A stretch of DNA of 64,000 nucleotides, taken from Scyliorhinus canicula. Taxonomy: Eukaryota. The notes beneath the pieces are model-generated. The model was not told where the DNA came from. It did not search any database and saw only the letters and a list, made by a program, of their open reading frames with translations. This document shows, piece after piece, positions 1-64,000 of this stretch (the first letter of the stretch is position 1; each line of letters begins with the position of its first letter). Location: NCBI RefSeq assembly GCF_902713615.1, contig NC_052160.1:41419440-41483439 (forward strand), in the 5' to 3' direction. Position numbers and translations under genes: made by a program.

Positions 1-221
1 CTAAATTGCTCCTTAATTGAGGGTGAAAAAAGCATTGGGTACTCTAAATTTATTTTTAAAAATTCATTAAAAGTTAACATTGGTAATCAGAAGCATGAAA
101 CTACCAGATTATTGTAAAATTCAATTTGGTTCACTAATGCTCTTTTAGAGACTGAAATCTGCTGGCTTTACCCAGTCTGACTTGTCTGTCACTCCAGACC
201 CACACCACCATAGTTGACTCT

Positions 222-345
222 TTTTTAAAAATATAAATTTAGAGTACCCAAACTTCACAAGGACAGTGACACTGGGCTGGGATCAAACCTGGGTCCTTGG
301 CGCCGTGAGACAGCAGTGCTAACCACTGCGCCATCGCGCTGCTCC
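222..345 (-). mobile_element. Short V-SINE (internally deleted)
   Basis: Reverse tRNA head (gctaaccactgcgcc) and gggtactctaaatt tail. Confidence 0.75.
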
Positions 346-1339
346 AACTTTTAATGTATTGACTGAGTTTTAAATCCTCATTTGCCATAATGGCATTTGA
401 ACTTGTCTTGAGATCATTAGTCGAGACCTCTGGATTGCTAGTATAGTAACATAGCCACAATACTAGCGTACTCCAAAACTTAATGTTGTCTGCAAACTTG
501 AATATGGAATGCTGTTCCTTGATCATAGAATTTACACTGATCCAAGTGAGTGTAAAACTTAAACCCCAATATAGATTCCTAAAGAACACACATGTCACAT
601 TCAGTGCACTCAGATGCTCAATCTGGATTGATTCTGCAGGAATCTCCATGGTGAAGCTTCACTGCATTTTGTACATGGTACAGCTGCTATGTGGAACAAG
701 ACTTGAAGCAGGCAGTTGAAAAAGTTCTCCAGGTGACCAGGTGCATCAGGGATTAAGGAACAGGGGGGTAAATCCACTAGTCCTGCACTGTTAATGGGAG
801 CTGTAGTCAAAGTGTTGGAGTGTTGGAAACAGAGCTATGACAGCCACGGACTAGCCTTCTACCCTGCATTTCCTTCTGGGGGCAGACCAGTGTGAATTTA
901 CGGCCGAATACATAGGCAGGATCGATCTACCACACAGGCATAGGTTCTGCTAGTTGTCCTGTTCCTCGGAATTCTTCTGCTCCAAGAGGAGAATTACTCA
1001 ATGGCCTGTAACTTCCTAGATCCACCGTATCAGATCAGAGTTTTTGGGGGGGGGGGGGGGCTGCTGCTGGAAAGAAGCGCTGGGGAATCCTGGATAATTG
1101 CGCTTCGCTGGAAACCATCTGACAAAGTGATTTAAATCTCTACCTTCAAATGATTCTGCCACTAATAGTTACTCTGAAAAGGTTAGGAGGAAATAAACCC
1201 ATTTCTAACTTCAGTCTAAGTATTTTAAATACCCAGATCAGTCCCCGCATGGGGCAAACCCTCACACTCACGACCCCACAGGAGGTTCCCACCACCCGAC
1301 TTGTCCTCACCCCCACCCACTTGGATCACTCCCACCATC

Positions 1340-2297
1340 CCCCAAGTTGTCCATCTCACCACCGTTGTCTAACCGCTCTCCCCCTCCATCCGATATCCGG
1401 CCCACCCCAAATCCCCCCCTCCCCCATTCCCGTCATCTGATGACCAGCTCACCCCCAACGCCCCCCAACCGATGTCTGGCCCACCCCCATGTCTCGCATT
1501 CGATGTCCAGCCCATCTCCAACCCCCCCCATCCGATGTCCGTCTCACCCCCAATGCCCCCCACCTCCAAAACCCATCCGATGTCCAGCCCATCTCCAACC
1601 CCCCCATCCGATGTCCGTCTCACCCCCAATGCCCCCCATCTGAAGTCCGGACCACCTCCAAAACCCATCCGATGTCCAGCCCATCTCCAATGCCCATCTG
1701 TTGTCCGGCCCACCCCCAACACTCATGCCATGTCCGGCCCACCCTTAATGCCCATTCATTGTCCGGCCCACCCCCAACACCCATCCGTTGTCCGGCCCAC
1801 CCCCATCCGATGTCTGGCCCACCCCAACACCCATCCGATGTCCGACCCACCCCCAACACGTATCCGATGTCTGGCCCACCCCCAACGCCCATCCGCTGTC
1901 CGGCCCATCTCCAACGCCCATCCGCTGTCCGGCCCACCCCCAACGCCCATCCGATGTCCGGCCCACCCCCAACGCCCATCCGATGTCCTGCCCATCTCCA
2001 ACACCCATCCGATGTCCGGCCCACCCCCAACGCCCATCCGCTGTCCGGTCCATCTCCAACGCCCATCCGATGTCCGGCCCATCTCCAACACCCATCCGAT
2101 TTCCGGCCCACCCCCAACACCCATCCAATGTCCGGCCCACCCCCAACGCCCATCCGATCTCCAACACCCATCCGATGTCCGGCCCACCCTCAACACCCAT
2201 CCAATGTCCGGCCCACCCCCAACGCCCATCCGATGTCCGGCCCATCTCCAACACCCATCCGATGTCCGGCCCACCCCCAACGCCCATCCGATGTCTG
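1340..2297. repeat. 29-bp C-rich minisatellite (CCCATCCGATGTCCGGCCCACCCCCAACG)n, ~30 copies
   Basis: Visible periodicity; degenerate at the left, more regular at the right. Confidence 0.93.
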
Positions 2298-3184
2298 GCG
2301 CTGCGTGAATCGCACTCAGCCTGAGTTTGGAAGGTTGGGCGAGACAGGCACTGAAGAAATTTAGCACAGGTAAGTGGATGCAAAGTGGCAAACCGACCCG
2401 ATTGCCACTCCAAGGAAGGTACGGCCCAATATGTTGTCATACATGCATGCCCTCCCTTGCACCCCTGCTATTCCTGTACAATGCCAGATTCAGTGTGCCA
2501 ACATACCTAGGTGTGGATGCATTGCTGCCTCCAGGCCCTTAGCAAAGTGAACAGTACTGCCATGGAGTTCCAGTAGCATGTGAAGCTTGTCCTCCTGGCT
2601 TGCTCTCTCCATTGCTGTGCTGAGGCAGACAGGGATTGATGGAACAATGGCCCCCAGGGTCTGGATCTGTAGCACAGTAACAATCTCGCAGGGGTTTCTG
2701 AAGACCTGGTCAACATAAAAGTTTTTTTAGCTACAGTTTTTAACAGTCTCAAAGTACAGAACTAGTTAAAGTTGGAACAAATTTCAGCAAGAATCATAAC
2801 ATTAAAAAGTAATGAAGAGATTTAATTAAATGTTAATACTTCACTTACTACTAGTGAAAATATCAATCGGTTTTGGACCATAAATCCTCACCTTTCATCC
2901 AGTGAATTCCATACAAAACCAAAGACTACAGCATGTAATGTATGGGAAGTATCACAGCACAGATACAGGCCATTCAGCCCAAAATGTGTATGCTGGCATT
3001 TATGCTTCACACAAGACTCCTGCCACCCCATCAGCATACCCGCTTATTTTTCTCTCTCAATTGTTTATCTAGCTTTCCCTTAAATCTATCTATGCTATTA
3101 ACCTAAAATACTCCAAGCGGTAGCAAATGTGTTGAGAACACGATGCTTGACACTTTTATAGGTAAAACTATTTGTAGGTAAAAC

Positions 3185-3420
3185 TGGCAGTCGCAGCTCC
3201 ATGGATAGAATTCTCGCCTGAGTTAGCAGGTCATGTGTTCAAGTCACACTCCAGAGAATTGAACACATAAGCCAGGTTGGGATTGCAGTGCAGTACTGAG
3301 GGAGTGTGGCACTCTCAGAGGTGCTGTCTTTCGGATGAGATGCTAAAATGAGACCCCACCTACCTTTTTGAAGAAGAACTGGGTGGTTCACCCTGGTATT
3401 CTGGGCTATATCTAACAATA
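3185..3420 (+). mobile_element. DeuSINE-type (SacSINE1/AmnSINE-like) tRNA SINE
   Basis: B-box gtgttcaagtc plus Deu core gcagtactgagggagtg...gtctttcggatgaga...gaagaagaac. Confidence 0.7.
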
Positions 3421-3502
3421 CATTTCAATAGTGAGTACACTTCTGAAGTACATAATTTGATGTACAGGCTTGGAGACATTTTGAATGTGTGAAAAACACT
3501 AT

Positions 3503-3690
3503 GGGCGGGATTTACTGGCTGTTCACACCGCCTGGATAGTCCAGTCCCACACCAATGCATGGGTTTCCTGGCGACGAGGGGTGCGGTCACTGGCAAACCC
3601 TATTGATAATGGCGAGATCGGTCGATCCTGCTGGCGGGCTACCTCCGCCGCCGGAAAATCACGCGGCGGGTTGGTCGGTAAATCCCATCC
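3503..3690. mobile_element. MITE with imperfect TIRs (GGGCGGGATTTAC...GTAAATCCCATCC)
   Basis: Terminal inverted repeats and CpG-rich body. Confidence 0.65.
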
Positions 3691-4564
3691 TGTAAAACTT
3701 ATATATAAACCTTTTTTTAATAAAAATGTGCAGTATCTAAAATATGAGCCCTTGTGGCACAATTGAAGTGCCTTTACCTCTGAGCCATAAGCTGCAGGTT
3801 ACAGTCCCACTCCGAGACATGTTATGAATGCACCTTCCGTGGCCAAACAGGTCGATTGGAGTGGGAGTCTCCAAGTCAGCTAGAACCTGCTGAAGCCAAT
3901 GGCAAATCACTACAGTACCTTGCCAAGCATAACCATGGACCGATGCATTGATATCCGTGGTTGCCAATGCCATCTTAGGGCATGGTACCTAAAGAGAGTA
4001 TCTAAAATCACTTCAAGTTCTTTCCAGAAAAGGAGTTTAAAGTATTGTTGACTGGAAAGTCTTTGGTTGTTAAAGGGTTAAAACCTCTGTTTTTATTTTC
4101 TCCTTTGAATAAGACCCTGGGAACTGATTATTTTTATTTTTTGCCTCTGGGGAACATGGTTTCAACAGGTTGTTGGTTATTCATTTGTTTGGGAATTTAA
4201 AAAAAAATGTACTGTACACCATTTAAAAGGTCTCTTATAGCAAAGAGCCAGAACTTTCCTGGTGTTTATAATATTATATTCTCACATCTTTTTGTGTGCC
4301 AAACACTGACATACACAAACCAACCAACATATTACAGATGACATTTTGAATGAGTTAATATGAAAGCGACCAAGGAATGCCAAACACACACTTGGTGTAG
4401 CCATTCAACATTTCTTTGTACTAATCTGATCACATAGAGCAAGATTTTACAGGCCCCTGGGTGACAGGCTAGGAGGATTGGTGGGGGCCGATAAATTGCT
4501 GGGCAGCCAGGTCAGGGGCTTCCCCATCATAGTTCCCCTCCAGGACATTCCCTTCCAGGCCATC

Positions 4565-4799
4565 TTTTTTAAAAATAAAAATTTTAAAGTACCCAATTCA
4601 TTTTTTCTAATTAAGGGCAATTTAGCGTGGCCAATCCACCTACCCTATACATCTTTGGGTTGTGGAAACCCACAAAACCCATGCAAACACGAGGAGAATG
4701 TGCAAACTCCACACGGACAGTGACCCAGAGCCAGGATCGAACCTGGGACCTCGGCGCCGTGAGACCGCAGTGCTAGACACTGCGCCACCATTCTGCCCT
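4565..4799 (-). mobile_element. V-SINE, short A/T-tailed subfamily
   Basis: tRNA A/B boxes plus V-domain (gtttgcacattctc...ggattggccacgctaaattgccc). Confidence 0.85.
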
Positions 4800-5619
4800 C
4801 CCTCCAGGCCATTTAACAGTGGTGGGAATGGCAGCGGCTTGCCCATCCATTGACTTTCGGCAGGTGGTAAATGTAGCCAATTAAAGGCCCAATTGAGGGC
4901 CATCTAGTTAGCTAGTGGAGGAGCAGCTGTCACCATGTGGTGTGGCTGGCTCTGTGTATTGCTACTGACGATGCACAGCTGCCAGCCCTCCAATTGGGCA
5001 GCACAGCGTTCTTAATTGAATGGTGAGCCCAGAGATGGCTATTTAAGAAGCTGCCGCTGGGAAAATTGTCACTGCAGTCCAGCAGCCCGCCTGTGTGGAC
5101 ATGCGACCTGATGTCAGGATTTACTCCCTTCTGAGAAATCCATGTAAACAGGAAATACATTTGCGAAGTTCACATACAGAGTGAAAACACGGTCTGCCAC
5201 CAGGCAAAATCAAAGATCAATACAGAAGGAGATACAATGGCCTCTTACTCAACCATTCCCTGTGGCAAATAATTTCACACTCCAACAACCTTGAGTGTAA
5301 AGAAATATCTCCTAAACTCTCTTCTCACTGTAGCTGATGTTAAATTGATGGTCCCTTGTCATTACCTGGTGGGAACACAGACTCCCTATTCACGGAACCA
5401 AAGCCCTTCAGAATTTTAAAACCTCTATTAAATGTTCCTTTGGCCTCCACTGCTCCAGCGCAAGTTATCATTTTCTCAATCATACCTCATATCTCTAGTT
5501 TCTTGGTGTTGTTCTAGAATAAAATGCTACAGTTCAGAAGGAGGCCAATTTTATATTCTATACCGTCCAGTTATGAAGCTCCCAAATGTTATTGGCCGTT
5601 ACTTTTTTTCCTATAAATT

Positions 5620-6043
5620 GTAAGTACTCAATTCATTTTTTTTCCAATTAAGGGGCAATTTAAGGGCAGCACGGTGGCGCAGTGGCTAGCACTGCTGCCT
5701 CATGGCGCCGAAGACCCCGGAGTTTGCACATTCTCCAGGTATCTGCGTGGGTCTCACCCCCACAACCCAAAGATGTGCAGGGTAGGTGAATTGGCCAGGC
5801 TAAATTGCCCCTTAATTGGAAAAAAAAAGAATTAGGTACTCCAAATTTATTTTTAAAAAAAGGATAAATTAGCATAGCCAATCCATCTACCCTGCACATA
5901 TTTTGGGTTGTGGGGGTGAGATCTACGCAGGCATGGGGAAAACGTGCAAACTCCACATGGACAGTGACCTGAGGCCGGGATCGAACCCGAGTCATCGGCA
6001 CTGTGTGCCAGCAGTGCTAACCACTGCACCACCATGCTGCCCT
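5620..6043. mobile_element. Inverted pair of V-SINEs (+ 5663-5858, - 5865-6043) with a reverse tail fragment at 5620-5661
   Basis: Same consensus in opposite orientations. Confidence 0.8.
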
Positions 6044-6777
6044 ATTGGCCTTTTCTTTTTTTTTTTTTAAAATTATTTTTATTCAAATTTTTATCGAAAC
6101 TTAACTATTGACCTTTTCTAAAGGTTTAACTACATATGTCCTCACCTTCAGGGAATTCCTGAATCCCTAGGTCTCTACCTATCCTTAATTTTCCTATCAC
6201 ACACTAAATTGTACCTGTTTTCTCATTCTGCTACCCAATGTCTTCCTTCAGTCTTTCACAATTCTCTTCACTGTCTGCCAAGTAGCCTCTTATCAAAGGC
6301 CTTCTGAAAAATCAACACATACCACATCAAGGGCTTTCCTTTATCTATCCTATCGGTAATTTGAGAATTGATAAAGCCTTGCCATAAATCCAAAGTCCTT
6401 TCTTACATTTGTGGGCGGCGTGGTGATTCAAATCCACCCATGCTCTCACCCTACCTACTTTGTGATTGTGTCTTTGTTCCCCAGCGCTAACTTTCTGCCA
6501 TCTCCACCCTTTTTAAAATACCTTCTCGGAACATGGGCACATTCAGTAAGGTCAACAATTATTGCCCATCCCTAGTTCTGGGAAGTTGGGGGTGAACTTG
6601 CTCGAAATGCTGGGAGTCATTTCATAAAAATTCCAGACTGCTTCAGGGAGCAACTAAAAGTCAACCGCAATGGTGTGGTACTGCAGCCACATATAGGCCC
6701 AGAATGGGTAAGAAAGGCAGGTTTCCTTCTCTGAAGGGATATTAGTGAACCAGTTGCTTTTTTCTTTAAAACATTAT

Positions 6778-6998
6778 TTTAAAAAATAAATTTAGAGATC
6801 TAATTATTTTTTTTCCAATTAAGGGGCAATTTAGCGTGGTCAATCCACCTACGCTGCACATCTTTTGGGTTGTGGGGGTGAAACTCACGCAGATATGGGG
6901 AGAATGTGCAAACTCCACACGGACAGTGACTCAGGGCCGGGATTCGAACCGGGAACCTCAGTGTCGTGAGGGAGCTGTGCTGACCACTGTGCCGCCCT
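6778..6998 (-). mobile_element. V-SINE, short subfamily, inserted in an older reverse SINE-like element (~6530-7140)
   Basis: V-SINE consensus match. Confidence 0.82.
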
Positions 6999-7299
6999 TA
7001 AAACAAAAATCTAACAGCTTGATCATTACTTTTACTGAGACCAGTTTTTTTATTTCCAGTTATTTTAAAACCTGAACTCGAAGAACACATTTTGGAATTA
7101 TTATCTGGACTCTTAAGTCTAATAACAGAATCAATACACCTGCTTGGGAGTTCAAATTCACCCCCACAGTAACATTTTATTATGGCGATGGTGTTTTAGT
7201 TTGTGCTTCTACCTTCTCCTGTTTGATTCCAGATTTATTTTCCAAATAGAAATCATCCCATGCATTTTACTCTCTCGTGTGCCCCTATAGAAACAGAAA

Positions 7300-8702
7300 G
7301 ACTTCCTTATTAACTGGTCTTTTGCAACTATAGGATGCCCAAGCTCTTTGGAGCCAAAAAAGTGCTTCTGAAGTCCAGTCACTGCTGTAATGTAGAAAAT
7401 GTGATAGCCAATTGCAAGATACAAGAAGCAACATGATAATGATCAAATAATATGGGTTTTTTTAAGGTGTTGGTTGAGGAATATTGGCCAGGACACAGAG
7501 GAGAATTCCTCTGCTCCTCTTCAATACTTTGTTGCTTATATCCATCTAAAGGGAAAATGGAGCTAAGATTTAACATTTCATCTGAAAGACTGAAGTGTCT
7601 GCCTAGGCTATGTGCTCTAGTCACTGGTGTGTCTACCTGGGCTATGTTCTCTAGTCACTGGTCTGTCTACCTGGGCTATGTTCTCTAGTCACTGGAGTGT
7701 TTACCTGGGCTATGTGCTCTAGTCATTGGAGCGCCTGCCTGGGCTATGTGCTCTAGTCACTGGAGTGTTTACCTGGGCTGTGTGCTCTAGTCACTGGTGT
7801 GTCTACCTGGGCTATGTTCTCTAGTCACTGGTGTGTCTACCTGGGCTATGTGCTCTAGTCACAGGAGTGTCCACCTGGGCTATGTGCTCTAGTCACAGGA
7901 GTGTCCACCTGGGCTATGTGCTCTAGTCACTGGTGTGTCTACCTGGGCTATGTTCTCTAGTTGCTGGAGTGTCTACCTGGGCTATGTGCCCTAGTCACAG
8001 GTGTGTCTACCTGGGCTATGTTCTATAGTCACTATTGTGTCTACCTGGGCTATGTTCTCTAGTCACCGAGTGTCTGCCTTGGCTATGTTCTTTAGTTACT
8101 GGAGTGTCTGCCTGGGCTATGCTCTCGTTACTGGAGTTTCTGCCTGGGCTACGTGCTCTGGTCCCTGGAGTGTCTGCCTTGGCTATGTTCTCTATTCACT
8201 GGTGTGTCTGCCTGGGCTATGCTCTCTATTCACTGGTGTGTCTGCCTGGGCTGAGTTCCCCAGTCACTGAATGTCTGCCTTGGCTATGTTCTCTAGTCAC
8301 GGGAGTGTCTGCCTGGGCTATGCTCTTGTTACTGGAGTTTCTGCCTGGGCTACGTGCTTTGGTCCCTGGAGTGTCTGCCTGGGCTATGTTCTTTAGTTAC
8401 TGGAGTGTCTGCCTGGGCTATGTTCTCTAGTCACTGGCGTATCTACCTGGATAGCCCATTTGCTCTAGTCACTGGAGTATCTGCCTGAACTATTGCTCTA
8501 GTCACTGGAGTGTCTGCCTGGGCTATGTTCTTTAGTCACTGGAGTGTCTGCCTGGGCTATGTTCTTGAGTCACTGGCATGTCTATCTGGGCTGTGTTCTC
8601 TAGTCACTGGCATGTCTACCTGGGCTGTGTTCTCTAGTCACTGGCATGTCTACCTGGGCTACGTGCTCTAGTCACTGGCGTGGGACTTGAACCTTCTCTG
8701 AC
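7300..8702 (-). mobile_element. DeuSINE-type SINE with internal minisatellite expansion
   Basis: Reverse B-box gtgggacttgaacc at ~8680 and reverse Deu core at 7465-7590. Confidence 0.7.
7595..8680. repeat. 34-bp minisatellite (GTCACTGGWGTGTCTRCCTGGGCTATGTKCTCTA)n, ~32 copies, inside a minus-strand DeuSINE
   Basis: Visible periodicity; flanked by SINE B-box and core sequence. Confidence 0.93.
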
Positions 8703-9482
8703 TGCTTCCCCTTTATTTCTCATCACATGTCTAGCTGCAGGTAAAGTTCCGGTCAAAGACTTAATTCTCTGTTAATATGAGTCTTGACTATGGTTGGCTG
8801 CCCTAAATAAGTTGCCTGCAGTTATGGAACACGGCATGCGAGATCCGAAGATATTTTACCTGACATTTCACATTTATTGCTTTTCGGAAGTAATGTTTAA
8901 TCTGCTAACACAAACTTATTCTTGGAAACAGATCAGAGATAAGGCAGAACACTTAATACATTTGTAACAATTCGTACTGGACTGGAGACTATACCCTCTG
9001 GGAAACAATTAGAAAGGAAGGCAAGAATTTTAACAAATGCTTGAAGGGGCAGAGGGGAATATTTCCATTAAAGGGTATAAAAGCTGACTGTAAATGATAA
9101 GAGTGTTTTGTTCAGTGTTATATTAAATTATTTGAGAGAGCAAAAGACCAGATAAGGGAGAGTGACATTCAAATGGTGCAATCAAAGCTCACATTTGCTA
9201 CTGGCGGCCACTCTATAGGCAAAGAGTGGGAACTCTGGGTAATTTCACTTCGCCCTCCAGCGCAAGCTTGATGCACTTTTCAGGATCCTAACCCCAACCT
9301 CAGTTGGTCAGCCAATTCAGCAGAGGTCACAGATTGAAACAGGAATGCCCAGACTTGCTGTGATTCATTTACAGTGGACAGCAGGGCAGACAGGGGCTGG
9401 GTATAGATAGCAGTTATTGGAATCTCCAGCTGACTGTCAATTCAGAGACTTGGAGAGGAGAGGGAGAATAAAAAGAGACATT

Positions 9483-9823
9483 TCATAGAATTTACAGTGC
9501 AGAAGGAGGCCATTCAGCCCATCGAGTCTGCACCGGCTCTTGGAAAGAGCACCCTACCCAAGCCCATACCTCCACCCTATCCCCATAACCCAGTAACCCC
9601 ACCTAAGGGCAATTTTGGACAATAAGGGCAATTTATCATGGCCAATCCACCTAACCTGCACATCTTTGGACTGTGGGAGGAAACCGGAGCACCCGGAGGA
9701 AACCCACGCACACACAGGGAGAACGTGCAGACTCCACACAGACAGTGACTCAAGCCGGGAATCGAACCTGGGACCCTGGAACTGTGAAACATTTGTGCTA
9801 ACCACTATGCTACCGTGCTGCCC
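9483..9823 (-). mobile_element. HE1-like V-SINE with CR1-type 3' tail
   Basis: tRNA head, full V-domain, and tail gatgggctgaatggcctccttctgcactgtaaattctatg. Confidence 0.88.
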
Positions 9824-10279
9824 TAATACTAAGCACATTCAGAACACTAGAGCACCAGAAAACAACCAGTTCACAGGTTGTCATTGAACAAATTCCACGG
9901 ACGCATTCCAGTGATTAATGGGACTTGTTATCTGCATCAGTTCAGAAGCTAAATTGACAAGGTGTTGTTCTTTTTACTGTTATGGGAACATAAAAACTGG
10001 CACATTGCGATACCTGCAGCCAGCTGAGAACTACTCTGCCCTTGCACAATTTCACTTAGCATTATGGAGCTGTGATGCCCACATCAAAACGAGGCACTTA
10101 ACTGTTGTAAATTTTTCCTGTCCTTCACAGCCACACACTCCGCTCCAGCCAGCTCCACCAGTACAGGAAAACAACACTTACCCTACTGGGTCCACAGCTG
10201 CCCTGGTACTGAGATTGACTCCTGCTGGGATACAGTCAATTTGTCACCAGATACATTCCTGCTGATATAAATGATTTCT

Positions 10280-11200
10280 GCAGCAAGTAACTCACCTCAC
10301 AACTCATTAAAGCCAGTACACCATCTACAAAACACAAGTCAGGACAATGAAATACTCTCCATTTGCCAATTTGAATGTACTCCAACAACACTCAAGAAGC
10401 TTGACACCATCTAGTCCAAAGGAGCCCACATGATTGGCACCCCACTCATCACCTTAAACAATCGTTTCCTCCACCATTCATGCAGAGTAACAGCAGATAC
10501 TCTGCGCGGGTAGCACGGTAGCATGGTGGTTAGCATAAATGCTTCACAGCTCCAGGGTCCCAGGTTCGATTCCCGGCTGGGTCACTGTCTGTGCGGAGTC
10601 TGCACGTCCTCCCAGTGTGTGCGTGGGTTTCCTCCGGGTGCTCCGGTTTCCTCCCACAGTCCAAAGATGTGCGGGTTAGGTGGATTGGCCATGCTAAATT
10701 GCCCTTAGTGTCCTTAAAAAGTAAGGTAATGGGGGGGGGTTGTTGGGTTACGGGTATAGGGTGGATACGTGGGTTTGAGTAGGGTGATCATTGCTCGGCA
10801 CAACATCGAGGGCCCAAGGGCCTGTGCTGTACTGTTCTAATTCTAATTCTAAAAAAAAATACTCCAGCAACTTATCAAGGCTCCTTCGACTACACCTTCC
10901 CCACGACATCTTCCACCTCAAAGGACAAGGGTAGCAGACAAATGAGAACATCACATCCTGAAAGTTGCCTTCCAACTCACACACTATCCTGACTTGGAAC
11001 TATATCACCGTTCCTTCATCATCACAGAGTCAAAATACTGAAATTATCCCAAACAGCATCATGGATTTACCTATACGAGATGGACTGCAGCAGTTCAAGA
11101 AGGCAACTCCCTATCATCTTCTGAAAAGCAATTTGGAATAGGCAACAAATGCTGGCCTTGCAGTGATATGCTCACATGACATTAAATAGTTTTTAAAAAA
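10280..11200 (+). mobile_element. L2/CR1-clade LINE 3' fragment with a nested V-SINE (10505-10860)
   Basis: Homologous to 32510-32720 and 45000-45760, including the ggcaacaaatgctggcc tail. Confidence 0.75.
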
Positions 11201-11689
11201 TCCTCCCCAGAGTATTTACCAGGGGGAAGATAAAGCACGAGGGACACACCCATCCTAGGTTATCACATGCCCACTGTCATCATTCGTTCCTGAGCTCCTG
11301 ACAAGTCCAAAGCTCAGAAACAGTAACTGGGCACACACGAGACATCAGACATGAGCACAAGAGAGAGCAAGAGTGCACGAGAGAGAGGAAGCATAAGACA
11401 GAGAGGGAGGGAGGAAGGCCGGGGGCAGTTGCACGCATGCACCCACATACCCCGGATGGCAGGGCATACAGGGGTGCCCGGGCCAGGGGGCAAGGCCATA
11501 ATTTCCACTCTTACTTCCCATAGCATTCTTGGGATGAATCTCAACCAATCCTAGTGCCTTATCAACTCTTCAGCACAGGGAGCCCATCCAATACGTCCTC
11601 CTTATCAATTGTGAACCGTTCAAGTATCTGAACCGCCTCCTCTTCCACCATGTCCTGCGCAGCACCTTGGTCACTGGTAAATTCAGTTA

Positions 11690-11900
11690 CAATACATTAT
11701 TTTAATACTCAGCAATGTACTCCACAAATCCCCTTGTTGGTCCCTAATTGGCCCCACTCCTCCTTTTACTGTTTATATATCTGTAGAAGACTTTGTGACT
11801 CCCTTTTATGTTAGCTGCCTGTCTCTTCTCATACTCACTCTTTGCTTCTCTTTTTTGCTTCTTCCAATTCTCCTTTGAACTTTCTATATTCAGCCTATTT
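11690..11900 (-). mobile_element. CR1-like LINE fragment
   Basis: Minus-strand REAKSEYEKRQAANIKGSHKVFYRYINSKR, typical of the CR1 ORF2 linker. Confidence 0.7.
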
Positions 11901-12370
11901 TTTGGTTGTAGTCTCCAATGTACCGAGGCATTGCACAACTCTTCTCATAATATGCTATATATTACTGGATAGAACAACTTGATTTGCCCCAGTTAAGTCT
12001 CAAAGTCAGGATAAATATATATTCACAACAATATATGCATATCTCTCGGTGCTTCTTTTATGTTTCATGTTGTGAGAGTGGAGTTTACCCATCCTTCTAG
12101 ACTGATACATCACATTAGACCATTCAGCCCATTGTACCTGTGCGAATCTTTGAAAGAGCTATTCAATTAATTTCACTCCTCTAAACATTTCCCCCAGCCT
12201 GTAATTGTTTTCCTTTTCAACTATGCATCAAATTCCCTTTCTTAACAGCAATGATGCTTGTTTCTAATTACTGTGGGTTACAGAGCTGCACTTTTGTAGG
12301 GCACAATGGTTTAAGCACTGCCTCCATTGGCATCATAACTTCTCTGGTACACTACTGTTAAAACAGGTAT

Positions 12371-12763
12371 AGCCGACTTCCGGTTGCAGCTCTGCGGAGC
12401 TAAGCCGCACGTTCGGCAGCTCCCGCCAGGATCGGACTTTTGAGCTCTTTTTAGGGCCCCCCGCGGTACTTTTTCGACGTTTCCCGACATGGGAAGGAAT
12501 CAGCAAGTTTCCCCAGCAGTATATGGCCTGAGCCAGGAGTGGGGCGAGTAAGAAAGTGGTTGCAACTCCAAAGCAGAAGCGAGGGAAGAAGCACAAGATG
12601 GCGGCGGGCGGAGACCAGGAGGCATGGAGGCAGTAGGCGCAGGAGCAGCAGGAGACTCTCCAGCGCTGCTTCAGGGAGCTTAAAGCGGAGCTGCTGGAGC
12701 CGTTGAAGGCTTCAATTGACAAGCTGCTGGAGACCCAGACGGCCCAGGGGGTGGCGATCCGAG
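12371..12763 (+). mobile_element. 5' end of an L1/Tx1-like LINE (CpG-rich 5'UTR plus start of a coiled-coil ORF1), cut by an N gap
   Basis: gacttccggttgc start; MAAGGDQEAWRQ*AQEQQETLQRCFRELKAELLEPLKASIDKLLETQ heptad pattern from 12598. Confidence 0.65.
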
Positions 12764-12777
12764 ANNNNNNNNNNNNN
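12764..12777. other. Assembly gap (further gaps at ~59646-59813 and ~60797-61082)
   Basis: N runs. Confidence 0.99.
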
Positions 12778-13161
12778 CTGTGTTGCACACCAGGTGTAAC
12801 ACAGGAAGCCCAGAAGGCCACCTGAGATCCTGAAATTTTAGCTTCGCCCAAATTTAGCAGCCAGACCAATGTGTGTTCAGATTAGGCGTGGGACTTCCCA
12901 CTGCTATATTGGTGCTCTTTGTGCCTATTTTACATTTTTAAAAACAGGTAAATCTGTGCACATTACAGTCCCCTGAATAGTGGAACAGGTCTCGTATTTG
13001 CATCATCAATCACTTTTTGACAGTAAGGGTTGGGCAATAGATGCTAACCTTGCAAGAGCTTCCTTGCCTTAACCTGACAAACCTGTTGGCTACATTCTCA
13101 TTTATTCGCTTTCTTGAACTGTAGTTTGGTCATCCCGCTATTAAAACATTTCTCGATTCTA

Positions 13162-13384
13162 GGGCGGCGCGGTGGCGCAGTGGTTAGCACTGCTGCCCCA
13201 GGGCACCGAGGACCCAGGTTCGGTCCCAGCCCCGGGTCACTGCCTCTGTGGAATTTGCACATTCTCCCCGTGTCTGCGTAGGTCTCACCCCCACAATCCA
13301 AAAAGATGTGCAGGGTAGGTGGATTGGCCACGCTAAATTGTCCCTTAATTGGAAAAAAATAATTGGGTACAAAAAAAATTTAAA
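13162..13384 (+). mobile_element. V-SINE, short subfamily
   Basis: Consensus match. Confidence 0.87.
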
Positions 13385-13399
13385 TCTCAATTCCTCTGG

Positions 13400-13613
13400 G
13401 ACATAAAACGGTTCGTTTGTATAATATAGAAAAGGTGCTGAAAAGGGTCATTGACCAGGGGCTGTACCATGAGGTGTCACTTTGAGCAGCCAGAGCTGCC
13501 AATCTAATCCAGTCTCTCTCTCCAACAAGCCACGCACAGAGGCTCTGCTATCCCAGTTTCCAGAGGTCGCTTAATTATTCTGCAGCTGTGTCTCACGCCC
13601 GAAACAGGTATGT
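13400..13613 (+). promoter_or_regulatory. Putative SCNN1G promoter and non-coding first exon
   Basis: TATA-like TATAATATAGAAAAG at ~13420, consensus donor CAG|GTATGT at 13607/13608, and locally raised CpG. The coding exon starts with a splice acceptor 20 nt before the ATG, so an upstream exon is required. Location is inferred. Confidence 0.45.
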
Positions 13614-14179
13614 ATTTAACGCGCGAATTATCTTCAGTCAGAAAATAGCGTAAACTAATAATACTGAAGTGAACTTTCTCAATTAGTACAGATAAATGAG
13701 ACAATCTAAACAAAATCTCACTGGGGTGTTGGTGAAACTTTAAAACGATTAGTTAACCACTCTGTTGCACTGAAACTTTTTTTTCCCCCCTCGAACTTTT
13801 AAAACTGGGCTTGAATGGGATTGTTTGATATGAGAAAGGGCGTTTTCTGGTAAATTTGTTCCAATATGACTCCAGGAGCTGGTGCTTGGAGTTTCGTTGT
13901 TTTATTCTTTTAATTAGCGGCGCTGAAAAAGTTTAGAGAAAAAACACTTCAAATTGTTTAAACAGTGGGAAGGAGGAATAAATCCAAATCCTCTGGGATG
14001 TTGAAATTAATGAATATTTACTTCATGATTGACGGTTCCGCTAGCAGGTCCAACCCTGATCACTTCGAAAGAAGCAAACGCGCGAGAGGTTTTTATTTAG
14101 TCGAATGTTTTGCGAAAGGAGCGCAGCGTTTTTAACCCAGCTATTGGCTGGAACTCATTTCACAAACACCAACTGAGTG

Positions 14180-14770
14180 AGCAGGGTGAGGGAGGTGGAG
14201 GGATGGGGAAGGGAAGGGACACGAGGAAGAGGGGTTGGAATAGTGGTAGGGGCGGGAAAGGGGAGAAGAGTGACTGGAGGGAAGGAGGTAGGAGAGGGAA
14301 GGAGCGAAATGGGTTGGGAGGGTGGAGGATGGAGGAGGGAAGAAGAATGGGGGATGGGAAGAGGTAGTGGACAGACAGGGACGGGATGCAGTGGGGGGGG
14401 GGGGGGGGGGTGGGTGGAAAGAAAGTGGGGTGGGTGGAAAGGGAGGGGGAGAAGAAAGGGGAGGGACACTTGGGATGGGGAGGGAGCAGGGGGGGGGCAT
14501 GATGAGGGGTGTGGTGAGATGGGAGAGGATGGGGAGAAGAGAGCATGCTGAAGGGCCGGTGGTCATGGTGAGGTGAGGTGGGATGGGGAAGTGGAGAGGT
14601 TGGATGAGGAGGGGAAAAGAAAGGGGCTGGGGGAGGATCTGTGTGGCATTTTGAGGGAATGGCGTGTGGGAGGGGAGGTGATGGGCCAGGTGGGGAGGGT
14701 GAAGGGTGGGGGTACGGGCTGGGTGGCAAAGTGGCAAGGGGGACAAGTGAGGAGAGGAAGGGGAGGGATG
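14180..14770 (+). repeat. G/A-rich polypurine tract just upstream of SCNN1G coding exon 1
   Basis: About 590 nt dominated by G runs and A. Confidence 0.85.
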
Positions 14771-14823
14771 ACTATCACTTTACTGTGAAATCTTCTGTGC
14801 CAGGAGCCCACTGCAGAGATACC

Positions 14824-15143
14824 ATGGAATCAGGAACAAAGCGACTGAAGGAGAAGATCAAAGAGAAGCTGCCAGTGACTGGACCACAGGCAACGAGTGC
14901 CTGCGAGTTGGTGAAATGGTACTGCTACCACACCAACACCCATGGCTGCCGCAGAATTGTGGTATCGAGAGGCCGGCTACGCCGGGCTGCCTGGTAATCC
15001 TGACATTCAGCACGGTGGGCATCATCTTCTGGCAGTGCGCTCTCCTCATCATTTTCCTACTACACTGCCTCGGTCACCATCACTGTCCAATTTCAGGAAA
15101 TCACCTTTCCTGCCGTCACCATCTGCAACATAAACCCGTACAG
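14824..15143 (+). CDS. SCNN1G: SCNN1G coding exon 1 (N-terminus, HG motif, TM1); -1 frameshift at ~14993 (TAA 14995-14997) and +1 at ~15052-15055
   Basis: ACCATGG Kozak at 14821-14827, acceptor AG at 14802-14803. [23 protein letters not shown]...GRLRRAAW*, then [20 protein letters not shown] in the shifted frame, then [29 protein letters not shown] in the original frame. Donor GTCAGT at 15144. Confidence 0.93.
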
Positions 15144-18100
15144 GTCAGTGTCTGCGTCTCTTGAACTGTAGTCCCTCAATTCCCAACCCTCAGTCTCTCA
15201 CTAACCCTACGCTCCCTGTGAAGCCCACGGTATGTCCAAAAGAATGAACTATAGCACTTTTCACAACCTCAGGACATAGAGACACTGAATTAGCTCCGAA
15301 GTGTAATCGCGTGTTGCAATGTGGGAAAATGCAGCAGACAATTTGCAGTCAACAAGCTCCCAAAAACAATGAGGTAACAATCAGCGAATGTGCATCAGTG
15401 ATGTTGATTGCGAGATGAATACTGACCACGATATTGGGAGAACTCCACTGTTCTTCTCCAAAGTAGTGCCTTGGGATTTTTTACATCCCACTTAGATAGC
15501 AAAAGGGGGCCTTGGTTTAATATATTTTTTAATATGCTCTGCCTGGGGAGATAATGAGTGAGATATCAATCTATAGAACAAACTCCTTCGGGCGACGATG
15601 GGAATGGTTCGTGATGTTACATTCAAATGCAAATTAAATAAATATCTTGAGAAAACAATATTATGGAATACACTACATGAATAATTTTAAACCTGAAATG
15701 TGGAGAGTGCAGCTTTGGAGTAAAATGTGTTTTTGGACCTATGGATTTCACCAGTGTGGTTTTCCTTGCCCCTATCTGGGTTTGTTGAGGACTAATTGAT
15801 CGAGGTTAATTGTTATAATTAGTCAATAACTCCATATTTGTTGCATCATGTGGACCAAGGTGGTAGAAAGTGAACATTATGGACTTTGGATTTTAAGGTG
15901 CAACAATTTCTATTTAGCCCAGGTTTATTCATATCTGTTCACAGATACAATGCAACAAGACACCTCTTTGAGAAACTAGACCGGAGACTCTGATTGCCAT
16001 CAAGGAGCTGTACTGCTTCACAGATAGTCCCAATAACAGCCAGGTGAAAACTCTGCACAAGATCGCCACAAACAGCCAAAATGACATATTGTTCCAGAAC
16101 ATTCCGCTGCTGATTGAGCTGGTGGACCACAAGTATATCATTGTGACTGACCTCATCACCAAGAAACAGCATGAGATCAATGGGACAATGAAAACCAAGT
16201 TGTTTGAGAGCATCAATACACAGTCCCAAGCCAAAACAGTCGGCTTCAAGCTGGTAAGTTGCACCTCCAGCTTAAAATCAAGCTCATTGGGGCTCCACTA
16301 GAGTGCAAGGTAGAGGGGGAGGACACAAAGATGTATGAGATGTCAGAGAGTAAACTCTGGATAAGCTGTGTCCCAACTTGATGCCCTTGTTTCTGCGATT
16401 GATCAGTGAAGACATCCTGGGTGTTGAGCAGCCAAAGGATTAAATCAAGGGTCCAGGCTCTGAGCACAGTGAGTGGGCTCGCACTGACCGCAGTGAGTGG
16501 GCTGGCACTGACCGCAGTGAGTGGGCTGGCACTGACCACAGTGAGTGGGCTGGCACTGACCGCAGTGAGTGGGCTGGCACTGACCGCAGTGAGTGGGCTG
16601 GCACTGACCGCAGTGAGTGGGCTGGCACTGACCGCAGTGAGTGGGCTGGCACTGACCGCAGTGAGTGAGCTGGCATGACCGCAGTGAGTGAGCTGGCACT
16701 GATCGCAGTGAGTGGCTGGCACTGACCGCAGTGAGTGGGCTGGCACTGACCGCAGTGAGTGGGCTGGCACTGACCTCAGTGAGTGGGCTGGCACTGACCT
16801 CAGTGAGTGGGCTGGCACTGACCGCAGTGAGTGGGCTGGCACTGACCACAGTGAGTGGCTGGCACTGACCGCAGTGAGTGGCTGGCACTGACCTCAGTGA
16901 GTGGGCTGGCACTGACCGCAGTGAGTGGCTGGCACTGACCGCAGTGAGTGGGCTGGCACTGACCGCAGTGAGTGGGCTGGCACTGACCGCAGTGAGTGGG
17001 CTGGCACTGACCGCAGTGAGTGGGCTGGCTCTGAGCACAGTGAGTGGGCTGGCACTGACCGCAGTGAGTGGGCTGGCACTGACCGCAGTGAGTGGGCTGG
17101 CACTGACCGCAGTGAGTGGCTGGCACTGACCACAATGAGTGGGCTGGCACTGACCGCAGTGAGTGCTGGCACTGACCGCAGTGAGTGGCTGGCACTGACC
17201 GCAGTGAGTGGGCTGGCACTGACCGCAGTGAGTGGGCTGGCACTGACCGCAGTGAGTGGGCTGGCACTGACCGCAGTGAGTGGGCTGGCACTGACCGCAG
17301 TGAGTGGGCTGGCACTGACCGCAGTGAGTGGGCTGGCACTGACCGCAGTGAGTGGGCTGGCACTGACCGCAGTGAGTGGGCTGGCACTGACCGCAGTGAG
17401 TGGGCAGTGAGTGGCTGGCACTGACCGCAGTGAGTGAGCTGGCACTGACCGCAGTGAGTGGGCTGGCACTGACCGCAGTGAGTGGGCTGGCACTGACCAC
17501 AGTGAGTGGGCAGTGAGTGGGCTGGCACTGACCGCAGTGAGTGGGCTGGCACTGACCGCAGTGAGTGGGCTGGCACTGACCGCAGTGAGTGAGCTGGCAC
17601 TGACCGCAGTGAGTGGGCTGGCACTGACCGCAGTGAGTGGGCAGTGAGTGGGCTGGCACTGACCGCAGTGAGTGAGCTGGCACTGACCGCAGTGAGTGGG
17701 CTGGCTGACCGCAGTGAGTGGGCTGGCACTGACCACAGTGAGTGGCTGGCACTGACCGCAGTGAGTGGCTGGCTCTGACCGCAGTGAGTGGCTGGCACTG
17801 ACCACAGTGAGTGGCTGGCACTGACCGCAGTGAGTGAGCTGGCACTGACCGCAGTGAGTGGGCTGGCACTGACCGCAGTGAGTGGGCTGGCACTGACCGC
17901 AGTGAGTGGGCAGTGAGTGGGCTGGCACTGACCGCAGTGAGTGAGCTGGCACTGACCGCAGTGAGTGGGCTGGCACTGACCGCAGTGAGTGGGCTGGCAC
18001 TGACCACAGTGAGTGGGCTGGCACTGACCGCAGTGAGTGGGCTGGCACTGACCGCAGTGAGTGGGCTGGCACTGACCAGTGAGTGGGCTGGCACTGACCG

Positions 18101-21100
18101 CAGTGAGTGAGCTGGCACTGACCGCAGTGAGTGAGCTGGCACTGACCAGTGAGTGAGCTGGCACTGACCGCAGTGAGTGGGCTGGCACTGACCGCAGTGA
18201 GTGGGCAGTGAGTGGGCTGGCACTGACCGCAGTGAGTGGGCTGGCACTGACCGCAGTGAGTGGGCTGGCACTGACCTCAGTGAGTGGGCACTGACCGCAG
18301 TGAGTGGGCTGGCACTGACCGCAGTGAGTGGGCTGGCACTGACCGCAGTGAGTGGGCTGGCACTGACCGCAGTGAGTGAGCTGGCACTGACCGCAGTGAG
18401 TGGGCTGGCACTGACCGCAGTGAGTGGGCTGGCACTGACCGCAGTGAGTGGGCTGGCACTGACCGCAGAGTGGGCTGGCACTGACCTCAGTGAGTGGGCT
18501 GGCACTGACCACAGTGAGTGGGCTGGCACTGACCTCAGTGAGTGGGCAGTGAGTGGGCTGGCACTGACCGCAGTGAGTGGGCTGGCACTGACCGCAGTGA
18601 GTGGGGTGGCACTGACCACAGTGAGTGGGCTGGCACTGACCGCAGTGAGTGGGCAGTGAGTGGGCTGGCACTGACCGCAGTGAGTGGGCTGGCACTGACC
18701 GCAGTGAGTGGGCTGGCACTGACCGCAGTGAGTGGGCTGGCACTGACCGCAGTGAGTGGGCTGGCACTGACCGCAGTGAGTGGGCTGGCACTGACCGCAG
18801 TGAGTGGGCTGGCACTGACCGCAGTGAGTGGGCAGTGAGTGGGCTGGCACTGACCGCAGTGAGTGGGCTGGCACTGACCACAGTGAGTGGGCTGGCACTG
18901 ACCGCAGTGAGTGGGCTGGCACTGACCGCAGTGAGTGGGCTGGCACTGACCGCAGTGAGTGGGCAGTGAGTGGGCTGGCACTGACCGCAGTGAGTGGGCT
19001 GGCACTGACCGCAGTGAGTGGGCAGTGAGTGGGCTGGCACTGACCGCAGTGAGTGGGCTGGCACTGACCGCAGTGAGTGGGCTGGCACTGACTGCAGTGA
19101 GTGGGCGAGCACTGATCACAGGGACTGGTACTGACCGGAGCAGAGAGACTGGGACTGACCAGAGCAAGAGACTGGGACTGACCAGAGCAGAGACTGGGAC
19201 TGACCAGAGCAGAGACTGGGACTGACCAGAGCAGAGAGACTGGTTCTGACCGGAGCAGGGGGTCTGATACTGACCGGAGCAGGAGGTCTGGTACTGACCA
19301 GAGCAGAGAGACTGGAACAGACCGGAGCAGGGAGACTGGGACTGACCGGAGCAGAGAGACTGGTACTGACGAGAAGGGGGTCTGGTTCTGACCGGAGCAG
19401 GGAGACTGGTACTGACCGAGCAGAGAGACTGGTACTGACCGGAGCAGGGGGTCTGGGACTGACCGGAGCAGGGGGTCTGGTTCTGACCGGAGCAGGGGGT
19501 CTGGTTCTGACCTGAGCCGGAGGACTGGGACTGACCGGAGCAGAGACTGGGACTGACCGGAGCAGGAGGACTGGTACTGACCGGAGCAGAGAGACTGATT
19601 CTGACCAGCGTAGGGGGTCTGGTACTGACCGGAGCAGAGAGACTGATTCTGACCAGCGTAGGGGGTCTGGTTCTGACCGGCGTAGGGGGTCTGGTTCTGA
19701 CCGGGGCAGAGGACTGGTACTGACCGGAGCAGGGGGTCTGGTACTGACTGGAGCAGGGGGTCTGGTACTGACCGGAGCAGGGGGACTGGTACTGACCTGA
19801 GCAGAAGACTGATACTGACCGGAGCAGGGGGTCTGGTACTGACCAGAGCAGGGGGTCTGGTACTGACCGGAGCAGGGGGTCTGGTGCTGACCGGAGCAGA
19901 GAGACTGATACTGACCGGAGCAGAGAGACTGGGACTGACCGGAGCAGGGGCTGATACTGACCGGAGCAGAGGGACTGGGACTGACCGGAGCAGAGAGACT
20001 GGGACTGACCGGAGCAGAGAGACTGGGACTGACCGGAGCAGAGAGACTGGGACTGACCGGCGTAGGGGTCTGGTTCTGACCGGCGTAGGGGGTCTGGTTC
20101 TGACCGGAGCAGGAGGACTGGTACTGACCGGAGCAGGGGTCTGGTACTGACCGGAGCAGGGGGTCTGGTACTGACCGGAGCAGGGGTCTGGTACTGACCG
20201 GAGCAGGGTCTGGTACTGACCGGTGCAGGGGACTGGTACTGACCTGAGCAGAGAGACTGATTCTGACCGGAGCATGGGGACTGGTACTGACCGGAGCAGA
20301 GAGACTGATACTGACCGGAGCAGGGGGTCTGGTACTGACCGGAGCAGGGGGTCTGGTACTGACCGGAGCAGAGAGACTGATACTGACCGGAGCAGAGAGA
20401 CTGGGACTGACGGAGCAGAGAGACTGGGACTGACGGAGCAGAGAGACTGGGACTGACCGGCAGCAGAGAGGACTGGGACTGATCGGCGTAGGGGTCTGGT
20501 TTCTGACCGCGTAGGGGGTCTGGTTTCTGACGGAGCAGAAGGGACTGGTACTGACCAGAGCAGGGAGTTGGTACTGACCGGAGCAGGGGGACTGGTACTG
20601 ACCGGAGCAGAGAGACTGATTCTGACCGGAGCAGGGACTGGTAATGACCTGAGCAGAGAGACTGATACTGACCAGAGCAGGGTGTCTGGTACTGACCGGG
20701 CAGAGAGACTGGTACTGACCGGAGCAGGGGGGGGGTCTCGGTACTGACCGGAGCAGGGGGGGTCTGGTACTGACCGGAGCAGGGGGTCTGGTACTGACCG
20801 GACGAGAGACTGGTACTGACCGGAGCAGGGGTCTGGTACTGACCGGAGCAGAGAGACTGGTACTGACCGGAGCTGGGGTCTGGTACTGACCGGAGATGGG
20901 GACTGGTACTGACCGGAGCAGGGGGACTGGTACTGACCGGAGCAGGGGTCTGGTACTGACCGGAGCAGGGGGTCTGGTACTGACCGGAGCAGGGGACTGG
21001 TACTGACCGGGCAGGGGGTCATGTACTGACCGGAGCAGGGGGTCTGGTAGTGACCGGCGTAGGGGGTCTGGTACTGACCGGAGCAGGGGTCTGGTACTGA

Positions 21101-24100
21101 CCGGAGCAGGGGGACTGGTACTGACCGGAGCAGGGGGTCATGTACTGACCGGAGCAGGGGGTCATGTACTGACCAGAGCAGGGGTCTGGTACTGACCGGA
21201 GCAGAGGTCTGGTACTGACCGGAGCAGGGGGACTGGTACTGACCAGAGCAGGAGTCTGGTACTGACCGGAGCAGGGGGACTGGTACTGACCAGAGCAGGG
21301 GGTCTGTGTACTGACCGGAGCAGTACCAGAGCTGGATTAGCATAGTGGCTAAACATCTGGCTTGTAAAGCAGAACAAGGCCAGCAGCGCAGGTTCAATTC
21401 CCGTACCGGCCTCCCCGAACAGGCGCCGGAATGTGGCGACTAGGGGCTTTTCACAGTAACTTTATTTGAAGCCTACTTGTGACAATAAGTGATTTTCATT
21501 TTAATTTTCATTCATTTCAGAGAGACTGGTACTGATTGGAGTAAGTGGACTATTCTGGACTGGAGCTCGAGGATGGACTTTTATTGCTGCTGTGCTTTTT
21601 TATAATGAGTTTTCTCTTGTTGCCCTCTTTATGAAAACAGTGCGAAGAAAATGATGACGGAAATGCTGCCTGCACCATCTACACATTCAATTCAGGAATA
21701 ACCGCTATCGAGGAATGGTATCGGCTGCACTACCTCAATATCATGGCACAGGTGCCCCAGAAAGCCAAAGTTCAGATGAGTTACTCTGCTGATGACCTCA
21801 TATTAAGCTGTGTGGTTTGATGGACTCCATGTGATTCAAGGTTCTTTCATTGAGATTTATACAAATACATCTCATTAACATTCAACTGAATAGAGAAGTA
21901 CAGCACTGAGGGAGGCTGCACTGTCAGAGGGTCAGTACTGAGGGAGGCCTGCACTGTCAGAGGGTCAGTACTGGAGGGAGTGCTGCACTGTCAGAGGGTC
22001 AGTACTGAGGGAGTGCTGAACTGTCAGAGTGGCAGTACTGAGGGAATGCTGCACTGTCAGAGGGTCAGGACTGAGGGAGCACTGCATTGTCGGATTGTCA
22101 GTACTGAGGGAGTGGTGCACTGTCAGAGGGTCAGGACTGTGGGAGTACTGCACTGTCAGTGCCAGTACTAAGAGAGTGCGGAACTGTCGGATTGTCAGTA
22201 CTGAGGGAGTGCTGCACTGTCAGAGGGTCAGTACTGAGGGAGTGCTGCACTGTCAGAGGGTCAGTACTGAGGTAGTATGCATTGTCAGAGGGATATACTG
22301 AGGAGTGCTGCACTGTCAGAGGGTCAGTATGAGCGAGTACTGCATTGTCAGAGGGATAGTACTGAGGGAGTGCTGCACTGTCAGAGGGTCAGTACTGAGG
22401 GAGTGCTGCACTGTCAGAGGGTCAGTACTGAGGGAGTACTGCATTGTCAGAGGGATAGTACTGATGGGACATGCTGCACTGTCAGAGGGTCAGTACTGAG
22501 GGAGTGCTGCACTGTCAGAGGACAACACTGAGGGAGTGCTGCACTGTCAGAGGGTCAGTACTGAGGGCAGTGCTGCACTGTCAGAGGGTCAGTACTGAGG
22601 GAGTGACTGCACTGTCAGAGGGTCAGTACTGAGGGAGTGCTGCACTGTCAGAGGGTTCAGTACTGAGGGAGGTCTGCCATTGGTCAGAGGGTCAGTACTG
22701 AGGAGTGCTGCATGTCAGAGGGGTCAGTACTGAGGGAGTGTGCATTGTCAGAGGGTCAGTACTGAGGGAGTGCTGCATTGTCAGAGGGTCAGTACTGAGG
22801 AGTGCTGCATTGTCAGAGGGACAGTACTGAGGGAGTGCGGGCACTGTGAGATGGTCAGTACTGAGGGAGTGCTGCACTGTCAGAGGGTCAGTACTGAGGG
22901 AGTGCTGCATTGTCAGAGGCGTATCTACTGGAGGGTAGCTGCCTGCACTGTCAGAGGGTGAGTACTGAGGGAGTGCGGCAACTTGTCAGAGGGTGGAGTA
23001 CTGAGGGAGTGCGGCACTGTCAGAGGGTCAGTACTGAGGGAGTGCTGCACTGTCAGGGTCAGTACTGAGGGAATGCTGCACTGTCAGAGGGACTACTGAG
23101 GGAGTGCTGCGCTGTCAGAGGGTCAGCACTGAGGGAGTGCCGCACTGTTAGAGGGTCAGTACTGAGGGAGTGCTGAATTGTCAGAGGGTCAGTACTGAGG
23201 GAGTGCTGAATTGTCAGATGGGTCCAGTACTGAGGGAGTGGTGGCACTGTCAGAGGGTCAGTACTGAGGGAGTGCCGCCACTGTTAGAGGGTCAGTACTG
23301 AGGGAGTGCCGCACTGTTAGAGGGTCAGTACTGAGGGAGTGCTGAATTGTCAGAGGGTCAGTTACTGAGGGAGTGCTGCACTGTCAGAGGGTCAGTACTG
23401 AGGGAGTGCCGCACTGTTAGAGGGTCCAGTACTGAGGGAGTGCTGCACTGTCAGGAGGGTCAGTACTGGAGGGAGTGCTTGCACTGTCAGGAGGGTCAGT
23501 ACTGAGGGAGTGCTGCACTGTCAGGAGGGTCATTACTGAGGGAGAGCTTGCACTGTCAGAGGGTCAGTACTGAGGGAGTACTGCACTGTCAAGGGGTCAG
23601 TACTGAGTGAGTGCTGCACTGTCAGAGGGTCAGTACTGAGGGAGTGCTGAATTGTCAGAGGGACAGTACTGAGGGAGAGCGGCACTGTCAGAGGGTCAGT
23701 TAATTGAGGGAGTGCTGCCACTGTCAGAGGGTCAGTACTGAGTGAAGTGCTGCATTGTTCAGAGGGTCAGTACTGAGGAAGTGCTGCATTGTCAGAGGGA
23801 CAGTACTGAGGGAGTGCTGAATTGTCAGAGGGACAGTACTGAGGGAGAGCGGCACTGTCAGAGGGACTACTTGAGGGAGTGCTGCACTGTCAGAGGGTCA
23901 GTACTGAGGGAGTGCTGCACTGTCAGAGGGTCAGTACTGGGGGAGTGCCGCACTGTCAGAAGGTCAGTACTGAGGGATGCTGCCCTGTCAGAGGGACAGT
24001 ACTGAGGGAGTGCTGCACTGTCAGAGGGTCAGTACTGAGGGAGTGCTGCATTGTCAGAGGGTCAGTACTGAGGGAGTGCTGCATTGTCAGAGGGTCAGTA

Positions 24101-27100
24101 CTGAGGGAGTGCTGCATTGTCAGAGGGACAGTACTGAGGGAGTGCGGCACTGTGAGATGGTCAGTACTGAGGGAGTGCTGCACTGTCAGAGGGTCAGTAC
24201 TGAGAGAGTGCTGCACTGTTAGAGGGTCAGTACTGAGGGAGTGCTGCACTGTTAGAGGGTCAGTACAGAGGGAGAGCTGCATTGTCAGAGGGACAGTACT
24301 GAGGGAGTACTGCATTGTCAGAGGGACAGTACTGAGGGAGTACTGCATTGTCAGAGGGACAGTGCTGAGGGAGTGCTACATTGACAGAGGGACAGTGCTG
24401 AGGGAGTGCTACATTATCAGAGGGATAGTACTGAGGGAGTGCTGCACTGTCAGAGGGTCAGTACTCGAGGGAGTGCTGCACTGTCAGAGGGTCAGTACTG
24501 AGGGAGTGCTGCACTGTCAGAGGGTCAGTACTGCGGGAGTGCTGCACTGTCAGAGGGTCAGTACTGAGGGAGTGCTGCACTGTCAGAGGGTCAGTACTGA
24601 GGGAGTGCTGCATTGTCAGAGGGACAATAGTGAATAACTGCGCACTGTCAGAGGGACAGTACTGAGGGAGCACTGTGCTGTCAGAGGGACAGTACTGAGG
24701 GAGTACTGTGCTATCAGAGGTGCAATACTGAGGGAGTACTGTGCCTGCCAGAGGGTCAGCACTGAGGGAGAACCACACAGTCAGGAGGAGCAGTCGTGAG
24801 GGGCGTACTGCACTGTCTGAGGGATGTTAGTGAGGAAGAACCACACTATCAGAGTGACAATACTTGCTGTATAAGTGGCAACATTTGTCCATTGTTTCCA
24901 ATGACTGACCAGCCCTTGCTGATTTGCTTTTCCTGTCGAGTTACTTAGGTTTGTTGTCTCTCTCCCTATTGCAGGAACTTCAGTTAATGCACCACCCCCC
25001 CTCCATGGAAACTGCTTCACCTTCAATGGTGGTGAGAACGACATCATCCTCAAGACCATCACGGCGGTCCGAAAATGGTAAAAACCCACTGGGCGAAAGT
25101 ACTTGTCTCCGACAGAAAGACGCTGGGCTGGCGGGCACATGTCGCAGTAGTGGTTAGCATTGGGACTGCAGCGCTGTGGACCCAGGTTCGAATCTCGGCC
25201 CTCTGGTCACTGTCCATGTGGAGTTTGCACATTCTTCCCATGTCTGGTTGAGTTTCACCCCCACATCCAAAGATGTGCAGGTTAGGTAGATTGGTCATGC
25301 TAAATTGCCCCTTAATTAGGACAAAAAATAATGGGTACTCTAGATTTAAAAAAGAATAAAGAAAGACGTTGGGCTGATTCTCCGCTTTGCGACGCCGGAA
25401 ATGTGAATTGCGAACGGGCGGAGAATCGGTGCGCCCGGCACAAATCATAGTTTGAACCCCATTCGGGTGCCCTCACCCGGACCCTCCCCAGATGCGAGAA
25501 ATGGGATTTGTGCCCCACTACGGTGTGGGCATGCACACTGGCATTTACCTGCAGTAAATCATGATTAGCGGCTTGGACAGAAACATGCTTTGCCCTTTCG
25601 TGATGCTCCACCACTCTCAGGTGGGTGTCTCGCAGGCGCAAATTACTACAAGTATTTGCCTGGGCCGGGTGGCAGTAGCGGGGCGCAACTTGGTGCAAGT
25701 CTGTGGACCTCAGGGTGTCTCCCGCTCGGGATTGGGATGACCTGGCTCAGTCTGCCATTGCTGCAGTCTTTTCAAATACAACGCTTGGTGCTACTTACCG
25801 ACTCATGGCTGCTCACACTGCTGAGGGTGCCTGTGTCGTTTGAATGTTCAGAAGGCCCTCTGGTCATCTGGTGGCCCACCCAGGCTGCCCACTCTGGACA
25901 TACCCTGCATACATAACAATGCCAAGCTCAATCAGGAGCCCACCAGGTTACTGCTACCTCACGGCGCCAGGGCCCAGGTTCGATCCCGGCCCCGGGTCAC
26001 TGTGTGAAGTTTGCACATTCTCTCCATGTCCCACCTCTCACAAACCCAAAAATGTGCAGGTTAGGTGGACTGCCATGCTCAATTGCCCCCTTAATTGGGA
26101 AAAAAAAGAATTGGGTACTCTAAATTTATATGATGAAAAGGAGCCCACCAGGTGTTGGGACCCCTCAGAAGCACCTGCTCCACTGCAAAGGTAGCAGGGG
26201 ATCAACGGAGCTCGCCCCAACCAGAGGACACCGCACCATGGTCTTGGAGACCTCCCTGGTTTCATGCCCCTCTCAGGGCAGAGGCCCTTACCAGTGACCC
26301 CGCCACCCCTCGGGACTCAACAACTGTATCCTCATGGTGAGGTTGGCGGCACTTGACTGCCTTTTGTCACCAATTCCCAGGCTCGGTTCAGGGGGGTGGG
26401 CTTGGGCCTGTGGCCCACCCAGGGGAAGAAGGTGTCCCTCCACACCACACACACATGGAGCTGTGGGTCCACCTCGGCACTGCGACCCTCAGGGGGGTAC
26501 ATCTTCTGTGAGACATAAGACCATAAGACCATAAGACATAGGAGTGGAAGTCAGGCCATTCGGACCATCGAGTCCACTCCACCATTCAATCATGGTGATC
26601 TGCGAGGCTGCAGTGTGGTAAATGGAGTGCTTAAAACAGCTCCAGCTGCCAGGCCTCTTTAGGGTTAGAATGCCTACTGGGCCAGAATTGTTCAGAATTC
26701 ACTGCCAGCAGAGTGCTGCCCTATTTGATTGACCTGACTCTCTTACCGATTAGTGTCCCCAACGGGAACGGGAACCGCACCCGACGCCGGTGCCGGCATC
26801 AACACATAGGGCATGATCAACCGGCTGTGTTACGCTCTCGCTTGAGACGCGGTGAGGCCGATGCTGGATGCTGGGAGAAGCCTCCTGCGGATTTCCCAGC
26901 AGCCTTCACGCCTCACAGGCTTTACCCAAGTCCATCAGAATCATGGCCAAGGGGCGTGACCAAATGGCACTTGCGAAGGTCAACGAGCTTACCCGGGATC
27001 TGGGGGGGGGGGGGGGGTTGGGTTATGTGGGGGGGGGTTGGGGTTGTGGGGGGTGGGTTGGGGTTGTGGGGGGGGTTGGGGTTGGGGGGGTGGGGGGGGG

Positions 27101-30100
27101 TGGTGGGGGGGGGGGTTGGGGGTGGGGGTGGGGGGGGTTGGGGGTGGTGGGGGTGGGTGGGGGGGGGTTTGGGGGGAGTCTCTAGGCTAGCGGGACGATC
27201 CCATGGTGGTCAGGGTCAATGCAGGGTGTCTCGCTGGCTCCCCCCAGAAAGTAGACACCTTGGCAGTGCCTGGGTGGCACTGCCAAGCTGACACGAGCAC
27301 TGCTAGGGTGGCACTGCCAAGGTCCAGGGGCTGAGGACGACCATGCCCATGAAAGGAGGGTGAAGGGGGGGGTTTGAAGAATGGGCAGGGGTGCATGGCA
27401 GGTAAGAAGGGGACTGTTGGAGGTTGTGGGGTTGACGGATGGGGGTCCTGCAAGGGGGGGCCTGGAAGGAGGCGTGGGGAGGCCTGAAGAAGAGGGACCC
27501 CCAGGGACCCTATAGCAGGGTGTGCTCACTTGGTGGAGCGTGGGGCAGTGCCTATGTGCGTGGGGACGACATTGCCCATGGGTAGGGTGTGTGGGGGACC
27601 CACAAGTTCGCTGAGAGATTGGGATACCCCTTTCAAAATGCGGCGTGATCTCTGAGTTCAGCTTCTCAGCGCTAATGAAAATTCTAAGTGTGGGCTAAAC
27701 CGGTGAGAAACTCCCCAGGGTCCAAGAAAGTGACAGAGTGTCTTTGAATAGCTGTGGGAAACTCGCTGACAGAGCCAGCGGGAAACTTCCTGAAAAACAC
27801 GTCACAAATGAACTTAGAAAGTTTTCCATTGAATTCCGCCCATGGTTGCCCAAATGGATAATCCTGTCTGTCGTCAAAAGTTCAAGAGAAAATGGAACTG
27901 GAAATGATTTTGTCCAACATCTTACTCTGTTTATGCAGTCTATCGTATGGCCCTGGGTGCAGCCTACCTTTACTTAGATCCAGGATGTGGCCGACCCTTT
28001 ACTCTGGCCCTAGCTGGTACAGTCTACTATCAGCTAACAGCACAGGACAAGGCTCAACTCTGGATTCTTTGCGGCTTGTAAAGCTCAGTTACTGACTGGA
28101 TTAAGTCAACAAGCCATTGGAAAACCATTTAAAATCTCTATTATAGTTATTACAACCTTATTTCTCTTTCCTCCAGCAGTTGCAATTCCCCTCCTAGGTT
28201 TTGCTATAATTACCACAAAGTAAATGACCTTCATGATAGACCACTTCTTGCACATAAGGTCTGACCGATATCCATCATAAACTCTGACTGATAGCCATCT
28301 CAAGGTTTTACTCACTCTGAACCAATGTCCTCTAAGCCACCGTTTTCAACACTGTCAGATACATGCGTGAGTGAACGCAGGAACTATTAAAATTACTCAC
28401 ATGAACAACACAGGAGCTGGCCGTTCAGTCCATTGTACCTGTGACGATGGCTCTTCGAAAGAGGATTATTTTCCCCAGATCCTGTGAAATGTTTCTTTTT
28501 CAAGTATTTATCCACTTTTCTTTTAAAAGTTGTGATAAATTCTGCTTCCTCCACCATTTCAGTTGGACATTCCATATCCTAGCAACCCTCTGCGGAAGAA
28601 AATTTCTTCAAATTCTCCCTTTGCTCTTAAAAGTATTTTTATCCCCCAATTACCAACTGCTTTCAGGAAAGATTGGGAGAAGAACAAAGAGGCGGTGAGG
28701 GAACAATGCGATAAAACTTACATCACACTGGAGTATTAATGGTCAAAGGCCATGTCAGTCATGGCTCATTATATATCTTTCGCCTCCGAGTCAGGAGGTC
28801 ATGAGTTCAAACTCCACCCCCTCCAGGGATTTAAGCACATCATGCAGACTGACATTCTAATCTAGGGCAGTACTGAGGGAGTGCTGCACTGTCAGAGGGT
28901 CACTACTGAGGGAGTGCTGCTCTGTTGGAGTTACTGGACTGGATTCTCCATTGTCGGGATGCTCCATTTCGCTCGAGGTGCACTCATGCCCGTGGATTTC
29001 CCGACAGCGCGCGGGTGCCCACAATGGGAGACTCCATTGGCCAGCTGGCGGGATGAAGGATCCCGGTGCCGACGGGACTGCGCCGCACCAGAAAACGGTG
29101 CGGCGGGACGGAGAATCCCACCCCTTTCAGATGAGACAATAAACCAAGCCTCAATCAGCCCCCTCGGGGTGGATATACAAAATCCCATTATACTAATTGA
29201 AGAGGAACAGTAGAGTTTTTAGTGCTGTCCTGGACAATATCCCTCAACCAACATCATTGAAGCAGATTATAGGGCGGCACGGTGACACAGTGGTTAGCAC
29301 TGCTGCCTCACGGTGCCAAGGACCCGGGTTCGATCCCGGGTCAGTGTCCGTGTGCAGTTTGCACTTTCGCCCCGTGACTGCGGAGGTCTCATACCCCAAC
29401 CCAAAGAATATGCAGGGTAGGTGAAATTTTTAATTAAATCAGATTATCTGGCCATTTTCCCATTGCTGTTTGTGACGGCTTGCTGTACGTCAATTAGTTT
29501 TTTTTAAATTTAGGATACCCAATTCTTTTTTCCAATTAAGGGGCAATTTAGCATGGCCAATCCACCTGCCCTGCACATCTTTGGGTTGTGGAAGTGACAT
29601 GGGGAGAATTTGCAAACTCCACACGGACAGTGACCTGGGGCCGGGATCGAACCTGGATCCTCAGCGCCGTAGGCAGCAGTGCTAAACACTGCTCCATCGT
29701 GCTGCCCACAGTACACAAATTAGTTACTGTGTTTCCTAGATCACAACAGTAACTACAGTTTATTGACCGTAAAGCATTTTGGGATATACGGAATTCATGA
29801 AAGGCACTACATAAGCACAAGTCTTTATTTATTTTCTCTCTCACAGGCCTGAAGGTAACTCTGCACCTGGATGAGAATGAGTATAATCCATATCTGTTCA
29901 CCTCAATGGGAGCGAAAATTGTCATTCACGATCAGAATGAACAGCCATTTGTTGAAGACATGGGGATTGAGATACAGACAGCAACTGAGACAGCCATAGG
30001 CCTTGATAAGGTAAACCACCCAAAAGGGACCTTGTTCATTGGGGTTGGGGGAGAACTAAACATCATGCATGAGCCAATAATCTCAGGTCAACAGATGCCA

Positions 30101-33100
30101 TAGCAAACCTTACGGTGTTCTACAAACTTGGTTTGGAATTAACTTCAAATGTCAGGACTGTTTCTGTTTGACTTTTGAGGTCACCTAACCAAAAGATTCT
30201 TAATGGAACAGACAGAACTGTTGGTGATGTGATTTTCAAATGCTGTTCATTGGGAATAGGAATAAGAATGAGGCAGGGCGGATATGTTCTGATAAAGTTT
30301 ATTTTTTAGACTGCTTTTTTCCCCTTTTTAGGGAGGCAGTGGTGTAGTGGTATTGTCACTGTACTAGTAATCTAGAGACCCAGGGTAATGATCTGGGGAC
30401 CAGGTTCGAATCCCACCACCGAAGATGATGGAATTTGCTTTCAATTAAAAAAACAGGGATTAAAAGACTATGAAACCATTGGCAATAGTTGTAAAGAGCC
30501 ATCTCGTTCATTAATGTCCTTGAAAAGAAGGAAATCTGCTGTCCTTACCTACATGTGACTCCAGATCCACAACTATTTGGTTGACTCTTAACTGTGCTCT
30601 GAAATGGCCTAGCAAGCCACTCAGTTCTACCGCTACAAAGTTAATAAAAAGGAATTAAACTGGATGGACTACCCAAAATTGACCGAGGCACCGGGATCGA
30701 CAATGGCAAACTCAGCCCTATCGACCCAGCAAAGTCCTCCTAACTAACATCAGGGGCTTTGTGCCAAAAATGGGAGAGCTGTCTGACAAACTAGCCAAGC
30801 AACAGCCTGACGTAGCCATACTCATGGAATCATACTTTACAAATAACATCCCAGATACCACTATCAGCATCCTGGAGCACACCTGCTCCACCAGCAGGAC
30901 GAACCCAGCAGAGTTGGCAACACATTGGTATACAATTGAGAAGGAGTTGCCCAGGGAGTCCTCAACATTGGCTCTGAACTAGGGCAGCATGGTGAAGCAG
31001 TGGTTAGCACTGCTGCCTACGGCGCTGAGGATCCGGGTTCGATCCCGGCCCCGGGTCACTGTCTGTGTGGAGTTTGCACATTCTCCCCATGTCTGCGTGG
31101 GTTTCACCCCCACATCCCAAAGGTGGGCAGGGTAGGTGGATTGACCACGCTAAATTGCCCCTTAATTGGAAAAAATTAATTGGGTACTCTAAATTTATTT
31201 TAAAAACATTGACTCTGGACCTCATGAAGTCTCATAGAATTTACAGTGCAGAAGGAGGCCATTCAGCCCATCGAGTCTGCACCGGCTCTTGGAAAGAGCA
31301 CCCTACCCAAGGTCAACAACTCCACCCTATCCCCATAACCCAGTAACCCCACCCAACACTAAGGGCAATTTATCATGGCCAATCCACCTAACCTGCACAT
31401 CTTTGGACTGTGGGAGGAAACCGGAGCACCCGGAGGAAACCCACGCACACACGGGGAGGATGTGTACTCCGCACAGACAGTGACCCAAGCCGGAATCGAA
31501 CCTGGGACCCTGGAGCTGTGAAGCGATTGTGTTATCCACAATGCTACCGTGGCATCAGGTCAACATGGACAAAGAAACCTCTTGCTAATTACCATGTACC
31601 ACTAGTCTCGCACCTCAAAACTGGGTATCCCTGAACTCTGGTCATCATCAGCAGCAGACATGTACTCAGTTGTATTCAATCTGTAACTCATAGTTTATCC
31701 TATCTCCCACTCTACCATTACAACTAAGCCAGGGGATCAACCCTGGTTCAATGAAGAGTGCAGGACGGCCTGCCAGGAACAACACTATGCATAATTTAAA
31801 ATTAGGGAGAAGATGTAATCAATAGTGCTATGAAGCAGCTCTGACAAAGCAATAATCTGCATACTGACACTCTGTATGGGTTCTGTCAGGGCCACATGGC
31901 CCCTGGAGTTATTACAGTCTTGGTCTAAACATGGACAAAAGAGCTGAACTCCAGAGATGAGTTGAGAGTGTCTGCCCTTGACATCAAGGCAGCATTTGAC
32001 CCAGTGTGACATCAATTAGCCCTAGCAAATCTGGAGTCAATGGTAATAGTGATAGAAACTCACTACTGGTTTGAGTCATACTTAGCACAAAGGAAGGTAA
32101 TTGAGGGCCAGAACATCATTGAAGGGGTTTATCAGGGTCCTACGCCTTACCATCTTCAGCTGCTTCATCAATGACCTTCCTTCCCTCATAAGGTCATAAG
32201 TGGGCGTGTTCGCTGATGATCGCACAATGTTCAGCACCATTCATGACTCCTCGGATACTGAAGCAGTCCAGGTCCAAAAACATTAAGACCAGGTCAAGAT
32301 CCAGGCTTGGACTGACAAGTAGCAAACAATATTTGTGTCATACAAGTGCCCGGCAATGACCATCACCAACAAAAATGACATTCAATGGCATTACAGTCAC
32401 TGAATCCCCCACCATCTACATCCTGGGGGGTTACCATTGACCAGAAACTGAACAGGACAAGCCATGTAAGTACTGTGGCTACAAGAGCAGGTCAGAGGCT
32501 AGAAATTCTGCAGCGAGTAACTCCCCTCCTGACTCCCTAATGTCCATCACCTACAAGGCACAAGTCAGGAGTGTAATGGAATACTCTCCCCTTGCCTGGA
32601 TGAACGCAGCTCCAACAACACTCAAGAAGCTCAACACCACCCAGGACAAAGCAGCCTGCTTGATTGGCACCCCTTCCACAAACATTCACTCCCTTCACCA
32701 CTGACACACAGTAACAGCAGTGTGAACCGGGCCCCAACAACAACGCCCACACCTGTCCTCCACCTCAGAGAGGAATCCATTCATCCTCACCTTAGTCAGG
32801 TGAGCCCTGTGCACCGCCTTGAATTGGATGAGACTAAGCCGCGCACATGAGAACGTGGAGTTGACCCTGTGAAGGGCCTCGCTCCATACTTATCATCCAG
32901 AATGGGATTCAACTCACCCTCTAATTTCACCTTTATCTCATTCAACAAAGCGGACTCCGCTGATAGGGTATCACCTTATATGCACAAAATAATCCGTCCC
33001 ACCAGACCCAGCCAAAGTCAAAGTCTTCTTCAATAGGGAGGAGGGGGAGAATGTATAAACTCCACATGCACAGTGACTCGGGGCCGGGATCAAACCCGGG

Positions 33101-36100
33101 TCCTCGGTGCCATGAGTCAGCAGTGCTAACCATTACACCACCGTGCCACCCCATATGTTGATTTATTATAATGATCTACACTTGAACGTTGGGAAATGCG
33201 CCCGTCAATGACGGAGGGAAGGGACAATCGAGTCACACATTTACATCATCGGAAAACGTTACTTTGCTGTTCTGCCATGTTTTCCAATCCCATCGTCGAC
33301 CTGACGGGAGCAGGAGCGGAAAATCCCAGCCATAGGTTACAAAAGAAAGAAAGTTATGGTGATGCTTTATAAAACACTGTTTTGGCCTCAGCTGGAGTAT
33401 TGTGTCCAATTCTAGGCACCACACTTCAGGATGGATGCAAAGTCATTAAACAGGGTGACAGTGATGAAGGACATTAGTTACAAGGATCAATTGCAAAAGA
33501 TGAGGCTTTTCTCCTTCGAGCAGAGAAGGTTGAGAGGAGACTCCACAGAAGTATTCAAAATCATGAGGTGTCTGGATAGAGGAGACAGGGAGAAACTGTT
33601 CCCATTGGTGGTAAGGTCAAGAACCAGAGGAAAAAGGAATCAATAGTGACATGAGGAAAGGCTTTTTCACGTATGACTGCTTAGTTTCTACTGGAGACTG
33701 GCGGAAGCAGATTCAATTGTATTTTTTCAAAGATTCTTGGGTAAGCATCTGAAAGAAAACACTTGGCAGGGCCACTGGAAACGTCAGAGGAGTGGAACTA
33801 GCTGTCTCTGACAGACAGTCAGCATGGACACGATGGGCTGAATGGCCACCTTCTCTGCTGTACCCGTTCTACAATAGATTATAATAGATTAATTCAGCCT
33901 GTGTACAAAGGCGTGCTGCACTGTACTAAATTCTCTCTTATGCGTTAACACCTGCAAAGTAGCACACATGATTCTATGAACATATTAAGTGTGTGTACCC
34001 CCCAATCTTGACCGATAGTTTTGTTAGCTGCAATTTGCCTTTTCCTGAAGACTCTCAGAACTCCCTTGCTGTTGTTTCAGACAGTATTGAAGAGGCTGAG
34101 CAGCCCATATAGTGACTGTACTATGGATGGATTTGATGTGCCTATGACAAATCTCTATAACAAGACCTACTCATTGCAGGTAAGGATTCAACTTACGTAC
34201 AGCTGACAAAACAAACCTAAGGGTTGAGGATAGAGGCCGGAGTCTAACCTGGCTGATTTTCTATTTGCCCTATAGATGTGTCTGCACTCGTGCTTTCAAA
34301 TGGAAATGGTCCGTAGCTGTGGCTGTGCTCACTACGCAAAGCCATTGCCACCAGAAGCAGAATACTGCGACTACACAAAGTACCCAGGGTGGAGTGAGTT
34401 CACACTTTCTCTCTGCCGATACCTCCAGTTGCGTAGAATTCTACATCCAAAGATCATAATATAACAAATAAATTTGAAGCAATTTGACCTGTTATGTGGT
34501 TCGGTAGAGGGGACACTTTATGCACAGCAAGATCCCAAAAAGTGCTTCAATTTTAATTTCCAGTTAGTCTCCAAGTTTAGACAGTGATGGTTAGTGAAGG
34601 AGTGTTGAGCAGGATGCTGGTAGAATGTAAGGAAAATATCTGATCGAGATGCTTAAAATGATTAAATGATTTAATAGGCGAAGCTACTTCCAGTGGTGGG
34701 TGCAGGTGGGGGGGGGGGGGGGGGGGGGGGGGGGTGCAGAGTCCAGAACAAGGAGTACTAACCTTAAACTTAGAACTAGGTCATTCAGAAGATCTGAAAC
34801 AATATGGATTTGATTCTGTGTAAATATCATTTGAGATTATTGTGTTACCTGTGATTGTTTAAGAAACTGCTTTCTTTCCCCACAGTTTCCTGCTATTACA
34901 GACTGCGCAACCAGTTTATTCAGGAGCAGTTGGTTTGCCAGAAAACTTGTCGACCTGCCTGTCAGTAAGTTCCCCAGGCCCAAAACCTGACCATCCTTCC
35001 CCAACTCTGAGACATGTCTGGAGAGAGCACCAAAGATGCAGAGTTGCAATTATTCCCCATGACATTTACAACCTCCGCAGGACTCATTACAGAGAAAAGT
35101 ATCTGCTTCCTTGTCTTTAGATTATCAGGCCACCTGAACAGATGTAAAGAACGTTCTCTGTACAATCGTAGTCCAATTCACTGATGTAAAGGCCAGTTTC
35201 TGGTTCAATGCTGGTCCTGTAGAGTCAGTGCCCTATTTCAACTTTCTCTCTCACTTTATCTCAGTGACTCAGCTTGCTAATAATGCTTTGTGTGATCTTT
35301 CCCACAGTTCCAAGGAATGGACAATGACCATTAGTGATGCTGAGTGGCCTTCATCACCATCTGAGGTGAGCAGTAACGGGGAGATATACCCCACCTCTAG
35401 CAACTGGATTATTTATTCATAGTCAGTCTGTGTCAAATGAGAAATCTTTCAAAAGGAAACATCGTTGGGGAGTCAAGTATTGTTTACAGGTGGCCACATG
35501 CACACTTTCTACTCAAACACAACAAACAAGTTAATTATCCTCCAATGCACTCGCACACTCTCTCACACCCCTGCTCACTCCGTCACAAACCCAGTCACAT
35601 CTATGGACACTCACAAGTAAATACACATTCACACTAACTCACACGCCCACTCATTCCCACTTAGTCAGACACACATGCAAACTGACCACTGAGATACAAA
35701 CAAACTCATGGACACAAACACTCACACACCCATACAGACTGAAAAGATAGATAGATCTGCATAAACATAGTGCCTTTCCTCACCTCGTAACATCCCAAAG
35801 CACTTTACAGCCAACAAAGTATGTGATGGCCAGGATTCTCCGTTGCGAGTCCGCCCCACTACCGTTGCAAGCGAGGATGGAGAATTTGGCGCACAGCTAA
35901 ATCCTCCATTCACCACAGCAGGACGGGAGAATCCCGCTGCCGTGAACAGCTGGAGAATCCCGCTGGCGTGAACGGACGGAGAATCCCGCCCAATGTAATA
36001 TAGGAAGCTTGGCAGCTAATTTGCTCACAGCAATTTCCCACAAATCCACTGATTAATGAGTGGATTATCTGTTTCTTGTGATGTGGGTTGACCAAGACTC

Positions 36101-39100
36101 CAGGGATATGTTCCTGCCCTTCTTCAAAGTAGCATCTATTTATATTCATGTTTTAAATTTATTCTTTCAATGATGTGGGCATCTCTGACAAAGCCAACAT
36201 TTGTAATCCATTGCTAAGGGCGATACGGTAGCACAGTGATTAGCACTGTTGCTTCACAGAACCAGGGTCACAGATTTGATTCCCGGCTTGGGTCACTGTC
36301 GGTACAGAGTCTGCACGTTCTCCCCATGTCTGCGTGGGTTTCCTCCGGGTGCTCCGGTTTCTTCCCACAAGTCCCGAAAGACGTGCTGTCAGGTGAATTG
36401 GACATTCTGAATTCTCCCTCTGTGTACCCGAACAGGTGCTGGAGTGTGGCGACGAGGGGATTTTCATAGTAAATTCATGCAGTGTTAATGTAAGCCTACT
36501 TGTGACAATAATAAATATTATATTATTATTATTATTTTTCTTGAAATAAATTTAGAGTACCCAATTGCCTTTTCCAATTAAGGGGCAATTTAGCGTGGCC
36601 AATCCACCTATCCTGCACATTTTTGGGTTGTGGGGGTGAAACCCACGCAGACACGGAGAGAATGTGCAAACTCCACACGGACAGTGACCCAGGGCCGGGA
36701 TTCGAACCCGGGTCCTCAGCGCCGTAGGCAGCAATGCTAACCACTGTACCACCGTGCTGCCCACATATATTATTATTAATTGCCATTGAACTAAAGCAGC
36801 TTGCTCGACCATTTGAGGGAGCAATTAAGAGTCAACCCTATCTCTATGGATGTGGAGTCACAGGTAGGCCAGACCAGGTAAGGACAGAAGATTTCCTTCC
36901 ATAAAGGACAGTAGTGAAGGCTATGGGTTTTTATGACAATCAATGATAGTTTCATCATCACCATTACTGAGACCAACTTTCAATTCCAGATTTGCTTAAT
37001 TGAGAATAAATTTTACCCACTGTTGTGTCCCCAGAGACTCTGGATAACTGGTCTAGTGAGATTACCACTACACCACCACCTCCTAACAATCAGATAGGCC
37101 TCAGTTTAATATCTCACCGTAACAGTGTAGCACACACTCAGTACTGCCCTGGGAAATCAGTCCTGATTTTGGTGCTCTTGTCTCTGAAGTGAGATTTGGA
37201 CCCACCACATTCTGACTTGGATGATAATAATAATAATCGCTTATTGTCACAAGTAAGCTTCAATGAAGTTACTGTGAAAAGCCCCTAGCCATATTCCGGC
37301 GCCTGTTCGGGGAGGCCAGTACAGGAAGGTGAGAATACTAGGAACTAAACCACAGCTAACACACTCTGTACCGGTGAGCTTGTTTACCTTCTCCATGGTA
37401 GGTGGAACAGAGAATGTTCAGGGTTTCTAAAGGAGTTGTGTTGATGGAGTGTTAGAATATGTTAAACGTGGTGAAAGGGAGGAGAGAGAACCAGATTGAC
37501 ATGTGAATAAACTACTCCCATTCTGACCCTTGGTGGAATGTGATGAAATTATCTCACTTCATTGTCCTTCCTGCAATAGGAATGGATTCTTCGTCTTCTG
37601 AGCTGGGAAAAAGGGCTCCGTGGAAACAGAACATTGAGAAAGTAAGCTCTGATTTGTTAACTTGCCTTAATTTCTTGAGGGTGCTGGCTCACGCAGTACG
37701 GGATGGCTATCACTCAGCTGGAGTCGCCTAGTGACATTCCTTATGTGCGATTCTGGACAGTAAGTGGCACTGAGCAGTTATCAAACGGGCACATAATACT
37801 GTACCTGGCAGGATCTTTGTTAACCAAGTGATTGGGGTGTGCAAACACAACTTACCAACACATGCATTAGAAAAAACATTAAAATAAAAGCAAAATTCTG
37901 TGGATGCTAGAAATCCTAACTAAAAACAGGGAATTCTGGAAAACTCAGGTCTGGCGGCATCTGTGGAGATAAACACAAAGTCAACGTTTTGAGTCAGACC
38001 AGCTCAGAAGAACAGTCATACATAGAAACATAGCAGATAGGAGCAGGAGGAGGCCATTCGGCCCTTCAAGCCTGGTCCACCATTCATTATGATCATCACT
38101 GATCATCCAACTCAATAACCTGATCATGCTTTCCCCTCGTATCTTTTGATCCCCAAGTGCTATATCTAACTTTCTTGAAAACAAACAATGTTTTGGCCTC
38201 AATTACTTTCTGTGGTAATGAATACCACAGGCTTACAACTCCCTGGGAGAAGAAATTTCTTCTCGCCTCAGTCCTAAACGGTTTACCCCTTATCCTCAAA
38301 CTGTTACCCCTGGTTTTGGACACCCCCGCCATCGGGAACATCCTTCTTGCTTCTACTCCTGTTAGAATCTATGAGATTCCCCCCTCATTCTTCTAAACTC
38401 CAGCGAATATAATCCTAACCGACTCAATCTTTCCTCGTACTTCAGTACCGCCATCCCAGGAATCAGTCTCGTAAACCTTCTCTGCACTCTCTAGGGCAAG
38501 AATATCTTTCCTCACATAAGGGGACCAAAACTGTACCCAATATTCCATGTGTGGCCTCACCAAGGCCCTGCTCCTGCACTCGAATCCTCTCGTTATGATG
38601 GCCAACATGTCTTCTTTACTGTCTGCTGTACCTTCATACTTACCTTCAGTGACTGGTGTACCAGGGCACCCAGGTACTGTTGCACATTCCCCTCTCTTAA
38701 TTTACGGCCATTCAGATAATAGTGGATAACCTCACATTCTGAATTCTCTCTCTGTTTACCCGAACAGGCGCCGAAATGTGGCGACAAGGGCTTTTTCACA
38801 GTAACTTCATTGCAGTGTTAATGTCAGCCTACTTGTGACAATAAAGATTATTATTATTATTTATTCAAATTATACTGCAACTGCCATTCATTTGCCCCCC
38901 CCACTCAACTTGTCCAAATCACACTGAAAGATTTCTGCATCCTCCTCACAGCTCACCCTCCCACCCAGCTTTGTGTCCTCTGCAAATCTGGAGCTATGAT
39001 CTCTGCAATACCCCACTAGTCAATGCCTGCCATTTGTTTCCTATCTGCCAACCAGTTTTCTGTCCATCTCAACACACTACCCCTAATCCCATGCGTTTTA

Positions 39101-42100
39101 ATTTTACATGCTAATCTCTTATGTGGGACTTTAACGAAAGCTTCCTGAAGGTCCAAATAAATCACATCTACTGGCTCCCCCTCATCAACACTACTAGTTA
39201 CATCCTCAAAGAATTCCAGTAGATTTGTCGAGCATGATTTCCCCTTCATAAATCCATGCTGACTCTGTCCGATCCTACCACTGTTTTCTAAGTGCTCTGC
39301 AATAAAATCTTTGATAATGGATTCTATAATTTTTCCCACTGCCACATCAGGCTGACTGGTCTATAATTCCCTGTTCCTCTATCTCCCTTTTTAAATAGTG
39401 GGGTTAGCTACCCTCCAATCTGTAGAAACTGTTCCAGATTCTATAGAATCTTGGAAGATTACCACCAATGTACCCACTATTTCTCAGGCCACTTCTTTAA
39501 TTATTCTGGGATGTAGATTATCAGGCCCTGAGGATTTATCGGTCTTCAATCCCATCAATTTCCCATCACCATTTCTTTACTAATACTGATCTCCTTCAGT
39601 TCCTCCCTCACACTAAACCCTGTGTTCCCCAACATTTGTGTCCTCCTTTGTGAGGACAGACCCAAAGTATGTAGTTGCTCAGCCATTTCTTTGTTCCCCA
39701 TTATAAATTCCCCTGTTTCTGACTGTAAGGGATCTAAATTTGTCTTCACCAATCTTTTTCTCTTCACCTACCTACAGATACTTTTACAAACAGTTGTTAT
39801 GTTCCCAACAAGCTTACTCTCGTACTCTATTTTCCCCTTCTTAATCAATCCCTTTGCTGAATTCTAAACTGCGCCCAAGTCTCAGGTTTGTTGCTTTTCT
39901 TGGCCAATTAGTATGCTTCTTCTTTGGATCTAATACTATCTCTAATTTTCCTTGTAAGCCATGGTTTGGCCACTTTCCCATTTTACTTTTGCAGCAGACA
40001 GGAATAAACAATTGTTGCAGTTCCCCCAAGTGCTTCTTTGCCATTGCCTACCCACACTCAGCCCTTTGAGTAACGTTTCTGTAAGATTCCCCTTATCTCT
40101 CACTCATAGGTCTCAGTCCGGTTGAATATGTGTATAAAGCACTTTTATTTCTTCAAGAATTTGTTTGGTACATTTACACAAAATTAAATCGACAAACTTT
40201 TTGTGAGTACTTTGAGACACTGAAGAGTGAAAACAAAAAACTTCAAGATAAAAGTGACTCCAGATTTACAAATTAAAATCGTTTCAACAAAAGTCCTTTT
40301 TAAAAGTAATTTTCACGAATGATTCAAGGATCTCGGACGACCTAAATTCTTCTCTCTAATCAATTATACAGATTACATTCTTAAGGGAATCCTTATCTGG
40401 GTTTAGCCCCTTACTTAGTTTCATTGGTTCTAATTCTCAGCTGAGGCTCTCTGATTTATTCTAACAACTGTCTGTCACTTAGAACCTGATTTGTTATCCA
40501 GGCATTGGTCATTACTTAAAATTCACCAATGTCCCATCAAATTAATTAAATGTCTACGTGCATCTGCCATGTATGCCATTTCTACATTGGTAAGGTGCTG
40601 GCATTAACCTTGCTTTTGATACATTTTTATTACTAAATGCATTATGGAACAATGACCTATTCATTATGAAGGCCTTATGAAAGTGTTTTTTGAAACAATA
40701 TTGGCTTTGACCAGCAGTTCTCATATTTCTATATGAAACCATGACTTTGGATATTTCATTTTCTGTCTAAGTACTGAATTAAAAAATTATACAGCAATTC
40801 TTAAAGGTCCCAAATAAATCAATGAAACAATTAGTAAATCAATAAACCTGTAATCTATCAGTTTCCCTATCCATCATAGCCAGCCTGTGCCTCACACCAT
40901 CATAGCTTCCTTTCTTACGATTCTGGACCTTACTTTCCGAATCAGCTATGTTATGGACTTGAAACAATGGGTGGAATCTTACCAAAAAATGGCAACATGT
41001 CAGTTCTGGTGAGAAAAATTCCCGCCATTGGATTTTTCACGGAATTTTGAAAAGTTTCTTCCCCATATGAATCATGCCATGCTCTTGGCGGCCTCCTGCT
41101 GTTCGCTTGTCCAGGGAAACTTCATCATTGCAATCACTGGGGAGTGTGGGGGTTCTACTTCCAGTTAGATTGTGCTTCCCCAATTGAGAGGATCTTCATT
41201 CCTCATGAGATACAGTTGCAAGCCATTCCTGAGAACCCCATTCTGCCCTTACAGTCTGGCTCCCATGGGACCCCACCCAATAACCTCACAGTTGCCCCTT
41301 GTGCTGACCCTCTGTATTCACCTCCTCCAATCCATTTTCCAGCTCGCACTAAGGACGGGCTCTCCTTCAGTGATGGCTTGGCCACAATCCCAGCAAGGAG
41401 GTCACAGGAAGCTATGCCTGCATGCCAGCCTCCAGAGCCCCTTAAAGAAAGGGGCGCCCTGAAATAAAGGAAGGTAAGGCCTGCTAGCGACCCCTCCCCC
41501 CAAGATTGAGTGACTGAACCCCAGCCCTGGCCCTGAGGTTAGCGTGACCAAACCACCTACCCTGCACATCTTTGGGTTGTGGGGATGACACCCACACAAA
41601 CACGGGGAGAATGGGCAAACTCCACACGGACAGTGACCTGGGGCCGGGATTCGAACCCGGGTCCTCAGCGCCGTGAGGCAGCAGGGCTAACCACTGTGCC
41701 ACCGTGCTGCCCCATTGAGATTCTGTATAGTGAGGGTGATAATGACAAAATGAGAGATCACAGATATAGATTGAGAGGTGGTATATTTAAAACTGAGATG
41801 AGGAGCAACTGCTTCTCGCAGAGGGTGGTGAATTTGTGGAACTCACTGCCCCATAGTGCGGGGGAGACTGGAGTCATTAAATGGTTTCAAGAAAGAGATA
41901 GATATAATTCTGATATGTTCCTATGACAATACCCTAAAAAATACTTAATTGGCTTTAAAGACAGTGGGATGTCCTGAGGTTGTGAAAAGCAATATCTAAA
42001 TGGAAGTCTTCTTTCACTTGGATTCCATACAATAGGATAAGGGGCCATGGGTTCAGCATATTCCATGCTTTACGTCTGTGTGCAGAAGGCATGTACATAA

Positions 42101-42662
42101 AAGAGTTCACAGACTTTACTGAGACATCATGGTCTTATTTCCACCTAACAGGAATGAGTTAGCCAATTTGGGCATCTTCTACAAAGATCTCAATCAGAGG
42201 AACATTTCTGAAACAGCTGCCAATGACGTAAGTGTTCAATAATACTCATTATATCCGTTAATGTGAGTTTTTCAACCAAACACTGCAGGGGGATCCCAGG
42301 TTTGTTTATCAATCTGTGGTTAGCTAAATTGGACAACAGCGAAGGCAGAGAGTCTCCGCACCAATGGGCTAGTGATTAGGAAATTGCTACAGGTTCCCAA
42401 TCCAGAGGTTCAGACCAGAAGTGGACATAACTGAAATTGGGTGACTACAGGGATGAGATACCTCTGTGATTAAATAGCCTGATGACTACCACTCCCGAGG
42501 ATTGCATGTGAATAAATAATAGTCTCCAGTGAAAATTTAGGCCCTAGGGTCTACTTTGCCATTCATTTAGATTGTGGTTAATTTGTATTTTAAGTTCACT
42601 GACCCGCCTTGGTTTATTAACCCAGATTGCCTGAGAACAACCCATCAAGTCTACCCCTCCGC

Positions 42663-42693
<31 letters not shown>

Positions 42694-45600
42694 TCTCCCA
42701 GCTTTTCAATGGGGGAAAGAGTTCCCAAACTCCACTCTCCATCTGCTATAATCCCTGAATCGCCTTGTTCTAATTGTTCCGGAATCCCTCACCAGGGAAA
42801 ATAATTTCTATCTAGCCTGTCAAATCCTTTAATCACCTTAATTATATCACCCTTTAATGTTCCACACTTTTCATAGAATTTACAGTGCAGAAGGAGGCCA
42901 TTCGGTCCATCGAGTCTGCACCGGCTCTTGGAAAGAGCACCCTACCCAAGGTCAATACCTCCAGCCTATACCCATAACCCAGTAACCCCACCCAACACTA
43001 AGGGCAATTTTGGATACTAAGGGCAATTTATCATGGCCAATTCACCTAACCTGCACATCTTTGGACTGTGGGAGGAAACCGGAGCACCCGGAGGAAACCC
43101 ACGCACACACGGGGAGGATGTGCAGACTCCGCACAGACAGTGACCCAAGCCAGAATCGAACCTGGGACCCTGGAGCTGTGAAGCCATTGTGCTATCCACA
43201 ATGCTACCGTGTGGGAATACAAACCTCATCTATGCAACCCATTCTCGTACTTTAACCCATTTAGTCCCATAGAGAAAGGGAGAAAAATGATGGAAAAAAG
43301 GTAATTTAACGCCTTTTATACTGGAGAGAAAAGGAAAGAAATGGAGATGAAACTACATCAAAGGGGTTACAGTCCCATGAAATTCCCACTCGTCTCTTAA
43401 TGCACTCAAACAATAGTTTAAGGGAGGGATACAGGATATAGAGAATTTTGCTGAATTAAATGTAATAGGAGGGTTTTTGGTTATTCATTTACGGGATGTG
43501 GGTGTCACTAACTGTGCCAGCGTTTGTTGCCCATCCCTAACCGCCCTCCATTTCAGAGGGCTTTTGAAAGTCAACCACACTGCTATGGATCTGGAGTCGC
43601 ATGTAGGCCAGACCAGGTAAGGAGGGAAAATTTCCTTCTCTAAAGGATAATAGTGAACAAGATAGGTTTTTATGACAATCGATCAACTCATGGTCATCAT
43701 TAGACTTTTGATTCCAGATTTGTATTGAATTTAAATTTCACCACATTAAAATTGAGGCACTGATTTACTGGAAATCAGTGGAAGTCATGAGAGATGGCAG
43801 AATAAGACTTGTACCCTCAATGCCTATGTAGATATTGTGCCTAGGTTCTTCATTGCATTGTATCAATGAGGTTGGTCACTTTCTGTAAGTGAACTTCCAA
43901 CAGCCCATGCTGTTTGCAATAAAATGTTGAATGTTAATTGAATTATCTAATCCAAACAAAAAGCTCACTTAGTGAAGTAAATTACTGCAGGAAATCATTA
44001 AAAGTTGATAAGCAACCCTAGTTACCAGGCTTCCTGAGGTTCCCAGCATCACTCCTACCAGCCTCCAGCTAATTTGATTCACAGCACATGATGTCAAGAA
44101 ATGGTTGAAGGCACTGGATGCTGCCAAGGCTAATGGCCCTCACCAATACTCTGGCAGTAGTACTGAAGACGCGTGTTTCAGAATTAGCCATGCAATGTGG
44201 AAAATTGCCCATGTATTTCTTGTACACGAAAACAGGACAAATCCAAGCCAACCAATTACCACCCCATCTGTCTACTCTTTATCATCAGCAAAGTGTCGGA
44301 AGTTGTTGTTAACATTGCTATCAAGTGTCCCTTACTCAGCAATGGAAGTTCCCATAGTCCCAGGTGACCACAGGCTGCTCTCTCTCCTTTGAGGGGAGAG
44401 CTGACTGTTGGTGAGGGACACCACACCTCAGGTGAGGGGCAAGGTTGAGAAGGTGGGCAAGTGTGGCATCAAGGAGTGAGTGGCAATCAGGGGAAAACTC
44501 CTGGCTGGAGTCATACCTGACAGGTTGGAGTCATGCCTAGCACATTGGAAGATGTCTGTGGTAATTGGAGGTCAGGACATCATTGTAGGAGTTCTTCCAG
44601 GTAGTGTCTTAAGCCCAACCATCCTCGGCCTCTTCATTAATGGCAATGGCATTCCTTCCACCATTATGTCAGAAGTGAGTAAATTCACTGATGATTACAC
44701 AATGTTCAGTAACATTTGGGACTCGTCAGATACTGAAACAGTCTGTGTTCATATGCAGCAAGACCTTGCCAACTTTCAGCCTTAGGCTGATAAGTGGCCT
44801 GTAAAATTCATGCCTCACAAATGCCTGGCAATGACCATCTTCAACAAGAAAAATCGAACTATGTCCCCTTAACATTCAATGGTATTACCATTGCTGAACC
44901 CCCAACTATCAACATCCTGGGAGTTGCTATTGACCAGAAACTGAACTGGACAGGCCATATGAATGTTATAGCTACAAGAAAAGGTCAGAGGCTGGGAATT
45001 CTGAGGCGAGTAACTTGCCTCCAGATTCCCAAAAGCCTCTCCAACCAACAAGTCGGGAGTGTGATGGAATATTCTCCATTTGTCCAACAACCCCAAGAAG
45101 CTCAACATCAGTCAGGACAAAGCAGCCCACTTGATTTTCATCCCATCCATTATCTTAACATTCACAGGGCAGCACGGTGATGCAGTGGTTAGCACTGCTT
45201 CCTCACGGCGCCGAGGACCTGGGTTCGATCCCGGCCCCGGGTCACTGTCCATGTGGAGTTCACACATTCTCCCTGTGTCTGGGTGGGTCTCACTCCCACA
45301 ACCCAAAGATGTGCAGGCTACATGGATTAGTCACGCTAACTTGCCCCTTATTTGAAAAAGTTAAAATAAATAAATATCTTAACCTTCCCTCCCTCCGCCA
45401 CCAATGCCCAATGGCAGCAGTGTGTATCATCTACAAGATGGACTGCTGCAACTCATCAAGGCTCCTTCGACAGCACCTTCCAAGCCCATGACCTCCGCAT
45501 TTAGAAGGACAAGATGCATGGAAGCACCTGCAAGTTCCCTTCCAAGCCACACACTGTCCTGACTTGGAACTATATTGTCATCTGTTCACTGTCATTGGAT

Positions 45601-46280
45601 CAAAATTCTGGAATTCCCTTCCTAGTTGCAGTGTGGGTGTACCTAGGCCACATGGACTACAGCGGTTCAAGAAGGTAGCTCATTGCCAACTTCCCAATGG
45701 CAATTCAGAAAGGGCAACAAATGCTGGCCTAGCCAGCAAAGCCCATATTCTGTGAATAATTAAAAAATGGTGCCAGCACAGTGTCTGACTCAGGATCTGC
45801 ACCTCATCCCATTCTGCACCTCCCCCCCACCCCCCCTTCCCATTTCACCAATTCAGGGGTGTAGGCCACAATAAGTGACCCTGCAGTCATTCTAATACTC
45901 CACCCCTCTCATTTCAGATCGTCACCTTACTCTCAAACTTCGGAGGCCAGCTGGGTCTGTGGATGAGCTGTTCTGTAGTCTGCATCATTGAGATTGTTGA
46001 AGTGTTCATCTTTGATATGTTCTTGATAATCGGGCGGAAATGTGTGCAGACCATACGCAAGTGGTGGCAGAAGGAACAGGAGGAGTTGCCCACAACCATC
46101 AGCAACTCAGCTCATGGAGCTCCTTTCTGCGTCAGTGATGAAGACCCACCAACTTTCAACTCTGCCCTCCAGCTGCCTCGACCCCCTTTCCCAGACACAC
46201 TTCCCCCCACTTATGAAACCTTGCGGATTCGCAGCAGTTTCATCCCAGACATCTCCACTATGGAGTCCGGCAGCCACTGA
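14824..46280 (+). CDS. SCNN1G: Epithelial sodium channel gamma subunit gene, 12 coding exons: join(14824-15143,15945-16253,21641-21840,24975-25077,29847-30010,34081-34179,34276-34393,34886-34964,35308-35365,37580-37641,42152-42227,45918-46280); exons 1-4 frameshifted in this sequence
   Basis: Spliced translation shows DEG/ENaC hallmarks with gamma-specific motifs: [85 protein letters not shown]. All introns are GT-AG with consistent phases, and exons 5-11 (164/99/118/79/58/62/76 nt) match the vertebrate SCNN1G exon sizes as I recall them. Repaired CDS 1953 nt = 650 aa. Confidence 0.96.
15250..15520 (-). mobile_element. DeuSINE-type SINE 3' portion
   Basis: Reverse of the core (ggagaactcc...cttctccaaagtagtgcc..gggat...acatcc...ttggtttaa). 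Confidence 0.55.
15945..16253 (+). CDS. SCNN1G: SCNN1G coding exon 2 (finger/GRIP domain); -1 frameshift at ~15983 (TGA 15991-15993)
   Basis: ttcacag acceptor. [13 protein letters not shown], then shifted [14 protein letters not shown]...NIPLLIEL...KTVGFKL. GTAAGT donor at 16254. Exon is 309 nt where phase requires 310. Confidence 0.9.
16465..19105. repeat. 24-bp minisatellite (GTGAGTGGGCTGGCACTGACCGCA)n, ~110 copies, in the intron after coding exon 2
   Basis: Highly homogeneous periodicity; explains the long spurious ORFs. Confidence 0.96.
19110..21325. repeat. ~24-25-bp minisatellite (GWCTGGTACTGACCGGAGCAGGGG)n
   Basis: Visible periodicity with GAGAGA/GGGGG variants. Confidence 0.95.
21329..21518 (+). 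mobile_element. Short tRNA SINE without V-domain, with (CATTT)n tail
   Basis: Head gctggattagcatagtgg...ggttcaattcc and tail gaacaggcgccggaatgtggcgactaggggcttttcacagtaac; second copy at 56633. Confidence 0.8.
21641..21840 (+). CDS. SCNN1G: SCNN1G coding exon 3; +1/-1 indel pair at ~21814-21826 with TGA 21818-21820
   Basis: [58 protein letters not shown], then FDG shifted, then PCDS(R). Acceptor aaacag; weak donor GTTCTT. Confidence 0.9.
21900..24820. repeat. 33-bp minisatellite (CAGTACTGAGGGAGTGCTGCACTGTCAGAGGGT)n, ~85-90 copies, DeuSINE-derived
   Basis: Visible periodicity; the unit matches SINE sequence at ~3290 and ~28868. Confidence 0.95.
24975..25077 (+). CDS. SCNN1G: SCNN1G coding exon 4; several indels (TAA 24985-24987, C7 run 24995-25001, ~25063, ~25072)
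   Basis: Pieces NFS / MHHP / [21 protein letters not shown] / GPK lie in different frames. Acceptor ttgcag, donor GTAAAA. Exon is 103 nt where phase requires 104. Confidence 0.88.
25131..25352 (+). mobile_element. V-SINE, short subfamily
   Basis: Consensus match. Confidence 0.83.
25371..27841. mobile_element. Degenerate non-autonomous DNA transposon (PIF/Harbinger-like), with nested SINE and CR1 pieces and a poly-G tract
   Basis: Termini GGGCTGATTCTCC ... GAATTCCGCCC resemble the TIRs of the local MITEs; GC/CpG-rich interior. Confidence 0.5.
28752..29265 (+). mobile_element. DeuSINE-type SINE with a duplicated 33-bp unit, interrupted by a MITE
   Basis: gagttcaaactcc B-box and a doubled cagtactgagggagtgctgc unit; the core resumes (ctttcagatgagac) after 29123. 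Confidence 0.7.
28936..29123. mobile_element. MITE (GGACTGGATTCTCC...GGAGAATCCCACC)
   Basis: TIRs; interrupts a DeuSINE. Confidence 0.65.
29271..29707. mobile_element. Two V-SINEs in inverted orientation (+ 29271-29425, - 29498-29707)
   Basis: Consensus matches. Confidence 0.8.
29847..30010 (+). CDS. SCNN1G: SCNN1G coding exon 5 (intact)
   Basis: [55 protein letters not shown]; AG/GT boundaries. Confidence 0.95.
30331..32722 (+). mobile_element. Decayed tRNA-headed L2/CR1-clade LINE (endonuclease + RT) with two nested V-SINEs (+ 30981-31203, - 31232-31550)
   Basis: A box 30340-30350 and B box 30403-30413; APE start ([23 protein letters not shown]); RT motifs ALDIKAAFD (~31973) and VFADD (~32207). 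Confidence 0.75.
32725..33040 (-). mobile_element. L1-like ORF2 C-terminal (zf-RVT) fragment
   Basis: Minus strand reads [29 protein letters not shown]...EDRCGRC. Confidence 0.65.
33335..33872 (+). mobile_element. CR1-like LINE 3' end
   Basis: [18 protein letters not shown] motif; tail gatgggctgaatggcc. Confidence 0.8.
34081..34179 (+). CDS. SCNN1G: SCNN1G coding exon 6 (intact)
   Basis: [33 protein letters not shown]; tttcag / GTAAGG. Confidence 0.95.
34276..34393 (+). CDS. SCNN1G: SCNN1G coding exon 7 (Cys-rich thumb, intact)
   Basis: [39 protein letters not shown]; ctatag / GTGAGT. Confidence 0.95.
34886..34964 (+). CDS. SCNN1G: SCNN1G coding exon 8 (intact)
   Basis: [26 protein letters not shown]; ccacag / GTAAGT. 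Confidence 0.95.
35308..35365 (+). CDS. SCNN1G: SCNN1G coding exon 9 (intact)
   Basis: [20 protein letters not shown]; ccacag / GTGAGC. Confidence 0.94.
35828..35991. mobile_element. MITE (GGCCAGGATTCTCCG...CGGAGAATCCCGCCC) with tandemly triplicated right end
   Basis: TIRs; ggagaatcccgc occurs three times. Confidence 0.65.
36157..37083 (-). mobile_element. Short tRNA-headed element (internally deleted LINE derivative) interrupted by two V-SINEs (+ 36218-36533, - 36535-36763)
   Basis: Reverse head at 37061-37083, core at 36790-37020 and reverse LINE tail at 36157-36217. Confidence 0.65.
37580..37641 (+). CDS. SCNN1G: SCNN1G coding exon 10 (intact)
   Basis: [21 protein letters not shown]; caatag / GTAAGC. 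Confidence 0.92.
38018..40079 (-). mobile_element. CR1-like (HER1-type) LINE, RT region and 3' end, decayed; SINE tail nested at ~38735-38860
   Basis: [52 protein letters not shown]; [24 protein letters not shown]. Confidence 0.9.
40080..40919 (-). mobile_element. Possible solo LTR (~840 bp)
   Basis: TGTAAGA...TCTTACG termini, reverse poly(A) signal at ~40145, abrupt junction with the CR1; TSD imperfect. Confidence 0.4.
41537..41925. mobile_element. Minus-strand V-SINE (41537-41712) adjoining a plus-strand CR1 3' fragment
   Basis: V-SINE consensus; [22 protein letters not shown]. Confidence 0.78.
42152..42227 (+). CDS. SCNN1G: SCNN1G coding exon 11 (intact)
   Basis: [25 protein letters not shown]; taacag / GTAAGT. 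Confidence 0.94.
42871..43210 (-). mobile_element. HE1-like V-SINE with CR1-type tail
   Basis: Near-identical to the 9483 and 31232 copies. Confidence 0.88.
43482..43743 (-). mobile_element. Short internally deleted derivative of the tRNA-headed LINE
   Basis: LINE 5' segment (to ...ctctgaaatgg) joined to the LINE 3' tail (gggcaacaaacgctggc). Confidence 0.65.
44025..45768 (+). mobile_element. L2/CR1-clade LINE, RT to 3' end, with nested V-SINE (45167-45372)
   Basis: [18 protein letters not shown]...KFTDD; [17 protein letters not shown]. Confidence 0.85.
45918..46280 (+). CDS. SCNN1G: SCNN1G last coding exon (TM2, SCS selectivity filter, PY motif; intact)
   Basis: [33 protein letters not shown]...[14 protein letters not shown]...[10 protein letters not shown]...GSH*; acceptor tttcag. 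Confidence 0.96.
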   Translation: MVTLLSNFGGQLGLWMSCSVVCIIEIVEVFIFDMFLIIGRKCVQTIRKWWQKEQEELPTTISNSAHGAPFCVSDEDPPTFNSALQLPRPPFPDTLPPTYETLRIRSSFIPDISTMESGSH

Positions 46281-46936
46281 TTGCATTTTTGCAAGGGCTT
46301 TTGATGATTTTTAATTTAATTAAGTTCTATACGTCAAAGGCCAAGGAACATTTCTCAGTACTGTTAAAATATTAGATCATCCCAGTACAGCTGTACCAGA
46401 TCTATATGTCTCCCACGCTGCGATTGTGTCCTCCACATGTTGAAATTGTGCTCTCTTGACCTCTCACCCCCACCCCAGCTAACCCCTAGATCAAGTTTGT
46501 GGGGTCACTCGGAAGGTACCAACTTAGCAGGGCTTAGGCACCAACCTATGTTATGCATTCAGAAGTTCTAACACTTGCCCGCATAGAGGGGAAATATTTA
46601 GTTTCCCGGTTTCCCTCGTCTTCCTGGGTAAATTGCACAATCTGTTTTAAAAGGCACTTGGCTTCCGTGTTCCTCTTGCAAGATCATTTTACTTGCATAT
46701 ACATAATCCATCGGTTTACTTTGGCTCTCTCGCAGCAATACAGTAAACAAGGCTCTTGGTGAGCCGAAGTGCGATCCACCAATATGTTGTGGACTCCAGA
46801 GATATTCCAGGCCCCATCTAAGAAAGTGGAGTCGGAACTCTTAATGAAGGGATTATTGAGAGACTGAAGCCTCGCAAACAGACCTGTCCCAGTCACAATA
46901 TTTGCAATTTAAGGAATGAGTGCAAATACACTTACT

Positions 46937-48015
46937 GGGGTGGCACAGTGGTTAGCACTGCTGCCCCACAGAGCCAGGGACCCGGGTTCAACTCCGACCT
47001 TGGGTTCGACTCCGACCGTCGGTGACTTTGTGGAATCTGCACAGTCTACCCGTGTCTGCGTGGGTTTCCTCCGGGTGCTCTGATTTCCTCCCACAGTCCA
47101 AATATGTGCAGGTTAGGTGAATTGGCCAGGTTAAATTGCCCCTTAATGTCCAATGGTTAGATTACTAGGTTACGGGGATTGGGTGGGAGAGTGGGCCTAG
47201 GTTTGGTGCTCTTTCAGAGAGTTGGTGCAGATTCGATGGGCCGAATGGCCTCCTTCTGCACTGTAGGGATTCTATTCTATGATTTAATTTTGTTTAGCAG
47301 TAAAATAATACCATATAAGAGGATAATAATCTTGAAAGTGTCACATGTAGGCTCACATTAACACTGCTATGAATAGCATTGCTGCCTCAAAGCGCCGAGG
47401 TCCCAGGTTCAATCCCTGTTCTGGGTCACTGTCCGTGTGGAGTTTGCACATTCTCCCCGTGTTTGCGTGGGATTCGCCCCCACAACCCAAAGATGTGCAG
47501 GGTAGGTGGATTAGCAATGCTAAATTGCCCCTTAATTTGAAAAAATGAATTGAGTAGTCTAAATTTATTTTTAAAAAGCACTGCCATGAAATTACTGTGA
47601 AAATCCCCTAGTCGCCACACTCCGATGCCTGTTCGAGTACACTGAGAGAGAATTCAGAATGTCCAATTCACCAAACAAGCACATCTTCCGGCACCTGTGG
47701 GGTTTGATTCCTGGCTTGGGTCACTGCCTGTCTGGAGTCTGCACGTTCTCCCCGTGTCGGCGTGAGTTTCCTCCAGGTGCTTCAGTTTCCTCCCACAAGT
47801 CCCGGAAGATGTGCTGTTAGGTGAATTGGACATTCTGAATTCTCCCTCAGTGTACCCGAACAGGCACCGGAGTGTGGAGACTAGGGAATTTTCACAGTAA
47901 CTTCACTGCAGCGTTAATGTAAGCTTACTTGTGACACTAATTAAGATTATTATATTATAACCCCGGTTCCTTGGCGTTGTGAAGCAACAGTGCTAACTAC
48001 TATGCTCCCGTGCCA
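46937..48015. mobile_element. SINE cluster in the putative SCNN1G 3'UTR: + HE1-like (46937-47282), + short (47375-47577), - tail (47583-47700), + alternative-tail V-SINE (47701-47956), - head (47959-48015)
   Basis: Consensus matches on both strands. Confidence 0.8.
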
Positions 48016-48171
48016 CTTAGATGCGGGAATAGGTCGGTGCAGTGAGCACAGAGACGTCAGCCAGTTCACGGGAGACATGAACTAGTAAAACACGATCATC
48101 AAAGCAGATGATACCTTTAGTCCAGGAATGTATACGGTCTTCTTCCCTCTTACCTTTGTGATCCAATCAGT

Positions 48172-48480
48172 AATAAACGCTGTTTCAAATTGTTGCCAAT
48201 AACAAACAACTGGTCATCCAGCTGGAACCGGTCCAATCAATATATAAGTAGTTCTTCTGTGTTTGATTCTAACATGTAACAAAAGTCACAAATTGTAAAT
48301 CATTTTTGAAAGTGTACCCAACAACTTTTATTGTAAAAATAAAAAGGTGATTTAAAATCACAAATGCTTTAGTCCAATCTAGTGCTGTGCGGTCTGTGTG
48401 TCTCAGTGTCTGCCCAGCTGTTTTCTGGTGCTGTATGTGTCTCAGGTTTAGGGTAGGATGTTGGCTGTGCTTTTATTTTG
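48172..48480 (+). terminator. Putative SCNN1G polyadenylation region (copy 1)
   Basis: AATAAA at 48172 and 48338, several TGTA motifs upstream of the second, and a GT/T-rich tract downstream. Confidence 0.5.
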
Positions 48481-48702
48481 TATTTAGAAAGGTGAGGAAT
48501 TATCGGTGCTGGTTTTGTACTGTGCTGCAATATTGAGGTACTTCCTGACCTCTGTGCCTCCTGTCCATTCACAAACTCTGTTAAGTCGTATAATTGGAAA
48601 AGGAAGCAGAGATGAGATGCAGCAAATCAAGATCTGGAATGTGTAACCTGAAAGGGTGACAGGAGCAGGTTCAATAGTAACCACCCAAAGAGAACTGGAG
48701 AA

Positions 48703-49440
48703 TCATAGAATCCCTACAGTGCAGAAGGAGGCCATTCAGCCCATCGAATCTACACCGACACATCGAAAGGGCACTTTACCCATGTCCGTTCCACCCTATC
48801 CTCATAACCCCATGACCTGACCGGTGCATCCCTGGACACTGAGGAGCAATTTATCACGGCCAATCCACCTAACCCACACATCTTTGGACTGTGGGAGGTA
48901 ACCAGAGCACCCGGAGGAAACCTACGCAGACACGGGGAGAACGTGCAGACTCCACACAGTGACCCAAGGTCAGAATTGTACCCAGGTCCCCTGTGCTGTA
49001 AGGCAATAGTGCTAACCACAGTGCCACCCCAAAGAAGTCCTTCTTTCAGACAAGTCCTTGAAAGGGAAACATGTACAGTGCAATGGGGAAAGAGCAGGTT
49101 GTGTTATTAATTGGCTAACTCTTTGGGCAGCACTGAGGCACAAGTGGATAGCACTGTGGCTTCACAGTGCCAGGGTCCCAGGTTCGATTCCCCGCTGGGT
49201 CACTGTGTGGAGTCTGCATGTTCTCCTCGTGTCTGTGTGGGTTTCATCCGGGTGCGCCGGTTTCCTCCCGCAGTCCAAAGACGTGCCGGTTCGGTGGATT
49301 GGCCATGATAAATTGCCCTTGGTGACTAAAAAGGTTAGGAGGGGTTATTGGGTTACGGGGATAGGGTTGAAGTGAAGGCTTAAGTGGGTCGGTGCAGACT
49401 CAATGGGCTGAATGGCCGACTTTTGCACTATGTTCTATGT
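48703..49440. mobile_element. Divergent V-SINE pair (- 48703-49030, + 49124-49440); duplicated at 50857-51188 and 51283-51603
   Basis: Consensus matches. Confidence 0.82.
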
Positions 49441-50326
49441 TCAAAGGCAGCAGAGGGATGGTGGGTTAAAAGGCCTCCAATCACTTTCAATTCATGTGCT
49501 GAAATTAACCAATAGCCTCAGGCAGATCTGAAGTTTATGGGATTATTTTAAAGACAGATTTGTCATTGCCATTTCCAAGTCCATTCACAGTCACAACACA
49601 ATTGGGGCGGTGTGATTTCAGACCTAGCTCATTGACGACAGGCTCCTATGGTGTAATTTCAGAGCAGCAACATAGAGCAAATTATTTTGACTGGTCGCTC
49701 TACAATCTTCTCAATTTAAGTCCCAATGGAGGGACTTGCCACACACTGCCTCAGTACTCCCTCACTCCCACTCTCTACCCCTCAATACCTGCTCCCTCCA
49801 CAATCAAGGTACGCGGCACGGTAGCACAATGTTGCTTCACGGTGGCTGGGTCCTAGGTTCGATTCCCGCCTTGGGCCACTGTCTGCACGGAGTCTGCACG
49901 GTCTCCCTGTGTCTGCATGGATTTCTTCCGGGTGCTTCGGTTTCCTCCCACAAGTCCCGGAAGATGTGCTGTTAGGTGAATTGGACATTCTGAATTCTCC
50001 CTCAGTGTACCCGAACAGGCACCGGAGTGTGGCGACTAGAGAATTTTCACAGTAACTTCACTGCAGCGTTAATGTAAGCTTACTTGTGACACTAATCAAG
50101 ATTATTATATTATAACCCCGGGTCGCTGGCGCTGTGAAGCAACAGTGCTAACTACTATGCTCCCGTGCCACTTAGATGTGGGAATAAGTCGGTGCAGTGA
50201 GCACAGAGACGTCAGCCAGTTCACGGGAGACATGAACTAGTAAAACACGATCATCAAAGCAGATGATACCTTTAGTCCAGGAATGTATTCAGTCTTCTTC
50301 CCTCTTACCTTTGTGATCCAATCAGT

Positions 50327-50640
50327 AATAAACGCTGTTTCAAATTGTTGCCAATAACAAACTACTGGTCATCCAGCTGGAACCGGTCCAATCCGTATAT
50401 AAGTAGTTCTTCTGTGTTTGATTCTAACATGTAACAAAAGTCACAAATTGTAAATCATTTTTGAAAGTGTACCCAACAACTTTTATTGTAAAAATAAAAA
50501 GGTGATTTAAAATCACAAATGCTTTAGTCCAATCCAGTGCTGTGCGGTCTGTGTGTCTCAGTGTCTGCCCCAGCTGTTTTCTGGTGCTGTATGTGTCTCA
50601 GGTTTAGGGTAGGATGTTGGCTGTGCTTTTATTTTGTATT
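50327..50640 (+). terminator. Duplicated polyadenylation region (copy 2)
   Basis: AATAAA at 50327 and 50493 in the duplicated segment. Confidence 0.4.
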
Positions 50641-51644
50641 TAGAAAGGTGAGGAATTAATGGTGCTGGTTTTGTACTGTGCTGCAGTATTGAGGTACTTC
50701 CTGACCTCTGTGCCTCCTGTCCATTCACAAACTCTGTTAAGTCGTATAATTGGAAAAGGAAGCAGAGATGAGCTGCAGCAAATCAAGATCTGGAATGTGT
50801 TACCTGAAAGGGTGACAGGAGCAGGTTCAATAGTAACCACCCAGAGAACTGGAGAATCATAGAATCCCTACAGTGCAGAAGGAGGCCATTCAGCCCATTG
50901 AATCTACACCGACACATCGAAAGGGCACTTTACCCATGTCCGTTCCACCCTATCCCCATAACCCCATGACCTGACCTGTGCATCCCTGGACACTGAGGAG
51001 CAATTTATCACGGCCAATCCACCTAACCCACACATCTTTGGACTGTGGGAGGTAACCAGAGCACCCGGAGGAAACCTACGCAGACACGGGGAGAACGTGC
51101 AGACTCCACACAGACAGTGACCCAAGGTCCGAATTATACCCAGGTCCCCTGCGCTGTGAGGCAAGAGTGCTAACCACAGTGCCACCCCAAAGACGTCCTT
51201 CTTTCAGACCAGGCCTTGAAAGGGAAACATGTACAGTGCAATGGGGAAAGAGCAGGGAATGTTATTAATTGACTAGCTTTTTGGGCAGCATGGAGGCACA
51301 ACTGGATAGCACTGTGGCTTCACAGTGCCAGGGTCCCAGGTTCAATTCCCCGCTGGGTCACTGTCTGTGTGGAGTCTGCACGTTCTCCTCGTGTCTGTGG
51401 GTTTCATCCAAGTGCGTCGGTTTCCTCCCGCTGTCCAAAAACGTGCAGATTAAGTGGATTGGCCATGATAAATTGCCCTTAGTGACTAAAAAGGTTAGGG
51501 GGGGTTATTGGGTTACGGGGATAGGGTGGAAGTGAGGGCTTAAGTGGGTTGATGCAGACTCAATAGGCCGAATGGCCGACTTCTGCACTGTATGTTCTAT
51601 GTTCAAAGGCAGCAGAGGGATGGTGGGTTAAAAAGCCTCCGATC

Positions 51645-53005
51645 AACCCAGGGGATCAGGAGGAGGGGATTGGTAGGCTCCCACTGAAGCAGGCAGGGAA
51701 GAGCTTCAGGTACCTAGGAGTCCAGGTGGCTGGGAGCTGGGGGGCCCTGCACAAGCTCAACCTCACAAGGTTGGTGGAGCAGATGGTGGAGGGGTTCAAA
51801 AGGTGGGATGTGTTACTGCTGTCACTGGCGGGGAGGGTGCAGCCCGTTAAAATGACGGTGCTCCCGAGGTTATCGACGATCCTTATCCAGAAGGCCTTTT
51901 TTAGGAGGGTCAACAGGAGTATTACGGGATTTGTGTGGGCGCATGGGACTCCGAGGGTGAGAAGAGTGTTCCTGGAACGGGGCAGGGATAGGGGGGGCTG
52001 GCGTTGCCCAACCTCTGTGGGTATTATTGGGCTGCCAATGCAGCGATGGTGCGTAAGTGGGTAATGGACGGGGAAGGGGCAGCATGGAAGAGGATGGAGG
52101 TGGCGTCCCGTGTGGGCATGAACCTGGAGGCGCTGGTAACGGCGCCGTTGCTGCTCCCTCCAACGAGGTATACCACGAGCCCAGTGGTGGCGGCTACCCT
52201 CAAAATTTGGGGGCAATGGAGATGGCATAGGGGAGAAGTGGGGGGCTCGATGGAGGCCCCGATACGGGGGGGGGGAAACCATCGGTTTGTCCCAGGGAGC
52301 ATTGATGGCGGATATCTGGCCTGGCACAGGGTAGGGGTTAGGAGGTTGAGGGACCTGTTTGTGGAGGGGAGGTTCCCGAGCTTGGGGGAGTTAGAGGGGA
52401 AGTTTGGGCTCCCCCCGGGGAACATGTTTAGGTACATGCAGGTTAGGGCGTTTGCCAGGCAGCAGGCGGAGGGGTTCCCCTTGCTGCCCCCATGTGGGGT
52501 ACGGGACAGGGTGCTCTCGGGGGTATGGGTTGAAGGAGGGAGGATTTTGGACACATACCGGGTAATGCAGGAGGTAGACAAGGCCTCGGTGGAGGAACTG
52601 AAGGGGAAATGGGAAGATGTGCTGGGTGAGGAGATTGAGGAGGGGACGTGGGCGGATGAAATGTAAAAATGAAATGAAAATCGCTTATTGTCATGAGTCG
52701 GCTTCAAATGAAGTTACTGTGAAAAGCCCCTGGAGAGAGTGAATTCCTCCTCTTCCTGTGCGAGGGTGGGGGGGAGGGAGGGGGAGGGGAGTGGGTTTGG
52801 TTCGGTGGGAGGGAGAATTGTACATGGGTTTGTGGGATGTGGCGGGTGTTATCTCTTTCCCTTTTGTTGTTTGGGTGGTTTTTTTTTGTTTTCTTTGCAG
52901 TTGCTTTTATAGTTGGGTGGGTGTTGTTATTGGGTTTTTACCACAGTTGTTTTGTTAATATTGTTTTGTTGTTTATATTTTGTGAAAATATTAATAAAAA
53001 TTATT
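51645..53005 (+). mobile_element. 5'-truncated L1/Tx1-like LINE (ORF2 C-terminal half plus G/T-rich 3'UTR)
   Basis: FRYLGVQVA...LSLAGRVQPVKMTVLPR and YYWAANAAMV motifs; GT-rich 3'UTR ending in AATAAAAA; reverse SINE-tail insert at ~52658-52730. Confidence 0.85.
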
Positions 53006-53010
53006 ATTAG

Positions 53011-53263
53011 TGTGGTGATATGATTTGCATAGCTGTCTGCCATTGGGGCAGAACACCGGCTTACCATTGGCCCTGGTCAGTCATGTGCCTCTCGACCGAT
53101 TAGTCGAGAGGCTGAGTTAACCACGCCTCCTTGCCGAGGTATAAATAGTCAAACGCCCGGCGGTCGTCCATTTTATTGTAGACAACCGCAGGGCTAAGTT
53201 CTAGTTTATTAAAGCCTAACTTTTGTAAAGCAACTCGTCTCTCGTGCAATTGATGGCTCATCA
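53011..53263 (+). mobile_element. Solo LTR (253 bp) with 5-bp TSD ATTAG
   Basis: TG...CA termini; ATTAG at 53006-53010 and 53264-53268; TATAAAT at 53140; ATTAAA at 53208. Confidence 0.85.
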
Positions 53264-53639
53264 ATTAGTACCTGGGACAAAAGCAAACACTCAGGCAATG
53301 GAAATCTGAGATAAGTATAGAAAATGCTGAAAATACTCAGCAGGTCCGGCAGCATCTGTGGAGAGAGTCAGAGTACTGGAATGAAATGTGAGATCTGTTT
53401 CCCGCACAACCTGACCTGCTGGGCATTTCTGGCATTTGTTTGTTTTTAATTTCATTTACTTTTCTTTCTTCAAATCTTTTTATTCTCCTCATTTTCAACA
53501 TTTTCATCAAATAAGCAACCAAAGAAAAAACAAACAAAAACAAATGCAAGAACAATCCCCCAAACACAAACCGCGCCCTGCTCAATGTACAGACCAACAT
53601 CTACCTGTATATTTAGGGTCAAAACAAAACATAACAGTC

Positions 53640-53990
53640 AATCATGGAGGTCTGAGACTAAGCTGGAGACCCAATACAATGAGGCCCATCTTGCCACCCA
53701 TGCTGTCATTGAGTGGTGCATGAGGTTGCTCAAGGTATGGTGCCATGCCGTACACCCCCAGAGGATCTCCCACTTTGTGGTGGTCTGCTGAGCACTCCGC
53801 AGTCTAACACAGCAGAGGGGTGACATGGTGGAGGAGGAGGAGGCAGAGGGACATGTGATCTCATCTGAGGAGGAGGATGCGGGGGACCTGGAAGAAGAGC
53901 CAGTGAATGCAGGCCAGGCGGCGGCAAGGGTCTGACATGCCAGGAGGACCAGGGAGGTCCTCATCATCTCCAGATTCCCCTAGGATGAAG
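53640..53990 (+). pseudogene. PIF/Harbinger transposase C-terminal relic
   Basis: ETQYNEAHLATHAVIEWCMRLLK...RISHFVVVC, then an acidic tail. Confidence 0.7.
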
Positions 53991-55449
53991 CTGCATATGT
54001 CAGCTCAAACCACCCCCCTCATTTCCTTCCCCCATTCTCCTTCCCCGCATTTCCCCTTCCCCTGCATTCCTCCCCCATTTCCCCTCCCCCCATTTACCCC
54101 CGCCCCCATTAACCCACCCCCTTCACACCGCTCGCACTCTCCCCGACCACCCTGTTACCCCCTCCAAGAGTTTGTGTAACATTATTCCAGGGCGATGGGC
54201 CTGCGTTGGCAGTGCCAGCTGGTCACTATACAGGGAAGGAGAGTGATGATAACTCACTGTGAGGTTAGCTCTGGTGCTCCTCTGTTTCTGCTAAATTCCG
54301 ACTTTCTGCTGACAGCGAGCTCACACACACCCTCTGAGCGGACTCTGCATCGGAGACCTTTGATCTTGGACCACTGTGCCCGAGGACAGGGGAGTTGGGA
54401 AGCGGAGGGCAACAGTGGGTGCGGATGCGGGCAGGCCCACTGTGAAGATTAACGTGACAGAGTATGAAGTGTGACATGTTTTAATAGTGAACATTTTACT
54501 GTGACAGATTTCCATTCCCCCTAGCTACAGATAATGACCACACCAGTGCCCATTCTGTGCTCCTGACTCTTCTCAATCGTCCGTGGTCGAGTGCTATCTC
54601 TCAGAGTGTCCCTAGGATGCGCATCAGAGGTGGGGGACAGCCTGCTGCTTTCTGCACCCTGTGGCCTTTGATGGTCTTGGCAGACATCCTCTGGAGCAGA
54701 GTTTATCAAACCTGGGGTCGCGATCTGCAGGTGGGTCGCGGGCGGGTGTCGAGAGGGTTGCGGAGCGATTAGTCGTGGCACGCCCCATCGCGATCCTATT
54801 CCTGGTGCATCTGGTGGGCAGTAGGCATTACAGGGCAGCACCACGCCACCTGGGACACCCAAGCAGCAGCCAGGCCCACCCAGGCCTGATCGCCCCAGAA
54901 GATATCCGCCAAAGGGGACTCGGGTCGCAGGGCAGGAATCACAGCAGGCTGTCTACCTGGACGTAGCGTTAGGGTCCGTAAGGCCAGGAAGTTAGACACT
55001 AGTTAAGTTGGCACAGGTGCAGGGCACAGTTTAGTTATCGGGACGAGGGTACAAATCTGTATATATTCATTCACATTAAACACCTGTTACCACTGTTACA
55101 ACCTGCTTCGGTGCTCTGTCTGATGGGTGGGTATCCAGGCAGGCGGGGGGAGGGGGAGGGTGGAGTAGAATGGGCGGATGTTGGTGGGAGGGGGGGGGGG
55201 AATGGGAAGACCCTGTGAGTGGCTCGGGTCCTCACCCCCCCCCCCACAACCATCCCCACCACTGCCACCCCAGGAATTAAACGGGACCATGTGATGGACT
55301 GGACAGCTCGCATGCAGGGATCACCCAGGTGGGAAGTGCTGCTGTAGGCAGGAGTCAGACATCGTCGTACGATACGGAGCACCAGAGCTCATCGCAGGTA
55401 TGTATCATGAAGGGAGTTGCAGGCCATGGCCCTGGCCAGTCCCTCTCCT

Positions 55450-56440
55450 CCACCCCGTCAGTCGGTGAACCTGGAGGTGATCAGAGTATCCCGTGCACGT
55501 TGGCCCTGGCGCACATGTTGTGCAGCCTCCTGTATTAGCCTGAGCTCATAGTCCTGCCCATCCTTCCCCTCCCTCACATCCTTCTCAACGGAGAAGGCCT
55601 GGCGTTCCTCCTCCTCCTTCAACACATCACCCCTCTGCTGTGAGATGTGGTGGAAGAAACAGCAGGCCGCCACAATGCAGGCGATCCTCTCAGCGTCATA
55701 CTGGCTGCCCTTCCAGAGCAGTCCAGGCACCTAAACCGCATCTTCAGGATGCCGAAGCATTGCTCGATCACACCACTAGTCCCTGCATGGGCATTGTTGT
55801 AGTGGGTCTCCACATCAGTGCGTGGCCTCTGGATAGGAGTCATCAGTCACGACCGCAGTGGATAACCCCGTCACTCTGGAACCAACCCCCCCCCCCCCCC
55901 CCCCCCCCCCCAGCCGGGGTGGGCATCATGAACATGTCAGGAATCGTAGAGAGTGTCAGGATGAAGGCATCATGCACACTGCTCGGGTACCGCCACAGAC
56001 GTGTATGATGCGCATCCGATGATCACATATCAGCTGCACATTCATCGAGTGGAGCCCCATTTGGTTTGTGTACAGCGGCCTATAATCCACAGGTGCTCCT
56101 AGGGTGACATGCATCCTGCCGATCACTCCCTGGACCCGGGGCATCCCGTTGATGGAGGCGAACCCCGCTGCCCGGGCACCCTAGTGGGTTTGTTCCACAT
56201 GGAAATGGATGTATTGAGCCACCTGGGCATATAGGGCCTCCATGACTGTACGGATATACCTGTGCACCGAGGTCTGTGAGATCCCGAACAGGTCCCCACT
56301 CGACGCCTGGAAGGATCCTCGCATAAAGGTTCAGGGCAACCATCACCTTGACACCATTGGGAGCGGATGTTCTCCCTCATACTCCTGCGGTGTCAGGTGC
56401 TCTGTAATCTGACAGATATGTCGACTATCTCTCTGCTCAG
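55450..56440 (-). pseudogene. PIF/Harbinger (DDE_Tnp_4-like) transposase, frameshifted
   Basis: PRVQGVIGRMHV, GLHSMNVQLICDH, ETHYNNAHAGTSGVIEQCFGILKMRFRCLD, IACIVAACCFFHH. Confidence 0.85.
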
Positions 56441-56632
56441 CACTAAATAAGTGCGTATTTATGTGATTTTATGTGTGTGTGCGTGTATGTGATTGTGTGT
56501 CTATGTATGTGATTGCATGTACGTATGTGATTGTGTGTATATGTATGTGATTGTGTGTATATGTATATGATTGTGTGTCTGTGTATGTGATTGTGTGTCT
56601 GTATGTATGTATGTGATTGCGTGTATGTATAT

Positions 56633-56815
56633 GGGGCTGGTTTAGCTCACCAGGCTAAATCGCTGGCTTTTAAAGCAGACCAAGCAGGCCAGCAGTACGG
56701 TTCGATTCCTGTACCAGCCTCCCCGGACAGGCGCCGGAATGTGGCGACTAGGGGCTTTTCACAGTAACTTCATTGAAGCCTACTCGTGACAATAAGCAAT
56801 TTTCATTTCATTTCA
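56633..56815 (+). mobile_element. Short tRNA SINE with (CATTT)n tail, inserted in the TG satellite
   Basis: Same family as the 21329 copy. Confidence 0.82.
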
Positions 56816-57970
56816 TGTGATTGTGTGTATATGTGTGTGTATATATATGTGTGTGATTGTGTGTATATATGTGATTATGTGCGTATATATGATTGTGTGT
56901 GTATATGTGATTGTGTGCATGTATGTGATTGTGTGTATAGAACATACAGTGCTGAAGGAGGCCATTCGGCCCATCGAGTCTGCACCGACCCATTTAAGCC
57001 CTCACTTCCACCCTATGCCCGTAACCCAATAACACCTCCAAGCCTTTTTGGCCCTTAGTATGTGATTGTGTGTGTATGAATGTGATTGTGTGTGTATGTG
57101 ATTGTTTGTGTGTATGTGTATGATTGTGTGTGTATGTATGTATGTGATTGTGTGTTTGATTATGTGTGTGCATATATATATATATGTGATTGTGTGTGTA
57201 TGTGATTGTGTGTGTATGTGATATAGTGTGTGTATGTGATTGTGTGTTTAATTGTGCGTGTGTATATGTGTGATTGTGTGTGTATATATATATGTGATTG
57301 TGTGTATATGATTCTGTGTGTATATATGTGACTGTGTATGTGTATGTGATTGTATGTATATATGTGATAGTGTGTATATATGTGATTGTGTGTGTCTGTA
57401 TATATGTGATTGTGTGTGTGTATTTATGTGATTTTGCGTGTAAATGTATGTGATTGTGTGTGTATGGTTGTGTGTATATATATGTGATTCTGTGTGTATA
57501 TATGGATTTGATTGTGTGTTTGATTATGTATATATATATGATTGTGTGTGTGTACGTGATTATGTGTGTGTGTGATTGTGTGTATATATGTGATTGTGTG
57601 TATATAAATGTGATTGTGTGTATATAGATGATTGTGTGTGTGTATATGTGATTGTGTGTAGGTGATTGTGTGTGTATATGTGATTGTGTGTGTAATGATT
57701 GTGTGTGTATGTGATTGTGTATATATGTATCTGATTGTGTATTGCGATTGTGTATATATGTATCTGATTATGCGTTTGATTGTGTATATATATGTGATTG
57801 TGTGTGTATATATGTGTATATATGTGATTCTGTGTATATATGATTGTGTGTGTAAGTGATTTTGTGTATGTGATTGTGTGTGTGTATATATGTGATTGTG
57901 TGTATATAGATGATTGTGTGTGTGTGTATATGTGATTGTGTGTAGGTGATTGTGTGTGTGTGTGTGTATA

Positions 57971-58110
57971 TAAGAACATAAGAACTAGGAGCAGGAGTAG
58001 GCCATTTGGCCCCTCGAGCCTGCTCCGCCATTCAATTAGATCATGGCTGATCTTTTGTGGACTCAGCTCCACTTTCCGGCCCGAACAGCATAACCCTTAA
58101 TCCCCTTATT
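57971..58110 (-). mobile_element. CR1 3'-tail fragment in the TG satellite (a similar HE1/CR1 tail lies at 56937-57055)
   Basis: Reverse tail ...ggcctactcctgctcctagttcttatgttctt. Confidence 0.75.
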
Positions 58111-59813
58111 ATTCTATATGTGATTGTGTGTGTGTATATGTGATTGTATGTGTATATGATTGATTGTGTGTGTGTGTATGTGATTGCGTGTGTGTATGTG
58201 ATTGTCTGTATATATGTGATTGTGTATATATGTATCTGATTGTGTGTTTGATTGTGTGTATATATGTGATTGTGCGTGTATATATGTGTATATATATATG
58301 ATTGTGTGTGTATATGATTGTGTGTGTATATGTGTTGCGTGTGCGTGTCTGTATATATATGTGATTGTGTGTGTTTATATATTGTGTGTAAGTGATTTTG
58401 TGTATGTGATTGTGTGTATATATGTGATTGTATGTGATTTTCTGTGTGTGTGTATGTGATTTTGTGCATGTATATGTGATTGTGTTTGTGTAAGTGATTG
58501 TGTGTGTATATATGTGATTGTGTGTGTGTGTGTGTGTGATTGTATGTGATTGTATGTGTGTGTGTGTGTGTGTATATATGTGATTGTGTGCGTATGTGAT
58601 TGTGTGTGTGTATATATGTGATTGTGTGTGTGTGTATATATGTGATTGTGTGTGTATATATGTGATTGTGTGTGTGTATATATATGTGATTGTGTGTGTG
58701 TGTGTGATTGTATATGTGTGTGTATGTGATTGTGTTTGTGTGTGTATATATATGTGATTGTGTGTGTGTATATTCGTGATTTTGTGTGTATATATGTGAT
58801 TGAGTGTGTGTGTGTATGTATATGTGATTGTGTGTGTATGTGATTGATTGTGTGTGCATATATGTGATTGTGTGTGTATATCTATGTGATTGTGTGTGTA
58901 TATCTATGTGATTGTGTGTATATATATGTGATTGTGTGTATATATGTGGTTGTGTGTGTGTATATAAATGTGATTGTGTGTATATAGATGATTGTGTGTG
59001 TGTGTAGGTGATTGTGTGTGTGTATATGTGATTGTGTGTGTACGTGATTGTGTGTGACTATGTGTGTGATTTTGTGAGTATGCGTGTATATGTGATTGCG
59101 TGTGTATATGATTGTGTGTGTGTATGTGATTACATGTGATATTGTGATTGTATATATATGTATCTGATTGTGTATTGCGATTGTGTATATATGTATCTGA
59201 TTATGTGTTTGATTGTGTATATATATGTGATTGTGCGTGTATGTGATTGTGTGTGTATATATGTGATTGTGTGTGTGTGTATGTGATTGTGTGTGTATAT
59301 ATATGTGATTGTGTGTGTGTATATATATGTGATTGTGTGTGTGTGTATGTGATTGTGTGTGTGTGTATATATATGTGATTGTGTGTGTATATATGTGATT
59401 TTGTGTATGTGATTGTATATGTGTGTGTATATGTGATTGTGTTTGTGTGTATATATATGTGATTGTGTGTGTATATTCGTGATTTTGTGTGTATATATGA
59501 TTGAGTGTGTGTATATATATGTGATTGTGTGTGTACATATGTGATTGTGTGTGTATGTGATTGTGTGCGCATATATGATTGTGTGTATATCTATGTGATT
59601 GTGTGTGTACATATGTGATTGTGTGTGTATGTGATTGTGCGTGCGNNNNNNNNNNNNNNNNNNNNNNNNNNNNNNNNNNNNNNNNNNNNNNNNNNNNNNN
59701 NNNNNNNNNNNNNNNNNNNNNNNNNNNNNNNNNNNNNNNNNNNNNNNNNNNNNNNNNNNNNNNNNNNNNNNNNNNNNNNNNNNNNNNNNNNNNNNNNNNN
59801 NNNNNNNNNNNNN

Positions 59814-60667
59814 ACCTGGGGTGGCCACATCCCGATTCCAAAATGGATACTCGCAAAGAGTGCAGGGAAAAATGGACAGCACTAGAGAAACAAGCAGGTG
59901 CAAGGTTTCCTGTGTATTAGGACTTGCAGAACCTAGACAGAACTGAAACTACTAGCCATTAGCATAGTAATGAGCTATCTCCGGGGACAAAAAGAAACAT
60001 TGAAACAATCGGTGCCAGGACAGACTTCCCGGCGCCAGTGGAAGCTAAAACAAAGGCAGGCCAACGGCCACCTAGGGCCCGCCCAACGATCAGGGAACAA
60101 CTCCGGTATTGGAGAAAATCAATACGAACGATTGGGTCATGGTCCAATTAATTGGGACCAAGTCCGGGGTCCGCCCAGAAGGGCGCGAAACCCCTTGGGG
60201 TATAAAGCAGAGTCCCCAAGGTCAGCTCGCTCTCTTGGAAGCTCTTGGAAGATCTCTTACTCCTCTTCACCTTCACCTTGGCATTTGGTTCTCAAGCACC
60301 AACCAAGTAAGTCTAAGGTCAACGCACGCTACGAGATAGACGCTCCTAGCTACTATCCCATACCAGTTTGAAGCCAGCAGTATCAGAACCGGACAACGGC
60401 TATTGTTCCTCTGACTGAGTGGGCCACTCGAAGCTAAGTATAGGCTTTAGTAGTAGTTGTTGTTTAGCGAGTAAAGTTTATGCATGAGTAATAATTGACT
60501 GTGTGTGTAAATAAATGTGTATTGATTTCAAACTTACTAACTGGTGTATCGAGTCATTGATCAGTACTTGGCTTTGAACCCTCTGGTGGTATCAGAAAGA
60601 TATCTGGCGACTCTTGAGCACAGGTAATTAAAACAGAGCAAATTAAGGGAAAGCATAACGAGCAACA
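59814..60667 (+). mobile_element. LTR (probably solo), 5' end lost in the N gap
   Basis: TATAAA at 60201, AATAAA at 60510, ends ...AACA; complex sequence embedded in the satellite. Confidence 0.7.
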
Positions 60668-61369
60668 GTATATATGTGATTGTGTGTATATATGTGATGG
60701 AGTGTGTGTATATATGTGATTGAGCGTGTGTATATATGTGATTGTGTGTGTGTATGTGATTGTGTGTGTATATGTGATTGTGTGTGTATATATGTGNNNN
60801 NNNNNNNNNNNNNNNNNNNNNNNNNNNNNNNNNNNNNNNNNNNNNNNNNNNNNNNNNNNNNNNNNNNNNNNNNNNNNNNNNNNNNNNNNNNNNNNNNNNN
60901 NNNNNNNNNNNNNNNNNNNNNNNNNNNNNNANNNNNNNNNNNNNNNNNNNNNNNNNNNNNNNNNNNNNNNNNNNNNNNNNNNNNNNNNNNNNNNNNNNNN
61001 NNNNNNNNNNNNNNNNNNNNNNNNNNNNNNNNNNNNNNNNNNNNNNNNNNNNNNNNNNNNNNNNNNNNNNNNNNNNNNNNNNATATGTGATTGTGTGTAT
61101 AGATGTGACTGAGTGTGTATATCTGTGATTGTGTGTGTGTATATATGTGATTGTGTGTGTATATGTGATTGTGTGTGTGTATGTGATTGTGTGTGTGTAT
61201 ATATGTGATTGTGTGTACGTGAGTGTGTGTGTGTACGTGAGTGTGTGTGTGTATGTGATTGTGTGTGTGTGTGTATGTGATTGTGTGTGTGTGTATGTGA
61301 TTGTGTGTGTGTGTATATATGTGATTGTGTGTGTGTGTATATGTGATTGCGTGTGTGAGTGTGTGTATC

Positions 61370-61511
61370 AGTAGCTGGCCCGGCTATTTGATCTGGATGA
61401 CTTGCTGACGAGGTCAGTTTAATGATCCAGATTTGGTTGGATTTGTTCGGTTTGAGTGCCGGCCTCGATCCTCTGTTAGCTCCACACACTCGAGCAGATC
61501 AGAAGGTAAGG
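61370..61511 (+). promoter_or_regulatory. Putative SCNN1B non-coding first exon / promoter
   Basis: Unique, CpG-containing sequence after the TG satellite, ending in consensus donor AAG|GTAAGG at 61505/61506. The SCNN1B ATG exon begins at an acceptor. Confidence 0.4.
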
Positions 61512-62592
61512 CTGACCTTTCGCCACCTCTCCTATGTTCTGTCTCTCTGCTGAGTGCGAATTGCTGTCAGTCTCTGTCGCAGACTAAAGTTTTGCCTTAT
61601 CTCGGACCTGCTTGTTTTTGCCTCGTATTTTGGGTAAAGTTTTAAGGTGAATAATTTACCGGAGAGCTTTTCTATGTTTCTGGCGGTGACTACCTAATTA
61701 ACGCTGGACCAGTCTCGGTAAAACACAGAGATGTCTTCAACTGGAGTCAAGCAAAACTGTCAGATCCAAATTCTAGAAAATGGACCGTGATTATTATTTG
61801 GTCCAGAAACTTCTGTCAAAATCCAAAAACACACAATAGCTGCTAATAGTTTCACCGCTACTGCGTTTCTAAACGCTGCTTAATTTGCATGATTAATTAA
61901 CTTTTTCACAAAAATGTCAAATATATAGCTGCTCAGATTTGAAGTTTAAAAAATGTAATTATATCGGGAGAATGTCTTTACATGTGAGATGTATTTTATG
62001 TCTCGATATTTATAATATTCTTAAAATATTAAACACTCAGGTTTTTCTCTGAGGTGGATCAGTTACCGGATGTGTGTGTCTCTCGGCCGGATTCCTGTGT
62101 GGAAAATCCAGGGGCTCCCCCTCAGCCTCGGTTAGCGCCCCTACAGCGGGCACAGCTTGCTGCGAGTCCCCGGGGAGGAGGGCGATTGGCCGGAGTTCTG
62201 AGATTATCCTAAAGTGAACACACTGTCCCGCTTTTGGTTTCTGAACTAACGGGATTCAAGGAGCCGAGAGATTAATAAAGGAGCCCCAGCCGATTTCAAA
62301 CTTGCACACAAATCAACCTGTCAAAGGCAGACACCCATTACAACTGAAGGTAATTCCAATTTGGGTAAATACTAACAACACAGCCATGCTGGCACTCCAC
62401 ACTCGGGCAAGGGAAGGGGGCGAGGGGCCGAAGGGCTGGGAGAGCGGGGATGAGGTTCATACTGAATCGAGGAGAGAGCTCTTTCTCTGGGTTGGGAATC
62501 AGTGAGAAATAAACCAAACCCAATGTAAAATTACCACAACGAGTGGCGAATCGGAGCAATTTCTTTACAGAGGCTTGTTCCAAATGTTTCAG

Positions 62593-63080
62593 ATTGATAC
62601 AGGACGATGGGGAGAGTGGGGCAATGGGATTAGTTTGGGATTGATACAGGGCGATGGGGAGAGTGGGGCAGTGGGATTAGTTTGGGATTGATACAGGGCG
62701 ATGGGGAGAGTGTGGGGCAGTGGGATAAATTTGGGATTAATACAGGGCGAGGGGCAGAGTGTGGGGCAGTGGGATTAGTTTGGGATTGATACAGGGCGAG
62801 GGGGAGAGTGTGGGGCAGTGGGATAAGTTTGGGATTAATACAGGGCGAGGGGCAGAGTGTGGGGCAGTGGGATTAGTTTGGGATTGATACAGGGCGAGGG
62901 GGAGAGTGTGGGGCAGTGGGATAAATTTGGGATTGAAACAGGACGATGGAGAGTGTGGGGCAGTGGGATTAGTTTGGGATTGATACAGGGCGATGGAGAG
63001 AGTGTGGGGCAGAGGAATTGGTTTGGGATTGATACAGGGCGAGGGGCAGGGTGTGTAGGGCAGTGGGATTAGTTTGGGAA
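62593..63080. repeat. ~48-49-bp G-rich minisatellite (GGGATTGATACAGGGCGAGGGGGAGAGTGTGGGGCAGTGGGATTAGTTT)n, ~10 copies
   Basis: Visible periodicity with alternating variants. Confidence 0.9.
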
Positions 63081-63278
63081 TATCAATTAGGACTATGTGC
63101 TCAAATCTTTTAAACACAAGCTCTATCCTGATGGTGAGGTAATTGTGCTACATTGAGCCACGACTGACTCATGAGGAGGTTACTGGCTGGAATGATTTCA
63201 GTGAAAGTATTTAAAGTGAAGCATTGGAACTGTGATAAAGTGCTGTCCGAGCTGATCTTTCTTTCTGTGCCCAGCAGG

Positions 63279-63598
63279 ATGGTTTGTAAGAAGGTACAGC
63301 AATATTTCATCCGTGCTCTGCATCGGCTACAGAAAGGACCAGGTTACACCTACACTGAGCTCCTGGTTTGGTATTGTGAGAACACTAACACACACGGACC
63401 CAAGCGCATTGTAACTGAGGGGCCCAAGAAGCGGATGGTGTGGTTCATTCTGACTCTGGTGTTCACAGGGCTGGTGTGTTGGCAGTGGGGGATCCTGATC
63501 CAGAGCTACCTGGCCTGGGAAGTCAGTATGAACCTGCGGACTGGCTTCAGGGCAATGAACTTCCCTGCTGTCACCATCTGCAATACGAATCCTTTCAG
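63279..63598 (+). CDS. SCNN1B: Epithelial sodium channel beta subunit, first coding exon (intact; gene continues beyond the window)
   Basis: [60 protein letters not shown]...[12 protein letters not shown]; the [12 protein letters not shown] motif is beta-specific. Pyrimidine tract plus CAGCAG acceptor just before the ATG; donor GTAAAG at 63599. Confidence 0.96.
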
Positions 63599-64000
63599 GT
63601 AAAGCTGTGCCATTGACATATTTCACTTGAAGGATTTCCCCCTGCACCCACCCCTCCCTCCCTCATGAAAGGCTCAGAAATGTGGAGCTTTAACCTCTGA
63701 CAGGGAGAGTCACCTGTCTGAAGGGGGCACAAGGAATTTCAAACTAGGCAGTTTCCTAATCCTGAAAGTCTTACACAGTGCATGGCTGATTTTGTGATTG
63801 GCGCTCCCACCAGAAGTACAAGATGGGAAGGCGCTAACCAGAGCAAGGCAAACAGTTTCCAGTGCCATCTCCCACCCGGTGTTCAGAGAGCTGATTTCAG
63901 CACACTGGCAGTGATTGGCTTTGCCAATGGGCTCAGTGGCCAGGGAGCGGAATTGGGCAAGATTACTGTTTCCTGATCATGATCCATCGACTCTCAATCC

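Follow-up and report, generated by a model that had tools for sequence, protein, structure and literature searches.

Apparent half-decay of a catshark gamma-ENaC gene most probably reflects consensus errors in a G-rich minisatellite patch

The window, i. e. the whole stretch of 64,000 nt of Scyliorhinus canicula DNA analysed here, carries the gene SCNN1G (gamma-ENaC) on its plus strand, with 12 coding exons spread over about 13.4-46.3 kb. A library search with the last exon led to a gamma-like protein of a skate (P0001), and the best 120 matches listed for this skate protein were all gamma subunits; full-length orthologues of numerous sharks and rays were obtained in this way. Among the full-length proteins, the gamma-like isoform X1 of Scyliorhinus torazame (XP_072337288.1, here P0138; 651 aa) is the nearest; isoform X2 of this species (P0026), whose cluster contains P0138, is 86-100% identical per exon. 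A protein or cDNA of the species itself was found neither in the searches of the protein collection with P0001 and with an S. torazame fragment of exons 1-2 (P0136) nor in the cluster listing. Among known structures, the exon 1 piece matched human ENaC gamma (6wth_C, E=1e-20) far better than beta (E=1e-3), and the same order was obtained for the exon 3 piece (6wth_C gamma, E=1e-17; beta, 1e-8; alpha, 1e-6), whereas the finger piece encoded by exon 2 could barely be aligned to human gamma (E=0.3). As judged from these comparisons, the gene is the SCNN1G orthologue, and the gamma subunit is closer to it than the alpha, beta and delta subunits are.

The Pfam profile PF00858 (ASC; cut-off 23.6 bits) was matched by the exon 12 piece (32.7 bits, E=5.5e-8) and by the exon 7 piece (27.5 bits, E=2e-6); a scan of the exon 1 and exon 3 pieces gave no match, these pieces being too short. 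The profile is present in all full-length homologues. Moreover, the translations show an N-terminal HG motif, TM1 followed by FPAVTICN, and TM2 with an SCS filter, and we take HG, the FPAVTICN-type motif and the TM2 G/SxS filter to be signatures of the ENaC/degenerin family. By its ASC profile and its two TM segments with their motifs, the predicted protein is thus a member of this family. About 17 kb downstream of the gamma gene, on the same strand, lies a beta-ENaC-like first coding exon with an open frame (63336-63599); the window contains this exon only, and the remainder of the gene lies beyond its edge, so that the beta gene called intact in the first-pass annotation is represented here by a single exon. 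SCNN1B as the direct downstream neighbour on the same strand is the synteny of a gamma gene: In tetrapods, the gamma gene is followed by the beta gene. Upstream of the beta-like exon, a long degenerate TG-rich array of 18-22-bp units (57058-61357) contains two runs of N (59646-59813 and 60797-61082); a further N run is located at 12765-12777.

The exon-intron structure, the minisatellites and the lesions are compiled in the table. The 5' UTR exon may start as early as 13371, as indicated by the X6 contig, and in the RNA contigs this exon is joined to coding exon 1 in such a way that 20 nt precede the ATG. As compared to the first-pass annotation, exon ends had to be moved by about 1 nt, so that exon 1 ends at 15143, exon 2 starts at 15945, and exons 3 and 4 occupy 21641-21840 and 24975-25077, respectively. 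Just upstream of the 5' UTR exon, the interval 13147-13392 belongs to a very high-copy repeat with a summed contig depth of 1e5-1e7 in every DNA and RNA run and with many variant positions, probably a SINE or another interspersed repeat. Fragments of tRNA-derived SINE-like ORFs recur through the window, e. g. at 46909-47094 in the 3' UTR.

Table. Exons, intronic minisatellites and lesions of the gamma-ENaC gene, in positions of the window.
Feature	Position	Strand	Basis and remarks
5' UTR exon	13513-13607	+	spliced RNA contigs X9, X6; joined to 14804
Coding exon 1	14804-15143	+	ATG 14824; N-terminus, HG motif, TM1, FPAVTICN
Exon 1 lesions	-1 at 14992/3 (between TGG and TAA); +1 T at 15052-54 (TTTT)	+	net 0
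Coding exon 2 (finger domain)	15945-16253	+	joint 15143>15945 in both RNA contigs
Exon 2 frameshift	-1 at 15982/3	+	net -1
Intron 2 minisatellites, 24-bp unit	16456-21323 (sub-arrays 16456-19115, 19121-21323)		TRF
Coding exon 3	21641-21840	+	homology; AG/GT sites
Exon 3 lesions	extra G at 21815; missing C at ~21825; TGA 21818 between	+	net 0; homology
Intron 3 minisatellite, 33-bp unit, ~88 copies	21901-24823		TRF
Coding exon 4	24975-25077	+	homology; 31-mer word test
Exon 4 lesions	-1 at 24984; +2 in C7 run 24995-25001; -1 at ~25063; -1 at ~25072	+	net -1; homology
Coding exon 5, intact	29847-30010	+	alignment to P0138
Coding exon 6, intact	34081-34179	+	alignment to P0138; skipped in S. torazame isoform X2
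Coding exon 7, intact	34276-34393	+	alignment to P0138; Pfam ASC
Coding exon 8, intact	34886-34964	+	alignment to P0138
Coding exon 9, intact	35308-35365	+	alignment to P0138
Coding exon 10, intact	37580-37641	+	alignment to P0138
Coding exon 11, intact	42152-42227	+	alignment to P0138
Coding exon 12, intact	45918-46280	+	TM2 with SCS filter, PPTY motif, stop codon; Pfam ASC

As written in the assembly, this gene is broken in its first third of exons. We mapped the lesions by a frameshift-aware alignment of the window to P0138, direct inspection and the arithmetic of exon lengths, and this reproduced the earlier count of about nine frame-breaking indels of 1-2 nt, all of them in exons 1-4. The four stops (TAA 14995, TGA ~15991, TGA 21818 and TAA 24985) were found again as well, the reading frame from ATG 14824 does end after 57 aa, and none of the nonsense codons in the broken part arose by substitution. 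Exon 4 measures 103 nt instead of the expected 104 nt, which corresponds to -1 +2 -1 -1. That its C7 run adds one proline codon in frame was considered and dropped, as 103 versus 104 nt requires +2. The base missing near 15983 had been given as G; it is in fact A (CAG, Gln). It had also been stated that every lesion lies in a homopolymer: This holds for most of them but not for the A at 15982, which is outside any homopolymer. A loss that had escaped the earlier list is that of GCT behind 16105, in frame and a unit of a CTG repeat; with GCT restored, the sequence reads IPLLLIELVD, the S. torazame counterpart being IPLLQIELVD. Exons 5-12 are as clean as had been claimed: their 1019 nt have AG/GT sites throughout and are free of stops, frameshifts and gaps relative to P0138, to which 327 of 338 aligned residues are identical. 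Such clean open frames suggest that the error rate of the assembly is low in this part.

The two halves of the gene lie in different surroundings. Between 14 and 28 kb, where exons 1-4 are located, the GC content is 0.49-0.64 with a GC skew of +0.15 to +0.39; around exons 5-12 it is 0.42-0.48, and there is no skew. The minisatellite arrays of intron 2 are G-rich on the coding strand (GC 0.57-0.64, GC skew +0.2 to +0.3), and so is the 33-bp array of intron 3. Single-base noise in the latter had been put forward as support for sequencing error; this is partly right, and such noise is inseparable from real variation between repeats. Intron 1 (1.2 kb) contains a GGGAGG-rich stretch at about 14100-14800, and in this stretch a 14-nt unit behind 14189 is one of the pieces that the assembly lacks. 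In an older Illumina assembly of S. torazame, the orthologous gene is split, with exons 1-2 on a 1.9-kb contig (P0136), exons 5-12 on a 45-kb contig (P0137), and exons 3-4 lost. Since the S. torazame gene is broken at exons 3-4, the same stretch is hard to assemble in that species, too. Both the 61 kb of the S. torazame gene and its lost exons 3-4 hint that the minisatellite arrays at these introns may be conserved, with a length that varies. For the confinement of nine lesions to exons 1-4, a probability of roughly 0.48^9 under uniform decay had been calculated. The arithmetic is fair, but the value measures local assembly quality rather than selection: The lesions are skewed to exons 1-4 because these exons sit in the G-rich minisatellite patch.

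Public reads of the same species allow a direct view of exons 1 and 2. A run search with the interval 14700-16450 returned DNA runs of two samples and several small runs, each of the latter with about one quarter of the words of the interval, which is roughly the exonic share. The contigs of four runs were aligned to 12778-16450, i. e. those of the DNA runs X1 and X2, at a low depth of 3-5, and those of the RNA runs X9 and X6, which belong to different studies and reach depths of 44.7 and 120.3, respectively. Each RNA run contributed a single contig (X9, 2755 nt; X6, 1134 nt) with the joints 13607>14804 and 15143>15945, both GT..AG, the first of them aligned as 13604>14801 with the cut at +3; two such joints inside a single contig identify these contigs as spliced mRNA. 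At its end, the X9 contig probably runs into a SINE copy, and no poly-A signal was found near 46964. At all positions in question, the reads disagree with the window, whose own version has a depth of 0 in each case: At 14992, the reads contain an extra G (X9, X6), at 15052, they are one base shorter (X1, X9, X6), at 15982, they contain an extra A (X2, X9, X6) that yields GAC CAG GAG with Gln as in S. torazame, and at 16105, all four runs have the extra GCT. Thus the mapping of reads that the first-pass annotation had proposed gives a uniform answer for exons 1-2: Three out of three frameshifts are missing wherever a DNA or RNA contig extends across them, and this holds for four samples.

The non-coding flanks tell the same story. 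Indel discrepancies between reads and window were found at 13785, 13884, 13983 (+CCC), 14164, 14189 (+14 nt), 15768 and 16336, the one at 15768 in both DNA samples, X1 and X2. Altogether, about 11 indel events were counted in the 2.2 kb or so of 13586-16450 that the DNA contigs cover. Over about 650 nt of exon sequence, the substitutions between reads and window numbered 0 (X6) and 1 (X9). The discrepancies are therefore indels rather than substitutions, the flanks included, and many indels with next to no substitutions, in coding and non-coding sequence alike, are the signature of consensus errors and not of evolution. Moreover, RNA-type runs of several further studies contain words of the exons, which speaks against a decay of expression or splicing.

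For exon 4, the run search was performed with the 103-nt exon alone, on the basis of seven sampled 31-mers and no alignment. All 14 runs that contain the exon, from eight studies and of both DNA and RNA type, contained exactly four of the seven words (0.57), and none contained more. If the window was correct, transcripts that cover exon 4 would hold seven of seven words, and four are seen instead. With the four lesions absent from the reads, 31 of the 73 possible words (0.42), those inside 25002-25062, are expected to be found, and 4/7 fits this value within sampling. This indirect test points to an absence of the words spanning the exon 4 lesions from the reads. The lesion pair of exon 3 is probably a consensus error, too; outside of these lesions, 61 of 67 residues of exon 3 are identical to S. 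torazame.

The constraint on the broken part was measured as the ratio of protein divergence in exons 1-4 to that in exons 5-12. For this purpose, a conceptual translation with an X at each break was aligned with nine chondrichthyan gamma proteins. Relative to other sharks and rays, the ratio is 1.03-1.93 for the window and 1.02-1.80 for the intact protein of S. torazame against the same species; with Mustelus as the partner, the divergences in exons 1-4 and 5-12 are 0.118 and 0.115 for the window, and 0.103 and 0.100 for S. torazame. At the protein level, exons 1-4 thus appear to diverge just as those of intact orthologues do, and the constraint on them is, by this measure, not relaxed. The gamma orthologues of S. 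torazame, Mustelus, Carcharodon, Cetorhinus, Chiloscyllium, Heterodontus and Heptranchias are full length.

Taken together, our data lead us to the view, which we hold at a probability of about 95%, that this SCNN1G gene is functional and transcribed and that the nine indels which break the frame of its exons 1-4 represent consensus errors of the assembly rather than mutations. The first-pass annotation had already leaned towards unpolished long-read consensus, and the reads, the indels of the flanks, the spliced transcripts and the unrelaxed constraint uphold this preference. Its alternative, a true loss of full-length gamma-ENaC by mutations that have become fixed in a unitary pseudogene, has to be rejected, since in all four samples the DNA and RNA contigs lack the frameshifts of exons 1-2. 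In itself, a loss would not be implausible, as the function of ENaC in marine elasmobranchs is unstudied (PMC9581171), and the frame as written is indeed broken nine times, with four stops; however, the lesion words of exon 4 are absent from 14 runs, a spliced transcript is present in several studies, nonsense substitutions and an excess of amino-acid divergence are lacking, and the non-coding flanks exhibit the same pattern of indels. We therefore regard fixed loss as virtually out of the question.

Two narrower possibilities deserve attention. The assembled individual might carry a private or rare null haplotype while other animals have an intact allele, and the runs are indeed tied to the species, none of them being proven to come from the assembled animal, and the DNA depth is low. 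Nine indels with 0-1 substitutions in 650 nt are, however, unlike an old null haplotype, the excess of indels extends into the flanking non-coding DNA, and two DNA samples and at least eight studies are without a trace of the window version, with one multi-run DNA sample that is likely the assembly's own. This makes a null haplotype extremely improbable. To the same very small degree, one might consider a mixed case in which the lesions of exons 1, 2 and 4 are artefacts and the pair in exon 3 is genuine or else is circumvented by recoding or by skipping of the exon, given that the read-based tests cover only exons 1, 2 and 4 among the lesion-bearing exons. Yet the exon 3 lesions are of the same type as the others, i. 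e. 1-nt changes of run length, they belong to the same error-rich patch, with a minisatellite on either side, and the remaining exon is as close to S. torazame as stated above; moreover, the RNA contigs extend beyond exon 2 by 228 and 2007 nt, which is compatible with the inclusion of exon 3, even if the length of X9 is only loosely informative. That at least the exon 3 pair with its TGA at 21818 is genuine, or that the assembled animal has a genuine null haplotype, is highly improbable. If one of the two was true, some catsharks would have an ENaC without gamma or with a truncated gamma, and the transcript would still be expressed.

How may consensus errors have come to mimic the decay of half a gene? 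Exons 1-4 lie in a patch of about 14 kb (~13.6-28 kb) that is GC-rich, G-skewed and full of 24-bp and 33-bp minisatellites. In this patch, the long-read consensus most probably retained small indels, one per 200 bp or so, whether the sequence is coding or not, and it is tempting to speculate that the polishing with short reads failed there. Such a failure would fit a PacBio-CLR/Arrow/FreeBayes pipeline as used for sScyCan1.1, provided that the window stems from that assembly. As context, the published sScyCan1.1 assembly is based on 63x CLR reads and on polishing with Arrow and FreeBayes.

If consensus error is accepted, there is nothing real about the half-broken state of this gene. Within the gamma-ENaC family the gene is then an ordinary one, and catsharks retain and transcribe an intact gamma-ENaC beside beta, as other cartilaginous fishes do. 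Our work also provides a calibration: In this genome, 1-nt indels that cluster in conserved exons can be pure consensus error, confined to G-rich patches flanked by minisatellites, and the pattern of a clean and a broken half that had seemed non-random tracks the local quality of the assembly. Claims of gene loss that start from frame-broken genes in this genome thus need a check against reads first.

The gene can be compared with three known systems. With the gamma-like protein of S. torazame it shares the layout of 12 coding exons, a length of 651 aa, and an identity of about 95% in exons 1-4 outside the breaks (289/305) and of 96.8% in exons 5-12 (328/339); the two differ in that they belong to different species, with 27 amino-acid differences, and in that the annotated S. 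torazame gene covers 61 kb as opposed to about 33 kb here. The gamma subunit of human ENaC (SCNN1G; 6WTH/6BQN chain C) has in common with the shark protein the HG region, FPAVTICN, the cysteines of finger, thumb and palm, the SCS filter in TM2 and the C-terminal PY motif. In contrast, the finger part of shark exon 2 is hardly alignable, and, as compared to the human sites, there is no evident RKRR-type furin site in the shark sequence. The proteolytic activation of the shark gamma-ENaC may thus differ from that in mammals, to judge from exon 2. Finally, false pseudogenes that result from residual indels of CLR or ONT assemblies are a known class of artefacts, and NCBI flags them as 'LOW QUALITY PROTEIN'. 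The catshark gene matches this class in its clustered indels of 1-2 nt, which are mostly changes of run length and mostly deletions, in their absence from short reads and RNA, and in the fact that the non-coding flanks are hit, too. It departs from this class in that one lesion (A 15982) is outside a homopolymer and one is the loss of a 3-nt repeat unit, and in that the errors are limited to a G-rich patch flanked by minisatellites, so that half a gene seems decayed.
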